Source of the DNA: Flavobacteriales bacterium
GTDB taxonomy: Bacteria; Bacteroidota; Bacteroidia; Flavobacteriales; UBA7430
Assembly: GCA_965183875.1 (NCBI GenBank)
Contig: CBCYMK010000028.1
Span: 37,531-101,530 of the forward strand
DNA length: 64,000 bases
Direction of reading: 5' to 3'
This document shows, piece after piece, positions 1 through 64,000 of this stretch. Both the position numbers and the translations under genes were made by a program. Positions within the stretch are counted from its first letter, which is position 1, and each line of letters opens with the position of its first letter. The notes below the pieces were generated by a model that saw nothing but the letters and a program-made list of their open reading frames with translations, searched no databases and was not told the DNA's origin.

Positions 1-115
1 GGACATTAAATCTTTTTGTTTGTCAGGCTGAGAAACTCTAGGCCCTGCCTTCAGTTATTTATTCATCATCGTTAATCAATCATTAACTCTCACGTCTTTA
101 ATCGACCTTTTGATA

Positions 116-1057
116 TCATGACCATTTGACTTTTTCAATCTTATCGGCTAATACCTCAGAAAGTTTAAAGTAAGATTCTACAGTCCAACCAGCTATATGT
201 GGACTTAATAACACCTTTTTTGAATCAAGTAAATATTGAAAACTAGTAGGGGTTTCTGTGTCGAACATATTTTCAAAACTTGCTTTTTCAAATTCTAAAA
301 CATCTAAACAAGCACCTAAAATAGTTTCCTCTTGTAAGCCTTTAACTAAGCTTTCGGTTCGTACAACTTTACCCCTTGCTGTATTAATTACATAAAAAGG
401 CTTGTTCATTTTAGCAATAAATTCGCAGTCTAAATAATGATGAGTCCCCTTATTATAAGGAGTATGAAAACTGAGAATAGTAGCTTTATTTTGAATTTCT
501 TCTAAAGAAGATTCACATACGTATTCATCAGAATAATTCGTCTTTACATTGTCATAAGCCAAAACGGTACAGTTAAAACCAGAGATGCATTTTGCAAATG
601 CTTTACCCATATTACCATAACCAATAATTCCGACTGTTTTACCGGCTAGTTCAAGCCCTCTATTTGCTTCTCGTTGCCATTTCCCTGCGCGTACTTCGGC
701 GTCTGCAATTGCGAGTTTATTGAATAGTGCAAGTAGCATCCCTAAGGAATGTTCGCCTACAGCTTGTCTGTTTCCTTCAGGAGCAGAAAATAATTGAATA
801 CCTAAATCCGTTGCTTTTGTGCAGTCTATATTTTCTAAACCGGCTCCAGAGCGAGCAATAAATTTTAGGTTTGTTGCTGCATCCAAAAATGCTGAATTAA
901 TCGGGGTTCTCGACCGAACTACTAAACCTTGGTAATCGGCTATTTTTTTCAAAAGTTCATTCCTAGTAGATGTGTAGTCGTGTTTACATTGGAAACCCAA
1001 GTCTAAAAGTCTGTCTTCTAAAATGGGGTGTACACTATCTATAAAAAGGACTTTCAT
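116..1057 (-). CDS. D-isomer-specific 2-hydroxyacid dehydrogenase (phosphoglycerate dehydrogenase-like), NAD-binding
   Basis: 313-aa ORF. Rossmann motif GIIGYGNMGKAFA, plus NTARG and PHIAGWT motifs typical of the D-2-hydroxyacid dehydrogenase family. Confidence 0.85.
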   Translation of the reverse strand: MKVLFIDSVHPILEDRLLDLGFQCKHDYTSTRNELLKKIADYQGLVVRSRTPINSAFLDAATNLKFIARSGAGLENIDCTKATDLGIQLFSAPEGNRQAVGEHSLGMLLALFNKLAIADAEVRAGKWQREANRGLELAGKTVGIIGYGNMGKAFAKCISGFNCTVLAYDNVKTNYSDEYVCESSLEEIQNKATILSFHTPYNKGTHHYLDCEFIAKMNKPFYVINTARGKVVRTESLVKGLQEETILGACLDVLEFEKASFENMFDTETPTSFQYLLDSKKVLLSPHIAGWTVESYFKLSEVLADKIEKVKWS

Positions 1058-2406
1058 TAGAGGTTTAAAAATAATTTACCAATCATGAAATAAATAAACA
1101 ATCCAAGTACATCGTTTACAGTGGTAATAAATGGGCCTGTTGCTAGTGCAGGGTCAATTTTATATTTGTTAAGTGCAAGAGGCACAAAAGTACCAAATAA
1201 GGCTGCAAAAATAATCACTGCCATAATAGAGATGCTCACAGTAAAATAAATGGCACTTGGGTAGCCTAATAAAAAGGTGAAGAGCATAATTGTTCCCGAA
1301 CATATAAGTCCGTTTAGCATGGCAACACCCAATTCTTTAAATAATCGCTCACCTAGGCTATCCATACCTAAACTATTACTAGCTAGACCTTGTACAATGA
1401 TGGCAGCAGATTGCACTCCTACATTTCCTCCCATAGCCGCAATTAAAGGAGTGAAAAAGGCAAGTTCAATATTGTTTTCAATATCGAATATCCCCATAAT
1501 TTGAGCCCCCATAATACCTCCCATTAGGCCTATTAGAAGCCAAGGTAGTCGAGCCCTTGTAAGTGTAATTATATTATCTGAAGAATCGACTTGTTCGGAA
1601 ATACCAGAGGCTTTATTATAATCCTCCATAGCTTCTTCCTTCATTACGTCAACTACATCATCAATGGTAATTCTACCAATTAAACGATTTAGATCGTCTA
1701 CAACAGGTAATACAATAAGGTCGTATTTATCCATAATATTAGCCACTTCTTCATCATCGGAATTGGCTTTTACAGAGATTACTTTCTCATTGTATATGTT
1801 TTTAATGAAGTTCTTCTCTGGAGAGAGAAGTAGTTTTTTTAAAGAGAGCGTACCCAATAAAACACGGTTGTCGTCTACTACATAAATGGTGTAAACCTTG
1901 TCTACATCCTCGGCTTGCTTACGCATTTCTCCTACACACCGCAAAACCGACCACTTGTCGTTTACATGGATAAGTTCTTTTGCCATTAATCCTCCAGCCG
2001 TATTTTCTGGATAAGAAAGTAGATCTACAATATCGCTTGCGTGATCTATATCTTCAATATGTGCTAATACCTCTTCCTTTTTATCGGTAGGTAAATCACC
2101 TATAATGTCTGCAGCGTCATCAGAATCTAAATTCTCAATGAGTTCTTCAGCGATTTCTTGGGAGGTTAAGTCTTCAAGTACAACCTCTCTAGCCTCATCA
2201 TCCAGCTCTACAAGAATCTCAGCTGAATCTTCATCTTCAAAAAGTTCGAAGAGAATTTTTCCGCGTTCTTCCTCTAGCTCTTCAATGAGCTCAGCAATAT
2301 CTGCATGATGTAATTCGGAAAGCTCAGCTTTTAAGATTTGAAAATCTTTACGCTCGAGTTTTTCGTTTATATCATTTATAAATTCTTTTGTTAATTCAAA
2401 TTTCAT
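1057..2406 (-). CDS. mgtE: Magnesium transporter MgtE
   Basis: 449-aa ORF. Acidic N-terminal domain, tandem CBS-like segments ([40 protein letters not shown]) and a C-terminal TM domain ending [16 protein letters not shown]. Overlaps the downstream gene by 1 nt. Confidence 0.9.
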
Positions 2407-3176
2407 GGTTGAATCTTTTCAAGCTCATTGGTAAGGTACACAAAATCTGCTACCGATAATTGTTCAGCTCTTTCTGTCAATAGAGGGTCGTTAAATCCAG
2501 TCTTACCTATTAGTGGTTTCAGTGAATTTCTCAGAGTTTTTCTACGCTGACTAAACGACTGTTTCACTACGCGTTTAAAGAATTTCTCGTTACAATCGAG
2601 TTTATCTTTATTGTTTCTGCGCAAACGTATAACACCAGATTTAACTTTTGGTGGTGGGTCGAACACATCTTCATTAACAGTAAATAAATATTCTATATCG
2701 TAATAAGCTTGAAGCAATACCGATATAATTCCATATTTTTTACTTCCTGGTCCACTAGCTACACGCTCTGCAACTTCTTTTTGGAACATTCCTACAACCT
2801 CAGGGACCTGTTCTTTATACTCTAGTGCTTTGAATAGTATTTGAGAGGATATATTGTACGGGAAATTACCAATTAGCGCAAATTGCCCTCTTGTAAGTTT
2901 TGTTAAGTCTAGTTGTAAAAAATCTGTAGAGTGAATACGCGGACTCAATTCTGGGTATTCTGCTTGTAAATAGGTAACAGATTCTCGGTCGAGCTCAATT
3001 ACATGGGTGGTAAAATCTTTCTGTAATAAATATTGTGTGAGCACGCCCATTCCTGGACCTACTTCTACTACATCTGTATACCCTTGGCAACTCAATCCAT
3101 CAACAATTCCTCTAGCTATAGAAAGATCTTTGAGGAAATGTTGTCCTAAGTGTTTTTTAGCTCTTACCTTTTTCAT
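2403..3176 (-). CDS. rsmA: 16S rRNA (adenine1518/1519-N6)-dimethyltransferase RsmA/KsgA
   Basis: 257-aa ORF. GQHFLKD start motif, SAM-binding [12 protein letters not shown] and GNFPYNISS. Overlaps the mgtE start by 4 nt. Confidence 0.92.
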
Positions 3177-3195
3177 TTGGATGTATACGTATAAT

Positions 3196-3507
3196 TTAAA
3201 ACTCGCTAATTACCTCCATAAGAGTACGGAATGCAACAAACTTCCCTTGAAACTTTGTGTTGTGTGCTGCTTGTAATGCAGGGGCAAAGTCTCGGTTGTA
3301 TTGATCTAGTTTATCATGGTTTTCGCAAGTGTATTGAATGGAATATGTTACCCCACCCATTTGTTCTTCTACCAAAACTTTCGACATTTTTGCAGATTTA
3401 AACAATCCTGTTTTTAGTACATCTGCTATATGTTCCTTGTTCATCCAGTTCAACCATTCTAGTTCAACAGACTCTTCAATATTTACGGTAACGTTGTATA
3501 TAATCAT
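3196..3507 (-). CDS. Small conserved protein of unknown function (DUF4286-like)
   Basis: 103-aa ORF starting [22 protein letters not shown], which I recognise as the DUF4286 pattern. No HMM check was possible. Confidence 0.6.
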
Positions 3508-3508
3508 T

Positions 3509-5326
3509 TTACTCTTTGCTTAATTCACGGTAGTGTTTTCTGGCTTCTGCCAAGAAGTAACTATCCTGGTGGTTGGTAATTATATCTTCATAAAGTTCCA
3601 GAGCTAAAGCTGTATTTTTAAAATAATACTCTTGAAGCTGGGCTTGTGCAAATTTCGCATCATCTGCTAATATATCAAAAGAAAAGAAACTTATTATTTG
3701 GTCCAATAATTCGCTTGCATCCTCTTTTTTATCCTGTTGGATTTTTATCTCATATTGCCGGTATAGAGCCTCATCTAATAAACTATGGCCAGGGTAATCG
3801 ATTATAATACTGTCTAGAGTATGGTAGGCTTGGTTTAATTTATTCTGATAAATGAGTAGGTCGGCACGCGCAAATAATTCCATGGTTACCGTAGTTGTAT
3901 CCATATTTAAATTGTCTTGTATAAGTAGCGACAACTCCATGGCGTCGTTTGCGATAAGCTTAGCCGTAGACTTTTTTAATACATCTAATTGTGCTTGTGC
4001 CCAATCGAAATCTCCTTGATAATACGAAATCTTAGCTCTTCTGAATTTCGCCTCATGACCTAATACATCATGCTTATACGCTTTGTCTACTTGTGAATAG
4101 TAGAGTATAGCATCCCAAATTTCATTTTGAAGTAATAGTATATCTGCATAAACGAGCTTGCATTGTGCTAGGTCTTCATTACTGGCCGTATGTATTGCCA
4201 ACGCTTCTTTTATTGTTGCTTCTGCACGGTCTAAATTATAAAGCCTAAAAGCTTGAATTTGTGCTAAATCACGGATTGTTAAAATCGTATAACTCGTTTT
4301 TCCTAATGCTAAAAAATTGTTTGTATATTCTAGCTCTAAGGCTTCCCATTCCTCATTTGTTGTTTTTGGCTTAGCCTCTAATAGCTCCTTGTTTACTGTT
4401 AATAAAGCCAATTTAGAATCTAGGTAATAGTTCGATTCTGTCCCTTTAGAGATAATGTATGAATAACAAGATTGAGCCACTGAAAATGCTTTGTTTTTTC
4501 TACAAATCGATGCAAGGACAAATACCTTTTCTTGCCCCGATTGTAATTTCTCATCCATCGCTTTTTCTTGGTCAAAAGCTGCTGTAAAATTCTTTTCTTG
4601 TATAAACAACCAGATAAGTAAATCTGCTAAATTTTGATCGTTAGTCTCCTGTACCTTTCTCAGTAATATCCCCTTTAATAATTGGTTGTTTTGATTTTCA
4701 GGATCTGTGTTTATAGTACGGTTCAAAGTGTTTTTTACACTCTGTAGGTATTGTTTATTACTGGTAATGAGTTCTAGGTAATTCTCATACATTTCCTCAA
4801 TATTCCCTAACTGACCATGTATCCTAGCAATTTGAAATCGGTAATTACTTTTACTAGAGTTTTGGATCCCTATAGTATAGGCTTCTATAGCGTATTCTAA
4901 ATATTCAAATTTATACAGTCTATTGGCAGTAACAGAAACTAAATGTTCATTGTTGTTGAGTTGATGAAAAAGCTCTTTGAACTTTTTGTCAGCCCTTTTA
5001 TTATCATTCTTTAATGTGTAAATATGTGCGTAGTCTACTAGGACTGATGTGTTTTTGGAATGTTTTTTATAGTGTCTTTTTATCAGTTTCTCAGCTTCTT
5101 CAATTTTTGAAAGTGCTAAATAACAATCGAGTAAGCCTTGGTAATAATTGGGAGATTTATGTGTTTTATAAAGTCCCACATAGAGCTCACTTGCTTTTTT
5201 ATAAGCTCCAGCTTTAAAATATTGCTTGGCTAATTGTGCCTGGTTGTTTGTTTGTGCTACGAGTAGTACGGGGAAACAAAGTGCTAATAAAAGTAACTTT
5301 ATTGTTGTCTTTAGTAAACTATTCAT
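3509..5326 (-). CDS. Secreted tetratricopeptide-repeat protein
   Basis: 605-aa ORF. N-terminal signal-like segment (LLLLALCFPVLLVAQ) followed by repeated A/Y/L-rich TPR-like helices throughout. Confidence 0.7.
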   Translation of the reverse strand: MNSLLKTTIKLLLLALCFPVLLVAQTNNQAQLAKQYFKAGAYKKASELYVGLYKTHKSPNYYQGLLDCYLALSKIEEAEKLIKRHYKKHSKNTSVLVDYAHIYTLKNDNKRADKKFKELFHQLNNNEHLVSVTANRLYKFEYLEYAIEAYTIGIQNSSKSNYRFQIARIHGQLGNIEEMYENYLELITSNKQYLQSVKNTLNRTINTDPENQNNQLLKGILLRKVQETNDQNLADLLIWLFIQEKNFTAAFDQEKAMDEKLQSGQEKVFVLASICRKNKAFSVAQSCYSYIISKGTESNYYLDSKLALLTVNKELLEAKPKTTNEEWEALELEYTNNFLALGKTSYTILTIRDLAQIQAFRLYNLDRAEATIKEALAIHTASNEDLAQCKLVYADILLLQNEIWDAILYYSQVDKAYKHDVLGHEAKFRRAKISYYQGDFDWAQAQLDVLKKSTAKLIANDAMELSLLIQDNLNMDTTTVTMELFARADLLIYQNKLNQAYHTLDSIIIDYPGHSLLDEALYRQYEIKIQQDKKEDASELLDQIISFFSFDILADDAKFAQAQLQEYYFKNTALALELYEDIITNHQDSYFLAEARKHYRELSKE

Positions 5327-5876
5327 CGGTACTTTGTAAAGAGTTTAACTGTATAAATATTCCTTGTAATTTAGATTCTAACGAATCGAATTGTGTTGTG
5401 TTTTGGTGAAATTTAATTCTTAAGAGTTCATTCATAGCACTTAGTTTACCTAAGGCTTTTTGCTCTTCTTTTAAATAGGCAGTAAATTGTTGTTTTGTTA
5501 AATGCCTATGTACCAAATCGTCTTTTAAAGAAGTAATTTGGTTTTTAGAAAAGAGTAACTCTTTTTTAATACTATCTATTTCAGTATTGAAATTTGAAAA
5601 AGTAGTGGCTATTTTTTGATAAGCCAACTTCTCGTGATGCAGCCATTGTTTTTGAAAATCACTCAAATTTTCAAGTTCAAATAATTGCAGTCTCTGACTA
5701 GCTTTTTCTATGCAGAAGCTCACCTTCTGTTGGTCCATTTCTTCTAGTAATTCGTTTTGATGTAGTACCAAAGAATCTAGGAGTAAAGTGTAATTTACCT
5801 CCTTGTCGATGTTTATTTCTTGGCAAGAAGAAAGTAACAAAGCCGAAACGAATATGTAAAATGTATTTTTTAACAT
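5319..5876 (-). CDS. Hypothetical lipoprotein, coiled-coil rich
   Basis: 185-aa ORF. Lipobox-like signal FVSALLLSSC and a Q/E/L/K-rich helical body. Overlaps the downstream TPR gene by 8 nt. Confidence 0.55.
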   Translation of the reverse strand: MLKNTFYIFVSALLLSSCQEINIDKEVNYTLLLDSLVLHQNELLEEMDQQKVSFCIEKASQRLQLFELENLSDFQKQWLHHEKLAYQKIATTFSNFNTEIDSIKKELLFSKNQITSLKDDLVHRHLTKQQFTAYLKEEQKALGKLSAMNELLRIKFHQNTTQFDSLESKLQGIFIQLNSLQSTDE

Positions 5877-5879
5877 TAT

Positions 5880-5908
5880 AAAAAAAACCGAAGTCTAAGC
5901 TTCGGTTA
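5880..5908 (-). terminator. Rho-independent terminator of serS
   Basis: Hairpin ccgaag/cttcgg preceded on the + strand by an A-run, which is a U-run on the - transcript. 6 nt downstream of the serS stop. Confidence 0.75.
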
Positions 5909-5913
5909 AGGTA

Positions 5914-7182
5914 TTAGATTTTATCGAATCCACAATAAGGTACAAGCACCTCCGGAATGTTTATTCCTTCTGCATCTTGATAGTTCTCGATTAATGCTGC
6001 CATAATACGTGGTAAGGCAAGTGAAGAACCATTTAAGCTATGGCACAATTGTGTCTTTTTATTCTCGTCTTTAAAGCGCAGTTTTAATCGATTACTTTGG
6101 TAGCTCTCGAAGTTCGAAACAGAACTTACTTCTAACCATTTATCTTGCGCTGCGGAGTATACCTCAAAATCAAATGTTAAGGCAGAGGTAAAGCTGAGGT
6201 CACCACCACACAGTCTTAAGATTCTAAATGGCAAGCCCAATTCACGAAGTATGTTCGCTACGTGCTCTACCATAGTATCTAAGGTTTTGTATGAGTTATC
6301 TGGGTGCTGAATTTGAACAATCTCAACCTTATCGAACTGGTGTAAACGATTTAAGCCTCTTACATCTTTCCCATACGACCCTGCTTCTCTGCGGAAACAA
6401 GGGGTGTACGCAGTACATTTAATAGGGAATTCTTCTTTCTTTACTATTACATCTCTAAAGATGTTTGTTACAGGAACCTCAGCAGTTGGAATAAGGTATA
6501 AGTTATCTGCTGTAGCATGGTACATTTGCCCTTCTTTGTCGGGTAGTTGTCCAGTACCAAAACCTGAGGCTTCGTTAACTAAATGTGGAGGCATTACTTC
6601 CTCGTATCCAGCATCGGTGTTTTTATCTAAAAAGTAGTTTATAAGTGCGCGTTGTAAACGTGCCCCTTTACCGCGGTAAACAGGGAATCCAGCACCAGTT
6701 ATTTTTACTCCTAACTCAAAGTCAATGATGTTTTTTTCTGCTACCAATTCCCAGTGAGGTTTTGCATTTTCGCCCAAGTTAGGTAGTGCTCCTTCTTGAC
6801 TAACAACCTCATTATCTTCCTCACTTTTCCCTGCAGGCACTGAAGAATGTGGGATGTTTGGAATTTGAGTAAGTTTGTTTTGTAGCGCTTCTTGAGTCTC
6901 AGCAAGTACTAAATGTAAGGCTTTTGTCTTCTCTTTTAATGCTGCCGTTTCCGCCTTTTTTGCATTGGCTTCTTCAATATTACCAGACTTATAAAGCATA
7001 CCGATTTCTTTCGATAGCTTATTCGATTCTGCTAAAATAGCATCGTTTTCCGACTGAGTTGTACATCGTTTTTCATCCAGTAAAAGAAGCTCTTCTATGA
7101 TGTCTTTAGCATCAAAGTTTTTTACCGCCAATCGTACGATTACTTCTTCCTTATTCTCTTTAATATACGCTACTTGTAACAT
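5914..7182 (-). CDS. serS: Seryl-tRNA synthetase
   Basis: 422-aa ORF. N-terminal coiled-coil arm and class II motifs FRREAGSYGKDVRGLNRLHQFDKVE and NGSSLALPR. Confidence 0.95.
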   Translation of the reverse strand: MLQVAYIKENKEEVIVRLAVKNFDAKDIIEELLLLDEKRCTTQSENDAILAESNKLSKEIGMLYKSGNIEEANAKKAETAALKEKTKALHLVLAETQEALQNKLTQIPNIPHSSVPAGKSEEDNEVVSQEGALPNLGENAKPHWELVAEKNIIDFELGVKITGAGFPVYRGKGARLQRALINYFLDKNTDAGYEEVMPPHLVNEASGFGTGQLPDKEGQMYHATADNLYLIPTAEVPVTNIFRDVIVKKEEFPIKCTAYTPCFRREAGSYGKDVRGLNRLHQFDKVEIVQIQHPDNSYKTLDTMVEHVANILRELGLPFRILRLCGGDLSFTSALTFDFEVYSAAQDKWLEVSSVSNFESYQSNRLKLRFKDENKKTQLCHSLNGSSLALPRIMAALIENYQDAEGINIPEVLVPYCGFDKI

Positions 7183-7201
7183 GCTCTTTTCTTTAAGAAC
7201 A

Positions 7202-7209
7202 CAAAAATA
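7202..7209 (-). promoter_or_regulatory. Bacteroidetes-type -7 promoter box for serS
   Basis: The + strand reads caaaaata, which is tattttTG on the - strand. About 20 nt upstream of the serS ATG (7182). Confidence 0.4.
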
Positions 7210-7264
7210 AGCTATTCCTTCTTAACTTGTTATTTCTCTGCTTAAAGTTTAAAAATGTTTGTTC

Positions 7265-7296
7265 AAAAAAAAATGCCTCTGAGTAATCAGAGGCAT
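7265..7296 (-). terminator. Rho-independent terminator of the porin-like gene
   Basis: 10-bp stem atgcctctga/tcagaggcat with an A9 run on the + strand side. Confidence 0.8.
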
Positions 7297-7317
7297 TAGA
7301 TATAGAATGTTTGTTAT

Positions 7318-7983
7318 TTAGAATTTTATCCCAACAGAAACCAAAAATTGATTCAGCCTTTGGTCTGGGTTAAATGTTGTTTCACCAATGGTAATCCCAT
7401 CAGATATAGATTGTAGTCCCATTTCGTAACGTAGGTCTATGGTAAGAATAGAAATATCTAATCCCGCACCCAATTGTGCCCCTACTGTTGCGTTTTTGTA
7501 ATTTGTTTGTACATCTTCAAAAGCATCATCAAAACCTTCTAGGCTGATATTGTCGCTTAAAGGAAGTGTGAAAACTGGACCTGCATTAACTCTGAAAAAT
7601 TTTAGGAAACGTTTCCCGAACATTACTGGGATGTCGATCTTATTGAGTTTTACCTCACCTACAATTGTTTCTCTACTATCATTATCTAATTCATCTAATA
7701 AAACTGAATATGAGATTTCTGATTTTGAATTACTAAAAAGTACTTCTGGTTGAACGTAAATTCCTAGAAGAGACAATCTTGCAAATACACCTACTTGATA
7801 ACCTAATACTGGGTCTGTATCTTTTAGTAGCTGTATTGCCTCTGGACCAGATTCTAGACTTTTTACGTCTTGTAATTTAAAGCTCGGTGATGAGATACTT
7901 AATTTAGGACCCCAAGAAAAGTCTTGAGCAGATCCGTTTAAAGTAAAACCGAGTAATGCGATTGTTAAGATTAGCTTTTTCAT
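7318..7983 (-). CDS. Outer-membrane beta-barrel (porin-family) protein
   Basis: 221-aa ORF. Signal peptide (LLGFTLNGSAQ), alternating beta-strand pattern and a C-terminal aromatic ending VSVGIKF. Confidence 0.65.
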   Translation of the reverse strand: MKKLILTIALLGFTLNGSAQDFSWGPKLSISSPSFKLQDVKSLESGPEAIQLLKDTDPVLGYQVGVFARLSLLGIYVQPEVLFSNSKSEISYSVLLDELDNDSRETIVGEVKLNKIDIPVMFGKRFLKFFRVNAGPVFTLPLSDNISLEGFDDAFEDVQTNYKNATVGAQLGAGLDISILTIDLRYEMGLQSISDGITIGETTFNPDQRLNQFLVSVGIKF

Positions 7984-7986
7984 AAT

Positions 7987-9093
7987 TTAAGAATTTGCTT
8001 CTATTTTACGTTTCTCTTTAGCGCTTTTAGTTGCTGCGATATTAGCATCTATTGTATGTGCTGGTCTAGACCATTTTGCTTTTTCGCCACAAGTATCACT
8101 ATTTTTATAATTTTCATTGACCTCAGGTTTATCGCCTTTTTTGTAAGCTTTTTGAGGTACAAGTCCCAAGGTACTAAATAATTCCATATCCTTATTGATG
8201 TCAGGATTTGGAGTGGTTAGTAATTTATCACCTGCAAAAATAGAACCAGCACCAGACATAAAGCATAAAGCTTGTCCTTCGTCTGTCATTTGTGTTCTAC
8301 CAGCCGAGAGACGAACGGTTGTAGTAGGTAGTACTATACGTGTAATTGCTACCATGCGAACCATATCCCAAATAGGAATTTGTTCTTGTTCTTCCATCGG
8401 AGTTCCTTCAACTGGAACTAGTGCGTTAATAGGCACAGATTCTGGGTAGGGATTTAAATTAGAGAGTGTAACCAACATGGCTGCACGATCTTCAATTTCT
8501 TCACCCATTCCAATTATTCCACCTGAACAAACCGTAAGTCCCGCTTTGCGCGCATTACCTATAGTTTCTATTCTATCCTCATATCCTCTAGTAGAAATCA
8601 CCTTTTTATAGTGCTCTTCAGAGGTGTCTAAATTGTGGTTGTATGCATAAAGTCCAGCTTCAGAAAGTCTTCGCGCTTGGTCTTGGGTTAACATTCCTAA
8701 GGTACAGCAAACTTCCATGTCTAAGTCACGTACGGTACGTACCATTTCTAAAACTTGGTCGAAATCCTCTCCTTCTTTTACGTTTCTCCATGCGGCACCC
8801 ATGCAAACTCTAGAAGACCCAGAACTCTTAGCTCTTAAGGCTTGTGCTTTTACAGTTTGCACAGACATTAAGTCGTTTTTAGCAATGTCGGTATGGTATC
8901 TTGCTGCTTGCGGGCAGTAGCCACAGTCTTCTGGACAACCACCTGTTTTTATAGAAAGCAAGGTGCTCACCTGAACCTCAAGAGGGTCGTGGTGTTGTCT
9001 ATGTACTTGAGCAGCTTCAAAAACTAACTCTAATAATGGTTTTTTATAAAGTTCAAGAACTTCTTCTTTAGTCCAATTTTTTCTATTTTCCAT
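7987..9093 (-). CDS. bioB: Biotin synthase
   Basis: 368-aa ORF. Radical-SAM cluster motif CPEDCGYCPQ and downstream YNHNLDTS and GGIIGMGE motifs. Confidence 0.95.
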   Translation of the reverse strand: MENRKNWTKEEVLELYKKPLLELVFEAAQVHRQHHDPLEVQVSTLLSIKTGGCPEDCGYCPQAARYHTDIAKNDLMSVQTVKAQALRAKSSGSSRVCMGAAWRNVKEGEDFDQVLEMVRTVRDLDMEVCCTLGMLTQDQARRLSEAGLYAYNHNLDTSEEHYKKVISTRGYEDRIETIGNARKAGLTVCSGGIIGMGEEIEDRAAMLVTLSNLNPYPESVPINALVPVEGTPMEEQEQIPIWDMVRMVAITRIVLPTTTVRLSAGRTQMTDEGQALCFMSGAGSIFAGDKLLTTPNPDINKDMELFSTLGLVPQKAYKKGDKPEVNENYKNSDTCGEKAKWSRPAHTIDANIAATKSAKEKRKIEANS

Positions 9094-9117
9094 CCTCTGT
9101 ATTCTTGATTTTCAGCT

Positions 9118-9125
9118 CAAATATA
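9118..9125 (-). promoter_or_regulatory. Bacteroidetes-type -7 promoter box for bioB
   Basis: The + strand reads caaatata, which is tatatttg on the - strand. About 25 nt upstream of the bioB ATG (9093). Confidence 0.4.
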
Positions 9126-9149
9126 AGCCTTCTTTTTTTTTAGCTCTTT

Positions 9150-10313
9150 TTATTTCGATAAAATGATGCTCACCGCATTTCCTCCAAAACCAGTTGCATT
9201 TACCATGATGGTTTTAACTTCACTAGATCCTCCTACTGAAAGGCTTTCGTAAGGAAAGTTAATCTGTTTATTATGTGCTAACATAAGTATTGCCAATTCC
9301 ATACTCAAGGCGCCAGAAGCTCCAAAAGTGTGTCCTGTTGTATATTTAGTAGAAATTAAATGTGGTACTTTTTCTCCGAAGAGGTTCTTTATTGCTTTGT
9401 ATTCGCTTTGGTCTCCCTTTAAGGTTCCCGGTGCGTGCATTATAATGCTATCTACTCCAGATAAATTTGCACTTTTTAAAGCCTTTTTCATGGAGTCTTG
9501 AAGACATTCTGCTTCTGCTGAAAGAGAGACGTTGTGCTCTATTAATTCTGTAGAAAATCCAAGTCCTTGAATTGTAGCTAGTTTTTCTTTCCCAGATTCT
9601 TTTTCTAAACAAAATACAGCAGCGGCTTCCCCTAAAACTAAGGAGTTTGTGTTTTTGTTTTTTTCTAATGGCTTAGAAGGGAATTCTCCATTTTCCTCAG
9701 AATATATGCGAAGTCCTTTCATCTGAGCAATAGTAAAATCGCTCAGCGGAGCTTCGGCTCCTCCGGTAATAAATTTTTCTGCCATGCCCGCTTGTATCCA
9801 TGCTACTCCATTTAAAATAGAGTGTAAGGCAGTACTACAGGTTATGGAATGTGAAAAGCTAGCACCCTTAGTACCCATATCGTAGGCTACCCAAGAGGAA
9901 ATATTTCCTAGTGTTGTGGTAGGAGAGACTACCGGGTTAAGTCGATTATGGTCGTTAAGGATAAAGTTTTTATGGTATTTCTCGAATAATTGTGTTGCTC
10001 CTCTAGAGGAACCTAGGTTTACACTCATATTGTCATCGGCATTCCACTTTGCTTGTTTTACAGCTTGCCTAGAAGAAAGGATAGAAAGTAAAACTGTTTT
10101 GTCGAGTCTTCTAAAGTGAGGGTTTTCTTTGCGCAATTGCTTTACCAAGTCCTCCTCTTTAGGGTGGAGTTTACCCACCTGAGTGTCACAATTATTAAAG
10201 CAACATAAAGTAATACGTGTCGATTGATTACAGTAGTTTTTCCAAACTTCCTCTGCATTGCTTCCCAAAGCGGAAACACTTCCCATTCCCGTAATAACTA
10301 TCTTCTCTTGCAT
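9150..10313 (-). CDS. Beta-ketoacyl-ACP synthase I/II-like condensing enzyme
   Basis: 387-aa ORF. N-terminal IVITGMGSVSALG. A Cys-His-His triad appears to be present (ITCSTALHS, MHAPGT, TTGHTFGASG). Confidence 0.8.
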   Translation of the reverse strand: MQEKIVITGMGSVSALGSNAEEVWKNYCNQSTRITLCCFNNCDTQVGKLHPKEEDLVKQLRKENPHFRRLDKTVLLSILSSRQAVKQAKWNADDNMSVNLGSSRGATQLFEKYHKNFILNDHNRLNPVVSPTTTLGNISSWVAYDMGTKGASFSHSITCSTALHSILNGVAWIQAGMAEKFITGGAEAPLSDFTIAQMKGLRIYSEENGEFPSKPLEKNKNTNSLVLGEAAAVFCLEKESGKEKLATIQGLGFSTELIEHNVSLSAEAECLQDSMKKALKSANLSGVDSIIMHAPGTLKGDQSEYKAIKNLFGEKVPHLISTKYTTGHTFGASGALSMELAILMLAHNKQINFPYESLSVGGSSEVKTIMVNATGFGGNAVSIILSK

Positions 10314-10356
10314 GCGGCAAATATAATGTAAAAGAATGCCTTAGTATAGGAGCAAA

Positions 10357-11598
10357 TCAGTTTTTCTTGAGCCAGTTTAACTGTTTTTTTGTAGCGTTTT
10401 TAAAGTCGAATTCTATAATATAATGACCCTCTGTAAAGTGAGAAAAGTCCCATGTATTTGAGTTGTTATTTCCTTTTTTGAAAACACAGTTTCCCAGTGT
10501 GTCATACACAGAAATTGTTTGCACTAAACCCTTATCTCCTCGGTAGGTAATTAGTCCAGTAGATGGATTAGGGTAAATGGAATTTTCATATTCTATTTCG
10601 TTAATTTTTAAATCGTGTATTTGGATTGTATGTGTTGTTGTTGTGCATTCATCTGATGCTGATAATTGAATTTCATATTCTCCTGTGAAACCTCCAATAA
10701 AAACACTCAATGTGTCAGATGTAGCAATGAGGTTTTGTGTTATTCCTATCCACTGTATTGCAGTTGTATTTAAACTTTCGTTGTAAAAATAGAGGCTATC
10801 TCCTATTTGTTGATAGTTGGCTATTGCTTCAGGGATTGTCGCGAAATTAATTTCATTTTCTACAGTAGCGTTGTAGGCTACTACTTGTATGATGGCTGCC
10901 TCGCTAGTAGTGATATTATTAGGAATATATGCATTTTCCGGTGTCTCGTTAAATAGTACAGAATAAAATACGCAGGCTGCCAAATACGAACCATGAATGC
11001 TTGGGTGAGATCCATCAGAAGCGTATAAGTCTATTGCTGGGTAGTTTTCTCTAATATTTTTCCATGCAATACCAACAGGTGCTAAGCCGCTGTTATTATC
11101 CTCTGCCATTTCGGTGTACGACTCTATTAATCTGTCTTGCATGCCTTCGTAGGTGCATAATGGTTCATAGAAAATACAGTTTTGAGCATCCCCATTTTCT
11201 CTTCCCCAAGTCATGAAAAATACCGGCTGGCTACAGTTGTTTTCTTGTCTTATTGATTCACATAAGCTTTCTGCATATGGGTATACCTGACTAGCTACCT
11301 GTACGGGTGGGAAGGATGGGTTTTGACTTTGATCTTGTAAAATAACATAGTCCCATTCCGCGGTATTTAGTAAGTTTTGAACGCTGATGTTAGTTGCGTG
11401 TTGCGAAAGTGTAGATCCTCCAGGTGTATGGCTTTGGTGGATAAAGCTATTTCCTTTAGAAGAAGCAATCTCTTGTACTAAGCCTGGTAAGTCGTTCACG
11501 TAGGTATAGCTATTTCCTATAAAGAGCGCATTTTTTTCTACTTGTGCTGTAGCTAAATGGGTAAGTAAAGCACATATAATACTGAGAGTTGTTTTCAT
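10357..11598 (-). CDS. SGNH/GDSL-like hydrolase with T9SS C-terminal sorting domain
   Basis: The ORF track gives 10357-11634. The internal start MKTTLSIICALL gives a proper signal peptide. LFIGNSYTY N-terminal block, DGSHPS near the catalytic His region, and a C-terminal SIYPNPSTG...GHYIIEF sorting-domain pattern. Confidence 0.7.
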   Translation of the reverse strand: MKTTLSIICALLTHLATAQVEKNALFIGNSYTYVNDLPGLVQEIASSKGNSFIHQSHTPGGSTLSQHATNISVQNLLNTAEWDYVILQDQSQNPSFPPVQVASQVYPYAESLCESIRQENNCSQPVFFMTWGRENGDAQNCIFYEPLCTYEGMQDRLIESYTEMAEDNNSGLAPVGIAWKNIRENYPAIDLYASDGSHPSIHGSYLAACVFYSVLFNETPENAYIPNNITTSEAAIIQVVAYNATVENEINFATIPEAIANYQQIGDSLYFYNESLNTTAIQWIGITQNLIATSDTLSVFIGGFTGEYEIQLSASDECTTTTHTIQIHDLKINEIEYENSIYPNPSTGLITYRGDKGLVQTISVYDTLGNCVFKKGNNNSNTWDFSHFTEGHYIIEFDFKNATKKQLNWLKKN

Positions 11599-11696
11599 GT
11601 TCTTGTTTATATTTAAAAACAAATAATGTAGCAAGGTAAGTTATTTTGAGATTTGTTGTCTTAGGTCTTTTTCAAATTTATTGATAACTTGCTAGG

Positions 11697-12680
11697 ATGA
11701 AAAAGGGATTGTTTTTAAGTGTTTTATTTATTCAGCAACTGTTATTTGCTCAAGCTCCAGATTTTACGGTTACTGATAATCAAGGGGAAGTCTTTGTGTT
11801 GAGCGAAACTTTAAATAATGGCCAATTAGTTTTAATTGACTTTTTGGCTACTTGGTGTGGCCCTTGTGCAGATGGAGTTTCTGAATTCTCAGAAATATAC
11901 CATCATTATGGCTGTAATTCGGCAGATTTAGTTGTGCTTTCTATGAGTTTAGATGGTACGGATTACGACACCCAAGTGTTTCATAATTTATACGGAGGCG
12001 ACCATCCAATTATAAGTGGTTTAGATGGTGGTGGTGCGCATGTTCATGAGGCTTATGGAGTAGAAAGCTTACCCTATTATGTGCTGGTAGATTCTTCAGG
12101 TTCTATTGTTTTTGAAGGGAATGAAGCTACGAGTTATGAAAGTTTAAATGACCTGCTTTTTGCCAATGGATTGTTGCCTGATGATTGTCAAATATTAGAT
12201 TTTACTCAGTCAGAAGAGTTGCACCAGGGTTGGAATTTGTTATCCAAAAGAGTGGTCACAGAAAATGAATCTATGGAAGATTTATTTACCACTATAGCTG
12301 ATGAAATCATAATTTTAAAAGATGCAGCGGGGAATGTGTATTGGCCTGCTTATAACTTGAATACTATAGGGGATTTTGATTCTGGGAAAGGCTATTTGGC
12401 TAAATTCTCTACCGATTTATCTGTGAGTTGGACAGGAGAATTAATACCCTCAAATTTTGCTATTCCCTTAAATTCGGGTTGGAATATTATGCCTTATTAT
12501 GCTGAGGATTTAATGAGTTCTAGTCAGTACTTTAGTTCTATAGCTTCTTCAATAGTGATAGTAAAAGACGAATTAGGAAATGCGTATTTACCAAGTTATA
12601 ACTTTAATAATATTGGGAGCTTGCAAAATGGCAAAGGGTATTATATTAAGGTATCGGAGTCTTTAACCTTTCAGTATTAA
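11697..12680 (+). CDS. Secreted TlpA-like thioredoxin-fold protein with duplicated C-terminal module
   Basis: 327-aa ORF. Signal peptide and redox motif WCGPC. The C-terminal half carries two related ~60-75-aa modules (IIILKDAAGNVYWPAYNLNTIGDFDSGKGYLAKF and IVIVKDELGNAYLPSYNFNNIGSLQNGKGYYIKV). Confidence 0.75.
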   Translation: MKKGLFLSVLFIQQLLFAQAPDFTVTDNQGEVFVLSETLNNGQLVLIDFLATWCGPCADGVSEFSEIYHHYGCNSADLVVLSMSLDGTDYDTQVFHNLYGGDHPIISGLDGGGAHVHEAYGVESLPYYVLVDSSGSIVFEGNEATSYESLNDLLFANGLLPDDCQILDFTQSEELHQGWNLLSKRVVTENESMEDLFTTIADEIIILKDAAGNVYWPAYNLNTIGDFDSGKGYLAKFSTDLSVSWTGELIPSNFAIPLNSGWNIMPYYAEDLMSSSQYFSSIASSIVIVKDELGNAYLPSYNFNNIGSLQNGKGYYIKVSESLTFQY

Positions 12681-13465
12681 ATGATTTTAGAAGCAATAGA
12701 GATTAGTCCAATCGCAAAGCAGTAATAAGCAAAATATTTAAGCTGACTCTTTTTTACCAATCTTATCATCCACTGACAAGCAATTAAGCCAGTAATAAAG
12801 GCTGCTGAAAATCCAAATACTAACGGCAGTATATTTGTGGAGTCGGTACTCAAATCACCATTGAGAATGTCTTTGGTCATTTTTCCTAGTATCAAAGGTA
12901 CTACCATAAGGAATGAAAAGCGTGCTGCTTTTTCTCTATCTACCCCTAGTAGTACAGATGTAGAAATAGTTGCACCCGATCTGGAAATTCCAGGCAGTAT
13001 TGCAATAGCTTGTGAAATACCAATAAGAATGGAGTTTAAAACGCTTACCTTTTTGTCTGTTTTTTTTGCTTTATCTGCTAAAAATAATAACAAACCTGTT
13101 AGGAGTAGCATAGTTCCAACAAGGATTATCTGACCTCCAAATAAAGATTCTATTTCATCTTCAAAAAACAAACCTACTATTGCCGCTGGAATCATCGATA
13201 AGATAATTTTAACTGAAAACTGCGCTTCTTCATTCCATTTAAATTGGAAAAGCCCGGCGATTATTGTGGTAATATCCTTTCGGAAAATAATGATAGTACT
13301 CAGTGCTGTTGCTGCATGGAGTATCACGGTCATCATTAGGTTTTGTTTCTGTTCAGAAACGCTTAATAGTTCTTTTGCTATTTCTAGGTGCCCACTACTA
13401 CTAACAGGTAAAAACTCTGTAAGTCCTTGAACTACCCCTAAGATAATTGCATCTATAATTCCCAT
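12677..13465 (-). CDS. uppP: Undecaprenyl-diphosphate phosphatase
   Basis: 262-aa polytopic ORF. Motifs GLTEFLPVSSSGHL and PGISRSGATIS. Confidence 0.9.
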   Translation of the reverse strand: MGIIDAIILGVVQGLTEFLPVSSSGHLEIAKELLSVSEQKQNLMMTVILHAATALSTIIIFRKDITTIIAGLFQFKWNEEAQFSVKIILSMIPAAIVGLFFEDEIESLFGGQIILVGTMLLLTGLLLFLADKAKKTDKKVSVLNSILIGISQAIAILPGISRSGATISTSVLLGVDREKAARFSFLMVVPLILGKMTKDILNGDLSTDSTNILPLVFGFSAAFITGLIACQWMIRLVKKSQLKYFAYYCFAIGLISIASKII

Positions 13466-13467
13466 TA

Positions 13468-13695
13468 TTAGTTTTTAGGCTTGTACATAATGGCAAAAAT
13501 CTCGATTACAAAACCAACTAATATAAAAATTGGAGCTAATGTAATTCTAGTGAAGCTAAAAATTTCAGGGTTAAAACTAGTGTCGTCTGCAGCTCCGCCA
13601 CCCCACATTAAAATAAAACCAATTACAATAAATGCGATTCCAGTAAGCATTAATTGGTAGTTCTTCTTTGTAAATAAAAATCCGTTATTTTCCAT
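13468..13695 (-). CDS. Small two-TM membrane protein (DUF3098-like)
   Basis: 75-aa ORF with two hydrophobic helices, packed tightly between ftsX and uppP. Confidence 0.55.
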   Translation of the reverse strand: MENNGFLFTKKNYQLMLTGIAFIVIGFILMWGGGAADDTSFNPEIFSFTRITLAPIFILVGFVIEIFAIMYKPKN

Positions 13696-13696
13696 C

Positions 13697-14575
13697 TTAG
13701 TAATGTAGTTCGTCTGTTGTTAATTTTAAGTATTTGCGCACTGCAAAATAGGTGCATATCCAGGGTATAAATAAGCCCATTAAGAGTATGCTTGAATATA
13801 ACATTATCTGCGCATTTGTATTGTGTAGTCTTTGTATTTCGGGTAATAAATTTACGCTGTATTGAATAAGTAGTTCTATACTTACTATAGTTATTAAGGA
13901 TGCAATAAAACCATGTTGTAAGCTTTTCCAGATAAATGGTTTTCTAATAAACGATTTAGTAGCTCCTACTAATTGCATAGTTTTAATTAAAAAGCGCTTC
14001 GAATAAATGGTTAAGCGAATGGAAGAATTGATCAGTGCTATGGCTATTAGACTAAAGACTAAACTCAGTAGTAGTAAAATATAGCTTACTTTTTTTAGAT
14101 TGTCTTTTAGTAATTTTAATAATGATTTGTCGTACACTACTTCTTGTACTATATTAATAGCGAGTAGTTCTTTTTCTATACTTTCGGCTTCGGTGGTTTG
14201 GGTATAATAAGCTTGAAAATGAATGTCTATTGCATCTGTTAAAGGATTGAATCCTAAAAACTCGATAAAGTCTTCTCCTAAATCTGCTTGTAGCTTTTCT
14301 GCAGCTTCTTCTTTAGAAATGAATTCTGTTTTTTTAACGTGCTCACTTAGTTCTAGCTGTCGCTGAAATTGTTTTACAGCCACTAGTTTAGCTTCTGGTT
14401 TTAGCAATACAGTAAAGGCGATATTTTCTTGTACTTTATTGGCTATAGACTTAGAGTGGTAAAGTACGGTACTCAACAGCCCAATTAAAAACAAGACCAA
14501 GGTCATGCTTATAACAACTGATAAATAGGAAGACCTTAATCTTCTTTTATTAAACTTGTCTTGTTTTTGGCTCAT
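13697..14575 (-). CDS. ftsX: Cell division protein FtsX-like permease
   Basis: 292-aa ORF. One N-terminal TM, a periplasmic loop, three C-terminal TMs, and the motif MQLVGATKSFIRKPF. Confidence 0.8.
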   Translation of the reverse strand: MSQKQDKFNKRRLRSSYLSVVISMTLVLFLIGLLSTVLYHSKSIANKVQENIAFTVLLKPEAKLVAVKQFQRQLELSEHVKKTEFISKEEAAEKLQADLGEDFIEFLGFNPLTDAIDIHFQAYYTQTTEAESIEKELLAINIVQEVVYDKSLLKLLKDNLKKVSYILLLLSLVFSLIAIALINSSIRLTIYSKRFLIKTMQLVGATKSFIRKPFIWKSLQHGFIASLITIVSIELLIQYSVNLLPEIQRLHNTNAQIMLYSSILLMGLFIPWICTYFAVRKYLKLTTDELHY

Positions 14576-14624
14576 TGTGGGCTAATTTACAATTTCGGTA
14601 GGATAAATCAGAAAAATAGTACAC

Positions 14625-14655
14625 AAAAAAAAGGCTCCATAATTGGAGCCTTTTT
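14625..14655 (-). terminator. Rho-independent terminator (A/T-flanked, bidirectional form)
   Basis: Stem ggctcca/tggagcc flanked by A8 and T5. Downstream of 14692-15432 (-). Confidence 0.75.
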
Positions 14656-14691
14656 AGAATGGTTTTTATGTTTTGAATTAAAATTTGAATG

Positions 14692-15432
14692 TTAATTCTT
14701 TACAGATTTTAATGGTTCTCTTAATCCACTGTAATTTGTTAAATCCATCTTTATAGAACCTACCAAAACCTTCGTTTCTATGCGCAAAGGGATTTTATTT
14801 CCATCCTCGCTCACCCAAATACACATTCCATATTCATCTTCAAAAACACGCCCCGACTCTAATTGAGGAACCCATTTTGTACTGGCTATATTTCCAAATT
14901 TAGTCTTGAGGGTGTCCTTACCCATATAAATAAGTTTGGAATTCATAAAAGCGTCGTCTAAATAGACCTGTATAGGAATGCTATCCCCAAAAGTTAAGTT
15001 GTCTTGATCTTGATCTCTTAAATAGTAAAACATAGAAAGTATGTCTTGGGTGTTTTCAGGTAAACTAATTGTATCTCTTGTGCTTTCGGCTTGGTTTAGT
15101 GGGTAATTAAAAAATACTTGTTCCTTTTTTTCGTAGCCACCTTCTTTTACGTCTCTGTTAAAATAAAGTGGACGTAAAAAATGTTGATCTGTGATACTTT
15201 GGTAGGAATCTCTAACTTTAAAAAAGAAATTAAATAAGCCTGTTGATTTGCCTTCGGCTAGAAATTGATAGCTTTCATTTTTTTCAGAAACTTTTAACAC
15301 TGCTTTTCCGGCAACCAAAGGACCGTAATGAATTTTATATTCTAGCTCTTCTCCATTTTGAAAAGGATACTCGTTTTGTGCTACTGCAGAAAAGCTAGAG
15401 TAAATAACAAGTATGTAAATTAGTTTTTTCAT
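14692..15432 (-). CDS. Secreted protein of unknown function (DUF3108-like)
   Basis: 246-aa ORF with a signal peptide and the EELEYKIHYGPLVAGKAVL pattern I associate with DUF3108. Confidence 0.5.
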   Translation of the reverse strand: MKKLIYILVIYSSFSAVAQNEYPFQNGEELEYKIHYGPLVAGKAVLKVSEKNESYQFLAEGKSTGLFNFFFKVRDSYQSITDQHFLRPLYFNRDVKEGGYEKKEQVFFNYPLNQAESTRDTISLPENTQDILSMFYYLRDQDQDNLTFGDSIPIQVYLDDAFMNSKLIYMGKDTLKTKFGNIASTKWVPQLESGRVFEDEYGMCIWVSEDGNKIPLRIETKVLVGSIKMDLTNYSGLREPLKSVKN

Positions 15433-16655
15433 CAGTCAAATCTGGTATTTACAATATTGTTATATAAGGAGCCAAAGGTGTAGCTTAAACCTATATATCC
15501 GTAGTAGCTATAATTAGAGGCTAATTCTTTTTGTTGTAATAATACATCCTCGTAATTAACTCCTACTCCAGAGAGTTCAATTTGACTCCTATTAAAGTTG
15601 AATGAAAACCAGGTATTGAAACTTAATCCCTTTAAAATTCTTACATCCAAGTTACATTCAAAGTTTAGGTCAAATTTATTACCCGGTAAAAACAAGTCTT
15701 TTGTGTTCATGCCTAAATCTATACTTCCCCATGTTTGGATACTCTCGTAGTTAACTCTTAGCTCATGGAAAAAATAAACTTCCGAAGTTTTAAAGAAAAT
15801 TGTGGAGTCTATATAGTTGTTGTGTTGAACGCCAATTCCATACAGAAACCTAAATTGATGCTCATTGGCTTCCGAGTAGGGGTAGATATTGTATTCTATA
15901 GCTGGTAAGATTTTTAAACTTTGGTTTAAATTTGAATACGTACTATGCGAGTAGTTTGTAAGTCCTCCAGCAGATATATGTTTGCTTATACTTTTTACAG
16001 CTAATAAATTTGCAGATCGATAATCGGTTGTACTTAGGGTTTTTTCTCCAGCATATGTAAATATGTTATTCTCGTGATTTAGGTTTAGAGAACTTTCAAT
16101 CTTCATATTTTCTGTAATTTTATTTCCAGAGAACCTTAAACTTAAGTATTCACTTTTGTAACTTTCTCGACCATTTAATCGAGCATTCGCTCTAATTTTA
16201 AAAATCCAATAATTCCAGGAATCCGTTTCTAGTAATAGCTCTTCAATAATTACGGGTTTGTATACTATGGAAATGTTATTGGCTAAAGGACTGTGTTTAA
16301 TATAATCGAATAAGCCCTTTTTTAGTAAGTCAACATGCGCAATCCGAGTTTCATCATTCGTAGCATCCGGTCTCATATTTACAGTTAATGTATCATTAAG
16401 ATGTATAAATTCTTGTTGACCAATAAATCGAAATGAATAACGATTTCCTCCTGCACCCGTTTCATTCTGAGTAACTATAATATGTACTTTGGCTTCTTTA
16501 GGCTCTCTAATTAAGTTGATGTAAGGGATTTCTGTTTGAATATAGTTTTGATCGCAGCCCCAGTTGCAGTCTAAAAATACCGGGAGTTTACTATTGTTTT
16601 GAGCTTGAGTGATAGATGATAAAATTAAGAAGACAATAAAAATAAATTTATTCAT
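15432..16655 (-). CDS. Hypothetical secreted protein, probable outer-membrane beta-barrel
   Basis: 407-aa ORF. Signal peptide (ILSSITQAQ) and a beta-rich C-terminal half ending GLSYTFGSLYNNIVNTRFD. Overlaps the downstream gene by 1 nt. Confidence 0.5.
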   Translation of the reverse strand: MNKFIFIVFLILSSITQAQNNSKLPVFLDCNWGCDQNYIQTEIPYINLIREPKEAKVHIIVTQNETGAGGNRYSFRFIGQQEFIHLNDTLTVNMRPDATNDETRIAHVDLLKKGLFDYIKHSPLANNISIVYKPVIIEELLLETDSWNYWIFKIRANARLNGRESYKSEYLSLRFSGNKITENMKIESSLNLNHENNIFTYAGEKTLSTTDYRSANLLAVKSISKHISAGGLTNYSHSTYSNLNQSLKILPAIEYNIYPYSEANEHQFRFLYGIGVQHNNYIDSTIFFKTSEVYFFHELRVNYESIQTWGSIDLGMNTKDLFLPGNKFDLNFECNLDVRILKGLSFNTWFSFNFNRSQIELSGVGVNYEDVLLQQKELASNYSYYGYIGLSYTFGSLYNNIVNTRFD

Positions 16656-16705
16656 AATTTGAATTTATGTAAATAACGATTAAAGATCATCATTATTTCT
16701 TAAAC

Positions 16706-16735
16706 AAAAAAAAAGCTTCGAACTGTGTTCGAAGC
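16706..16735 (-). terminator. Rho-independent terminator
   Basis: 9-bp stem gcttcgaac/gttcgaagc with an A9 run on the + strand. Downstream of 16822-17211 (-). Confidence 0.7.
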
Positions 16736-16821
16736 TTGTAAGATTCACCCCCCCAGATGAGATCTTGTCATGTTGCTTATCGATTAAACAAACACTATGC
16801 CAAAAAACGAAAACTAATGAT

Positions 16822-17211
16822 TTATTTTTCAGTAAAACTAATATTATCCATTTTAACCTCAGAGAAAAGATCGTCAAAACCGACGCACCTTCCCTTTAGG
16901 AGTAAGGTGTCACCAAGATTTATGTTTGCAAAATTAAAAGTGCTATCTATAGAACAGAATATATTGGGTTGTACGATTATAAATTGCTCATCTAGTTTGC
17001 TTAGCCTTCCTTGAAATTTAATAACCTTATTTATAAATTTTTTATTGGCTAGCTCAGGTGTATTATTAAACGCTTCGAAAAGTTCTGTACTTGAAATATT
17101 GAAATCGGCATTTTCGTTCTGAATATCTCTGTGCTCTTGGTAGAGATAATTATAAGTCAGAAAAATAGTTGTGAATAGCAATGCCGTAGTGATAAGTACT
17201 TTCGTTTTCAT
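16822..17211 (-). CDS. Small membrane-anchored OB-fold-like protein (tRNA_anti-like family pattern)
   Basis: 129-aa ORF. N-terminal TM followed by ...ANKKFINKVIKFQGRL...GDTLLLKGRCVGFDDL, resembling the flavobacterial tRNA_anti-like OB-fold family. Confidence 0.5.
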   Translation of the reverse strand: MKTKVLITTALLFTTIFLTYNYLYQEHRDIQNENADFNISSTELFEAFNNTPELANKKFINKVIKFQGRLSKLDEQFIIVQPNIFCSIDSTFNFANINLGDTLLLKGRCVGFDDLFSEVKMDNISFTEK

Positions 17212-17364
17212 TCTTGTTTTTTTGTTTAATTCAAACCAAAATTAATAAATCTCTTGTTAAAGTAAATGAATTCGTTCTCTTATCCTATATAAATGAGTAG
17301 CTTCGCTTTGGTGTTGAGTTTTCGAACTCCCCTTAGTAGTAATTGGTCTATAGTATAGTTTAAG

Positions 17365-17736
17365 ATGATGAAGAAGTTGTTTTTTTTAGTGTGTGTATTG
17401 CCTTTGTTTAATGCATGCGACTATGATAATGTAGAGGATTTGTACGGTGTGTCGTCATGCGATACGGAGTCTGTTTCTTTTACAAATGATATTGTGCCTA
17501 TAATAGAGAGTCATTGTGTTAGTTGTCATTCGGGCAGCTCTCCATCGGGAAGTTTAGATTTGTTAGATTTTGAATCACTAAGCGAAAGCGCTCTAAATAT
17601 TGGAGTTAATGGTTTGCTAAATAGAATTGGGCGTTCGGAAGGTTCTTCTGGAGCAATGCCAACAAACTACAAATTAACTGACTGCCAAATAGAGCAAATT
17701 AATTCCTGGATAGAACAGGGGCTTATAAATAACTAA
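17365..17736 (+). CDS. Small lipoprotein with a c-type haem-binding motif
   Basis: 123-aa ORF. Lipobox LFNAC and CVSCHSGSSPSGSLDL, a CxxCH followed by a G.L.L pattern as in planctomycete-type cytochrome c domains. Confidence 0.6.
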   Translation: MMKKLFFLVCVLPLFNACDYDNVEDLYGVSSCDTESVSFTNDIVPIIESHCVSCHSGSSPSGSLDLLDFESLSESALNIGVNGLLNRIGRSEGSSGAMPTNYKLTDCQIEQINSWIEQGLINN

Positions 17737-17738
17737 TC

Positions 17739-18275
17739 ATGAGAAATTTATTTATTATTTTATGTTTACTGTCGGTGAGTCCATTGCTAGCCCAAAAATA
17801 CATGAGCCGTACTGCAGAAGTGTATTTTTTTTCTGATATGGATGCCGTAGAGGTTGTTGAAGCGGTAAATAACCAGGTAGGTGCAGTGGTAGACTTAGAA
17901 AATGGAAACATAGCCTTTCAAATACAAATGCGTGCTTTTCATTTTGATATTGCTCTAATGGAAGAGCATTTTAATGAGAATTATATAGAGTCTGAAATCT
18001 ACCCCAAAGCAACTTTTAGCGGGGCTTTTACAGAAATACCCAATAATTTAGAGACTAAACAATCGCTACTTATAGTAGGGGTGATTGACTTTCACGGGGT
18101 GAAAAAAGAAATGGAAATCCCAGTAAATCTGGTATTAAACGAGGGGGTGTTATTTGGGGACTCAAAGTTTAATTTACTTTGTTCAGATTTCAATATTGAC
18201 ATTCCTAAAATAGTGTCTGATAAAATATCGAATACAATTGAAGTGACTGTAAAAGCAAGTTTAACAAAATTATAA
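17739..18275 (+). CDS. YceI-like periplasmic protein
   Basis: 178-aa ORF with a signal peptide and a YceI-like pattern (HFNENYIESEIYPKATFSG...IEVTVKASL). It starts 2 nt after the upstream gene's stop. Confidence 0.65.
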   Translation: MRNLFIILCLLSVSPLLAQKYMSRTAEVYFFSDMDAVEVVEAVNNQVGAVVDLENGNIAFQIQMRAFHFDIALMEEHFNENYIESEIYPKATFSGAFTEIPNNLETKQSLLIVGVIDFHGVKKEMEIPVNLVLNEGVLFGDSKFNLLCSDFNIDIPKIVSDKISNTIEVTVKASLTKL

Positions 18276-18286
18276 AGTGATGAGAT

Positions 18287-19132
18287 ATGTATTACTTTAT
18301 AGCTCTTTTGGTGAGCACTCCGCTAGTGGCTCAAGACGATTTGTTTTCTCTTTTAGGAACAGACAATGACAATAGTGAAGTACGTGCTATCTTTAAAGGT
18401 ACTCGGATTATAAATGGCCAGTCTATAGAAATTCCATCTAAAGGAGATTTACAGTTTGTTATAGCACATCGTTTTGGTACGATTAATAGTGGAGCATATG
18501 AGTTGTGGGGGATAGATCAATCGCAAATGCGTATGTCTTTCGATTATGGCTTGTCTGATAATATAGCAATTGGTGTTGCTAGAAACTCATTTCAGAAAAC
18601 ATACGAAGCTTCAGTAAAAGCAAAATTATTGAAACAGAAATCTCATAATGGGAGCCCTGTTTCTATTGGTTTTTATCAAGCTGTTTTTGTGAATTCTTTA
18701 AAATGGTTACAGCCAGAAAGAGAAAATTTATTTAGTTCTCGGCTGTCTTATGCCTACCAACTTATGGTTGCTAGGAAGTTTAGCAAAGCCTTTAGTTTGC
18801 AACTTACTCCAACATTTATTCATAGGAATTTGGTTGAATTTAATTCTATTCCGAATGATTTTTTAGCTCTAGGAATTGGCGGTCGTTATAAATTAACTAG
18901 GCGTATTTCTGTAAATGCAGAATATTTTTACCAAAACAGACCTGAAGAAAATTATACGAATTCACTATCGCTAGGATTTGATATAGAAACTGGAGGCCAT
19001 GTGTTTCAATTACACATTACCAATTCTCAAGGGATGTTTGAAAGGGCTTTTATTGGTGAAACTATCGGAGATTGGTCTGCCGGTGACTTGTATTTTGGTT
19101 TTAATATTTCGAGAGTCTTTAGCTTAAATTAA
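18287..19132 (+). CDS. Predicted outer-membrane beta-barrel protein of unknown function
   Basis: 281-aa ORF. Short signal (LLVSTPLVAQ), alternating strand pattern and the ending YFGFNISRVFSLN. A terminator hairpin follows. Confidence 0.5.
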   Translation: MYYFIALLVSTPLVAQDDLFSLLGTDNDNSEVRAIFKGTRIINGQSIEIPSKGDLQFVIAHRFGTINSGAYELWGIDQSQMRMSFDYGLSDNIAIGVARNSFQKTYEASVKAKLLKQKSHNGSPVSIGFYQAVFVNSLKWLQPERENLFSSRLSYAYQLMVARKFSKAFSLQLTPTFIHRNLVEFNSIPNDFLALGIGGRYKLTRRISVNAEYFYQNRPEENYTNSLSLGFDIETGGHVFQLHITNSQGMFERAFIGETIGDWSAGDLYFGFNISRVFSLN

Positions 19133-19175
19133 TATAGACTTAGCTTATTGCTAATTACTTAATTTTGTTTACTTT

Positions 19176-19209
19176 AGAGTGAGTTTCATGGAGGCTCACT
19201 CTTTTTTTG
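19176..19209 (+). terminator. Rho-independent terminator
   Basis: Stem agagtgag/ctcactct followed by T7. Downstream of 18287-19132. Confidence 0.75.
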
Positions 19210-19262
19210 TTTTATTCTTATGAAGAAAAAACAAGCCTAATAGAATAATTAAATATAATAAT

Positions 19263-21947
19263 ATGAAAATCTCAATCTACGCATTGCTCAGCTTCTCATT
19301 TTTAATAATTTCTTCCGCTGTTTATTCACAAGTTATATGGACTGAAGATTTTGAATCCTATTCTGTAGGAACTGGTTATATGGGTTCTAGTGATCCTGTG
19401 GCAGCTATCCCTAGTGGAGATTATCCAAGTGCTGTTTCAAAATGGTCTGTAGATACTTCTTCGGCCCAGCTTACAGCAAATTCCGATTGGCTTTCAGTAC
19501 AGTTAGATGCTGTGGGTAATAAGGTGTTCGAGTGTAGAGATTCTGACGGGGAGTTTGTATGGTCTTCAGAAGTTATCTCAATCGCCGGATATTTAGATAT
19601 TGTATTACAGGTGTTAATTACTGAAGTCTCCGATCTGGAATCTACCGATTATATAAATGTTTATTATAAACTAGATGGTGGGGTAGAGTTGTTGTTTGAT
19701 ACTAATGGTGCTAATTCTAACGACTTTACTAGTCGTATTGCAAAGCATGAGAACCTAACAGGTAGTACTATTCAAATAATTATCAAAGGAAAAAATACCG
19801 CTGGTACAGAGAAAATTAGATTTGATGATGTCCTTATAGCAGAAAAAAGCTTACTTATTACTGAGGTTTCTTCTCCTTCGGACAATAGTTCTGCATCGTA
19901 TATTGAACTTCAAAATAACTCTAATCACCTATTGGATTTCAATACAGATACCTACTATTTGTCCATGCAATCAAATGGTGGAGATTGGGTAGATGTGTTA
20001 TTAACAGGCAGTCTCTGCGCAGGATGTGTAACTTTATATGCCAAGTCCTCTACTTCGTTTAGTGCTGCTTATGGTTTTGCTCCACCTAATGCCGATTCTT
20101 TAATTATTGGCGATGGTAATGATGCTTATTTTGTTTTCTACAATGGTAACCACAGTACAGGTGCTGTTGTTGATGCTTTTGGAACATTCAATACAGATGG
20201 AGCGGGAGCCTTATGGGAGTATACAAATAGTAGAGCTGTAAGAGATACTTCGACTGTTGTGGGACTTCCTATATGGCGTTCTTCCGAGTGGACTATAAAT
20301 ATAGCAGCTTCTGCAGCTATGAGTCCTGGGGCATTAGAAAATGAGTTTAGGTATTTCAATTCCATCTGGCATCCTCAAGCTATTGCACCCTCTTTAAATT
20401 CAGGTAGTTATTCTGTAATAGTTCAAGAAGGTGAAGTTTCGATAAGTGAATCGATTTTATGTTCCAGCCTTACCGTATTTCCTTCTACTATACTCAACAT
20501 AAATCCTGGCCTTGGTGCTTCTGTAAGTAGCGATTGTGTAAATGAAGGGACTTTAAATATAATTTCTGACACTTTAAGTAGTGGTTCTCTTATTGTTTCT
20601 GGTGAATGCTCTGGAAATTTAAATTACCAATTATATACAACGGGTGGCGTGTCCAGCCCTTGGCATTTAATATCCTCACCCTTAAAAGGAACTGCTATTA
20701 ATGGTTTTGTTACAAATCCAGCAAACAGCATTCAAAGTTCCGTCAGTAATAACTATGGACTTGCCGAGTATAATACTAGTACTGCTGCTTGGAATTATTT
20801 TCATAATGGGCTTGGTGAAAGCCCTAATATAGCAATATCTAATGCTGGGGATTTTCAAGATGCTAAAGGTTATTCTATTCTTAGGTCCTCTTCAGGGGTT
20901 GTTCATTTTTCAGGCCTTTTGAATACTGTTGACCAATCGATCTCTATAGATGGATCGAAGTGGAATTTAATAGGTAATCCATATCCTGGATTTGTGAGTG
21001 TAAATTCTAATGCCTCTTCAGTTGATAATTTAATAAATACCAATTCCACACTTATAGATCCTTTTTTTCAAGCGGTTTATATTTGGGATTCTTCCCTTTC
21101 AAATTATACAGTGGTAAATCAGGCAAGCCCTGCTACATATTTAGCGCCAGGTCAGGCAGTTTTTGTATTAGCTAGCTCAAGTGGGGGAACGTATAGTTTC
21201 CCTGTTTCACAACTAAATCACCAAACAGGCGATTGGTTTGAGCGAAATGCGGTAGAAAGTTATCCCAGTATTGAGTTATTTGTAAATGCTGTAGATTTCT
21301 CTAGTAAAACTGCTGTGAAATTTATAGAAAATAAAAGTATAGGTTTAGATCAAGGATATGATGCCGGTAGGTTTTCTTCCTCCTTAGATGATTTTTTTGT
21401 AGCTACCAATTTAGTTGATGGTACTGCCCCAGAAATTGATTTAGCTGTGCAGTGTCTACCTGCCTTAAATCATGATAATTTGTACAGTATTCCTATTGTT
21501 CTTAATTCTGATGTTGAAAGAGATCTTACCATTCAACTAAATTTACAAAATATCCCAGAGGGCTTTGAATTCTATTTGGTAGATCAGTTAACAAATACTT
21601 CTACAAATTTAAGCGCTAATGCAAGTACTTATTCTTGCCTTGTTGATCAGTCTACTTATGCTAGCAATCGGTTTTCGCTTAGCGTAGTTTCTACTAGTAG
21701 TATTGGTTTGGAAGAAGTCAAAACTATTCCTTTTTTCATCTATTCTGGTGTTACTTTATCATGCCTACAGATACCAAAAGAATTCCTTCATAAGGCTAGG
21801 GTGTCGGTTTATACTATTCAAGCTTCTCTTATTTACAATTCTAAAATTGTTTCAAATTCCTTGTATTTACCAAAACTCCCTACTGGAATTTATCTTATCC
21901 GTTTAGAACATGAAAATTCCGTGGTTATAGGAAAGCTAAAAATTTAG
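19263..21947 (+). CDS. T9SS cargo protein with lamin-tail-like domain
   Basis: 894-aa ORF with a signal peptide. LTD-like segment LLITEVSSPSDNSSASYIELQNNSNHLLDF. A conserved WHLISSP...WNLIGNPYP...YIWD module, then a C-terminal sorting-domain pattern (LPTGIYLIRLEHENSVVIGKLKI). Confidence 0.75.
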   Translation: MKISIYALLSFSFLIISSAVYSQVIWTEDFESYSVGTGYMGSSDPVAAIPSGDYPSAVSKWSVDTSSAQLTANSDWLSVQLDAVGNKVFECRDSDGEFVWSSEVISIAGYLDIVLQVLITEVSDLESTDYINVYYKLDGGVELLFDTNGANSNDFTSRIAKHENLTGSTIQIIIKGKNTAGTEKIRFDDVLIAEKSLLITEVSSPSDNSSASYIELQNNSNHLLDFNTDTYYLSMQSNGGDWVDVLLTGSLCAGCVTLYAKSSTSFSAAYGFAPPNADSLIIGDGNDAYFVFYNGNHSTGAVVDAFGTFNTDGAGALWEYTNSRAVRDTSTVVGLPIWRSSEWTINIAASAAMSPGALENEFRYFNSIWHPQAIAPSLNSGSYSVIVQEGEVSISESILCSSLTVFPSTILNINPGLGASVSSDCVNEGTLNIISDTLSSGSLIVSGECSGNLNYQLYTTGGVSSPWHLISSPLKGTAINGFVTNPANSIQSSVSNNYGLAEYNTSTAAWNYFHNGLGESPNIAISNAGDFQDAKGYSILRSSSGVVHFSGLLNTVDQSISIDGSKWNLIGNPYPGFVSVNSNASSVDNLINTNSTLIDPFFQAVYIWDSSLSNYTVVNQASPATYLAPGQAVFVLASSSGGTYSFPVSQLNHQTGDWFERNAVESYPSIELFVNAVDFSSKTAVKFIENKSIGLDQGYDAGRFSSSLDDFFVATNLVDGTAPEIDLAVQCLPALNHDNLYSIPIVLNSDVERDLTIQLNLQNIPEGFEFYLVDQLTNTSTNLSANASTYSCLVDQSTYASNRFSLSVVSTSSIGLEEVKTIPFFIYSGVTLSCLQIPKEFLHKARVSVYTIQASLIYNSKIVSNSLYLPKLPTGIYLIRLEHENSVVIGKLKI

Positions 21948-22064
21948 GTTAATTTAGGAGGGTTCGTTCTGTTTAGTTAAATTCCCACTTAAATCTTTTA
22001 GCTCACATAAGTGAGTATTGCACCCAAAATACGAGTTTAAATTTCGGTTACTAATCGCATTGAT

Positions 22065-23168
22065 ATGAATTATCTGAGTAAGAAAATTGGATCTGAGGTA
22101 GTCTTATGGTTTCAAGAATCCAATAAATATTTGGTTTTTGAAACTCTATTTTATGAGGTTTTTAAAATAATTGACACCCTTTCTATACTTCAAGCTAAGT
22201 CGCGTTTAACCGAAGATATGGGGTTTAACGACTTACAAGTAACCGACTCTTTTGATGCTTATGTAGCTATTGAAAAACAATTGAGTATAACAGAAAAAAG
22301 CACTACTAAGTTACCTGCTCTAAGACCTCCTGTAAAATGGCAAAGTACTCATTATTATAATGTGTATAACTGTGTGTTTAAAATTAGGTATTCTAGTTCA
22401 TTTTCAATGGAGTTGGTCCATCCTAAATTCGCTCACCTAAAGAGTGAAAAACATTCCCATTTTGCGCTCGAAGTCGATGTTGTTCAGTTGGATTCATCTA
22501 TTGCATTGTATATAAATAATAAACATGTTAATACCTGGTCTATAAAAGATGCCTCTTTGCTCCAGGGTAAATTTGCAATGGAGTTACTTAATACAGTCCA
22601 TTCAAAAAGTGCTTCAAACTGGATGGCTGTTTTACATGCTTCTGCTGTGTATAAAAAGGACAAAACTGTGCTCTTTTTAGGGGAGTCTGGATCCGGGAAA
22701 AGTACGGCTACTGCTTTGTCTATATTAAATGGCTATCATTTATTAGCCGATGATTTTGTGCCTCTCGAATCAAACTCTCATTTGTTGTATTCTTTCCCAG
22801 CAGCAATTTCTATTAAAGAACCTATGTTGGTAAAGATGGAAAAGGTTTTTCCGAGCCTAAAAAACTCATTGTTAAGAGTGAAAAATGAGCAGGTAAACTA
22901 TAAATATCTCTACCCAATAAACGATTCTAATTTACCACAGCGAAAACCTGCAAATGCTTTGATTTTTATACAGTATACTGTGGGCGCTACAACTTCCTTA
23001 AATCGTTTATCTACTAAGCAAACTCTTGAGCTTTTAGTTCCCGACTCTTGGATTTCTGCGAATGAAAAACAGGTGTGCTCCTTTTTAGATTGGATTGCTA
23101 AAATTCCCTCTTATAGTCTTGAGTATTCGGACGATGTTGAACTTATAAACATTGTAAATGACCTATAA
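22065..23168 (+). CDS. HPr-kinase-related P-loop kinase, possibly with PqqD-like N-terminal peptide-binding domain
   Basis: 367-aa ORF. LHASAVYKKDKTVLFLGESGSGKSTATALSILNGYHLLADDFVPL aligns by eye to the HprK/P C-terminal catalytic core (H..V....GVL..G.SG.GKS......GH.L.ADD). N-terminal residues 10-75 show a strand-strand-helix pattern reminiscent of PqqD. Confidence 0.7.
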   Translation: MNYLSKKIGSEVVLWFQESNKYLVFETLFYEVFKIIDTLSILQAKSRLTEDMGFNDLQVTDSFDAYVAIEKQLSITEKSTTKLPALRPPVKWQSTHYYNVYNCVFKIRYSSSFSMELVHPKFAHLKSEKHSHFALEVDVVQLDSSIALYINNKHVNTWSIKDASLLQGKFAMELLNTVHSKSASNWMAVLHASAVYKKDKTVLFLGESGSGKSTATALSILNGYHLLADDFVPLESNSHLLYSFPAAISIKEPMLVKMEKVFPSLKNSLLRVKNEQVNYKYLYPINDSNLPQRKPANALIFIQYTVGATTSLNRLSTKQTLELLVPDSWISANEKQVCSFLDWIAKIPSYSLEYSDDVELINIVNDL

Positions 23169-24267
23169 AGACGCCCTTTTTTTTATTGCTGATTGCTTGC
23201 GGCTTAAAGTGAATGAATCTCATAAAGATACCCTTCTTAAGAAAATGGTTTCTAAAGAGGTGCAATGGGAGCGTGTGGTACAATTAGCTTCTAGTCATTT
23301 AGTGTTGCCGCTATTATATATCCGATTTAGAGATGCTCAACTACTTACTCAGCTCCCAGGTGATTTACAAGAATACCTCAAAGAAATATACCAATTAAAT
23401 AAAACTAGAAATACAGTTGCTTTAAAAGAGATAAAAGCGTTAAATGAAATTTTTCATAAGCATGGTGTTCAGGTAATCTACCTAAAAGGAGCTGCTCATT
23501 TATTAAAGGGTATGTATGAGGATATTGGGGAGCGTATGATTGGTGATATTGACCTATTGGTAGAGCCTTCAAAAATGGAATTTACAGCCAATATACTTAT
23601 GGAGTCGGGTTTTACCCCACTTGCAAAATACCAGGCCTCTTTATTTACGCTCACCAAACACTACCCTAGGTTGGTTCATCCTTCGAGAGATATGGCTGTA
23701 GAAATTCACAAAGATGTGATACAGAATATTCGGGATAGAAAACTGGTTTTTAAGGATTACGATAAGGAAAAAATTGGCTTAGATAATTTTTTTATCCCCA
23801 GTACTAAACACCTTATAATTCACAATATTTTAAACACCCAAATTAACGATTTAGGATGGCTGCTGTCTAGTATAAACTTACGCCAACAATACGATTTATT
23901 GCTACTGTCTGAGGAAGAGAAAGTTGAAGAGGTGATCGAATCTTTCGGTTATTTTGAGTCTATTATGAAATCCTATTTGATAAGAACTGCTGTAGTGTTT
24001 TGTGATGTACCTCAGTTGGCTTATAAAAATAGTTTCCGCTCGTGTGTGCTGGTATTCCTCCTTCTTCAACGTTTTAATTTCCCCCGATTATTTAAGTTTA
24101 GTATTCGATTGCGCTATATAGTTTATAGGATGATAAGCGATAGTAAGCGCTTAGTTTCAAATATGTCTCAGCCCTTATTGCGCAAAGAAATAGTAAGCCA
24201 TTTTACCGACGCGAATTGGGTCAAAAACTATTTCATTAAAGCCTTCAAGAAATTGAAATCCTTCTAG
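23158..24267 (+). CDS. Uncharacterised nucleotidyltransferase family protein (NTP_transf_5-like)
   Basis: 369-aa ORF. The motif RMIGDIDLLVEPSKMEFTANILMESGF is typical of this family. Its ATG overlaps the kinase gene's end by 11 nt. Confidence 0.65.
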   Translation: MTYKDALFFIADCLRLKVNESHKDTLLKKMVSKEVQWERVVQLASSHLVLPLLYIRFRDAQLLTQLPGDLQEYLKEIYQLNKTRNTVALKEIKALNEIFHKHGVQVIYLKGAAHLLKGMYEDIGERMIGDIDLLVEPSKMEFTANILMESGFTPLAKYQASLFTLTKHYPRLVHPSRDMAVEIHKDVIQNIRDRKLVFKDYDKEKIGLDNFFIPSTKHLIIHNILNTQINDLGWLLSSINLRQQYDLLLLSEEEKVEEVIESFGYFESIMKSYLIRTAVVFCDVPQLAYKNSFRSCVLVFLLLQRFNFPRLFKFSIRLRYIVYRMISDSKRLVSNMSQPLLRKEIVSHFTDANWVKNYFIKAFKKLKSF

Positions 24268-24273
24268 ACTTTT

Positions 24274-25245
24274 TTAAATACATAAACTCGTTAGTACCCC
24301 AAAAATAAAAAGGTATAAACTGAGGTTTAGCCAAAAATTGGTTCTCTTATAATAGTAGTAATTACTAATAAGTATTGAACAGGGTAGCGCTAAGATTTGT
24401 AATTTACTACTGTAAGGGCTTGGGTCTATTAGTAGGTATAGACCTTGAAATAGTAGAAGCCACAAAATTAATATAAATGATTTTCTAGCTATAATTTTCT
24501 TTTTCCTCAAGCTAGTCAATACTTCAATAAATGTCCTTCCTACAATACTGCTGTAAATTAAAATTCGGACTATATCTATACGACTAAAGGTGCTGCTGAT
24601 GTGGTCTTTTGTAATGAATGAAAATAAATTTGAAAAACTAGAGTTTGGAATTCCAAAATAAATCCCCAGGCTTAGCCAAATTACTAATGGTGTTAAAATA
24701 CCGAGTAAACTCAAAACCCAGTACCTCCACTCTCCTAAAGAAAATATAGACATGCCAATCCAAGATAATGGAATGAATACCATAAATGGTGGATGTATTA
24801 GTGTGGCTACACTTAAAAAGAAAGTACTTTCGAAAACTTGTGTATGGGTATTGTTCTCTAAATAGCAAGTAACTATTTTTGTTAGTGCAACAATAACAAA
24901 TAGTAGGGCAACAAAACTCGGACTCAACTGTCTATATTCGGTTGCTACGCTGCTAAGTAAGACAAAAAATAGTGCAGGGTAAAAAGTGTTTGTCGAAAAA
25001 ATACGCTGTCCTACCATTAATTTATTTACCAGTATAGCTTCCCAGAATATAATCGCTCCAGCAAATAGACGAAGTAAAATAGGATAGTGTTTTAATGGGT
25101 TAAAAATAAGGTCGAATAAGGGAGATGAGCTCCAATTTGAACTCATGCTTTCTGTACTGTATCCTATAATCCATAGAGTTATAGACAATACAAAAACACT
25201 CACTACAGAAAGTACTTGAGTATGTCGAAATAAATTTACTATCAT
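24274..25245 (-). CDS. Polytopic membrane protein of unknown function
   Basis: The ORF track gives 24274-25302. The internal start MIVNLFRHTQ was preferred. About 9-10 hydrophobic helices and no catalytic motif recognised. Confidence 0.55.
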   Translation of the reverse strand: MIVNLFRHTQVLSVVSVFVLSITLWIIGYSTESMSSNWSSSPLFDLIFNPLKHYPILLRLFAGAIIFWEAILVNKLMVGQRIFSTNTFYPALFFVLLSSVATEYRQLSPSFVALLFVIVALTKIVTCYLENNTHTQVFESTFFLSVATLIHPPFMVFIPLSWIGMSIFSLGEWRYWVLSLLGILTPLVIWLSLGIYFGIPNSSFSNLFSFITKDHISSTFSRIDIVRILIYSSIVGRTFIEVLTSLRKKKIIARKSFILILWLLLFQGLYLLIDPSPYSSKLQILALPCSILISNYYYYKRTNFWLNLSLYLFIFGVLTSLCI

Positions 25246-25294
25246 GTGGTAAAAATATGTATTTTTGTGCTCGTTAAGAAAAACATTTACACTT

Positions 25295-25456
25295 ATGAAC
25301 AATTTACTTTACACCATCGGTGATTTATTTGAAGCAACTTTTGAAATACTTGAAGCTGCAGGGAATGTGCCAAACGTTTTAATAGTTATTGTTGGGACTG
25401 GAGCTTTAGCATTCTGTATGAAAGTTGTGACAGCCGACAAAAATATTTGTGAATAG
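25295..25456 (+). CDS. Small hypothetical membrane protein
   Basis: 53 aa from the internal start MNNLLYTIGDLFE, with one hydrophobic helix (VLIVIVGTGALAFCM). Followed by a strong terminator at 25477-25509. Confidence 0.4.
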   Translation: MNNLLYTIGDLFEATFEILEAAGNVPNVLIVIVGTGALAFCMKVVTADKNICE

Positions 25457-25476
25457 TTAATTGGCTATTTCACAGC

Positions 25477-25509
25477 AAAAAAAGGCGTCCTAATTAGGAC
25501 GCCTTTTTT
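25477..25509 (+). terminator. Rho-independent terminator
   Basis: Stem ggcgtcc/ggacgcc, loop taatta, with an A-run before and T6 after. Confidence 0.8.
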
Positions 25510-26331
25510 GGTTATACACACTTTAGTATGTGTTTTTTGCTACTTCTATAATTTGTTTAACTTTATTTTTTTAAAAATCCATCTTAGATTATAATGAGAA
25601 CTTTATTTAAAGTACTTCTTCTGTCTTTTTTTTTAGTTGTTATTCCAAAAACAACTGCCCAGAATAATACCTTGAGTTTTGATGGGATAGACGATATTGT
25701 AAGCCTAGGCGATAATAATATCCTACAAGTATCCGGAAATACATTGTCTATTTCTGCTTGGATAAAAGCAGAATCTTTCGCAGCTAATCTATGGCAGAAT
25801 ACTGTTATAGACAACCACTTTACTTTGGATGGTTATGTACTGCGTGTAGGTGGCAATGGTGTAGTTGACTTTGTTATAGGAGATGGAACTTGGCATTCTG
25901 TAACTAGCGATGATTATGCTATACAAACTAATATATGGTATCATCTAGTTGCTTTGTATGACGGGACTACTCAAAAAATATATGTGAATGGAGTGCTTGT
26001 AGCAAGTGTTACAGCAACTTTTACTTTTTTGCCAGGCACACATGTCACTACTATTGGTGGGGCTTCACTTCTTGAAAACCGTTTTTTCGATGGGCAAATA
26101 GATGAGGTAGCTATTTGGGATACCGCATTGTCTAGTTCTGAAGTTACCACCTTATTTAATTCAGGTATTCCTGTGTCTGCTACCTCAGTTGGTTCAGGTT
26201 TGCTTGCTTACTACTCCATGAATAGTAACAGTGGTGCGGGGTCACTTTTAACAGATGATGAAAATACAGGAACCGATTACGACGGTACTATATATGGCGC
26301 TAGTTGGGTTGTAGGCGGTCCCGATGCTTTG

Positions 26332-26634
26332 GCACCAACGGCTGTGTTTTCTTCAGCTACAGATAATGTAGGTTCGGTAACCGGAGCTCTAAGTTCGGGC
26401 GATACTACAGACGATACTGCTTTAGTGCTTTCGGGAACTAACGAGTCAGCTTCTACCGTACAAGTGTACAATGGCAGTACTTCTTTAGGAGCAGCAACTA
26501 TTAGTGGAACTACCTGGTCTTATACCGCCACAATTTCCGATGCCACTACCTATCTATTTAATATTACAGAAACCGATACGGCTGGAAATATTAGCGATGC
26601 GACCAGTGATTTTACAGTGATTGGAGATTTTACG
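26332..26634 (+). repeat. Intragenic 303-bp (101-aa) Ig-like repeat, copy 1
   Basis: APTAVFSSATDNVGSVTGALSSGDTTDDTALVLSGTNES... A 95-nt run (26344-26438) is identical to 27607-27701. Confidence 0.9.
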
Positions 26635-27594
26635 GCACCAACGATCACATCGGTTACCGCCGATTGGGGAGCTTACCTGAGTACGGTAGAAGACAATGCG
26701 AGTAAAGCGGTTACTGTAGTAACGAGTGGAGCTGAAGATGGACAAACAGTTACGCTTAGCCTAAATAGTGTAGATTATACAGGTACAGTAGCTTCAAACT
26801 CAACAAGTATTACCGTATCTGCCGCGGCTTTACAAGCCTTGGTATACGACAGCTCTTATACTTTAACTGTTAATGTGTCTGATGCTGCTGGGAATACAGC
26901 AACAACGCACAACTCAACCAGTTTTACTTCTTTAAATAGTACGGGAGTTAATAATACTTTAGATTTTGATGGTGTTGATGACTATGTGAGTATTCCAGAC
27001 AATAGTACATTGGATTTCACAACTGCAATGACAGTTGAATTATGGATGAAACCGGATAACTTTAGTAAAACTTGGGAAGCGATTGTAACAAAAGGTGATA
27101 ATTCGTGGAGAATTCATAGAAATGCCGATGAAGACAAAGTAAATTTTGCTATCAACAACACATCTTTAACTAATTTCTCGGTTACAAGTACATCAACTAT
27201 AACAGATGGTGTTTGGTATCACGTGGTTGGTGTTTATACAGGATCTCAATTAGAAATTTACATTAACGGAATACTAGAAAATACTACTTCGGTTTCAACA
27301 ACTATAAATAATAGTAGTTATAATGTTTGTATTGGTGAAAACTTACAAGCCACAGGTCGACAATTTAATGGCCAAATAGATGAAGTAAGAATTTGGAGTG
27401 ATGTTCGAACATCTTCTGAAATTACTGCTAGTATGAATACAGAACTAACTGGATCGGAAACAAATTTGGTTGCCTATTATCAATTTAACGAGACCTCAGG
27501 TTCTGTAGCTGCAGAGGGCGTAAATAATTATGATGGAACTCTCGTAAATATGGCTAGCGAAGACTGGGTAACTGCAAATTGGCAAGATATTACC

Positions 27595-27897
27595 GCTCCC
27601 ACTGCAGTGTTTTCTTCAGCTACAGATAATGTAGGTTCGGTAACCGGAGCTCTAAGTTCGGGCGATACTACAGACGATACTGCTTTAGTGCTTTCGGGAA
27701 CAAACGAATCTAGTGGAACCGTACAAGTTTATAATGGCAGTACTTCTTTAGGCGCTGCAAGTATTTCTGGTACAACTTGGACTTATACAGCCACTATTGC
27801 CGATGCCACTACCTATTTGTTTAATGTAAAAGAAACCGATATAGCAGGAAATACAAGCGATGCGACCAGTAATTTTACGGTGGTTGGAGACCTTACC
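27595..27897 (+). repeat. Intragenic 303-bp Ig-like repeat, copy 2
   Basis: Same 101-aa unit, directly tandem with copy 3. The 5' part is identical to copy 1 and the 3' part is nearly identical to copy 3. Confidence 0.9.
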
Positions 27898-28200
27898 GCA
27901 CCTACGGCAGTATTTTCTACTGCAACCGATAATGTAGGTTCGGTTACCGGTGCTTTAAGTTCAGGTGATACTACTGATGATACTGCTTTGGTACTCTCGG
28001 GAACAAACGAGTCTGCTTCTACCGTACAAGTGTACAATGGCAGTACTTCTTTAGGCGCTGCAACAATTTCTGGAACTACTTGGTCTTATACCGCCACTAT
28101 TGCCGCTGCCACCACTTATCTGTTTAATGTTACCGAAACCGATATAGCAGGAAATACAAGCGATGCTACCAGTAATTTTACGGTAGTTGGAGATTTTACA
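27898..28200 (+). repeat. Intragenic 303-bp Ig-like repeat, copy 3
   Basis: Same 101-aa unit. The central part (gcttctaccgtacaagtgtacaatggcagtacttctttagg) matches copy 1 and the 3' part matches copy 2. Confidence 0.9.
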
Positions 28201-31200
28201 GCGCCTACTATTGCTGTTACAGCTGCCGAAGTTTCTGACGGCGATACCTCTAGCGATGCTAGTTTATCCCTTACTTTTACCATTAGTGAGACCACTACAA
28301 ATTTTGTAGTCGGTGATATAACCGTTACAGGTGGTACCCTTTCGAGTTTTACGGGTAGCGGAACTATATATACCGCTACTTTTACTCCAAGTACAGCCGG
28401 AGCTACAACTATAGATGTTTCGAGTGCTACTTTTACCGATGCTATTGGGAATGCTAATACTGCAGCTAGCCAATTTAATTGGCTTTATGAAATCCCAGTT
28501 CCTTCTATCACAAGTTTTTCTCCAACTACAGGTGCTGTAGGCTCGAGTGTAACCATAAGTGGAACTAATTTCAATGCAACAGCGGCTAATAATATCGTTT
28601 ATTTTGGTGCTGTAAAAGCTACTGTAACTGCAGCCACATCGAGCTCCTTAACCCTTACGGTGCCCAATAGTAGTAGCCATTCTCCCATTACTGTAACTAC
28701 AGGTGGTTTAGTTGCAGCTGCCATGAGTCCATTTTTAGTAACGAATACACTTATAAGTACAGTATCGGTAAATAATAGTTCTTTTGCAGATATTAGTACT
28801 TATAGCTCTGTAGCAGGAAATTCAACCTGGCACCAGGTTGATAAATTAGTTGCCATTGCCGATTTTGATGGAGACGGAAAGCCCGATGTAGTGAAAACGG
28901 GAACTGGAAGTACAGTAATGGTACATTTAAACACCTGTACAGAAGGTGAAATTGATTCCGATACTTTTGATAGCGGTACTGCCTTTGCTACAAATGGATC
29001 TGGGCAGTCTATTGCTACAGCAGATTTTGATGGCGACGGGAAAATGGACCTCGTCTCTTTAGATATTAGCACAGCCTCCTTTTTAAGAAATACCTCTACT
29101 GTTGGTTCTATAAGCTTTGCAACAAAAGTAGATTTATCCATATCGAATAAGTATAGAGTTCGTTGTGCCGATATAGATGGCGATGGAAAAATAGATATTG
29201 TTGTAGCCCCTAATTATGCCTACACCTACTCCTGCGATGTTTATTTAAATACCAGTTCTGTAGGTAGTATTAGTTTTTCTTCTTCTGCTACTAATTTTGT
29301 GTTTCCTATTTCTCATGGGCGCCGCATTGAGCTCGGGGATATAAACATGGATGGAAAGTCAGACATTGTGGCTTTTAAGGGAAGTGGAGTAGATATACTA
29401 TTGAATACCACTACAACCACAGGCTCCCCTACATTTTCTTCTGTTATTTCACTAAGTGGGAATGGTATGCTTGGTGCTATAGCCGATTTTGATAGCGATG
29501 GAGACAATGATTTTATTTCTGACAATGGGTACCTACATCAAAATAATATTTCAGGTGCGGTTACTTCAGATGATTTTTCAAATACAACGATTACCAATAT
29601 AGCTTCTTATGCGAAAGTTACGGCAGGTGATTTTAATGCCGATGGAAAGGTAGATATTCTTACAGGTTATAATAATAGTGGTGCTAAGACACAATTCTTA
29701 CTAAATGAAATTGTAGGGACTACCATTACAGGGACTTCATTTACAAATTATGAAAAATCCAATCAAGGAAATGAGGGTGATGTACTAGTTTGTGATATTG
29801 ACGGTGATGGAAAACCAGAAATTATTTCTTCTATGTTAGGTAGTAGTTCTTTTGGAGTTTTTAGAAACCAAATGTATCAGCCACCAACCATTTCTAGCAC
29901 TACTTTGTCTGCAGACAATACAAGTATAGACGTAACATTTTCTGATGCAGTGTATACCACTACGGGCTCTTCGGGGCTCGCTTCTAGCTTCCGATTTTAC
30001 GCTGTCCATTGCTGGTGGTGTAGCTACAATTAATGCTACACCTAGTAGTATTAGTAGTTCCGGAAATGTGTATACTTTAGGTCTTAACCTTACAGGCACT
30101 CCCAATGGAGTAGAAGTTTTAACGGTTGCTCCCGCAAGTACTACTGCAATTTACAATGCAGTTGATGTAGCTGCCGAAACGAGTCAGTCTAATAATACCA
30201 TTACTTTCCCTTATTCTACCTGGGATGGTTCAACAGACAACGATTGGAGTACTGCTGCTAATTGGTCAAGTTCTTCTATTCCTACATCATCTATTATCCT
30301 CTCTATACCAACTGGCTTAAGTAATTACCCAACTATAGCTACAGGTACATCTGCAGTGTCAAAAACCATAGCAATGGCAAGTGGAACCTCTTTAATAGCT
30401 TCAGGGACTGCCACCTTATCGGGTGATATTACCTATACTCGTGGTGGTTTAGGAACCGATTGGCATTTAGTTTCTACACCTGTAGTAGGAGAAGATTTAG
30501 CCGATGTTATTTCTAATTGTACTTTAGCTACGGGTACTGGATCTAATGTAGGCTTGGCGATTTATAATAATAGTACACCCGCTTGGGAGTATTGTGTAAA
30601 TTCTTCTACAGGAGCTATGTCTTCTGGCTCTGCATACTCTGTAAAGCTAAGTTCTGGGGATCTTTTGTTTACTGGAACTATGCCAGAGGCAGATGTGTCG
30701 GCAGTAACTTCTGCGGGTTCCACAAGTTGGAATCTTATTGGTAATCCTTACCCTTCTTATATTGCTATTAATAGCAGTGCCAATTCCACCAATTTTATTG
30801 GAGAAAATACTTCGAATTTAGAAAGTAGCTATGTGTCTATTTATGTGTGGGATGCGAGCACTTCTCAGTATGCTGTAATCAACCAAGCCTCAGACGCTTG
30901 TTATTTATCTCCTGGGCAAGGCTTTTTTGTGAATGTTAACAGTGGGGTGAGCTCACTTGCGATTACAGAATCTATGCAGAGTCATCAATCTTCAGAAACA
31001 TTTTATAGATCGGGAAGTACTAGTCCAACAATAAAATTACTAGCTACTAAAGGTGATTTGACAAAAACTACCACTATAAAATATTTCGAGACTGCCAGTA
31101 CAGGCTTAGATATAGGTTACGATGCTGGCTTGTTTACAGGAGGTTTAGATCCTTTCAGATTGTCCACTTTTTTAGTGTCCGATAGCGAAGGAATAGAGTT

Positions 31201-31726
31201 TACGCTGCAAGCTTTAAATATAAACGAGTTTGAGACCAGCGTGATTCCTGTGTCCTTAACAGCAGAAACAGGGGCTGAAGTTATTTTTTCTGTAGAATCT
31301 ACTAGTTTACCAGAAAATATGAAGGTATTTTTAGAGGATAGGCATGAGGATGTTTTGTTCGATTAGATGACTTGGATTCATCTTACAGTGTAGATGTAGA
31401 AAATTCTGTATCCGGTATTAATCGCTTTTACCTCCATGCTTCAGAGAACGATATTTTAGCTATTCCTAAAGACAAGCTGAGAAATTTGTCAATTTATCCT
31501 GTAAATAATTCCTCTATTTATATACAAGGCTTAGAGTCTGAAAAAGCTACCTTCGAGCTGTTTGATGTTTTAGGGAAGCAAATTATCAAAGAAAATTTTA
31601 AAGTGGAGAACTCAAATTATTTTCCTCTTCCAATATCATTACAAGCCGGAATTTATTTTGTGAAAGTAAGTACAGGTACTACTATTGTAGTAAAAGAAAT
31701 AGTACTTTATTAAACTGTTTTATTCC

Positions 31727-31734
31727 TATATTTG
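31727..31734 (+). promoter_or_regulatory. Bacteroidetes-type -7 promoter box
   Basis: tatatttg, 23 nt upstream of ATG 31757. Confidence 0.4.
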
Positions 31735-31756
31735 AAGGAATATAAAATTGAAAATT

Positions 31757-32500
31757 ATGAGTAGTATGTTACGATCTGGGAATCCAGCATTAAAAAAAGA
31801 AACATTTCAAAATTTAACCCATACCTCTCAAGAACTAATGACTCTTGAAGGTACCGTTAATAAAACAGTTATTGGATTGTGTATTTTACTTGCATCAGGG
31901 TATTATACCTATGTAAATGCAATTATGGACTTTGTGTTAATTGGTTTTATAGGCGGTTTTATTCTGGCTTTAATAACGATTTTCAAAAAAGAATGGGCTC
32001 CTATAACAGTGCCCATTTATGCCATACTAGAAGGCTTAGCCTTAGGGGGTGTTTCTAAAATGTATGCGAATGCTTTTGAACCCGGTATAGTGCCCAAAGC
32101 AATATTTTTAACCTTAGGTATTCTGTTTGCCCTGCTATTTGCTTATAAAACGAAAATCATAAAGGCTACAGAGAACTTTAAACTAATGGTGTTTTCTGCC
32201 ACTGCAGGAATAGGTATCGTTTATTTAATAAGCTTTGTAATGAGTATGTTTGGATTCTCCGAAGGAATGGCAATAATGAGTCCTACTAATTCCTCTTTAA
32301 TGAGTATTGGCTTCTCTTTGTTTGTTGTCGCTATAGCAGCATTAAACTTAGTAATGGATTTCGATTTTATTGAAGAAGGAGTAGAGTCTGGTGCTCCTAA
32401 ATATATGGAGTGGTACGGTGCTTTTGGATTATTAGTTACCTTAATCTGGTTATACCTTGAAATTCTTAGACTCTTAGGGAAGCTGAGTTCAAGAGATTAG
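31757..32500 (+). CDS. Bax inhibitor-1/YccA-family membrane protein
   Basis: The ORF track starts at TTG 31748; ATG 31757 (MSSMLRSGNPAL) was preferred. About seven TM helices and the N-terminal RSGNPAL pattern typical of this family. A TATATTTG box lies at 31727-31734. Confidence 0.7.
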   Translation: MSSMLRSGNPALKKETFQNLTHTSQELMTLEGTVNKTVIGLCILLASGYYTYVNAIMDFVLIGFIGGFILALITIFKKEWAPITVPIYAILEGLALGGVSKMYANAFEPGIVPKAIFLTLGILFALLFAYKTKIIKATENFKLMVFSATAGIGIVYLISFVMSMFGFSEGMAIMSPTNSSLMSIGFSLFVVAIAALNLVMDFDFIEEGVESGAPKYMEWYGAFGLLVTLIWLYLEILRLLGKLSSRD

Positions 32501-32510
32501 TCTCTTGTAG

Positions 32511-32557
32511 TTTGTATAAAAAAAGGCGACCCAACGGGTCGCCTTTTTTTATACAAA
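32511..32557. terminator. Bidirectional terminator within an extended palindrome
   Basis: tttgtataaaaaaaggcgaccc-aac-gggtcgcctttttttatacaaa. GC stem flanked by an A7 run and a T7 run, between convergent genes. Confidence 0.85.
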
Positions 32558-32589
32558 CCATTTACCATTTACTTTTTCCGTCTCACGAT

Positions 32590-33861
32590 TTACAAATCAA
32601 ATCCTATATCCGAACGGTAATATTTACCATCGAATTTAACTTTCTCTGCACTAGCATAAGATTTTGCTAAGGCTTCGTTCATGGTGTTTCCAAAAGAAGT
32701 GAGTGCCATCACACGCCCCCCGTTAGTTTGTACCTCAGCGCCTTCTAGCTTTGTTCCTGCATGGAATACAATAGAGTCTTCTACCGAATCAATTCCTGTC
32801 ATCACCTTACCTTTTTGGTAGGCTTCAGGGTATCCACCAGAAACCATCATTACAGTGGTTGCATAACGAGGATCTAATTCTAAGGTTTTCTCATTCAAAG
32901 TACCATTTCCAATTGCTTGGAATAATTCCAATAAATCAGATTTTATACGAGGTAATACAGCTTCCGTTTCAGGATCACCCATACGTACATTGTATTCTAT
33001 AACAATAGGTTCATTGTTAACGTTTATCAAGCCAATAAAGATAAATCCTTTATAAGGGATGCCGTCTTTTTTCAAACCGTCTACCGTAGGTTTTACGATA
33101 CGCGATTCAATTTTCTGCATCAATACATCATCTGCAAAAGGAACGGGAGAAATAGCACCCATACCGCCCGTATTTAGTCCAGTATCTCCTTCGCCAATAC
33201 GTTTATAGTCTTTTGCGGTAGGCAATACTTTATAGTTCTCTCCATCTGTTAAAACAAAAACAGACAATTCGATACCATCTAAAAATTCTTCGATAACTAC
33301 TTTTGCACTTGCCGCACCAAATTTGGCTTCGGTAAGCATCTCTTTTAATTCGGCTTTCGCTTCTACCACAGAGTTTAAGATCAATACACCTTTACCCGCT
33401 GCAAGTCCATCTGCTTTTAAAACGTAAGGTGCTTTTAAGGTGTCCAAAAAGGCGTAACCTTCTTCTAAGTTTTCAGAAGTAAAAGTTTGGTAACCTGCAG
33501 TAGGTATATTGTGACGGAATAAAAATTCCTTGGCGAAATCTTTAGAACCTTCCAATTCTGCACCTGCTTTTTGAGGTCCAATAACAGGGATGTGTTTCAA
33601 GTCTGCATCTCCCAAAAAGAAATCGTGAATTCCTTTTACCAAAGGATCTTCAGGACCTACTACCACCATTTCGATGGCTTTGTCTAAACATAGCGCTTTA
33701 ATGGCTGTAAAGTCATCTACTTTGATGTTTACATTTTCGCCCAATGCATCGGTTCCTGCATTTCCTGGAGCGATAAATAATTTTGTTAAAAGTGGGCTTT
33801 GCGCCAATTTCCAAGCGAAAGTGTGTTCACGACCGCCAGATCCTAATATGAGTACATTCAT
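32590..33861 (-). CDS. purD: Phosphoribosylamine-glycine ligase
   Basis: The internal start MNVLILGSGGREH was preferred over the track's 33918, which would overlap the upstream gene. ATP-grasp body and the ending RSDIGFDL. Confidence 0.93.
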   Translation of the reverse strand: MNVLILGSGGREHTFAWKLAQSPLLTKLFIAPGNAGTDALGENVNIKVDDFTAIKALCLDKAIEMVVVGPEDPLVKGIHDFFLGDADLKHIPVIGPQKAGAELEGSKDFAKEFLFRHNIPTAGYQTFTSENLEEGYAFLDTLKAPYVLKADGLAAGKGVLILNSVVEAKAELKEMLTEAKFGAASAKVVIEEFLDGIELSVFVLTDGENYKVLPTAKDYKRIGEGDTGLNTGGMGAISPVPFADDVLMQKIESRIVKPTVDGLKKDGIPYKGFIFIGLINVNNEPIVIEYNVRMGDPETEAVLPRIKSDLLELFQAIGNGTLNEKTLELDPRYATTVMMVSGGYPEAYQKGKVMTGIDSVEDSIVFHAGTKLEGAEVQTNGGRVMALTSFGNTMNEALAKSYASAEKVKFDGKYYRSDIGFDL

Positions 33862-33862
33862 C

Positions 33863-35404
33863 TTAAAGTGGAATATTTCCGTGTTTCTTTTTTGGTAAGC
33901 TGTCAACTTTATTTTCAAGCATCTTAAATGCTTTAATTAGCTTTTCGCGTGTTTGTGCAGGTTGAATAACTTCATCTACATAGCCACGAGCTGCGGCATT
34001 ATAAGGGTTAGCGAACATGTCTGAATATTCTTGTTCCTTTTCTTTCCACTTAGCTTCCTTATCGTCCGCTTCTTTAATTTCATTTCTGAAGATAATTTCT
34101 GCAGCTCCTTTAGCTCCCATAACAGCAATTTCTGCCGATGGCCAAGCGTAATTCATATCAGCACCAATATGCTTAGAGTTCATTACATCGTATGCTCCAC
34201 CGTAAGCTTTACGAGTGATCACCGTAATACGAGGCACTGTCGCCTCAGCGAATGCATAAAGTAGTTTCGCTCCGTGGGTAATAATTCCGTTCCATTCTTG
34301 GTCTGTACCAGGCAAGAAACCAGGCACATCTTCTAATACCAATAATGGAATGTTGAAGCAATCGCAAAAGCGTACAAAACGAGCTGCCTTAGTCGAGGCT
34401 TCAATATTTAATACACCTGCTAAAAAGGCAGGCTGGTTAGCAACCACACCGATAGATTTCCCACCCAAACGAGCGAATCCACAAACGATGTTTTCAGCGT
34501 AATTTTTATGTACTTCAAAGAAAGAACCTCCATCAACAATCCCGTCTATCACTTCCTTTATATCGTAAGGTTGATTTGGGTTGTTTGGGATGATATTGTT
34601 TAAACTTTCTCTTTTTTCATCAGTTAAAGTATAAGGAATCGAGGGAGCCTCTTCCTCACAGTTTTGTGGCATATACGAAAGAAGTGTTTTCAATTCGTTT
34701 ATGAGTGCCACCTCATTTGCACAAGAAAAATGTGCTACTCCAGATTTAGAGGAATGCGTTGAAGCTCCACCCAATTCTTCAGAAGTCACTTCTTCGTGTG
34801 TTACCGTTTTTACAACATTCGGTCCTGTAACAAACATATACGAGGTGTCTTCCACCATCATAATAAAGTCTGTAAGTGCAGGAGAATAAACGGCACCACC
34901 AGCACAAGGACCCATAATAGCCGAAAGCTGTGGGATAACACCCGATGCTTGTGTGTTTTTGTAGAAGATGTCGGCATAACCCCCTAAGGATACAACCCCT
35001 TCTTGAATACGTGCTCCTCCAGAGTCGTTTAGTCCAAGGACAGGAGTACCATTTTTCATGGCTAAGTCCATTACTCTACAAATTTTCTGTGCATGAGCCT
35101 CGGCTAACGAACCACCCATAACGGTAAAGTCTTGAGCGAATACATACACCAAACGACCGTTTACATTACCATATCCGGTAATTACACCATCGCCTAAAAA
35201 TTTTTGTTTATCGAGTCCGAAGTTAGTTGAACGGTGGGTAACCAACATTCCTATTTCTTCGAAAGATCCTTCATCTAAAAGAAAATGTATGCGCTCACGA
35301 GCGGTTAATTTCCCCTTTTTATGTTGTGCTTCAATTCTTTTGTCCCCTCCACCTTTATGGGCTTCAGCGATTTTAGCGTTAAGAGCGTCTATTTTATTTT
35401 GCAT
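33863..35404 (-). CDS. Acyl-CoA carboxylase carboxyltransferase (beta) subunit, propionyl-CoA carboxylase/methylmalonyl-CoA carboxyltransferase type
   Basis: 513-aa [22 protein letters not shown], and both N- and C-terminal carboxyltransferase halves are recognisable. Confidence 0.9.
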
Positions 35405-35414
35405 AGTGCACTGT

Positions 35415-37208
35415 TTAATCTAGTTTAAGTACCGCCATAAATGCAGATTGTGGAATTTCCACATTTCCTACCTGACGCATACGCTTCTTCCCTTTCTTTT
35501 GCTTTTCTAATAGCTTACGCTTACGAGAAATATCTCCACCATAACATTTAGCAGTAACATCTTTACGAAGCGCTTTTACGGTTTCACGCGAAATAATTTT
35601 TGCTCCAATAGCAGCTTGTATTGCAATGTCAAATTGCTGACGAGGAATTAATTCACGTAATTTTACACATATCTTTTTACCAATATTGTGTGCATTGTCG
35701 CGGTGAATTAATGCTGAAAGCGCATCTACTTGATCTCCGTTTAAAAGAATATCCATTTTTACCAAGTTCGATTCTTGGTAACCTATAGGTTGGTAGTCGA
35801 AAGAAGCATATCCTTTAGAAACCGTTTTTAGTCTATCGTAGAAATCGAAAACAATTTCTGCTAAAGGCAACTCAAAACTCAATTCAACTCTGTCTGGTGA
35901 GAGGTAAACTTGGTTTTTTAATATCCCTCGCTTTTCAATACACAAAGTGATGATAGATCCTATATATTCCGACTTTGTAATAATCTGTGAAGATATATAC
36001 GGCTCTTCAACCTTATCTATAGTAGAAGGATCTGGTAAGTCGGATGGGTTGTTAACTAAAAGCTTAACACCTTTTCTGTTATAAGAAAAGTAAGAAACGT
36101 TAGGAACTGTAGTGATTACAGTCATGTCGAATTCTCTTTCCAATCGCTCTTGGATAATTTCCATGTGCAACATTCCTAAGAAACCACAACGGAAACCGAA
36201 ACCTAAAGCAGCCGAAGATTCTGGCTCAAAGGTTAAAGAAGCATCATTTAGTTGTAGCTTCTCCATAGAATTTCGAAGTTCTTCATAATCTTCCGTATCA
36301 ACTGGATAAATACCGGCAAATACCATCGGTTTTACATCTTCAAAACCATCAATTGGATTCTCGCAAGGAGTATCTGTATGTGTAATGGTATCCCCAACTT
36401 TAACTTCGTTGGCAACTTTAATTCCAGAAATAATATATCCTACATCACCAGCTTTTATTTCTTTGCGAGGTTCTTGGTCTAATTTAAGTGCACCAATTTC
36501 ATCAGCAAAATATTCTTTATCTGTGGCGAAGAATTTTACTTTATCGCCTTTTTTAATCGTCCCGTTTACGACTTTAAAGTAAGCTTCAATTCCGCGGAAC
36601 TGATTGAAAACAGAATCGAAAATTAAGGCTTGCAAAGGCGCGTCTTCATCTCCAACTGGAGCTGGGACACGAGCAACAATAGCTTCTAAAATTTCTTGTA
36701 TCCCAACGCCGGTTTTAGCCGAAGCAGGAATAATATCTCCATCTTCACAACCGATAAGGTCAATAATTTGGTCTTTTACTTCTTCAGGATTAGCACTCGG
36801 CAAATCAATCTTATTTAACACGGGAATGATTTCTAAATCATTTTCTAGTGCTAAATATAAATTTGAAATGGTTTGCGCTTGTATCCCTTGCGCGGCATCT
36901 ACAATAAGTAGTGCCCCTTCGCAGGCAGCAATAGAACGCGAAACCTCATAAGAGAAATCAACGTGTCCTGGAGTGTCAATTAGATTTAACCGGTAGGTAG
37001 TCCCATTGTGAGGGAACTCCATTTGGATGGCATGACTCTTGATGGTTATCCCGCGTTCACGCTCTAAGTCCATGCTGTCGAGCAGCTGGTTCTTAGACTC
37101 TCTTTCGGTTACCGTTTGAGTATGTTCTAAAAGGCGGTCGGCCAAAGTGCTCTTACCATGGTCGATATGTGCAATGATGCAAAAGTTGCGTATGTTTTGT
37201 TGTTTCAT
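35415..37208 (-). CDS. lepA: Translation elongation factor 4 (LepA)
   Basis: 597-aa ORF. GTPase motifs [17 protein letters not shown] and NKID, plus the LepA C-terminal domain. Confidence 0.97.
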
Positions 37209-37267
37209 TACTGCAAAACTAAACTATTTGAAGCAAATACTAAATTGCTTCGGCTGCTAAAAAAAGT

Positions 37268-37275
37268 TATATTTG
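37268..37275 (+). promoter_or_regulatory. Bacteroidetes-type -7 promoter box
   Basis: tatatttg in the lepA/37341 divergent intergenic region. Confidence 0.4.
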
Positions 37276-37340
37276 TCGTTCAGCCAACAGGAAATATAAT
37301 TTTTGTTTTTACTTAAAAGCTTGGCTTCAGTATTTTGAAT

Positions 37341-37766
37341 ATGAAAAAACTACTTTTTTTGTTTTGTGCTTTCTTCGCACTCAACCTATCTGCCCAACAA
37401 GAATCCAACTTCGATAGTCGATTATTGTTCCGTTATGACGCTGAGTTTTTAAATAACTTAGCGCTAACAAATCCTTCAAAATTGGATTATTTGAACTTCT
37501 ATATCGCCAATTCATACTCGTTTCAGCAACTCGATGAAATACCAGCTGAGAAATTAAACGATTTCCCAGACTTATTAACCCTGGTAAATGTGCCTGAAGG
37601 ATATGTATTACCAGAAGTTATTGGTCATGCTAATTTTAATATCCTACTTTTTGACGTGACTTTTAAAGAAAAGCAATCCAACGCATACCGTTTAGGTGAT
37701 ACAAACATTCTCGTTTATTTAAGAAGCAAGAATGAAATCTATACCATGTTTAACGAAATAAACTAA
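37341..37766 (+). CDS. Hypothetical secreted protein
   Basis: 141 aa from ATG 37341 with a signal peptide (FFALNLSAQ). A TATATTTG box lies at 37268-37275. No family recognised. Confidence 0.5.
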   Translation: MKKLLFLFCAFFALNLSAQQESNFDSRLLFRYDAEFLNNLALTNPSKLDYLNFYIANSYSFQQLDEIPAEKLNDFPDLLTLVNVPEGYVLPEVIGHANFNILLFDVTFKEKQSNAYRLGDTNILVYLRSKNEIYTMFNEIN

Positions 37767-37772
37767 CAGACC

Positions 37773-40700
37773 ATGAAAAAAGTATTAACTCTTTTATGTT
37801 GTGTAGTTTTTGGTGTTTATTCAATCCAAGCACAAGAAGTAACTAGTTGTTCGGCCGGTGAAGTTGGAGTAGTGGTTGCACTTTCTTTTACACAAGACTT
37901 TCCTGCAGGACAAGTAACCTGGGATATTCAAGATGCTGAAGGGAATGTTTTTGCCACCAATCCCTTCGTTTATGCAGCGAATTTCGTGTATACTTCAACA
38001 GAAGTTTGTTTACAAGAGGGACAAACCTATACCTTTAATACCTACGATTCTGGTAATGATGGTTGGGGTTCTGGTTCATGGTACACCTTAGGTATTTGTG
38101 GAGGTTATAATACCTTAATAGATAATAATGGTTTTCCTCCTAATGGATCTGGTACTACCGAATCTTTTACCCTTCCTATTGTAGAAGATAACTGTTTTTG
38201 TTTTAGAGCCAATTACGAAATTGTAAGTGCGTCGAGTTCGGTTGCTACAGACGGTGGTGCTATTGTTACTACCTATGGTGGGAACGCTCCATTTACCTAT
38301 TCTTGGTCTAACGGAACTACAAATCAAAATTTAACTGGCGTAGCTCCAGGTAATTATATTCTTACAATTACAGATTCTGAAGGGTGTGAAGTGGTTGAAA
38401 TTGTAGAAGTTCAAGGTGCTAGTGTGTTCATGGGGCCTTATGATATAGATATTTGTACTGGGTACTTTTACGATTCAGGCGGGTCTAACGATGACTTTGA
38501 GTCGGGAGAGGATTATGTGATGACCATCTGCAGTGATGATCCTGCATTGAGTACAGGATTAACATTTTTTGATTTTGATTTAGGTGGTTCAAACTGGAAC
38601 TCTTGTACCTTCACTATTTACGACGGTCCTAATCCACTTGCACCAGTATTGTATTCTTTTGACAGCCCTAACGATCCACCACCAGGAATAATTACAGCTT
38701 CTAGTGAGAATGTATCGGGTTGTTTAACCGTACATTTTACCTCTCCTTTCGGATTAGAACACGATGGTTGGTTTGCAGAGATTAACTGTCAATTCCCATG
38801 TCAAGACTATGAAGTAAATATTTTATCAAGCGATGAAATTGATGCTGAAAATGTGATTGATGTATGTTATGAGTTAGAGCTTGAGGTAGAAACCAATTAT
38901 TTTGAAAACAATACATTCTATGAGCAGTCCGATGTGACTACAAGTTTCGATTGGACTTTTATCGATGGAGATATTGTACAGTCTGGTCAACAAGTATCTC
39001 AGGTTTATGATGCCGATACAGAATCGGAACTTACTCTTGTGGTTACCGATATTAACGGATGTTTCCAGAATTTTAACTTTACTGTAATTAACGATCATCC
39101 AGAGGTATTAACCTCTATTATACCCCCTACTGAAACTGAAGTATGCCCGGGCACAGAAATCGAAGCTTATAGTGGTCTTTATGCTGGAACAGATAGTTTT
39201 ATATCTACCTTTTTTGTCCCTATTGTATGGCCTGTTCTAGAAGAGCAAGTTGAAGTAGGTGTCGATTTTGCCGAACCTATTTATTTACCAGATGGACTAG
39301 AATCCTATACTTCGATATTAGAAATTACCGCTTATGAAGACGGTTCTGTCCTCGATGGGAACGATTTTACTGAGGTTTGTATTGAGATTGAACACTCTTA
39401 TATAGGTGATTTAGATGTCTCTCTTACTTCTCCAAACGGGACCTTAGTGCAGCTGTTCGATCAGTCTGGTGGCGGTACCTGGTTAGGAGATGCAATCGAT
39501 AATAATAGTGAGGAAATTGCGGGTGAATGTTGGGAGTACTGTTGGTCGGTTACACCCGATTTTGGGACTTTCTCCAATGAAAATGGGAATACCATGACGG
39601 CTCCAATAAATGGTGGTAACTCCATGATTCCTGGGGCATATACTCCCTCAGGAAATTTTTCTGACTTTGCTGGTTCTGATGCAAACGGAAACTGGGTACT
39701 TACTGTAACAGATAATTTATTGATTGATAATGGTTTTATTTGTGGATGGAATATTGCTATGTCTATCCAAGATGAAGAAAATGGTGGAGATCCAATTGTT
39801 GTAGATTCTCTAGTTCCTACAATTTTGAGCTATAACTGGTTTTGCGATGAGGAGCCTTCTTCTGTAGTTATGTACGATTCTACTATGGTTCTTGTGCAAC
39901 CTACTACATCTGGTGAACACAATTACGTAATGACTATTTTAGATAGTTATGGTTGTGAGTATACCGAAGAATTTATGGTTGATGTATATGGTACACCTAT
40001 TTTATCTGACGATGCAGTTATTGCTTGTGAAGATAATTTCTTATTGGAGGCAACCGATGTTCCTCCAGGTGGTGGTATATGGTCTGTGGTAGATTCTCCT
40101 GCGGGTTCTACCGTGACTTTTGATCCTGACAATAGTTCCTTAACACCTACTATAGTGGTAAGTGAAACGGGTGATTATGAGTTTGAATTTACTGAGTTTA
40201 CCTGTGGAGCTTCTAACGATGTAGCCCTAGATTTTGCGGTTGTTTATCCTATAATAGAAACGCCAGAGGATCTAATTTGCTCCCTAGAAAATACGCTCGT
40301 GGTAGATAATCCATCTAATAATACAGGTCTTTGGACTATTGCTACTGGAGATTCTATTCAGATATTAACCGATTCTACCCTAAGTACAATTAATGTGTTG
40401 GCACCAGATTTTGGTTCCTATACCATGACTTATACCATAGATTTCTGTGAAGGTTCAGATTCTGTTGAGGTTAATTTTATTACCGTAGATCCAGTTATTT
40501 CTCCTCCAGGAGTACAGATTTGTGCCTTTGAAGTAGATTTTGAATTAGACAACCCTTCACCTACCGGTGGAATGTGGGGGGTTGTAAGTCAACCAAATCA
40601 TACCTCTGTTGAGTATAGTAACCTAGCAGCTGATGGTGTTTCTATTGAAGTAAGTCAGTTTGGAGCTTATGAAGTTGCTTTCGTAATTGCAGGATGTAAT

Positions 40701-41264
40701 ACCACAGATACTATGCAAGTGGAGTTTAGACAGGCTGTACCTGTGGTGCACACAGACGAGCTTTTAAGATGTGAGCTAGATGCAGAAATGTATGTAGAGT
40801 CTTACGGTTTAGAAATAGGTTGGATGCAAATTGCTGGGCCTAGCTTTGCTAATTTCTCAAATCCTTTAGGACAAGAAACCAGTATGTCTGTTTCAGAATA
40901 TGGTGATTATACGCTTGCTTATACGGCCTGTGATACAACAGTAGCATTTAATGTTTTGTTTATGTGCGACCTTGTTGTGCCGAATGTAATTACTGCAAAT
41001 GCAGATGATCTTAACGATGTGTTATTTGTTGAAGGACTTACTCCCGAGTATTATAGCTATGCCAATATGAGTGTTTTTAACCGTTGGGGAGACGAGGTGT
41101 ATAGATCTGGTCACTATGGTTTAGATGGAGATTGGTGGGATGGCCAGTCTAGTCACCAAAATGATGACTTGGCAGAAGGGATTTATTTTTATGTGTTAGA
41201 AGTAGGAAATAAGGTTACCGAAGAAGTAGATGTTTATAAAGGTTCGGTTCACCTATTTAAATAA
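37773..41264 (+). CDS. Large surface protein with proprotein-convertase P-domain and gliding-motility-type (T9SS type B) C-terminal domain
   Basis: 1163-aa ORF with a signal peptide. SprB-like repeat PFTYSWSNGTTNQNLTGVAPGNYILTITDSEGC. P-domain pattern HSYIGDLDVSLTSPNGTLVQLF...NGNWVLTVTDNLLIDNGFICGWNI. C-terminal VPNVITANADDLNDVLFVEGL...FNRWGDEVY...GIYFYVLE. Confidence 0.8.
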   Translation: MKKVLTLLCCVVFGVYSIQAQEVTSCSAGEVGVVVALSFTQDFPAGQVTWDIQDAEGNVFATNPFVYAANFVYTSTEVCLQEGQTYTFNTYDSGNDGWGSGSWYTLGICGGYNTLIDNNGFPPNGSGTTESFTLPIVEDNCFCFRANYEIVSASSSVATDGGAIVTTYGGNAPFTYSWSNGTTNQNLTGVAPGNYILTITDSEGCEVVEIVEVQGASVFMGPYDIDICTGYFYDSGGSNDDFESGEDYVMTICSDDPALSTGLTFFDFDLGGSNWNSCTFTIYDGPNPLAPVLYSFDSPNDPPPGIITASSENVSGCLTVHFTSPFGLEHDGWFAEINCQFPCQDYEVNILSSDEIDAENVIDVCYELELEVETNYFENNTFYEQSDVTTSFDWTFIDGDIVQSGQQVSQVYDADTESELTLVVTDINGCFQNFNFTVINDHPEVLTSIIPPTETEVCPGTEIEAYSGLYAGTDSFISTFFVPIVWPVLEEQVEVGVDFAEPIYLPDGLESYTSILEITAYEDGSVLDGNDFTEVCIEIEHSYIGDLDVSLTSPNGTLVQLFDQSGGGTWLGDAIDNNSEEIAGECWEYCWSVTPDFGTFSNENGNTMTAPINGGNSMIPGAYTPSGNFSDFAGSDANGNWVLTVTDNLLIDNGFICGWNIAMSIQDEENGGDPIVVDSLVPTILSYNWFCDEEPSSVVMYDSTMVLVQPTTSGEHNYVMTILDSYGCEYTEEFMVDVYGTPILSDDAVIACEDNFLLEATDVPPGGGIWSVVDSPAGSTVTFDPDNSSLTPTIVVSETGDYEFEFTEFTCGASNDVALDFAVVYPIIETPEDLICSLENTLVVDNPSNNTGLWTIATGDSIQILTDSTLSTINVLAPDFGSYTMTYTIDFCEGSDSVEVNFITVDPVISPPGVQICAFEVDFELDNPSPTGGMWGVVSQPNHTSVEYSNLAADGVSIEVSQFGAYEVAFVIAGCNTTDTMQVEFRQAVPVVHTDELLRCELDAEMYVESYGLEIGWMQIAGPSFANFSNPLGQETSMSVSEYGDYTLAYTACDTTVAFNVLFMCDLVVPNVITANADDLNDVLFVEGLTPEYYSYANMSVFNRWGDEVYRSGHYGLDGDWWDGQSSHQNDDLAEGIYFYVLEVGNKVTEEVDVYKGSVHLFK

Positions 41265-41285
41265 CGATTAGCATTTAATAGATAT

Positions 41286-41318
41286 AAAAAAAGGGACTCG
41301 TTTTGAGTCCCTTTTTTT
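41286..41318 (+). terminator. Rho-independent terminator of the 1163-aa surface protein gene
   Basis: Stem gggactc/gagtccc, loop gtttt, T7 run. An A7 run upstream makes it formally bidirectional. Confidence 0.8.
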
Positions 41319-41326
41319 GTCTTATT

Positions 41327-41371
41327 TCAAAAGAGTCAAAAGAGTCAAAAGAGTCAAAAGAGTCAAAAGAG
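41327..41371. repeat. 9-bp microsatellite (tcaaaagag) x5
   Basis: Five perfect head-to-tail copies at the start of unit A. Only two copies (41644-41661) sit at the start of unit B. Confidence 0.95.
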
Positions 41372-41643
41372 TCTTTCTGTCAGGCGGTCTTTTAAAGACT
41401 GAAGTCTATTAGTTGTTGGTTTCTCGTTGTTGGTGGTTTTGTCACACTGATTTTGTCGAAAAATATCAGTAGATAAAGAGCCTGATACCTGTTTTTTCTA
41501 CTCCCTAACTCTGACTCCTTTTTTAAATCTTCTGAACTTTCTTTTAAAAAAATGACACAGAGTTTCACTGAGAAAATTGAGCTACACAGAGGTTTTTATT
41601 TTTTTGAATTATGTATCCTTACTCCTGTATCCTATCTTTATTG
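41327..41643. repeat. Non-coding tandem unit A (~317 bp)
   Basis: Collinear with 41644-41950 over nearly its whole length. Shared blocks include tctttctgt, attagttgttggtttctc, agataaagagcctga, cctgttttttctactccctaactc, ccttttttaaatcttctgaactttcttttaaaaaaatgacacagagttt and acacagagg. Confidence 0.85.
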
Positions 41644-41950
41644 TCAAAAGAGTCAAAAGAGTCTTTCTGTTAAATAGCCTTTTAAATACTGGTTGTATTA
41701 GTTGTTGGTTTCTCTTTGTTGGTGTTTTTGTGGCACTGAGACTGTAGAAAAGCCTCAGCAGATAAAGAGCCTGACACCTGTTTTTTCTACTCCCTAACTC
41801 CTTAATTCTTATTCCTTTTTTAAATCTTCTGAACTTTCTTTTAAAAAAATGACACAGAGTTTAATTGTGCAAATTGAGTTACACAGAGGGTTTTATTTTT
41901 CTGACTACTGACTACTGACTACTGTGTCCTTCTTACTCCTTTAACTTCTA
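41644..41950. repeat. Non-coding tandem unit B (~307 bp)
   Basis: Second copy of unit A, roughly four-fifths identical by eye, with small indels. Confidence 0.85.
41901..41924. repeat. 7-bp microsatellite (ctgacta) x3.4
   Basis: ctgactactgactactgactactg, near the end of unit B. Absent from unit A. Confidence 0.9.
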
Positions 41951-41952
41951 TC

Positions 41953-42540
41953 TTAAACCTTCATCATTCTGGCAACATATTTTCCAATAATATCGAACTC
42001 CAAGTTTACAGTATCGCCTTGTTTAAGGTTTTTGAAACATGTATTCTCATATGTATAAGGAATTATACAAACAGAAAATCCATTTTCTCTGGAATTTACC
42101 ACAGTCAAACTAGTACCATTTACTGTAATAGACCCCTTTTCTACGGTAACTTCTGAAACTGATTTTTTATCGTATTCAAAACTAAAAACCCAGCTTCCAT
42201 CTTCTGTTTTTATGTTGGTACAGACCGCTGTTTTATCTATATGGCCTTGAACAATATGTCCATCTAAGCGTCCACCCATTTTCATACAGCGTTCTAGATT
42301 TACTACATCAGCAATTGCTATATTACCAAGGTTGGTTTTGTTTAAGGTTTCTTGAATAGCTGTTACAGTATAGCTGTTGTCCTTTATAGAGACTACTGTA
42401 AGGCAAACTCCATTATGCGCTACACTTTGATCTATTTTTAATTCTGGAGTCATTGTAGCTTCTATTGTAAAATGAATGTTCCCACCCTCTTTTACAATTT
42501 CTTTTACTTCGCCTAATTCTTCAATAATTCCTGTAAACAT
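41953..42540 (-). CDS. ribE: Riboflavin synthase (alpha chain)
   Basis: The internal start MFTGIIEELGEV was preferred over the track's 42576. Two lumazine-binding repeats (NGVCLTV and NGTSLTV). Confidence 0.9.
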   Translation of the reverse strand: MFTGIIEELGEVKEIVKEGGNIHFTIEATMTPELKIDQSVAHNGVCLTVVSIKDNSYTVTAIQETLNKTNLGNIAIADVVNLERCMKMGGRLDGHIVQGHIDKTAVCTNIKTEDGSWVFSFEYDKKSVSEVTVEKGSITVNGTSLTVVNSRENGFSVCIIPYTYENTCFKNLKQGDTVNLEFDIIGKYVARMMKV

Positions 42541-42632
42541 ATTCGTAGTGTTTTTTTCAAATAGTCTTGCAGTCAAAAAAATAATTGAAGGACATAACTC
42601 CTTCTAACTTCTTTACCTACTTAAGTCCTCAA

Positions 42633-43757
42633 TCAATAATCAATCACCTGTTCTTCCATTACTGCAGGGATTTCTCTATACTCGTATTGCTGCGTTCTAA
42701 GCTGGGGTTCAAATCCAGCTTCTTTAATTGCATCTTGTATGGTAGTAGAGGTGAATCTATGTGGGGCACCTGCGGCAGAAACAACATTTTCCTCAATCAT
42801 TATTGAGCCAAAATCGTTTGCGCCTGCATGTAAACACATTTGTCCAACGGCTTTACCAACGGTTAGCCATGAAGCTTGGATGTTTTTTACGTTTGGGAGC
42901 ATTATTCTAGAAAGAGCAACCATTCTAATGTATTCATCTCCGTCAACATTATTGGTAATTCCTTTTATTCTTTTAAGTAGGGTTCCGTCGTCTTGAAAAG
43001 GCCATGCGATAAATGCAAGGAATCCATTTGCGTCGGTTGGTTTTTCAGATTGAACTTCTCTAATTTTAACTAGATGTTCAAAACGCTCCAAAGTGGTTTC
43101 TATATGACCAAACATCATTGTTGCCGAGGTTGTCAAGTTTAGTTGATGTGCAACACGCATAACATCAAGCCATTCTTGTGCTCCACATTTACCTTTTGAA
43201 ATCATTCTACGTACTCTGTCGTCTAAAATTTCTGCCCCCGCACCTGGTAAGCTATCAAGTCCAGCTTCTATCAAAGCTTCGAGGACTTTCCTGTGTGACT
43301 TCCCGTCTATCTTACTAATATGGGCTATCTCTGGTGGTCCTAAAGCGTGTAGCTTTATGGTAGGGAATCTCTTTTTTATCTGACGAAATATGTCGCAGTA
43401 AAAATCCAAACCTAAGTCTGGGTGATGCCCACCTTGTAAGAGTAGTTGCTCTCCACCGTAGCGAATAGTTTCCTCAATCTTTTGAGTGTACTCATCTATA
43501 GTGGTGGTGTAAGCTTCCTTATGTCCTGGTATTCTAAAGAAATTACAAAACTTACAGTTTGCATTACATACATTAGTGGTGTTGGCATTCCTGTCTATAA
43601 TCCAAGTAACCTTATTGCTAGGTACTTGTTTTTTTCTCAATTCATTTGCCACAAACATTAAGTCTGTGGTAGCTGCATTTTCGAATAGAAAAACGCCTTC
43701 TTTGGCGCTTAAAGATTCAAAATTTATTGCCCTATCTAATAGCTTCTGTGTCTCCAT
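42633..43757 (-). CDS. Radical SAM enzyme of the CofH/MqnC/MqnE family (futalosine menaquinone pathway)
   Basis: 374-aa ORF. CxxxCxxC motif CNANCKFCNF and overall CofH/Mqn-like pattern. MqnC and MqnE cannot be told apart by eye. Confidence 0.8.
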   Translation of the reverse strand: METQKLLDRAINFESLSAKEGVFLFENAATTDLMFVANELRKKQVPSNKVTWIIDRNANTTNVCNANCKFCNFFRIPGHKEAYTTTIDEYTQKIEETIRYGGEQLLLQGGHHPDLGLDFYCDIFRQIKKRFPTIKLHALGPPEIAHISKIDGKSHRKVLEALIEAGLDSLPGAGAEILDDRVRRMISKGKCGAQEWLDVMRVAHQLNLTTSATMMFGHIETTLERFEHLVKIREVQSEKPTDANGFLAFIAWPFQDDGTLLKRIKGITNNVDGDEYIRMVALSRIMLPNVKNIQASWLTVGKAVGQMCLHAGANDFGSIMIEENVVSAAGAPHRFTSTTIQDAIKEAGFEPQLRTQQYEYREIPAVMEEQVIDY

Positions 43758-43794
43758 TAAAATGCCTATTTTTACAGCTCAAAATTAAGAAAAA

Positions 43795-45225
43795 ATGTAC
43801 AGCATTATACATAAAGTTACCGAGCAATCTGCAACAAATCATTTAGTGGTTTTAGGAAGGTCAGATTCTGATTGGTCAAAATTTGGACTAAGTGAGCAAG
43901 AGCAAGAGTTTGTTGCCAAGGAGTTGGCAAACGACCAGTGGTCTATTTCTATAAATCAATATACACGTACGGTTTTTATCGAGTGCTTTAAAGAGCAGAA
44001 ATCCGAGAGTATAAGTTTAGAAAAAGCGAGAGAAAGAGGTGCTGCCCTAGCTAAAAAGTGTAACAACTTAAAGTTAGAGTCTGTTGAGCTTATTTCTGCA
44101 TCAGATAGCGATTTGTCTCTTTTTGTAGCCGAAGGAATGGCGCTGGCTAACTACCAGTTTCTGAAGTATTTTACTGATGCTGAGAAAAAAACAAATTCAT
44201 TAAAATCAATTCTCGTTCAAGCAGAAGAAGAGGCGGTAGTAGATTTAAATGCTCTAGTAGCAGGGACTCTACATGCAAGAGATTTAGTAAACGAGCCTTT
44301 ATCATTTTTAACCGCGCTTAAATTTTCTGAAGAAATGGAGCGTTTAGGTAAGGAGGCTGGCTTTAAAGTGGAAGTTCTACATAAAAAGCAAATTGAATCT
44401 CTTAAAATGGGAGGTTTATTAGCCGTTAATCAAGGAGCTATAGAACCACCAACTTTTAATATACTTACTCATAAACCCGAAAATGCAGTTAATGCTAAGC
44501 CTATTGTTTTAGTAGGAAAGGGGATAGTTTACGATACAGGTGGTTTAAGTTTAAAGCCAACGGCAAATTCCATGGATATCATGAAATGTGATATGGGAGG
44601 TGGAGCTTCTGTTGTAGGAATACTTTATGCAATAGCAAAAGCGAATTTACCCATTCATGTAGTTGGTTTAATTCCAGCTACCGAAAACCGCCCTGGAGGA
44701 AATGCTTATGCACCAGGTGATGTGCTTAATATGATGGACGGTACCACTGTTGAGGTTTTAAACACTGATGCAGAAGGTCGCTTAGTGTTGGCTGATGCTT
44801 TGTGTTATGCGAAGAAGTACGACCCAGAGTTGGTGTTTGATTTTGCTACTTTAACAGGTGCTGCCGTTAGAGCAATAGGACAGTTTGGAATTGTTGCTAT
44901 GGGGACCGCAGAGGACGATATAGTAAGAGATTTAGACGAGAGTGGTCACTATACCTACGAGCGTTTAGCTTTAATGCCTTTCTGGGATGAATATAAAGAT
45001 TTGTTGAAGTCTGATATCGCAGATATGACCAATTTAGGTCCGGCTGAGGCAGGTCAGATTACTGCGGGTAAATTTTTAGAGCACTTTACAAATTACCCTT
45101 GGATGCATCTAGATATCGCTGGTCCTGCTTTCCTTTCTGGCGATGATCACTACCGTTTAAAAGGTGGTACCGGATCTGGTGTGCGTATTTTATTCGATTA
45201 TTTATCGAAACGAAGTAATGGGTAG
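43795..45225 (+). CDS. pepA: Leucyl aminopeptidase (M17)
   Basis: 476-aa ORF. VGKGIVYDTGGLSLKP and NTDAEGRLVLADAL. Confidence 0.88.
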   Translation: MYSIIHKVTEQSATNHLVVLGRSDSDWSKFGLSEQEQEFVAKELANDQWSISINQYTRTVFIECFKEQKSESISLEKARERGAALAKKCNNLKLESVELISASDSDLSLFVAEGMALANYQFLKYFTDAEKKTNSLKSILVQAEEEAVVDLNALVAGTLHARDLVNEPLSFLTALKFSEEMERLGKEAGFKVEVLHKKQIESLKMGGLLAVNQGAIEPPTFNILTHKPENAVNAKPIVLVGKGIVYDTGGLSLKPTANSMDIMKCDMGGGASVVGILYAIAKANLPIHVVGLIPATENRPGGNAYAPGDVLNMMDGTTVEVLNTDAEGRLVLADALCYAKKYDPELVFDFATLTGAAVRAIGQFGIVAMGTAEDDIVRDLDESGHYTYERLALMPFWDEYKDLLKSDIADMTNLGPAEAGQITAGKFLEHFTNYPWMHLDIAGPAFLSGDDHYRLKGGTGSGVRILFDYLSKRSNG

Positions 45226-45297
45226 TTTTTACTGTTTGGGGAATTTAGATACAGCTAAGCCCTCTGCCTTAAATTTTCAACTCTCAATATAGTTAGC

Positions 45298-46389
45298 ATG
45301 AAAAACGAACAATTGCAAAGCCCAAAGAAAATACGATTAGGTATTTCTGTGGGCGATATAAATGGTATTGGCTTAGAGGTGATTATGAAAACCTTTTCCG
45401 ATAGTCGGATTTTGGACTTGTGTACCCCTGTGGTGTATGCCTCTTCAAAGTTTGCAATGGCTTATCAAAAAGCCATGGAAATGAAAGGTTTTAGTTTCAA
45501 TTTTGTTCGCCCAAACGCGAAGTTATTGCCAAAAAAACCAAATTTAATTAGTTGTTGGACCGAAGAGGTGGAGTTGAATTTAGGACAAGAAACTCCTGAA
45601 GGAGGGACTTATGCACTTAAGTCACTTACTGCTGCTGTAGAGGCTTTAAAGAAAGGTGATGTTGATGCTTTAGTTACTGCACCTATTAATAAGCATAATA
45701 TTCAGTCTGAAGAATTTAGCTTCCCAGGTCATACAGAGTATTTAGCGAAAGAATTTGAAGGTGGTGAAGCGCTCATGTTTATGGTGGCCGATTCTTTAAG
45801 AATAGGAGTTGTTACTGGGCATATTCCAATTTCTGATGTTGCTACGTCCATTTCACAAGAGAAAATTACGCATAAAATTGAGCAAATTTACAGTTCGCTA
45901 AAACAGGATTTTAATATTAGAAATCCTAAAATAGCGGTACTCGGATTAAATCCACATAGTGGAGATAAAGGCGTAATTGGAAAAGAGGATGAGGAAGTAA
46001 TAATACCTGCAGTAAAAAAAGCATTCAATTCGGGTAAGTTGGTGTATGGTCCTTATTCAGCAGATGGATTCTTTGCTTCAGATACTTTTAAACAATTTGA
46101 TGCTGTTTTGGCAATGTACCACGATCAAGGTTTAATCCCTTTTAAAACTTTGTCTTTTAATAAAGGAGTAAACTTTACGGCGGGATTGTCTGTTGTTAGG
46201 ACTTCTCCTGATCACGGTACAGCTTACGATTTAGCAGGTAAAAACGAAGCTCAAGAATCGTCTTTCCGCGAAGCGGTATACGCTGCTTGTAGCTTGTATA
46301 GAAATAGAATGGAGTACAAGCAGTTAAATGAAAACTCTTTAGCTGTTTCTCCTAAATCCGCTAAAAAGTGGCATTCGAAATCAAATTAA
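45298..46389 (+). CDS. pdxA: 4-hydroxythreonine-4-phosphate dehydrogenase
   Basis: 363-aa ORF. GHTEYL, LNPHSGDKGVIGKEDEE and SPDHGTAYDLAGK. Confidence 0.9.
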   Translation: MKNEQLQSPKKIRLGISVGDINGIGLEVIMKTFSDSRILDLCTPVVYASSKFAMAYQKAMEMKGFSFNFVRPNAKLLPKKPNLISCWTEEVELNLGQETPEGGTYALKSLTAAVEALKKGDVDALVTAPINKHNIQSEEFSFPGHTEYLAKEFEGGEALMFMVADSLRIGVVTGHIPISDVATSISQEKITHKIEQIYSSLKQDFNIRNPKIAVLGLNPHSGDKGVIGKEDEEVIIPAVKKAFNSGKLVYGPYSADGFFASDTFKQFDAVLAMYHDQGLIPFKTLSFNKGVNFTAGLSVVRTSPDHGTAYDLAGKNEAQESSFREAVYAACSLYRNRMEYKQLNENSLAVSPKSAKKWHSKSN

Positions 46390-46455
46390 AGGCATAAAGT
46401 TAAAATATTGTGATTTTGACATAGAAGTAATAGTTTTATTAACAAAAATTATTTC

Positions 46456-46463
46456 TATCTTTG
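46456..46463 (+). promoter_or_regulatory. Bacteroidetes-type -7 promoter box (TAnnTTTG) for yceD-rpmF
   Basis: tatctttg, 22 nt upstream of ATG 46485. The -33 element is not clear. Confidence 0.4.
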
Positions 46464-46484
46464 CAAACCGAAAAACTAAAAGGA

Positions 46485-47015
46485 ATGAATGTGCTTTCTG
46501 ATTTTATCATACCTCTAATGGGGCTTAAATTAGGCGATCATTCATATGACTTTAAGGTTAACGGAGAGTTCTTTAAAGAGTTTGACAATACTGAATTGGA
46601 AGATGGGACGCTTCAAATCGATTTGATTTTAACGAAAAGATCAAATTTGATGGAGCTTAATTTTCAAGTTAATGGGCTTATCAATAGTCTTTGTGATAAA
46701 TGTGGAGGTGATTTAAACTTACCTTTGGATTATAAGGATATGAGAATTGTGAAATTCTCTCATGAAGACTTTAGTAATACCGACGATGTTCTCATACTTG
46801 GGAACGACGAACATGAATTAGATGTCTCTCATATGGTATACGAAACCATAGCTTTGGCTTTACCTACAAGAAGGGTACACGACGAAGTGGAAAATGGTCA
46901 AGTATGCGACAAAGAAGCATTGTTGAAGATTGAAGAATACTTAGAACAAGACGAAGAAGAAGATGTTGACTCTCGTTGGTCGGCATTAAAAAATTTATTA
47001 ACGGATAAAGAATAA
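46485..47015 (+). CDS. yceD: DUF177/YceD-family protein
   Basis: ATG 46485 (MNVLSDF) was preferred, because the track's TTG start at 46461 lies inside a TATCTTTG -7 box. CDKCGG motif and an acidic tail. Sits immediately upstream of rpmF, as is typical. Confidence 0.75.
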   Translation: MNVLSDFIIPLMGLKLGDHSYDFKVNGEFFKEFDNTELEDGTLQIDLILTKRSNLMELNFQVNGLINSLCDKCGGDLNLPLDYKDMRIVKFSHEDFSNTDDVLILGNDEHELDVSHMVYETIALALPTRRVHDEVENGQVCDKEALLKIEEYLEQDEEEDVDSRWSALKNLLTDKE

Positions 47016-47021
47016 GGCAAA

Positions 47022-47198
47022 ATGGCACATCCTAAACGAAAAATATCGAAGCAAAGACGTGACAAAAGAAGAACTCACTACAAAGCAGTAGCTCCTACTG
47101 TAGCTGTATGTTCTACTACTGGTGAAGCTCACTTATACCACAGAGCTTACTGGCACGAAGGAAAAATGTACTACAAAGGTAACGTAGTTATCGCATAG
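47022..47198 (+). CDS. rpmF: 50S ribosomal protein L32
   Basis: Not in the ORF track because it is too short. Manual translation gives [58 protein letters not shown] (58 aa). Canonical yceD-rpmF-plsX context. Confidence 0.9.
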
Positions 47199-47268
47199 TA
47201 TTTGCTGCAGCGTATTTTTTCGCTAAACGCGATTTTTTATCCTGTTTTACTGTACGTACAAAGATTTT

Positions 47269-47319
47269 ATGTAGATTTAGACCCTGTTTCAAGAGGTTTA
47301 AATCTACATTTTTATTTTT
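47269..47319 (+). terminator. Strong hairpin plus U-tract between rpmF and plsX
   Basis: 15-bp stem atgtagatttagacc/ggtttaaatctacat with one G-U pair, an 11-nt loop, then ttttattttt. Ends 17 nt before the plsX ATG. Confidence 0.6.
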
Positions 47320-47326
47320 CAGATAA

Positions 47327-48268
47327 ATGAGAATAGGACTTGATGTAATGGGAGGGGATTTTGCCCCTTCAGCTACTGTAAAAGGTGCAATATTAGCTCA
47401 ACAAGACTTGGCTAAAGGTTCGGTTATCGTATTAATTGGCGATGAATCGAAAATTAAGGCTGAGCTTGAACGAGAAAATATTGCTTTAACTACATTCGAG
47501 ATTATTCATGCTCCAGACCAAATAAGTATGGCTGAGCATCCTACTAAAGCTTTTGTTAAGAAGCCTAAGTCATCTATTTCTGTTGGTTTTCATTCCTTAA
47601 AAGAAGGGGTAATAGACGGATTTGCAAGTGCTGGAAATTCAGGTGCTATGCTAGTAGGTGCGTTTTATACCGTAAAATCTATCACCGGCGTTATTCGACC
47701 TTCAATTACAAGTATTCTTCCAAAAGAAAATGGTGGTCTAGGGCTTATTCTGGATGTTGGTATTAATGCCGATTGTAAGCCAGATGTACTCAATCAATTT
47801 GCTATATTGGGCTCTCTTTACGCTGAGCATGTTCACGGAATTGCTAATCCAAAAGTAGCTTTGCTAAATATAGGCGAAGAAGAAGGGAAAGGTAATTTAT
47901 TGTCTCAAGCAGCATACCACTTAATGAAAGATTCAGAAGATTTTAATTTTGTGGGAAATGTAGAAGGACGTGACTTGTTTAACGATGCAGCAGACGTAAT
48001 CGTTTGCGATGGGTTCACGGGGAATATTGTGCTTAAACAGGCTGAAGCGTTTTATACGCTGACCAAAAAAAGAGGATTGAAAGACGCATATTTCGATCGA
48101 TTTAATTACGAAAATTACGGCGGAACTCCGATATTAGGAGTTAATGGTACCGTAGTCATAGGTCATGGGATTTCTAATGCCAAGGCCATAAAAAATATGC
48201 TTCTGCATACAGCAGAAGTAATTGACGCTAAATTGTCAGAAAAAATTAAAATAGCTTTCCAAGGATGA
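47327..48268 (+). CDS. plsX: Phosphate acyltransferase PlsX
   Basis: 313-aa [16 protein letters not shown] and GFTGNIVLK. Confidence 0.93.
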
Positions 48269-49254
48269 GCAAAATAACTGCAGCTATAACAGGAGTTAAC
48301 GGTTGGACTCCAGAGTATAGGTTAACAAACGAAGAACTATCTACTTTGGTAGATACGAACGATGAATGGATAACTTCTCGTACCGGAATAAAGGAAAGGA
48401 GAATTCTAAAAGGTGAAGGCCTAGGAAGTTCTGATCTCGGTGCCAATGCTATAAATGGCCTCTTGAAAAAGAAAAATATGAAAGCCGAGGAAATCGACTT
48501 GATTATTTGTGCTACTGCTACACCAGATATGCTATTTCCTGCTACTGCCTGTGTGATTGCAGATAAAGTAGGTGCGAAAAATGCTTTTGGTTTCGACTTG
48601 ATGGCCGCTTGTTCTGGTTTCCTTTTTGCCTTAGCAACCGCTTCAAAATACATAGAAACTGGATCTTATAAGAAGATAATTGTTGTAGGTGCCGATAAGA
48701 TGTCTTCTATTGTAGATTATGAAGATCGCCAAACTTGTGTTATTTTTGGTGATGGTGCTGGAGCAGTATTGCTAGAGCCAACAGAAGATGGTCTTGGAAT
48801 TCAAGATTCTATTTTAAAGAGTGATGGTGCTGGCCGAGAATATCTACACATGAAAGGTGGAGGTTCTGTAAAACCATCAACACACGAAACAGTAGATGCT
48901 AAAGATCATTTCATCTACCAAGATGGTCAAACGGTATTCAAATTTGCAGTTACCAATATGGCGGATGTGTCAGCTGAAATAATGGAACGTAATAATTTAA
49001 CCGGTGACGATGTTGCTTGGTTAGTTCCTCATCAAGCCAACAAACGTATTATTGACGCTACTGCACGAAGAATGGGTGTGGGAACAGATAAAGTAATGTT
49101 GAATATCCAGAAATACGGAAATACAACTAACGGAACTATCCCATTGTGTTTATGGGAATGGGAAGATAAATTAAAGAAAGGTGATAACCTGGTTTTAGCT
49201 GCCTTTGGGGGTGGTTTTACATGGGGTTCGATTTACCTTAAGTGGGCATATTAA
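48265..49254 (+). CDS. fabH: Beta-ketoacyl-ACP synthase III
   Basis: 329-aa ORF. Active-site AACSGF, HQAN and GNTTNGTIP. Overlaps plsX by 4 nt. Confidence 0.93.
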
Positions 49255-49281
49255 ACAGAACAAATAACATTAACTATTGTT

Positions 49282-49809
49282 ATGGCATTAGATCTTAAAG
49301 AAATACAAGAACTTATAAAGTTCGTTGCAAAGTCCGGAGCTTCCGAAGTTGATTTGGAAATTGGCGAAATGAAAATTTCAATTAAAACTCCACCTAAAAA
49401 AGGTAGAGGCGATGCACAAGTTGAAACTATTGTACAGCAAATTCCTGTTGCTGCACCTGGTATGGCGCAAATGGCTATGCCAATGGCTGCACCTATTGCA
49501 CAAGCTGTACCTGTAGAGGCTGCACCGGTTGCTACTCCTGCTGCTCCTGCAGCAGATGAAGAGTCAAAATACATTACTATTAAGTCGCCTATGATTGGGA
49601 CTTTCTACCGTAAGCCTTCTCCAGATAAAGATGCTTTTGCATCAGTTGGAGATGAAGTTTCTGTAGGTTCTGTAGTTTGTATTGTTGAAGCAATGAAATT
49701 ATTTAACGAAATTGAATCGGAAGTTTCTGGTAAAATTGTAAAAGTATTGGTAGACGATATGAGTCCTATCGAATACGACCAGCCATTATTTTTGGTAGAT
49801 CCTTCTTAA
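49282..49809 (+). CDS. accB: Acetyl-CoA carboxylase biotin carboxyl carrier protein
   Basis: 175-aa ORF. A/P-rich linker and biotinylation motif EAMKLFNEIE. Confidence 0.92.
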   Translation: MALDLKEIQELIKFVAKSGASEVDLEIGEMKISIKTPPKKGRGDAQVETIVQQIPVAAPGMAQMAMPMAAPIAQAVPVEAAPVATPAAPAADEESKYITIKSPMIGTFYRKPSPDKDAFASVGDEVSVGSVVCIVEAMKLFNEIESEVSGKIVKVLVDDMSPIEYDQPLFLVDPS

Positions 49810-49827
49810 TTTTTACGAACATAAAAG

Positions 49828-51174
49828 ATGACTATGTTTAAGAAAATTCTGATCGCCAACCGTGGTGAAATTGCCCTACGCGTTATTCGTACCGCGAGAG
49901 AAATGGGTATTAAAACGGTGGCTGTGTATTCTACTGCTGATGTAGATAGTTTACATGTTAAATTTGCGGATGAAGCAGTATGTATTGGCCCTGCCAGTAG
50001 TACTGACTCATACCTTAAAATCCCTAATATTATAGCTGCTGCTGAAATAACCAATGCCGATGCGATACATCCTGGCTATGGGTTTTTAGCAGAAAACTCT
50101 AACTTTTCTAAAATTTGTGAAGAAAACGACCTTAAGTTTATTGGGGCTTCTCCAGAAATGATTGATGGAATGGGAGATAAAGCTAATGCTAAAGCTACCA
50201 TGAAAGCGGCTAAAGTTCCTACTATTCCTGGTTCAGAAGGAATTTTGGATACTTATGATGAAGCTGAAGCTTTGGCAATAGATATGGGCTTTCCTGTAAT
50301 GCTTAAAGCTACTGCCGGTGGTGGTGGTAAAGGAATGCGTGCTGTTTATAAATTAGAGAATTTCCAAAATGCTTGGGATTCTGCACGTCAGGAAGCTGCT
50401 GCTGCTTTTGGGAATGATGGTATGTACATGGAGAAGTTAATTCTTGAGCCGCGACATATAGAAATCCAAATTATAGGTGATTCTAACGGAAAAGCTTGTC
50501 ACTTGTCAGAAAGAGATTGCTCTGTGCAAAGAAGACATCAAAAGCTAACCGAAGAAGCGCCTTCTCCATTTATGACTAAGGATCTTCGTAAACGTATGGG
50601 AGAGGCTGCTGTTAGAGCTGCCGAAGCTGTAAAATATGAAGGTGCTGGTACTGTTGAGTTCTTAGTTGATAAGGACAGAAACTTCTACTTTATGGAAATG
50701 AATACTCGTATTCAGGTTGAACACCCCGTAACAGAAGAGGTTATTAACTACGATTTAATTGCAGAGCAAATTAAGGTTGCCGCAGGGATCCCTATTTCAG
50801 GAGAAAACTACGAGCCAACATCTCATGCCATTGAATGTAGAATTAATGCAGAAGATCCTCATAATGATTTCAGACCTTGTCCAGGTAAGATCACTAATTA
50901 TCATGCTCCTGGTGGGCACGGTGTAAGAGTTGATACACACGTGTATTCTGGCTATGTTATCCCACCTTATTACGATTCTATGATTGCGAAATTAATAACG
51001 GTTGCGCAAACAAGAGATGAGGCTATAGAGAAAATGAAAAGAGCTCTCAGAGAATTTACTATCGAAGGGGTGAAAACAACTATTCCTTTCCACTTACAAT
51101 TGATGGATGATCCAGCTTATAGATCTGGGAATTATACCACCAAGTTTATGGAAGACTTTGTAATGAAGAAGTAA
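49828..51174 (+). CDS. accC: Acetyl-CoA carboxylase biotin carboxylase
   Basis: 448-aa [28 protein letters not shown] and [14 protein letters not shown]. Confidence 0.96.
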
Positions 51175-51190
51175 TTTCCAATTCATATTA

Positions 51191-51226
51191 AAAAAAAAGC
51201 CCTCTCGATTTCGAGAGGGCTTTTTT
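51191..51226. terminator. Bidirectional terminator between accC and dxs
   Basis: 10-bp stem gccctctcga/tcgagagggc flanked by A8 and T6. Confidence 0.85.
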
Positions 51227-51254
51227 AATATAGGAGTTTATATTAGCTAGCGCT

Positions 51255-53198
51255 TTAATGGCTATGTTTTAGCTTAGTTCTAATCTGTTCGATAATTCTT
51301 TTAACACCTTCTTTATCGTATGCACAATCCGATTGTAATTGTAGCTGAGGGCCGTGTTCAATAAACTCATCTGGCACCCCTAGTCTGTAAACAGACGAAT
51401 GGTATTGATGGTCTGCCATGAATTCAATCACTGCTGATCCAACACCGCCTGTAATACATCCATCTTCAATAGTAATAATATGGCTGTAGTTTTGGAAAAC
51501 TTCGTGTAGAAGGTTTTGGTCTAATGGTTTTGCAAATCTCAAATCGTAATGTGCAATTTGGATGCCTTCTTTGTCGTATTCGTTACATGCATCCATCGCG
51601 TAATTTCCAACGTGTCCGAAACTTAAAATAGCGATGTCTTTTCCAGAACGCAATTTACGGCCAGACCCAATTTCAATAGATTCAAATTCGGTTTTCCATT
51701 CGGGCATAACTCCTTTTCCTCGAGGATAGCGAATTGTAAAAGGTCCGTGGTCTTTTTCTTGTGAGGTAAACATTAGATTTCTTAGCTCTCCTTCGTTCAT
51801 AGGAGCAGAAATTATCATGTTCGGAATACACCTAAAAAAAGCAATATCAAAGGTTCCGTGATGTGTGGGGCCATCGTCTCCAACTAAGCCGGCACGATCT
51901 AAACAAAACACCACATTAAGTTTCTGGATTGCTACATCGTGTACCACCTGATCGAAGGCTCTTTGCATAAAGCTAGAGTATATATTGCAAAAGGGAGTAA
52001 AGCCTTGGGTGGCCATTCCAGCAGAAAAAGTTACTGCATGTTGTTCTGCTATACCTACATCAAATGCTCTGTCAGGCATTTCTTCCATCATGTATTTTAA
52101 AGAACATCCAGTGGGCATTGCTGGGGTTATCCCAACAATTTTTTCGTTCTTTTTTGCCAACTCTATGATAGTATGTCCAAATACATCTTGGTATTTTGGA
52201 GCCTCAGTTTTAGGCTTTTTTATACTGATAATTTCACCTGTATCTTTGTTGAAAAGCCCAGGTGCATGCCATTTAGTAGTGTCTCCTTCTTCGGCAGGCT
52301 TATATCCTTTACCTTTAGTGGTAATACAGTGAAGAATTTTAGGTCCAGGGATGTCTTTTAAATCCGCTAAAATTTTCACCATATGCTCTACATCGTGCCC
52401 ATCTACAGGGCCAAAATATCTAAAGTTTAAGGATTCAAAATAGTTGCTCTGTTCAAGCATAGAGGACTTTACAGCATTTTCTACCTTTTTTACTAGCGAT
52501 TGTGCGTTAGGTCCAAACTTGCTTATTTTACCGAGTAAATCCCAAACTTCATCTTTAATTTTATTGTAAGTATGTGAGGTGGTAATGTCTGTGAGATATT
52601 CTTTTAATGCTCCTACATTAGGATCTATAGACATGCAGTTATCATTAAGGATAACCAACATATTTGAGTTTTCTATACCTGCATGATTTAGCGCTTCAAA
52701 AGCTTGCCCTCCTGTAAGTGCTCCATCGCCTATTACCGCTATATGCTGTTTTTGTGCATCTCCTTTTAGTTGAGAAGCAACTGCCATTCCTAGAGCTGCT
52801 CCAATAGAAGTTGAGGAGTGTCCTACTCCAAAAGCATCATATTCACTCTCATCCCGCTTAGGAAACCCACTAATACCTTTGTACTTTCTGTTCGTGTGAA
52901 AAACATCTTTTCTACCTGTAAGAATTTTATGTCCGTATGCTTGATGTCCTACGTCCCAAACTAACTGGTCTTCGGGAGTGTTGAATACATAATGTAGTGC
53001 AACGGTAAGTTCAACCACACCTAAACTAGCCCCAAAGTGACCTCCGTTGGTAGATACTTGGTCTACAATAAATTGACGCAACTCGGTAGAAACTTGAGGT
53101 AAGTCTATTGCTTCCAGTTTTCTTAAGTCGGTCGGATTATTTATTGATCCTAGTAAAGATTTCACTTTGTTGTGTGGTATTGGAGGTGAGTATTTCAA
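51255..53198 (-). CDS. dxs: 1-deoxy-D-xylulose-5-phosphate synthase
   Basis: 647-aa ORF. GHSSTSIGAALGMA, IGDGALTGGQAFEALN and DGPTHHG. Confidence 0.96.
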   Translation of the reverse strand: MKYSPPIPHNKVKSLLGSINNPTDLRKLEAIDLPQVSTELRQFIVDQVSTNGGHFGASLGVVELTVALHYVFNTPEDQLVWDVGHQAYGHKILTGRKDVFHTNRKYKGISGFPKRDESEYDAFGVGHSSTSIGAALGMAVASQLKGDAQKQHIAVIGDGALTGGQAFEALNHAGIENSNMLVILNDNCMSIDPNVGALKEYLTDITTSHTYNKIKDEVWDLLGKISKFGPNAQSLVKKVENAVKSSMLEQSNYFESLNFRYFGPVDGHDVEHMVKILADLKDIPGPKILHCITTKGKGYKPAEEGDTTKWHAPGLFNKDTGEIISIKKPKTEAPKYQDVFGHTIIELAKKNEKIVGITPAMPTGCSLKYMMEEMPDRAFDVGIAEQHAVTFSAGMATQGFTPFCNIYSSFMQRAFDQVVHDVAIQKLNVVFCLDRAGLVGDDGPTHHGTFDIAFFRCIPNMIISAPMNEGELRNLMFTSQEKDHGPFTIRYPRGKGVMPEWKTEFESIEIGSGRKLRSGKDIAILSFGHVGNYAMDACNEYDKEGIQIAHYDLRFAKPLDQNLLHEVFQNYSHIITIEDGCITGGVGSAVIEFMADHQYHSSVYRLGVPDEFIEHGPQLQLQSDCAYDKEGVKRIIEQIRTKLKHSH

Positions 53199-53288
53199 TC
53201 AATTGCAAATGTACTAAACTAATAGTAGAAATTATATTTTGGAATTGAGTAAAAAAGACGGATATTTAAAATTCTAATTTTATACTCA

Positions 53289-53834
53289 ATGACTAATAAG
53301 GAACTCATAGATTCTATATATCACAACGATGAAAAGGTGATCGAATCTCTGTACCATGACTATAGGTCACACTTTATTTCTTGGGCCCTTGTAGAATATA
53401 AGATATCTAAAGACGACGCTAAAGATCTATTTCAAGAAGTGATGGTTGTGTTAGTTGTGAAAATTCAAAGAAAAAAAATTATTGAAATTACTACTACTGT
53501 AAAAACATTCCTATTTGGTATTGGGAAGCAATTAATAAGAAATAATATTAAACTCAAATACAATAGAGAGTCAAGACAACAGCAATTCTATTATCAATCT
53601 GATAAATCCGACCAAAACATAGAGGTTGATGATAATTATGGTCTTGTAATTTCTGAATTGTCAAATATGAAAATGCCCTGTAAGTCTATCCTTTATCAGT
53701 ATTATTTAGATAATTTGAGTTTAAATGAAATAGCACTATCTTTGGGCTATAAATCGGCTAAAAGTGTTAAAGTACAGAAGTATAGGTGTTTGAAGACACT
53801 CAAAGATGAAATATTTAAAGTTAAAGTAAAATAA
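53289..53834 (+). CDS. ECF-type sigma-70 family RNA polymerase sigma factor
   Basis: 181-aa ORF. Region-2-like DAKDLFQEVMVVL and a region-4 HTH, LSLNEIALSLGYKSAKSVKVQKYRCLKTLK. Confidence 0.75.
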   Translation: MTNKELIDSIYHNDEKVIESLYHDYRSHFISWALVEYKISKDDAKDLFQEVMVVLVVKIQRKKIIEITTTVKTFLFGIGKQLIRNNIKLKYNRESRQQQFYYQSDKSDQNIEVDDNYGLVISELSNMKMPCKSILYQYYLDNLSLNEIALSLGYKSAKSVKVQKYRCLKTLKDEIFKVKVK

Positions 53835-53838
53835 TAGT

Positions 53839-54603
53839 ATGGTATTTAGTGCAAAAAAAATTGAGCTTATAGAGCGTTATTATAATGAAGATTTATCTCC
53901 AGAAGAATTAGATTTTTTTATGGAACAGATGGTGAAAGATTCAAATTTTGCTGAAGAAGTAAAACAATTTAGTTTTGTTTTTGAAGGCATAGATGAGTTG
54001 CGATCTCTAGAAATGAAAAATAAATTTAATATATACGAAAGGCAGTATCTGGCTGATTCTAAGAGGTCTCGATTTGTTAAGTTCACGCGTAAGTCAGCTT
54101 CTATGGCGGCCGCTTTTTCCATCTTACTAATGTCAACGGCTTATTTGTTTGTCTTTACTAATCCTTCTGTGAATACAGCAGAAGTGTATGCACAATATTT
54201 TGAGGCTTATCCTAATGTTATAGCACCTGTAACTAGATCGCTTAATCAGGATCTTGGAGCCGTGTTTTTAGCGATGAACAAATACGATTCTAATAATTAT
54301 ACAGATGCAATAACTGCTTTTGATGACTTGTTGGATCATAATCCATTGCAAAATGAAATTCTATTTTACAAAGCTGTCTCGTTAATGTCTACCGGCAAGC
54401 ATAAGGAAGCTAAGGTTCAGCTAGAGTTAATGGATGAATACGGTCAATTTAAAAATCAAAGAAAATGGTACTTAGCTCTTGCATCTCTTCAGTTAGAAGA
54501 GTTTGCAGAAACGCAAGAACTACTTACTAGTATAGTTCAAGATCAAAGCTCTTATTCTGTGTATGCTCAGGAATTGTTAAGCGAGTTTTTTTCCAATAAA
54601 TAA
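53839..54603 (+). CDS. Anti-sigma-like single-pass membrane protein with TPR ectodomain
   Basis: 254-aa ORF starting 4 nt after the sigma gene's stop codon. N-terminal IERYYNEDLSPEELDFFMEQ pattern, one TM (AAFSILLMSTAYLFVF) and a C-terminal TPR-like region. Confidence 0.5.
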   Translation: MVFSAKKIELIERYYNEDLSPEELDFFMEQMVKDSNFAEEVKQFSFVFEGIDELRSLEMKNKFNIYERQYLADSKRSRFVKFTRKSASMAAAFSILLMSTAYLFVFTNPSVNTAEVYAQYFEAYPNVIAPVTRSLNQDLGAVFLAMNKYDSNNYTDAITAFDDLLDHNPLQNEILFYKAVSLMSTGKHKEAKVQLELMDEYGQFKNQRKWYLALASLQLEEFAETQELLTSIVQDQSSYSVYAQELLSEFFSNK

Positions 54604-57576
54604 TCCGATAGCACATAAGAGTATTCCCAGTGCTAAGAATTTAAGTTTTTGCGATTTAGTTTTCTCTAGGTCTATTGTTTTATGATCACCTATTAATGCA
54701 AGTCCAGCCCAATAAATGGGATTGGATGTATGTTCATCGGCATTTTTTAAATAGTTAGTTTTCGCATTTTTCATTGCTAGAGATTTATTCTCACTGCTAA
54801 GCCTGTTAAAAAAATCTTTTATGATTAGAGATGTCGAAAAATCTGGTAGTGGCCATAGTCCTACGATTACTGTTTTCGCTCCAGCATAATTAAAACTCCT
54901 GGCTAGACTAGCAAGTCCTTCTCCCTTTTTGAGTTCGCCAACACCTGTATTACAAGCGCTCAAGACAATGAGCTCAGTGTTTAATTTTGTATTTTGAATT
55001 TCATAAGCGTATAATTTGTTCTCTGTCTCTTTGGTTTTGGAACTCAATAGTAAGCTTGAATAAGCAGAATTTTTAGTGTTTATTTTTGCGTGGCTTGCAA
55101 AGTGAACGATTTTATAATTAGCAATTTCTGCTAAAATTGTTTCTTTTAAATTCTCCTCTTCACTAAGGAGTTTTCCATTAAACTTTTCAGCTATCGAGGC
55201 TACTTCGCTATGTGCGCCTTTTAGCTTACTAATGTTTTCTCCCGAAAATGTTGGAGCTATTCCCAGGTATAACTCTTGGTCATTATAGGGGGTGTGGTGA
55301 CTTTTTTGAAGCGAGTTTTTGTAGGAAATGGAAAAGTCATTAATTAAGTAGTTCAGTTTGTTATAACTCGTTTGTTGGTGCTTTTGTGTAATGAATGTGT
55401 CGAAACTTAAAAATGAAATCGATTTACTTGGAATTATAGTAATCTGATTTATACCGTCTTTAATAAGATGGTTTTTAATTAAATCGGTATAAAATATAAA
55501 CGCCAATTCTGCATAGCTTATAAATTCTGAGTTTTGGGTAGCATAATTAAAGGTGTTTATTTTCTCCTCGAAAAAGTCTATCTCAACCTCATTAAATTTC
55601 ATAGTCTTATTACTAAGACTAATTGAGAAAATCTCATTTTTATACTGGTAGTATTCAATCAGTAATTCATCTGGATCTAAGCTGTTTTGAATCTGTGAAA
55701 TATTAAAATCAGATTTTTGGTACTTCTGTGCGAAATATATAGGGTTGCTATCTTCTAGTTTTCCCAATAAATCTTCGAGTTCTCTTTTTTGTTCGAAAAT
55801 AGTACTGCTGAGCTCTTTTGAATATTCAGAACTAGGTTCATTTTCTGTAAAAAGTAAGTTTTGGTTTTGAGAGATTTCTCTTTTTAAATAATCTTCTTTA
55901 AGAAGTAGTGAGTCGGAAATATGATTGCTATTTTTTGCTTTAAGATCAGAGTATTCTTGCTTCAGAAGAAACGATTTCTCTGCTTCAAAAAACGCTAATG
56001 CTTGTTCTATATATTTGGGGTCTTTAGTGAGGTCGTAAAGTGTCTTAGCTGCTTGAATCCCTAAGTGTAAATTTTCATTTATTGAGATAAATAAATCCAG
56101 TTTTGCGTCTTCGTGTTCGTAATAATCGATGGTAATACCACTAAGTTTACTCGTTATTATAGTGGATTCGTAGAGCGTATTTAAAAATTGTATATTTTGT
56201 GTTTTGTTGTATTCTTCCCAGAGCATTTTTTCTTTTAGTATGTAAATGTCTAGAAGTAATGTTCTGGAGATTATTTCTTCTGTAAAATCAATATTTGTGG
56301 ATTTTGATAAGATAAGTGCTCCTTCTGCATTGGTAAGTTCTGTATTTGCTTTTGGATAGTTGTTCTGTAAGAAATAGCATTTAGCTAATAGGTAGTAGCT
56401 CTCTGCAAGGTCTAAATCTTTTATGCCAAATAAATTTTTAGCTATCGCAATTGACTTAGTAAGATGTTCTTCTGCCTTTTGATATTCTTTTAGTTTTATA
56501 TAGGTGTCTGCGAAATGATTCAGGATAACGGTAGTTAATTCATTGCTAGTTCCAGAGACTTCTGTGTTTAACGTATTTGCTTTTTTTAATACAACCAACG
56601 CACTGTCGTATTGGGTGCATTCCATTAGTGTAGCACCAAGGTTTAGGTATTTCCAAGGAAGCTCATTTGTATAGTCTTTCCCCTCTAACAAAGAAATTGT
56701 TTTATTATGTATCTCTTTTGCTTCAGTAAACCTCCCCAAGTTGGTGTAGTTATTTGCTAAGTTACTATATGCCGTTGTACGTGCGAATATATCGTCTCCC
56801 TCTTCGAATATTTCTAGCGCTTCCTTATAGTATTCTTGAGAAGAGTTATAGTCTTTTTGAGATTCTAATATAACGCCAATTGCATTGTATATATGTGCCT
56901 TGTATTTGGTGTCACTAACTAAGCTGTCTTTGTAAAAGTTGAGTGCTGTTTCGTAGTTTTCTCTAGCTTTAAAAAGTCGATTCGACGACTGGTATGCACT
57001 CCCAAGAGAAAAGTATGAGCTAACTAAGCTGTTGTAGTTTAATGGCTTTATCTGTAATGCTATTTCAAGTGCTTGTTCTTGATAGTCGATAGACAATTTG
57101 GAGTTTCCAATATTTGAGTTAAATACTCCTAGTGCAATAAGGTTTTGTACTATTTTTTTGTGATTGGGTTTTAGGTGTAGTCTTCTTATTTCTAAAGCCT
57201 TTTCTGCATAAATAAAGGTAGAGTCTATTTCTCCTTTCCGGAATTTAGCAACGCCTAAATTATAGAGAACGTCTCCGTAAGGTTCTAGGTTTTCAAATCT
57301 GTCGTATCTCGTAGCAATCGACTTATGACCGTATTCGATAATCTTGTCAATTTTGTTCATCTTTTTAGAAAGATGGCAGAGCTGTGCTAAATAAGTAAAG
57401 CGAAGTTCAGCTTTGTCTGTACTTGAAATATATTGTTGTAGGAATTCTTCTGCACTGCTAAATGAAGAGTGTTTCGCTAGTGAATCGCTTTTTAAAAGTA
57501 TTGCATCTGATGAGCTTTGTGCATAACTAATAAGGCTTGTAGAAATAATTAAAACTATATAAATTACATTTTTCAT
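54577..57576 (-). CDS. Exported TPR-repeat CHAT-domain (caspase-like) protein
   Basis: 999-aa ORF with a signal peptide (IISTSLISYAQ). About 10 TPR-like repeats. CHAT domain with a His/Cys dyad context (IVHFASHAKIN and LIVLSACNTGVGE). C-terminal hydrophobic anchor (FLALGILLCAIGLFIG). Its 3' end overlaps the convergent gene by 27 nt. Confidence 0.85.
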   Translation of the reverse strand: MKNVIYIVLIISTSLISYAQSSSDAILLKSDSLAKHSSFSSAEEFLQQYISSTDKAELRFTYLAQLCHLSKKMNKIDKIIEYGHKSIATRYDRFENLEPYGDVLYNLGVAKFRKGEIDSTFIYAEKALEIRRLHLKPNHKKIVQNLIALGVFNSNIGNSKLSIDYQEQALEIALQIKPLNYNSLVSSYFSLGSAYQSSNRLFKARENYETALNFYKDSLVSDTKYKAHIYNAIGVILESQKDYNSSQEYYKEALEIFEEGDDIFARTTAYSNLANNYTNLGRFTEAKEIHNKTISLLEGKDYTNELPWKYLNLGATLMECTQYDSALVVLKKANTLNTEVSGTSNELTTVILNHFADTYIKLKEYQKAEEHLTKSIAIAKNLFGIKDLDLAESYYLLAKCYFLQNNYPKANTELTNAEGALILSKSTNIDFTEEIISRTLLLDIYILKEKMLWEEYNKTQNIQFLNTLYESTIITSKLSGITIDYYEHEDAKLDLFISINENLHLGIQAAKTLYDLTKDPKYIEQALAFFEAEKSFLLKQEYSDLKAKNSNHISDSLLLKEDYLKREISQNQNLLFTENEPSSEYSKELSSTIFEQKRELEDLLGKLEDSNPIYFAQKYQKSDFNISQIQNSLDPDELLIEYYQYKNEIFSISLSNKTMKFNEVEIDFFEEKINTFNYATQNSEFISYAELAFIFYTDLIKNHLIKDGINQITIIPSKSISFLSFDTFITQKHQQTSYNKLNYLINDFSISYKNSLQKSHHTPYNDQELYLGIAPTFSGENISKLKGAHSEVASIAEKFNGKLLSEEENLKETILAEIANYKIVHFASHAKINTKNSAYSSLLLSSKTKETENKLYAYEIQNTKLNTELIVLSACNTGVGELKKGEGLASLARSFNYAGAKTVIVGLWPLPDFSTSLIIKDFFNRLSSENKSLAMKNAKTNYLKNADEHTSNPIYWAGLALIGDHKTIDLEKTKSQKLKFLALGILLCAIGLFIGKKLA

Positions 57577-57721
57577 AAACTGATATTTATGCTAAAATAA
57601 GCCATCAATCTCAATTTGTAAGTGCTTTTGATGAAAAAAAATCGCTCATCAAAAATAGTACCAAATGACTAGTTTCTTGTAAAATAAGCATGGATTTCTA
57701 TTGCTATTCCACGGAAAAATT

Positions 57722-57729
57722 TAAATTTG
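57722..57729 (+). promoter_or_regulatory. Bacteroidetes-type -7 promoter box for asnS
   Basis: taaatttg, 30 nt upstream of ATG 57759. Confidence 0.45.
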
Positions 57730-57758
57730 CTAAAATAAGCTACGTTATCAAAAAGATC

Positions 57759-59198
57759 ATGAAAAGGACTACTGTGAAAAAAGCCTTGTCTTTAAAGGCA
57801 GGTGAGGAATTAGTAAACCTAAAAGGTTGGGTTAGAACAAAAAGAGGGAGCAAGCACGTTTCGTTTATTGCTTTAAACGACGGTTCTACCATAAATAATA
57901 TCCAAATTGTAGCAGAAGATATAATTTCAGAAGACATTTTGAAAGTGATCCATACAGGAGCTAGTCTTTCTGTTGTTGGGAAATTGGTGCAATCTCAAGG
58001 TTCGGGACAGGCCATAGAGCTACTGGCTGAGTCTATAGAAGTCTTGGGAGTTGCCGATCCGGATGAATATCCCTTACAGCCAAAAAAACATTCTTTAGAA
58101 TTTTTAAGAGAAAATGCCCATTTAAGGTTCAGAACTAATACGTTTAGTGCAATATTCCGCATTCGACATGCAATGACTTATGCTATTCATAGCTTTTTTA
58201 ATGAGAAAGGCTTTTCAAACGTTCATACGCCTATTATAACTGGCTCTGACTGTGAGGGGGCTGGCGAGATGTTTGCTGTTAGTACTTTGGATAAAAAAAA
58301 CACACCTCTAACTGAAGACGGCGAAATAGATTATGCGCAAGACTTCTTTGGGAAAGAAACCAACTTAACTGTTTCAGGACAACTAGAAGCTGAGATGGCT
58401 GCAATGGCACTCGGTAAGGTATATACTTTTGGACCTACTTTTAGAGCAGAAAATTCCAATACCTCTCGCCACCTAGCTGAGTTTTGGATGATAGAGCCGG
58501 AAGTGGCTTTTGCTGATTTAGACGAAGACATGGACTTGGCGGAGGAAATGCTAAGACATTTATGTACTTATGCTTTGGAGAATTGTGCTGATGACTTAGC
58601 TTTCTTAGATAAGCGTTTGTTTGAGGAAGAGAAGAATAAGAAAAAAGAAGAAAGACAAGAATTAGGGCTAATAGAGAAGTTGAAATTTGTTGCAGACAAC
58701 GATTTTGAACGCATAACTTATACCGAAGCGTATGATATTCTAAGAAACTCTAAACCCAATAAGAAAAAGAAATTCGAATACCTTATAAATGAGTGGGGAG
58801 CAGATTTTCAATCGGAGCATGAACGTTACCTTGTTGAGAAGAAATTCAAAAAACCCGTTATTATTACCGATTACCCTAAGGATATAAAAGCCTTTTATAT
58901 GCGTATGAACGAGGATGGAAAAACTGTTCGTGCTATGGATGTTTTGTTCCCTGGGATTGGCGAAATTATAGGTGGTTCACAAAGAGAAGAACGTATAGAT
59001 ATACTTAAAGCCCGTATGGCTGAAATGGATGTCTTAGAGCATGAACTCTCTTGGTATTTAGATTCTCGTAAATTTGGCTCTGCGCCACATAGTGGATTTG
59101 GTTTAGGATTTGAACGTCTGATTCTATTTGTTACAGGAATGGGGAATATCAGAGATGTGATTCCTTTCCCTAGAACACCAAATAACGCCGACTTTTAA
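57759..59198 (+). CDS. asnS: Asparaginyl-tRNA synthetase
   Basis: The internal start [10 protein letters not shown] was preferred over the track's 57690. A TAAATTTG box lies at 57722-57729. Class II motifs [21 protein letters not shown] and GFGLGFERL. Confidence 0.95.
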
Positions 59199-59204
59199 AC
59201 AATT

Positions 59205-60653
59205 ATGTTAAAGCAGTCTCTACATCAGAAATTATCCCAAAAACTTTCTCCTCAGCAGATAAAGTTGATGAAGCTTATTCAGCTTCCAACAATCGAGCTC
59301 GAGCAAAAAGTGAAAGAGGAATTAGAGGCTAATCCTGCAATTGAAGAAGGTGTAGATGAAGTAGAAAGTCCTGATTTTGAAGACTATGAGGAGCGTGACG
59401 AACGCAGAATTGAAGCTGATGAAATCAATGTAGATGAATACCTTAGCGACGACGAAACACCTAGGTACAGACTAGTTGCTAATAATACCAGTCCCGATCA
59501 GGAAGATAAAACCATTCCTATAGCTATGGGGGTGAGTTCTATTCAGTTGTTAGAGAAACAGCTATCCCTCAGGAATTTAAGCGACCATCATTATCAAATA
59601 GGCCTGTATTTAATAGGAAGCATAAATGATAATGGGTATATAAGAAGAGATTTATCGCTTATTGTTGACGACCTTGCTTTTACTCAAAATATAGCAACTG
59701 ATTTAGTTGAACTCGAAGAGGTTTTGAAGATAATCCAAGATTTTGAACCCTTAGGTGTTGGAGCTAGAGATTTACAAGAAACTATGCTCATTCAGCTTCG
59801 TAAAAGAACGGAAAATGAGGTCGTATTACTCGCAAAAGAAATTGTAGAAAATCACTTTAACTCACTTTCTAAAAAACACTACGATAAATTATTGTCTAGG
59901 CTGTCGATTTCTGAAGACTTGCTAAAAAAATCATTGAAAGAAATCGCTAGGTTAAACCCTAAGCCGGGTTCTGTTTTATTTGCTTCTACTAGAGTTGTAC
60001 AGCATATAATACCAGATTTTAAGATTACTATTCAAAATGGAGAGTTAGATTTGGTTATGAATACCGGAATGATTCCAGAACTTAGAGTAAATAGCGGGTT
60101 TAAAGAGTTGTTACAAGGTTATAAAGAGACCAAGGATAAGTCAGATAAAGCTCAGAAAGATGCGGTGATTTTTGTTAAACAGAAATTAGATTCTGCTAAG
60201 TGGTTCATAGATGCTATTCGCCAACGTCATAGAACACTTATGCTCACAATGACTTCCATAATGAAGTACCAAGAGCAGTTTTTCCTCTCTGGGGATGAAA
60301 AGTCGTTGAAACCGATGATATTGAAAGATATTGCAGAGAAGGTTGAAATGGATATTTCAACAGTTTCAAGGGTTGCAAATAGTAAGTATGTGGACACTCC
60401 TTACGGTACTTTTTTGATCAAGTATTTCTTTTCTGAGTCCATGAAAAATGACCAAGGTGAAGATGTTTCTACAAAAGAAATAAAAATGATTTTGGATGAG
60501 GTTATTCAGGCTGAAAGTAAAGCTAAACCTCTTACCGATGCTAAGCTGATGGATATTCTTAAAGAAAAAGGATACCCCATTGCGCGTAGAACCGTAGCTA
60601 AATATCGGGAGCAATTAAATATTCCTGTTGCGCGATTGAGAAAAGAAATATAG
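59205..60653 (+). CDS. rpoN: RNA polymerase sigma-54 factor
   Basis: 482-aa ORF. Q/L-rich region I, acidic region II and the RpoN box ARRTVAKYR. Confidence 0.95.
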   Translation: MLKQSLHQKLSQKLSPQQIKLMKLIQLPTIELEQKVKEELEANPAIEEGVDEVESPDFEDYEERDERRIEADEINVDEYLSDDETPRYRLVANNTSPDQEDKTIPIAMGVSSIQLLEKQLSLRNLSDHHYQIGLYLIGSINDNGYIRRDLSLIVDDLAFTQNIATDLVELEEVLKIIQDFEPLGVGARDLQETMLIQLRKRTENEVVLLAKEIVENHFNSLSKKHYDKLLSRLSISEDLLKKSLKEIARLNPKPGSVLFASTRVVQHIIPDFKITIQNGELDLVMNTGMIPELRVNSGFKELLQGYKETKDKSDKAQKDAVIFVKQKLDSAKWFIDAIRQRHRTLMLTMTSIMKYQEQFFLSGDEKSLKPMILKDIAEKVEMDISTVSRVANSKYVDTPYGTFLIKYFFSESMKNDQGEDVSTKEIKMILDEVIQAESKAKPLTDAKLMDILKEKGYPIARRTVAKYREQLNIPVARLRKEI

Positions 60654-60673
60654 TTTGTTTAAATACTTTTGAG

Positions 60674-60681
60674 TATATTTG
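60674..60681 (+). promoter_or_regulatory. Bacteroidetes-type -7 promoter box for the ArsR-family gene
   Basis: tatatttg, 25 nt upstream of ATG 60706. Confidence 0.45.
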
Positions 60682-60705
60682 GTTCGTTCATTTAACCCCC
60701 CTCTT

Positions 60706-61002
60706 ATGAATGTTAGCGAATTAGATTTAAACTCAGAAGCTCTTTTAACAGCAGCTTCGAAACTGAAAGTGCTAGGGCACCCTATACGAATATCGATTAT
60801 TAGGCTTCTAGAAAATTCTCCTAAACTATCAGTTACCCAAATTTTTAATGCTTTAAATATTGAGCAAGCTATTGCTTCACATCATTTAAATACCCTCAAA
60901 AATAAAAGGATTTTAATTTCAGAACGCGTAGGAAAAAACACTTATTACTCTGTTTCTCATAACAGTTTAATTGATGTCGTAAATAATATCCAGTTGACTT
61001 AA
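60706..61002 (+). CDS. ArsR-family winged-helix transcriptional regulator
   Basis: The internal start MNVSELDL was preferred, because the track's TTG start at 60679 lies inside a TATATTTG box. LKVLGHPIRISIIRLL...SVTQIFNALNIEQAIASHHLNTLK. Confidence 0.75.
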   Translation: MNVSELDLNSEALLTAASKLKVLGHPIRISIIRLLENSPKLSVTQIFNALNIEQAIASHHLNTLKNKRILISERVGKNTYYSVSHNSLIDVVNNIQLT

Positions 61003-61026
61003 TGTTTTTAGACATATTCACTTTTT

Positions 61027-61052
61027 AGCATCTCTCTGAGATGCTTTTTTTT
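61027..61052 (+). terminator. Rho-independent terminator after the ArsR-family gene
   Basis: Stem agcatctc/gagatgct, loop tct, then a T-run. Confidence 0.75.
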
Positions 61053-61100
61053 GGCATATTTTTAGCATACGACAGAACACACAAACATACACATTACCCC

Positions 61101-64000
61101 ATGAAGAAAATTATGTACTTTTTTGTTTACCTCAGTGCTTTAAGCATAGCAGCTCAAACAACCAACGTAAATACCTTACTTAATACCACAAGTAAATTGC
61201 AATTGAGTTTTACCTCTGCTGAGATTCAATTATCTACCATAGAGCATAGAGCCGAATTCTATACGCAGATTTCTGTAGATGGTTTAACAAAGTCTTATGA
61301 TATAGGAAACCCAGATTTACCCGTTTTTAGTAAACTTATTGAGGTTCCTACTTCTGGAGATTTACAAGTGAATATTATAGATTCTTCAAAAAGAACAATT
61401 GACCTAGCTGCAATTGGTTTTCCTCAAGAGATCTATCCCTCACAGGTGTCAGTTTTTAAAAATCAAGACCCTAGTAAAATTCCTTTTACCTATAATGAAA
61501 ACAGCTATTCTTCTAACGAATTTTATTCTCAAGACTTAGTTAAAATAGAGCGTTTAGGAATTATGAGAGGCAAGTCTATTGCGCGTATACAAATAGCTCC
61601 CTTCGCATATAATGCAGTGATTAATCAACTTGAAGTAACTGAAGATTTAGTTTTTTCTGTAGATTTTGAAAATGTGATTAAGCTAGAATCTAAAGCGCTT
61701 AAATCACAGGATTTTGATATTAATTTTTCAAAACTAGTAAACTCTTCTATTGGAGAAAAGCACGAATTCTCTACAAATACCACAGGTATGATCATTCTTT
61801 CAGATCCAATGTTTGAAGAAGATTTACAAGACTTTATAAGCTGGAAAAGAAAAAAAGGCTTTGAAGTAATCGAAGCTTATAAAGGTTCCGAAGAGGTAGG
61901 TAGTACTGTGGAGAGTATGAAAGCATATGTGCAGTCGTTTTATGATAACGCTACAGCTGATAATCCAGCTCCCACTTATTTACTTATTGTTGGTGATCAT
62001 GAACAGGTACCTAGTTTTGATGCAGGTGACCATGTTTCTGATATGTACTATTGTGAGTTCGATGGAAATGGTGATTATTTCCCCGAGATGATTTTTGGTC
62101 GTTTTTCTGCTTCTACAAGTGCCGAATTATTAATTCAAATAGATAAAACTTTACAATACGAACAATATACTATGGCTAATCCGTCTTATTTGTCGGAAGT
62201 GCTTATGGTAGCCGGTGTAGATGGGAATTTTGCTCCTACCCATGGTAATGGACAAATTAATTACGGAACCGATTATTATTTTAATGCTGAACACGATTTA
62301 AGTCCTTACGTATATTTGTATCCAGAAACGAATTCGAATGCTGTCGAAACAGCAATTATTGAGCATGTAAGTCAAGGTGTTGGTTTTGCAAATTATACTG
62401 CCCACTGTAGCCCTGCAGGTTGGTCAGACCCAAGCTTCGAACTGTCTGATGTTGCCGGATTAAATAATGAAGATGAGTATGGCTTAATGGTGGGTAACTG
62501 CTGTCAGTCAAATACCTTTAATGGGGTGACCTGTTTCGGTGAATCTTTATTGAGAAAATCTAAAGGTGGAGCCGTAGGATATATAGGAGGTTCTAATAAT
62601 ACACTTTGGGACGAAGACTATTATTGGGGAGTAGGAAATGGTCCAATTTCGGCTAACCCTACCTACGAAGAAACTGGTTTAGCTGTTTACGATTGTAGTT
62701 TTCACGAAAATAATGAGCAAACTTCCGATTGGTCAATTACACAAGGACAGCTATTGCAGTCCGGTAACTGGGCTGTTACAGAATCGGGAAGTGGTAATAC
62801 ACAGTATTATTGGGAGATATACCATTTAATGGGAGATCCATCTGTATTAACTTATTTTGGTGTGCCATCGGTGCTTACTGTATCGCATCCAGAAGCACTA
62901 GTTGTAGGAATGTCTACTATTGCTGTGAGTACTGAGCAGTATACTTACGTTGCGATTAGTCAAAATGGAGTTTTGTTAGACGCATTATATACCGATGAAT
63001 CTGGGGATGTAACTTTGTCTTTCGATCCACTTAACACAATGGATAATCTGGATGTTGTAGCAACCAAGCAAAATAAGCAGCCTTATACTGGGCAGGTGAA
63101 TATGATGAGTTCTAATGCACCTTATATAGCTTGTTCTTCAATTGCTATAAACGATGGCTTGCTTGGAAATAATGAGGTTGAGTATAATGAAACTTTTTCT
63201 CTTGGGTTGAATTTACAAAATTATGGTGCTGTAGCATCTTCTCCTTTGTCGGTTGATATTAGCTCTTCTAATCCAAATATTACGCTTTCTTATGACTCTT
63301 TAAATACCGATTCTATTCCAGCAGAATCTTTCTTACAGCTAGATGATCTAGTTACTGTGTCTTTAAATGGTAATTTTATGGATCAGGAAATTGTTGCCTT
63401 ACAATTTACTATTGTTGATGAAGATGGAACAGAATGGGTGTCGACAAATAGTTTTGTGGTTAATGCTCCGCAATTAGAGTTTTCTTCTTCGGAATTATCT
63501 AGTGGGAATTCTACAATTTCTTTAGGTGAATCTGTCGACGTAATTTTCACTTTAGAAAATGTAGGGCATGCTACCTGTGAAAGTGGTGGTGTAGCTATTG
63601 ATTCAGAATTTCCTTCTCTAACAATTGACGTGGATGAAGTTCCTTTTTCTGCAATCGAATCTAATAGCCAATACACGGTTACCATACCAGTAACACTAGA
63701 GGAAGATGCTCCTTTAGGAGTACAGTATTCAATCTCTTTAAGTGCGGTTTCATTTGATAATTTTAATGCTGACTATACAGTTGAATTTAGCAGCCCTAAT
63801 TGTTCTCTGGAAAGTGTAGGGGTGCAGATTAATTTAACTTCAGATTATTATGCACATGAAACGGCGTGGACCTTAACGGATGCTGCTGGAGTCGTTGTAG
63901 GTGAGGTTGAATTAGGTTCCTTAAATTCAGAAGAGGTATATGAAGATGTATTTTGTATGGAGCCAAACTCGTATTGCACATTTGCTATAACCGACTCTTA
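61101..64000 (+). CDS. Peptidase C25 (gingipain-like) cysteine protease, 3'-truncated by the window edge
   Basis: Absent from the ORF track because there is no stop inside the window. Hand translation from ATG 61101 through about 62660 is open, and no track ORF interrupts this frame further downstream. Signal peptide MKKIMYFFVYLSALSIAAQ. Propeptide-like GNPDLPVFSKLIEVP. Catalytic-domain motifs YLLIVGDHEQVPSF, ANYTAHCSPAGW (His) and MVGNCCQSNTF (Cys). Confidence 0.85.
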   Translation, partial: MKKIMYFFVYLSALSIAAQTTNVNTLLNTTSKLQLSFTSAEIQLSTIEHRAEFYTQISVDGLTKSYDIGNPDLPVFSKLIEVPTSGDLQVNIIDSSKRTIDLAAIGFPQEIYPSQVSVFKNQDPSKIPFTYNENSYSSNEFYSQDLVKIERLGIMRGKSIARIQIAPFAYNAVINQLEVTEDLVFSVDFENVIKLESKALKSQDFDINFSKLVNSSIGEKHEFSTNTTGMIILSDPMFEEDLQDFISWKRKKGFEVIEAYKGSEEVGSTVESMKAYVQSFYDNATADNPAPTYLLIVGDHEQVPSFDAGDHVSDMYYCEFDGNGDYFPEMIFGRFSASTSAELLIQIDKTLQYEQYTMANPSYLSEVLMVAGVDGNFAPTHGNGQINYGTDYYFNAEHDLSPYVYLYPETNSNAVETAIIEHVSQGVGFANYTAHCSPAGWSDPSFELSDVAGLNNEDEYGLMVGNCCQSNTFNGVTCFGESLLRKSKGGAVGYIGGSNNTLWDEDYYWGVGNGPISANPTYEETGLAVYDCSFHENNEQTSDWSITQGQLLQSGNWAVTESGSGNTQYYWEIYHLMGDPSVLTYFGVPSVLTVSHPEALVVGMSTIAVSTEQYTYVAISQNGVLLDALYTDESGDVTLSFDPLNTMDNLDVVATKQNKQPYTGQVNMMSSNAPYIACSSIAINDGLLGNNEVEYNETFSLGLNLQNYGAVASSPLSVDISSSNPNITLSYDSLNTDSIPAESFLQLDDLVTVSLNGNFMDQEIVALQFTIVDEDGTEWVSTNSFVVNAPQLEFSSSELSSGNSTISLGESVDVIFTLENVGHATCESGGVAIDSEFPSLTIDVDEVPFSAIESNSQYTVTIPVTLEEDAPLGVQYSISLSAVSFDNFNADYTVEFSSPNCSLESVGVQINLTSDYYAHETAWTLTDAAGVVVGEVELGSLNSEEVYEDVFCMEPNSYCTFAITDS

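Follow-up and report, generated by a model that had tools for sequence, protein, structure and literature searches.

In the 64-kb window, which is the whole stretch of DNA that was analysed, the gene of a 1163-aa secreted or surface protein and ribE, the gene of riboflavin synthase, converge on a gap of 688 bp (41265-41952) that is the largest non-coding stretch of the window (Table 1). In the other five convergent pairs the genes lie -27 to 89 bp apart, and the remaining intergenic gaps of the window are mostly shorter than 150 bp. The original prediction, made from the letters of the DNA, had named these two flanking genes and had called a duplicated element in a gap of about 690 bp unexpected between convergent genes. 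Both statements were borne out, the first by the CHU_C domain of the 1163-aa protein and the lumazine-binding riboflavin synthase found on the other side, and the second by the convergent pairs of the window and by the much shorter gap of the closest relatives described below. A further match of the 1163-aa protein, to PKD, lay under the Pfam cut-off.

The gap contains one recognisable terminator, which begins 20 nt after the end of the 1163-aa gene. Between this terminator and the ribE stop codon lies a head-to-tail pair of units that fills 41320-41950.

Table 1 Features of the ribE locus, with positions counted from the first letter of the window
Feature	Position	Strand	Description
Gene of 1163-aa secreted or surface protein	37773-41264	+	CHU_C type IX secretion signal, P_proprotein
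Bidirectional intrinsic terminator	41284-41320	both	common to the surface-protein gene (+) and ribE (-)
Unit A	41320-41634		315 nt; opens with the TCTTATT junction motif
9-mer microsatellite TCAAAAGAG, x5.2	41327-41373		unit A; 100% matches (Tandem Repeats Finder)
Small hairpin AGAC-TGAA-GTCT	41396-41407		unit A; direct reading and fold
Hairpin with pairing kept	41446-41470 (A), 41735-41759 (B)	- (ribE-sense)	both units
50-nt identical block	41516-41565 (A), 41813-41862 (B)		longest identical run of the two units
Unit B	41635-41950		316 nt; opens with TCTTTATTG
9-mer microsatellite TCAAAAGAG, x2.3	41643-41663		unit B (Tandem Repeats Finder)
Small hairpin AATAC-TGGTT-GTATT	41685-41699		unit B counterpart of 41396-41407; direct reading and fold
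7-mer microsatellite CTGACTA, x3.4	41901-41924		unit B only (Tandem Repeats Finder)
TCTTA, first 5 nt of a third copy	41951-41955		3' of unit B; overlaps the ribE stop codon
ribE, riboflavin synthase	41953-42540	-	195 aa from ATG; lumazine-binding

Two tandem units between a shared terminator and the ribE stop codon

The terminator is built on a perfect 14-nt inverted repeat that consists of seven A/T pairs and GGGACTC/GAGTCCC, flanked by an A-run and, on the opposite side, a T-run, and it was detected on both strands. A G+C-containing stem, flanking A- and T-runs and retention in relatives are all found at this site. It is also the only terminator-like site in the region, and neither unit has a terminator of its own. 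On the ribE strand, both units thus sit between the stop codon and the sole recognisable terminator.

The tandem arrangement of the units was recovered by Tandem Repeats Finder as a period-289 repeat at 41353-41904 (1.9 copies, 84% matches, score 808) and by pairwise alignment with MAFFT, in which the two units show a column identity of 86%. The 284 ungapped columns are 84.5% identical and differ by 20 transitions and 24 transversions. The copies are adjacent and in register, and their likeness is above chance, as is required of a tandem repeat. The first 28 nt, which include the 9-mer array, are the same in both units, whereas the stretch of unit A that aligns to the CTGACTA array of unit B is unrepeated. 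The original prediction of two tandem non-coding units was confirmed by both programs, and Tandem Repeats Finder also recovered its 9-mer array of five copies in the first unit and two in the second and its 7-mer array confined to the second. The two long identical blocks that it quoted are both present, the longer one being the 50-nt block. Its unit boundaries (41327-41643 and 41644-41950) had to be moved by 7-9 nt, and with this correction the repeat fills the spacer exactly from the edge of the terminator to the ribE stop codon.

The sequence around the unit ends supports these boundaries. The left junction reads TTTTTTTG / TCTTATT / TCAAAAGAG at 41320, the middle junction reads CCTA / TCTTTATTG / TCAAAAGAG at 41635, and the right junction reads TTCTA / TCTTA / AACC at 41951, in which TTA corresponds to the ribE stop codon on the opposite strand. 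A TCTT(T)A-type motif is therefore found at the left, middle and right junctions, which is the pattern looked for in a duplication at microhomology. On the basis of this common motif and of the exact span from terminator to stop codon, the arrangement is best accounted for by a single local duplication of the whole spacer and not by two insertions.

Two further features of the region were examined and set aside. Each unit contains one G/T-rich tract (41408-41443 and 41698-41733), which in the ribE sense is CA-rich with CCAACAAC repeats. A Rho-utilisation-like C-rich tract in the ribE sense was considered here, but the C/G ratio of about 2.1, measured in 78-nt windows, is below the 95th percentile of the whole window (2.2) and is not distinctive. 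A replication terminus or dif site was rejected as well, as the GC skew tracks gene orientation and does not switch at the locus.

Repeats and surface-protein sequences also occur elsewhere in the window. A 1479-aa ORF at 25594-30033 contains three direct repeats of 300 nt (26332-26631, 27595-27894 and 27898-28197) that are 86% identical. Its product has the Pfam domains Laminin_G_3, Big_13, Big_12, TIG and FG-GAP, which identifies the 300-nt repeats as repeated domains of a large surface protein. The end of the 1163-aa gene that encodes CHU_C has a resemblance in a stretch of 26 nt at 61863-61888. This stretch lies within 61003-64000, where no plus-strand ORF of at least 90 aa is listed after 61002, and a long ORF running off the end of the window, of a sort that the listing leaves out, is likely there.

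The ribE spacer in relatives and the case for a local duplication

To place the block in its lineage, the same locus was compared in the closest relatives, whose ribE products are 88-90% identical by BLASTP, the nearest being 90% identical at the protein level. Besides the source itself, all close ribE sequences come from marine metagenomes (Tara, ENA and Logan) and are at most 90% identical, and the search returned none from the same species. In seven contigs of the closest relatives a convergent gene likewise follows the 3' end of ribE, and the gap measures 95-98 bp. Homology of this downstream gene to the surface protein was confirmed for L007, where the partial gene and the C-terminal portion of the 1163-aa protein share 72% identity. 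The gaps of the relatives are 93% identical among themselves where DNA was read, and nothing in the 46 nt that separate their ribE stop codon from the terminator resembles the units. In the more distant L001-L006 (ribE 86% identical), the downstream gene is a CTP_transf_like gene and not the surface-protein gene, which places a synteny break exactly at the 3' end of ribE. Their gap of 256 bp (about 6589-6845) has a different terminator and is unrelated to the units; a purine-rich resemblance of the units to the gap of L001 was dismissed as noise.

The terminator hairpin behaves differently from the spacer. The hairpin GGGACTCAAAACGAGTCCC is the same in the window, in L007 (4487-4521) and in L008, and it differs from the window by one to three bases in L009 (6630-6664), L017, L018 and L019. 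The same or nearly the same hairpin is thus kept while third-codon identity in ribE is only about 61-65%, with 61% for L007, and the small terminator common to ribE and the surface-protein gene looks strongly conserved on this sequence comparison.

Third-codon positions of ribE also give the order of the lineages. Every relative has an identity of 0.61-0.65 to the window, and the relatives show 0.68-0.98 among themselves, which makes the lineage of the window the outgroup to all relatives found. From an outgroup position, a gain of the block here is formally indistinguishable from a loss in the common ancestor of the relatives. The divergence of 15% between units A and B is far below the third-codon divergence between the lineages, and the duplication would be much younger than the lineage split if the units drift neutrally.

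Signals of independent expression were scarce in the region. The Bacteroidetes-type -7 box TAnnTTTG, which has a mean of 1.5 per kb in the window, does not occur on either strand of 41265-41952, and one weak sigma-70-like site was found where 3.4 are expected. The lack of a promoter and terminator of their own, together with the position of the units between the ribE stop codon and the sole terminator, leads us to infer that the block is read through as a 3' UTR of about 630 nt.

We consider it probable, with some reserve, that the block arose by local tandem duplication of an orphan spacer, that it forms such a read-through 3' UTR of ribE and that its microsatellites are products of slippage. 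The block is most likely the product of a passive and almost neutral duplication, and not a new RNA gene or mobile element. According to this scheme, the spacer between the ribE stop codon and the terminator would have measured about 315 nt in the window lineage, compared with the 46 nt of the relatives found. The whole spacer would then have been duplicated once, head to tail, through slippage or unequal exchange at a 5-6-nt TCTTA microhomology, with the TCTTA motif at the terminator edge and the ribE stop codon as the likely site. The copies would subsequently have drifted to their present identity, while replication slippage would have built the 9-mer arrays (five copies in unit A, two in unit B) and, in B alone, the 7-mer array. 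Partial gene conversion between the copies may have made their identity patchy. The outcome would be a 3' UTR with its end at the ancestral terminator and with little or no function of its own.

A repeat that runs exactly from terminator to stop codon is the expected appearance of a viable duplication of a whole spacer, and an unequal number of 9-mers in the two units is typical of unconstrained slippage. Nevertheless, several features speak against a neutral duplication. Divergence is not uniform, as the 50-nt run illustrates; one hairpin has kept its pairing despite many changes, and in a second, small hairpin both partners of one pair have changed with pairing retained. It would also be unusual for a genome whose other gaps are mostly shorter than 150 bp to carry about 630 bp of DNA without use. 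Finally, a local duplication accounts for the presence of two units and leaves the origin of the first 315-nt unit unexplained.

Possible signs of function and other proposed origins

The 50-nt run and the two hairpins just listed are features on which a functional RNA would rest. Here each unit would carry a structured element in the ribE sense (minus strand), made up of the hairpin and the 50-nt block and doubled by the duplication, which would act in cis on the stability or termination of the ribE mRNA or be cut from the 3' UTR as a small RNA. The location fits such a role, as a strong terminator follows the block on the minus strand, and small RNAs derived from 3' UTRs arise upstream of strong terminators in enterobacteria. 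The hairpin is a hot spot of change, with eight of 28 nt differing between the units, and its pairing is kept through seven substituted stem positions. In the ribE-sense RNA, eight of nine pairs form in unit A and nine of nine in unit B, compared with eight and seven on the plus strand. The substitutions include two double compensatory changes (U-A to G-C and U-A to C-G), and the accompanying G-U wobbles are specific to the minus strand, since they correspond to A-C mismatches on the plus strand. The original prediction had located this hairpin at 41446-41470 and 41736-41758 with one compensatory change; its coordinates hold, and the single change is replaced by the two double changes and the wobbles. 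In the small hairpin, one G-C pair has become T-A with pairing kept, as read directly and seen in the folds. The 50-nt block, invariant between the units, is longer than expected from shuffling of the mismatch positions (mean longest run 25 nt; P = 0.004).

The statistical weight of these observations is limited. When pairing was scanned over the whole alignment, none of 400 shuffles reached the value observed for the hairpin under the best-fitting settings (P < 0.0025), with P of about 0.03 under other settings, in a comparison of two sequences with settings picked after the hairpin had been seen. When only uninterrupted helices were strictly considered, the number of compensatory pairs did not exceed the null (P 0.15-0.5). 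The clustering of the mismatches, which leaves the 50-nt run free of them, would also be explained by patchy gene conversion between tandem copies. Neither the whole units nor their sub-regions fold better than shuffles on either strand (z-scores -0.8 to +0.8), and the hairpin is not followed by a U-run. A stem GGAYACAG/CUGUGUC with U7 after the ribE stop occurs in both units, but it encloses about 57 nt and is almost invariant, and thus proves nothing.

Searches for known RNA families gave no support either. Rfam yielded no match at gathering score in the whole window. Inside the units, with E values up to 10, the only match was a chance one to the eukaryotic snoRNA SNORA81 (E 3.4); the other matches near the units fell on the terminator hairpin, far below the gathering score. 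No tRNA or tmRNA was found. The absence of a homologue from every relative leaves no sign of selection over time. With two sequences and settings chosen afterwards, the hairpin and the 50-nt block are no more than suggestive of constraint, and we regard a functional RNA as unlikely, though deserving of consideration. More doubtful still is its specific form, a lineage-specific regulatory RNA module in the ribE sense, in which each unit would comprise the hairpin and the 50-nt block and end at the shared terminator. Such a module, whether it stays within the 3' UTR or is released from it as a small RNA, would have been recently born and already duplicated in an uncultured marine member of the Flavobacteriales. 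The original suggestion of a pair of small RNA genes was not sustained, given the lack of a promoter box, of a terminator per unit, of an Rfam match and of excess folding stability.

A second possibility, which we find improbable, is that the unit belongs to a dispersed family of non-autonomous repeats, MITE-like or similar, that landed beside ribE and has its other copies outside the 64-kb window. A length of about 300 nt fits such elements, and relatives lack the unit at this site, with no source found for it. Within the window, however, seed-based repeat finding, word-7 blastn and nhmmer detected no second copy; weak matches at 54.8-55.4 kb are non-collinear, lie within a 999-aa ORF and were attributed to chance. 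Sequence collections were scanned with exact patterns representing three conserved blocks of 19-22 nt. The pattern GAACTTTCTTTTN{5,9}TGACACAGAG had no match in the genome collection (one representative for each of 185,579 species) or in the metagenome and viral collections, CCTGTTTTTTCTACTCCCTA had none in JGI metagenomes and viral contigs, and TATTAGTTGTTGGTTTCTC had none in viral contigs. The source genome is absent from these collections, in which even the patterns of the query itself went unmatched, and the scans are accordingly a weak test of dispersal. BLASTN in distant mode matched the units to no phage or plasmid.

The ENA, Logan and Tara data, home to the relatives of this clade, were reached by using the spurious ORFs of the units as protein probes. 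Two word-indexed protein searches with the 58-aa and 41-aa ORFs returned no candidate there, and a phmmer search of 1.84 billion representatives with an 83-codon open frame matched a translated tandem repeat alone (E = 1.4e-4). The doubled 9-mer matched seven unrelated genomes, of Acidobacteriota, Undibacterium, Chlamydiales and Trichodesmium, with a likeness limited to the 9-mer and due to chance. One of these matches, in Trichodesmium erythraeum IMS101 (L016, 5467-5563), falls in an intergenic array of TGAATCTTT x6 with an adjoining 11-mer x3. This array is unrelated to the units outside the 9-mer.

The structure of the units also argues against a mobile origin. No inverted repeats form matched unit termini: those near both unit ends (I5 and I8) are A/T-rich and weak, with 79-80% complementarity, and the other long pairs are internal. 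Adjacent copies in register with microhomology at their junctions point to one local duplication and not to two insertions. The decaying repeat-family element that had been proposed at first thus finds no other copy in the 64-kb window or in any collection scanned. The original prediction had listed three results, a lack of transcription on either strand among them, that would together reduce the block to a neutral local duplication. Two of these were obtained, namely no homologous copies within the window and the collections searched and, as far as two sequences permit a test, no covariation beyond one hairpin, and they point to a neutral local duplication.

We also considered an assembly artefact, in which two strain variants of one spacer would have been joined at a graph loop formed by the 9-mer array. 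The source is probably a metagenome-assembled genome, its relatives are known only from metagenomes, and the identical 28-nt starts of the units, with their 9-mer array, could confuse a k-mer graph. However, the flanks are single-copy and syntenic, and the junction CCTATCTTTATTGTCAAAAG between units A and B would have to occur in reads. Divergence of 15% with indels is unlikely between strains whose flanking genes assembled as one sequence, and even a single unit would leave an orphan spacer of 315 nt. We therefore hold an artefact to be very improbable.

The least probable reading takes the units for genes of small proteins or for type I toxin-antitoxin modules of the LDR or SIB kind, or the 9-mer array for a site of protein binding. 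Both units have an ATG that stands in A-rich surroundings and is followed by MTQS..IELHRGFYF, and in both the G/T-rich tract translates to a hydrophobic peptide of 15-17 residues. However, the ATG frames differ in length between the units (41 and 20 aa), their shared part has four amino-acid changes to two silent ones and looks neutral, and the hydrophobic frame lacks a start codon, so that a conserved hydrophobic small ORF with a start codon in every unit, as in LDR or SIB, was not found. All six frames are rich in stops in both units, short ORFs of up to 58 aa differ in frame and length and are not common to A and B, the lengths of the A/B indels are not divisible by three, and the majority of substitutions would alter an amino acid. 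No protein similar to the open frames was found among 1.84 to 5.8 billion sequences, and the promoter box is missing. The original statement that the gap holds no credible ORF agrees with these results. As for protein binding, five exact 9-mers adjoin the terminator, but the copy number of five versus two and a period of 9 bp that does not match the DNA helical repeat speak against a binding site. The protein-binding array offered as one identity of the block found no support past the 9-mer itself, whose matches in other genomes share the 9-mer only and are due to chance.

Significance and comparison with known systems

Overall, what was predicted as an unusual duplicated block of about 0.6 kb is retained, and the three identities first proposed for it found no support. 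If the local duplication is the correct reading, the locus provides a small, clean example of a compact marine bacterial genome gaining 0.6 kb of non-coding DNA, and it matters little beyond that. The route would be the duplication of a spacer between two elements that must not be damaged, a stop codon and a shared terminator, followed by slippage and drift. The locus would also serve as a caution that tandem intergenic units are not to be read as RNA genes on anatomy alone. If the units did yield a stable RNA, they would constitute a regulatory element of very recent origin that is confined to one lineage, and the conserved surroundings would allow its birth and duplication to be dated. A lineage-specific regulatory RNA module, if real, would exemplify a regulatory RNA born from orphan DNA.

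Several known systems resemble the block in part. The LDR and SIB/QUAD loci of E. coli are tandem intergenic units, each of which is a type I toxin-antitoxin module with a conserved small hydrophobic ORF that has a start codon, an antisense RNA, and promoters and terminators of its own. The units described here share with LDR and SIB the tandem intergenic arrangement, a size of a few hundred bp and a seemingly non-coding nature, but not the conserved ORF, antisense RNA, promoters and terminators. Tandem pairs of small RNA genes are known as PrrF1/PrrF2 of Pseudomonas and OmrA/OmrB of E. coli, where each gene, equipped with a promoter and an intrinsic terminator of its own, is conserved between species. 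As in these pairs, two adjacent, diverged copies with a part kept identical lie in one intergenic region, whereas the present units lack a promoter motif and homologues in relatives, and their single terminator lies at the far end.

Dispersed intergenic repeats of the MITE and REP type, for which a review exists (PMC3184786), are similar in size range, in their intergenic position near gene ends and in their presence or absence among relatives. They differ from the block in that no terminal inverted repeats, G+C-rich palindrome or other copies were found here, nor any target-site duplication other than the junction microhomology.

The closest likeness in kind is to prokaryotic non-coding tandem repeats of the minisatellite or VNTR type, which share the head-to-tail intergenic copies, the slippage arrays and the lack of coding capacity. 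The block departs from the typical case in having two copies only, a unit of about 315 nt and a divergence that has already reached 15%. In its behaviour the locus is an ordinary bacterial non-coding tandem repeat or putative VNTR-type locus, variation between strains being what defines a VNTR. A survey of prokaryotic satellites found very few such repeats in most bacterial species and described transposition of non-coding satellites as rare (Subirana and Messeguer 2019; PMC6749651). The rarity of both satellites and their transposition in that survey fits the unique, untransposed locus beside ribE (PMC6749651).

Follow-up and report, generated by a model that had tools for sequence, protein, structure and literature searches.

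A conserved sigma factor, anti-sigma-like protein and TPR-CHAT protein trio in Bacteroidota: a candidate envelope signalling module resembling Myxococcus DdvS/DdvA

In Myxococcus xanthus, the ECF sigma factor DdvS is paired with DdvA, a single 991-aa polypeptide in which a cytoplasmic anti-sigma domain with a CHCC zinc site is connected, through one membrane span and a flexible juxtamembrane linker, to a periplasmic TPR-CHAT region with a His-Cys dyad (PMC11506125; PDB 8ROT, 8RW5). The TPR-CHAT region blocks RseP, and the linker has been proposed as the site-1 target, cut by self-cleavage in trans (PMC11506125). DdvA-like fusions have been reported only from Myxococcota and one Comamonas. In the type III-E craspase system, the TPR-CHAT protein Csx29 cleaves a separate protein, Csx30, and relieves the inhibition of CASP-sigma (PMC10028731). 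Craspase is cytoplasmic and RNA-activated via Cas7-11; its target Csx30 does not reside in a membrane. The ECF54 sigma factors of Actinobacteria have a conserved CHAT-domain protein nearby, together with subtilase and carboxypeptidase proteins; they have no anti-sigma factor, and proteolytic regulation has been proposed (PMC8999054, PMC7826278). In the RpoE/RseA system, a membrane-anchored, signal-sensing PDZ serine protease of the periplasm makes the site-1 cut in a single-pass, N-in anti-sigma factor, on the periplasmic side some tens of residues past the membrane. The protease behind the CHAT domain's name is HetF of heterocyst-forming cyanobacteria, which has a role in cell regulation. HetF is not known to have a sigma/anti-sigma pairing.

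A comparable set of genes is present in a 64,000-nt stretch of DNA from a Flavobacteriales bacterium (GCA_965183875.1 CBCYMK010000028.1:37531-101530), here called the window. A sequence-only reading of the window had described an ECF-like sigma gene followed at once by the gene of a single-pass TPR protein, the 3' end of which overlaps that of a 999-aa TPR-CHAT protein gene; these coordinates proved exact (Table 1). We propose, with slightly better than even confidence, that the trio is a three-component envelope signalling module and a two-gene counterpart of DdvS/DdvA in which the CHAT protein, acting in trans, would be both sensor and site-1 protease.

Table 1. Features of the module, in window coordinates
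Feature	Position	Strand	Basis or remark
ECF-type sigma factor gene, 181 aa	53289..53834	+	ORF call; divergent sigma2 and sigma4 regions
Single-pass anti-sigma-like protein gene, 254 aa	53839..54603	+	ORF call; starts 4 nt past the sigma stop codon
Cytoplasmic anti-sigma-domain-like region, aa 1-80	53839..54078	+	Putative zinc-free variant; by-eye alignment, sub-threshold Pfam matches, three helices in model
Membrane helix, aa 87-107	54097..54159	+	Kyte-Doolittle maximum 1.85
Periplasmic motif F-E-A-Y-P-N-V-I-A-P-V-T-R, aa 121-133	54199..54237	+	Proposed CHAT docking/cleavage site
Periplasmic 3-TPR domain, aa 139-251	54253..54591	+	Pfam TPR_16 and TPR_19
TPR-CHAT protein gene, 999 aa	54577..57576	-	ORF call; convergent to the 254-aa gene
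Overlap of convergent 3' ends, 27 nt	54577..54603	.	254-aa gene and 999-aa gene
C-terminal membrane helix, ~aa 978-995, then tail KKLA	54592..54645	-	Kyte-Doolittle maximum 2.05
CHAT (caspase-like) domain, ~aa 634-965	54682..55677	-	PF12770; alpha/beta fold from ~residue 636 in model
Catalytic Cys875	54952-54954	-	LSACNTG context
Catalytic His829	55090-55092	-	HFASH context
~10-TPR array, ~aa 38-420	56317..57465	-	TPR_12, TPR_10, TPR_8 and TPR_MalT matches
Signal peptide, aa 1-20	57517..57576	-	Hydrophobic N-terminus; likely cut after SYA, site read from sequence
TATTTTTG, exact TAnnTTTG match	57650..57657	-	Precedes the CHAT start codon by 73 nt

The module is like DdvS/DdvA in having an ECF sigma factor, a single-pass anti-sigma-like protein with a cytoplasmic domain, a periplasmic TPR-CHAT body carrying a His-Cys dyad and, next to the membrane, a flexible linker that may be the site-1 target. 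Unlike in DdvA, the anti-sigma-like and TPR-CHAT parts are encoded by separate convergent genes, and therefore any cleavage would take place between two different proteins. The 254-aa protein also differs from DdvA in having a small TPR domain of its own and no zinc ligands, the 999-aa protein in having its own signal peptide and C-terminal anchor, and the 254-aa family is found in Bacteroidota. As in craspase, a TPR-CHAT protein would cleave a separate inhibitor of an ECF-type sigma factor in trans, but here both proteins are tethered to the membrane on its periplasmic side, and the module has no CRISPR genes around it. The proposed arrangement and position of the cut are those of RpoE/RseA; the CHAT domain, however, is a clan CD cysteine protease domain accompanied by TPR arrays, and neither the sigma factor nor the anti-sigma-like protein is a homologue of RpoE or RseA. 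The module belongs to a different phylum from ECF54, and its most conserved member is the transmembrane anti-sigma-like protein. HetF and the 999-aa protein are both bacterial CHAT proteases that differ in architecture and phylum.

The sigma factor scored 46.0 bits against the NCBIfam ECF superfamily model TIGR02937 (cut-off 42.9). Its top match was TIGR02985 (Bacteroidetes sigma-70), which nevertheless fell under its own cut-off, and Pfam Sigma70_r2 and Sigma70_r4 matched at sub-threshold scores only. At most loci the sigma gene and the partner gene are spaced by -11 to +7 nt, and the two are probably co-transcribed, with probable translational coupling. The overlap of the convergent 3' ends is 15-45 nt in orthologues and 21 nt (L009), 9 nt (L045, L051) or 4 nt (L047) at unrelated loci.

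The features read earlier in the 999-aa protein, namely a signal peptide, about ten TPRs, a CHAT domain with its His and Cys contexts and a C-terminal anchor, were borne out by Pfam, hydropathy and the AF2 model. PF12770 matched at E=1.5e-45 (aa 702-964), and in the model (pLDDT 85.8, pTM 0.78) ~20 paired TPR-type helices form ~10 repeats. The best Foldseek match of the model was Csx29 (8eey_B, E=1.6e-14), followed by separase (9hma); DdvA was third and fourth, with the highest query TM-score (8rot_A, 1.7e-13, 0.42). The CHAT domains of DdvA and the 999-aa protein also gave a weak sequence match (E=0.004). An equivalent of the hydrophobic N-terminus (MKNVIYIVLIISTSLISYA followed by QSS) occurs in almost every orthologue and partner-linked CHAT protein. 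The C-terminal helix and the basic tail after it are present in orthologues P0001-P0040 and in 11/11 partner-linked CHAT proteins examined. A signal sequence combined with a C-terminal stop-transfer helix and basic tail places the TPR-CHAT body in the periplasm, although the helix and tail could be a removable sorting signal rather than a stable anchor. The catalytic His and Cys do not vary across 48 homologues (H829/C875 in the full-length protein, H828/C874 in the alignments, where Met1 is absent), and no partner-linked CHAT protein has lost the dyad.

The 254-aa protein belongs to a large, unnamed family with 1,457 cluster representatives at E<=1e-30. It has a single hydrophobic helix (~aa 87-107) followed by a Pfam TPR_16 match at aa 145-191. 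In the AF2 model, helices at 5-15, 21-33 and 35-74 precede a membrane helix at 89-107 and a TPR domain at 139-251 with pLDDT around 90. Aligned by eye, LIERYYNEDLSPEELDFFMEQMVKDSNFAEEV of the N-domain corresponds to VIERYLMHELSESEENAFEEHLLGCQQCRKKL of the zf-HC2 anti-sigma factor of locus L008, with the H/C/C zinc ligands replaced by Q/D/F. PF13490 (zf-HC2) was the sole Pfam family matched repeatedly, by 11/35 family N-termini with every score sub-threshold, and sequence searches of the PDB gave no significant anti-sigma match (RskA, E=1.3). The N-terminus resembles a zinc-free anti-sigma domain, an assignment suggested by the sub-threshold matches, the motif alignment by eye and the gene position. 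Six K/R residues precede the membrane helix (SKRSRFVKFTRKS) and none follows it, indicating that the N-terminus is inside and the TPR domain periplasmic. The ectodomain and the TPR-CHAT body are therefore predicted to share a compartment, as a proteolytic switch of the kind first suggested from the sequence would need. The best Foldseek matches of the TPR domain were small TPR domains of the periplasm, YbgF (2xev, target TM-score 0.83) and NlpI.

The most conserved stretch of the family is a near-invariant Y-P-N-V-I-A-P-x-x-R in the periplasmic linker. Y124 is kept in 145/147 representatives, N126 in 141/147, and R or K at position 133 in 146/147; this basic residue is followed by Gly or Ser. 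In the model, the motif lies in a low-confidence linker ~14-26 residues past the membrane helix and is coil, with pLDDT <50 at 133-137. The motif Arg is retained at every CHAT-bearing locus and is lost or disrupted in the one lineage to have lost its CHAT gene: the single exception at residue 133 and the disrupted versions (IEPVESSGS) all come from that clade. This loss is one evolutionary event, not replicated evidence. The P1 residue varies among CHAT proteases of known specificity, being Arg for separase and Met or Leu for craspases, and for this reason Arg as P1 in the motif is a guess.

From these features, we infer the following mechanism. The 254-aa protein would use its cytoplasmic zinc-free anti-sigma domain to hold the ECF sigma factor at the inner membrane; its periplasmic part would consist of the short, flexible, motif-bearing linker and then the small 3-TPR domain. 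The exported 999-aa protein would be tethered on the outer face of that membrane by its C-terminal helix, which would bring its TPR array and CHAT domain alongside the anti-sigma ectodomain. The CHAT domain would be turned on by a periplasmic ligand, probably a protein or peptide that the TPRs bind, and would make the site-1 cut in the linker, either at the conserved Arg or close to it. The remaining stub would be removed by an RseP-type intramembrane protease together with cytoplasmic proteases, and the freed sigma factor would direct a regulon located elsewhere in the genome.

The CHAT protein might instead be a catalytically silent or self-directed sensor and steric shield. The site-1 cut would then be made by a different protease, of the DegS, Prc or CtpB kind, and the motif would serve as a docking peptide for a TPR groove. 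Extended peptides are typical TPR ligands, the small TPR domain is similar to the TPRs of protease adaptors such as NlpI, and in DdvA the TPR-CHAT region blocks RseP with its dyad resting and cleavage not observed (PMC11506125). However, the invariance of the His and Cys is hard to explain without catalysis, and conservation within the motif peaks at a basic residue that precedes Gly/Ser in a flexible linker. We hold this alternative to be unlikely.

The full trio occupies the same slot, accC-dxs-module-asnS-rpoN, in the window and in loci L001-3, L011, L012, L018, L019, L021-27, L029, L030 and L036 of marine Flavobacteriales. In unrelated contexts, a CHAT gene adjoins the 254-aa homologue in nine of ten (L009, L010, L015/44, L016/17, L045, L047, L049, L051, L052); in the tenth, L050, the sigma and partner genes are present with no CHAT gene within 6 kb. 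A sigma homologue lies directly upstream of the partner gene in 10/10 assessable unrelated contexts. At L049 the CHAT gene is on the other side: it precedes the sigma gene in divergent orientation rather than following the pair convergently, and the neighbourhood persists despite the changed gene order. A distant TPR-CHAT protein, P0050, is encoded convergently to a different pair, a sigma factor and a zf-HC2 anti-sigma factor. The trio is thus a conserved module that recurs across Bacteroidota rather than a chance neighbourhood. Co-conservation and topology were the two tests by which the earlier suggestion could have been refuted, and both outcomes favour it; for the proteolytic switch itself, DdvA/DdvS (PMC11506125) and Csx29/Csx30/CASP-sigma (PMC10028731) are direct precedents.

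One clade of marine Flavobacteriales has no adjacent sigma gene. The partner and CHAT genes are intact there in L004/5/14, L032, L038 and L040, so the pair is not strictly dependent on a neighbouring sigma gene; in L013, L031, L033, L034 and L037 the partner gene is alone, with its N-domain conserved. The 254-aa and CHAT proteins could accordingly be a periplasmic protease/adaptor (or inhibitor) pair that works mainly without sigma, for example in envelope protein processing, with the sigma factor an often-linked regulator. That the pair outlasts the adjacent sigma gene across a whole clade, and that the partner gene persists longest of the three, would fit. Against this, the sigma gene is upstream at coupling-type spacing in every assessable unrelated context, the N-domain keeps its conserved anti-sigma sequence pattern, and the missing sigma gene may have relocated within the genome. 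We therefore regard a sigma-independent main function as distinctly unlikely.

The consensus TAnnTTTG is that of the Bacteroidetes housekeeping -7 promoter element. The exact match upstream of the CHAT gene, TATTTTTG, which we take to be a housekeeping-type promoter, lies in a block (ATTTGGTAYTATTTTTGAT) retained in L001, L011, L012 and the sigma-less L014. The CHAT gene would then have a housekeeping-type promoter of its own. This box, and the persistence of the gene in several sigma-less lineages, suggest that the CHAT gene is input to the system, not output. The reverse, in which it is a member of the sigma regulon outside the sensing machinery, has in its favour that neighbours of ECF sigma genes are often targets and that regulators and targets are hard to separate by gene context alone (PMC7826278). 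However, the sequences preceding the sigma and CHAT genes have no motif in common, and the lack of a shared ECF-type promoter motif also weighs against the main reading. The matching membrane-tethered periplasmic architecture of all partner-linked CHAT proteins suggests a physical partnership. An output role is quite improbable.

A conflict or cell-fate system had also been raised from the sequence. In an anti-phage or conflict system like DdvS/DdvA, the CHAT protein would sense a periplasmic invader and the sigma factor would activate defence genes; DdvA/DdvS, the closest characterised system, controls a CBASS and CRISPR island, and type III-E CRISPR immunity also uses TPR-CHAT proteases. Yet just a subset of DdvA-like pairs in Myxococcota lie near defence systems, and neither defence genes nor a defence island adjoin the module, which is flanked by the housekeeping genes dxs, accC, asnS and rpoN. 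PADLOC returned two weak, non-specific matches only, SAVED to the sigma factor (E=0.0027) and a generic TPR model to the CHAT protein. Where a defence island would be mobile, the module is inherited vertically at one constant housekeeping position and has ordinary GC3, and we consider a conflict role very improbable.

Base composition agrees with this history. The block had been described as more AT-rich than its neighbours. Its GC, 0.327, is indeed lower than that of dxs (0.391), asnS (0.380) or the window as a whole (0.365), but this mild AT-richness lends no support to a special or foreign block; nothing indicates a foreign origin. GC averages 0.361 (sd 0.029) over the window's 46 ORFs, and the sigma gene, at 0.291, is the only outlier. 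The GC3 values of the sigma gene (0.28) and its two partners (0.275 and 0.297) are mid-range for the window (0.22-0.36), and the low GC therefore reflects amino-acid composition rather than foreign codon usage.

The trio consists of an ECF sigma gene, a gene for a single-pass TPR membrane protein (the partner) and a convergent gene for an exported TPR-CHAT protein. The coordinates, the short sigma-partner gap and the overlap at the 3' ends that the sequence-only reading had given for these genes all agree with the map of open reading frames (ORFs). The 181-aa sigma protein matched TIGR02937, the NCBI ECF sigma superfamily model, over residues 19-174 (46.0 bits against a cut-off of 42.9). Pfam saw its sigma2 and sigma4 regions weakly, under the Pfam thresholds, and the specific NCBIfam sigma models all scored far below their cut-offs, indicating that the protein is too divergent to pass any specific sigma model or Pfam threshold. 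With sigma2 and sigma4 only, a length within ~160-220 aa and a match to a curated ECF model, it has the features of an ECF (group IV) sigma factor.

Positions in the window and layout of the three genes of the module
Gene	Position	Strand	Product and arrangement
ECF sigma gene	53289-53834	+	181-aa ORF
Partner gene	53839-54603	+	254-aa ORF, 4 nt after the sigma ORF
CHAT gene	54577-57576	-	999-aa ORF; 27-nt overlap with the partner ORF at the 3' ends

The partner has one membrane helix (~aa 87-107) and C-terminal TPRs, as judged by hydropathy and Pfam. In its AF2 model, three helices at the N-terminus precede the membrane helix (89-107), and a well-folded domain of three TPRs spans 139-251. Six Lys/Arg residues flank the helix on its N-terminal side and none on the other, suggesting that the N-terminal domain is cytoplasmic and that the TPR domain is periplasmic. 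Using Foldseek, the TPR domain was found to resemble periplasmic TPR domains of the YbgF and NlpI types, and the full-length model returned generic small TPR domains only. The gap between the sigma and partner genes, 4 nt here, is -11 to +7 nt in most loci, a spacing indicative of probable co-transcription and translational coupling. The partner thus occupies the position of a class I anti-sigma factor, its gene lying next after the sigma gene and probably sharing a transcript with it.

The N-terminal 80 residues of the partner follow the pattern L-I-E-x-Y-x-x-x-x-L-S-x-x-E-x-x-x-F-x-x-x-L-x-x-D-x-x-F and, when aligned by eye, match residue for residue the zf-HC2 anti-sigma factor of L008, one of the loci compared. 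The H-x3-C-x2-C zinc ligands are absent from the partner. The positions of His/Cys/Cys are taken by Gln/Asp/Phe (Q30, D34 and F37), and among 147 representatives of the partner family D34 was kept in 132 and F37 in 119. This suggests that the partner is a zinc-free anti-sigma variant. When the N-termini of 35 family members were scanned against Pfam one by one at a permissive threshold, zf-HC2 (PF13490) was matched in 11, all sub-threshold (best E=0.0077), RskA_N was matched once, and no family other than zf-HC2 was matched more than twice. PDB profile searches with the full-length partner and with its N-terminal domain gave no significant anti-sigma match (RskA, E=1.3). We regard the partner as a candidate anti-sigma factor, well supported but not proven. 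The family itself is far larger by HMM search than a word-indexed search had implied. The full HMM search yielded 1,457 cluster representatives (E<=1e-30). Of the 150 best, nearly all were full-length (232-270 aa) and one was a 142-aa fragment.

The CHAT domain (PF12770) of the 999-aa protein scored 156.4 bits (E=1.5e-45), where the cut-off is 24. The protein also showed many TPR matches, an N-terminus resembling a signal peptide and, at the C-terminus, a hydrophobic helix with the tail KKLA. In its confident AF2 model (pLDDT 85.8, pTM 0.78), a helical connector joins about ten TPRs to a CHAT domain of alpha/beta fold. Pfam, hydropathy and AF2 together therefore bear out the architecture first read from the sequence, namely a signal peptide, about ten TPRs, His and Cys contexts and a C-terminal anchor. 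The predicted catalytic dyad, H829 in an HFASH context and C875 in an LSACNTG context, was invariant in 48 sequences (in the alignments and the structure model, which lack Met1, the same residues are numbered H828 and C874). The top PDB matches of the model in Foldseek were Csx29 (8eey_B, 1.6e-14), human separase and DdvA (8rot_A, 1.7e-13), and the highest query TM-score among the matches was that of DdvA 8rot_A, at 0.42. By sequence, DdvA was the only CHAT structure detected with the protein (E=0.004).

The orthologues P0001-P0040 have a C-terminal helix with basic residues, an intact dyad and, in nearly all, a hydrophobic N-terminus. Among the partner-linked CHAT proteins examined, the C-terminal helix with basic residues and the dyad were present in 11/11 and a hydrophobic N-terminus in 10/11, the copy at locus L045 reaching the contig end. 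By hydropathy and charge rules, an export signal combined with a C-terminal stop-transfer helix would place the CHAT body in the periplasm, tethered to the inner membrane, and it is predicted to share this compartment with the linker and TPR domain of the partner. Alternatively, the C-terminal helix with its basic tail could act as a sorting signal and be removed.

Homologues of the CHAT protein at 44-64% identity and ~999 aa were found in marine Flavobacteriales genome bins, where they occupy the same slot, accC-dxs-[sigma, partner, CHAT]-asnS-rpoN. On its own the shared slot would reflect inherited gene order only, which makes other genomic contexts the informative cases. Searches of proteins, genomes and metagenomes were seeded on the 254-aa partner, and all ORFs in 48 loci were scored using phmmer. 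Outside the dxs/asnS slot, a sigma gene directly upstream and a convergent CHAT gene downstream were observed in L009, L010, L016/L017 (Spirosomataceae), L045 and L047. L015/L044 (Cytophagales) had the CHAT gene with the sigma side cut by the contig end, and L048 had the sigma gene with the CHAT side cut off. Four further family members (L049-L052) were picked on the length of their contigs, regardless of gene context. L051 and L052 carried sigma, partner and convergent CHAT genes, L049 carried a divergent CHAT gene upstream of its sigma and partner genes, and L050 had no CHAT gene within 6 kb of its sigma and partner genes. Across unrelated contexts the CHAT gene was thus adjacent in 9/10 and the sigma gene upstream in 10/10 assessable. 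The reordered genes of L049 argue for selection on the neighbourhood itself. Collectively, these results support the trio as a real, conserved feature, and with it the grouping and interpretation proposed in the sequence-only reading.

At all loci examined, save for the order in L049, the partner and the CHAT protein were encoded by separate convergent genes and not as one polypeptide. Their 3' ends overlapped by 15-45 nt among orthologues, and several unrelated loci had overlaps of 4-21 nt. In L010, the anti-sigma-like gene is separated from the convergent CHAT gene by an extra gene (5988-6791) for a 267-aa protein with no Pfam match. A distant TPR-CHAT protein, P0050 (27% identity), is encoded convergently to a different pair, a sigma gene and a zf-HC2 anti-sigma gene. 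Next to the genes of the TPR-CHAT homologues P0043 (L006) and P0046 (L007) there is neither a sigma nor an anti-sigma gene, showing that some TPR-CHAT proteins of Bacteroidota stand outside such modules. In L007 (6001-12947, Aquimarina sp.), two tandem genes encode TPR-CHAT proteins of 1179 and 1136 aa with C-terminal membrane helices and without sigma or anti-sigma neighbours, so the same CHAT architecture is also used outside the module.

Conservation in the partner family peaks not in the TPRs or the N-terminal domain but in a linear stretch at aa 121-133, F-x-P-Y-P-N-V-I-A-P-x-x-R, which sits 14-26 residues past the membrane helix. Among the 147 representatives, which share at most 50% pairwise identity, Y124 was kept in 145 and N126 in 141, and position 133 was Arg in 135 and Lys in 11. 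AF2 modelled the stretch as coil at low confidence, with pLDDT <50 at residues 133-137. Strong conservation combined with predicted disorder would be the signature of a motif that is read by a partner protein, and the stretch is a sharply defined candidate for a recognition or docking and cleavage site. The sole representative without a basic residue at position 133, P0147 (...IEPVES...), comes from the one clade without a CHAT gene. In the locus-level alignment, the Arg was retained at every CHAT-bearing locus, and the CHAT-less loci read IEPVESSGS (L013, L034 and L037), IEPVKRLGS (L033) and VPVNR (L031).

A neighbour-joining tree of the partner proteins revealed an order of losses within the dxs/asnS slot. 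The sigma gene disappeared from the slot in a single event, basal to the MED-G21-like clade that comprises L004/5/14/38, L040-42, L032 and the partner-only loci. The CHAT gene was then lost once inside this clade (L013, L031, L033, L034 and L037), and the motif decayed only after the loss of the CHAT gene. This order fits a dependence chain in which the partner and the sigma factor mediate the action of the CHAT protein, and since the losses are single events the series is suggestive rather than statistical. The partner and CHAT genes do persist without an adjacent sigma gene, and this is the main evidence for the different explanation that the two function as a pair apart from the adjacent sigma gene. 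The stepwise loss in these streamlined marine lineages also amounts to a small natural experiment on the interdependence of the parts. In L041 (4143-6085), from a lineage that is also without the sigma gene, a separate event split the CHAT gene into two pieces, of 220 and 400 aa, and it appears to be a pseudogene caught mid-decay of the module.

The closest characterised system, and the only characterised case of a periplasmic TPR-CHAT protein with an ECF sigma factor, is DdvA/DdvS of Myxococcus xanthus. The module shares with DdvA the periplasmic TPR-CHAT fold, as judged by Foldseek (8rot_A, E=1.7e-13) and, for its location, by hydropathy and charge. In contrast to the two convergent genes here, DdvA joins an anti-sigma domain, a membrane helix and a periplasmic TPR-CHAT in one polypeptide. 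DdvA stripped of its TPR-CHAT domain is degraded by RseP, and it has been proposed, not observed, that DdvA cleaves its own linker in trans (PMC11506125); the authors neither found the signal nor observed cleavage (PMC11506125). They found fused DdvA-like proteins in Myxococcota and one Comamonas only (PMC11506125). Defining features of the class are a dimeric state and a CHAT active site without the three-helix motif of separase and craspase. In craspase (Csx29/Csx30/CASP-sigma), a TPR-CHAT protein cuts a separate sigma inhibitor, but the system is cytoplasmic, RNA-controlled and associated with Cas7-11 (gRAMP) and Csx30 (PMC10028731). No CRISPR/cas genes were found in the flanks of the module and, unlike Csx29, the CHAT protein here has export and membrane signals. 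Actinobacterial ECF54 sigma factors have CHAT proteins nearby, without an anti-sigma factor (PMC8999054, PMC7826278). By analogy, the module would resemble DdvA and craspase in its working, and it belongs to neither class. A full-text literature search on CHAT proteins in connection with ECF sigma and anti-sigma factors returned nothing on Bacteroidota, and a narrower one on periplasmic and flavobacterial cases showed none among its 15 best matches; an annotation at the level of an ECF group may still exist in the ECF Hub descriptions, which lay outside these searches.

We consider it highly probable that the sigma factor, the partner and the CHAT protein form a functional three-part signalling module. 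In the proposed mechanism, the partner would keep the sigma factor at the membrane through its zinc-free anti-sigma domain. A periplasmic ligand would bind the TPR arrays and activate the tethered CHAT protease, which would cut the partner linker at or near R133, and the remaining stub would be cleared by intramembrane and cytoplasmic proteases to release the sigma factor. The specific element of this model, cleavage in trans at the partner motif, has in our judgement slightly less than an even chance of being correct. Since the module has split genes, a defined motif and an abundance in Bacteroidota that includes tractable members, the site-1 hypothesis is directly testable.

By analogy, the module appears to be a split, in-trans and Bacteroidota-wide counterpart of DdvA-type periplasmic TPR-CHAT/anti-sigma signalling, and the anti-sigma partner alone represents about 1,500 clusters at 50% identity. 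More tentatively still, we propose a widespread, undescribed envelope pathway of Bacteroidota in which a ligand-gated CHAT protein, tethered to the membrane in the periplasm, would make the site-1 cut in place of DegS-type serine proteases. Its substrate would be a dedicated anti-sigma factor, cleaved in trans after the basic residue of Y-P-N-V-I-x-P-x-x-[RK]. Such a pathway would bear on the question of how control by a TPR-CHAT protease reaches an ECF sigma factor on the other side of a membrane. If true, this would be the first periplasmic protease-substrate pair of the separase/securin kind linked to transcription, and a natural split DdvA in which enzyme and substrate are experimentally separable. 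If borne out, the site-1 hypothesis would extend regulated intramembrane proteolysis by a caspase-like branch. It would also supply a function for a large family now labelled only 'tetratricopeptide repeat protein', as well as for many entries labelled 'CHAT domain-containing protein'.

A TATTTTTG box is located 73 nt upstream of the CHAT start codon and matches TAnnTTTG exactly. TAnnTTTG is the Bacteroidetes housekeeping -7 consensus, which makes TATTTTTG a candidate promoter. The block around the box is kept even in L014, which is without the sigma gene. This suggests that the CHAT protein may be made constitutively, as would fit a sensor rather than an output of the system. The box falls within the right arm of an imperfect inverted repeat in the CHAT-asnS divergent intergenic region (window 57614-57666; 21-nt arms, 76% complementary, 11 nt apart). 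At the same place, orthologous loci carry other palindromes with many T- and A-runs (e.g. GCTTTTTTAAAAAAAGC in L014). The repeat could be a 5' untranslated hairpin or an operator, and an Rfam search of 52900-58000 detected no RNA family. The mechanically called asnS ORF (57690-59198, 502 aa) probably starts too early. Its orthologues have 479 aa, which puts the true start near 57759 (MKRTTVKK...) and the length of the intergenic region at ~182 bp. Among the upstream regions of 11 diverse sigma genes, at most 5 supported a common bipartite ECF-type promoter motif, which does not exceed the 4-6 of shuffled controls, and no regulon motif emerged. A sigma-70/terminator scan of 53000-57900, with Bacteroidetes promoters outside its models, gave 18 and 3 sites compared to 19.5 and 2.1 expected by chance.

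The block had also been described as more AT-rich than its surroundings. This is so only mildly (module GC 0.327 compared to 0.365 for the window), the sigma gene (0.291) being the only outlier among 46 ORFs. The GC3 values of the three module genes (0.28, 0.275 and 0.297) are mid-range for the window, and composition therefore gives no sign of foreign origin. A foreign origin was rejected on this window-average GC3 and on the synteny of the slot across a family-level clade. A defence-system reading was set aside, PADLOC giving two non-specific weak matches, SAVED for the sigma protein (E=0.0027) and a generic TPR model for the CHAT protein.

Another clan CD cysteine protease, a gingipain-like Peptidase_C25 with a propeptide and a C-terminal Ig-like domain, is encoded 3.5 kb from the CHAT gene (61041-64000, running off the end of the window). 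In orthologous loci this gene has a Por_Secre_tail type IX secretion signal and the same place after rpoN and an HTH_5 regulator gene. With rpoN and the HTH gene in between, its proximity to the CHAT gene is probably coincidence. On the minus strand at 3509-5876, a 185-aa ORF with the second lowest GC of the window (0.303) overlaps by 8 nt the downstream gene of a 605-aa TPR protein, a layout that resembles a second sigma-like and TPR pair; the 185-aa protein had no Pfam or NCBIfam match. Two large secreted proteins, of 1479 aa (25594-30033; Laminin_G_3, FG-GAP and Big) and 1163 aa (37773-41264; CHU_C type IX signal), are typical flavobacterial surface proteins unrelated to the module.
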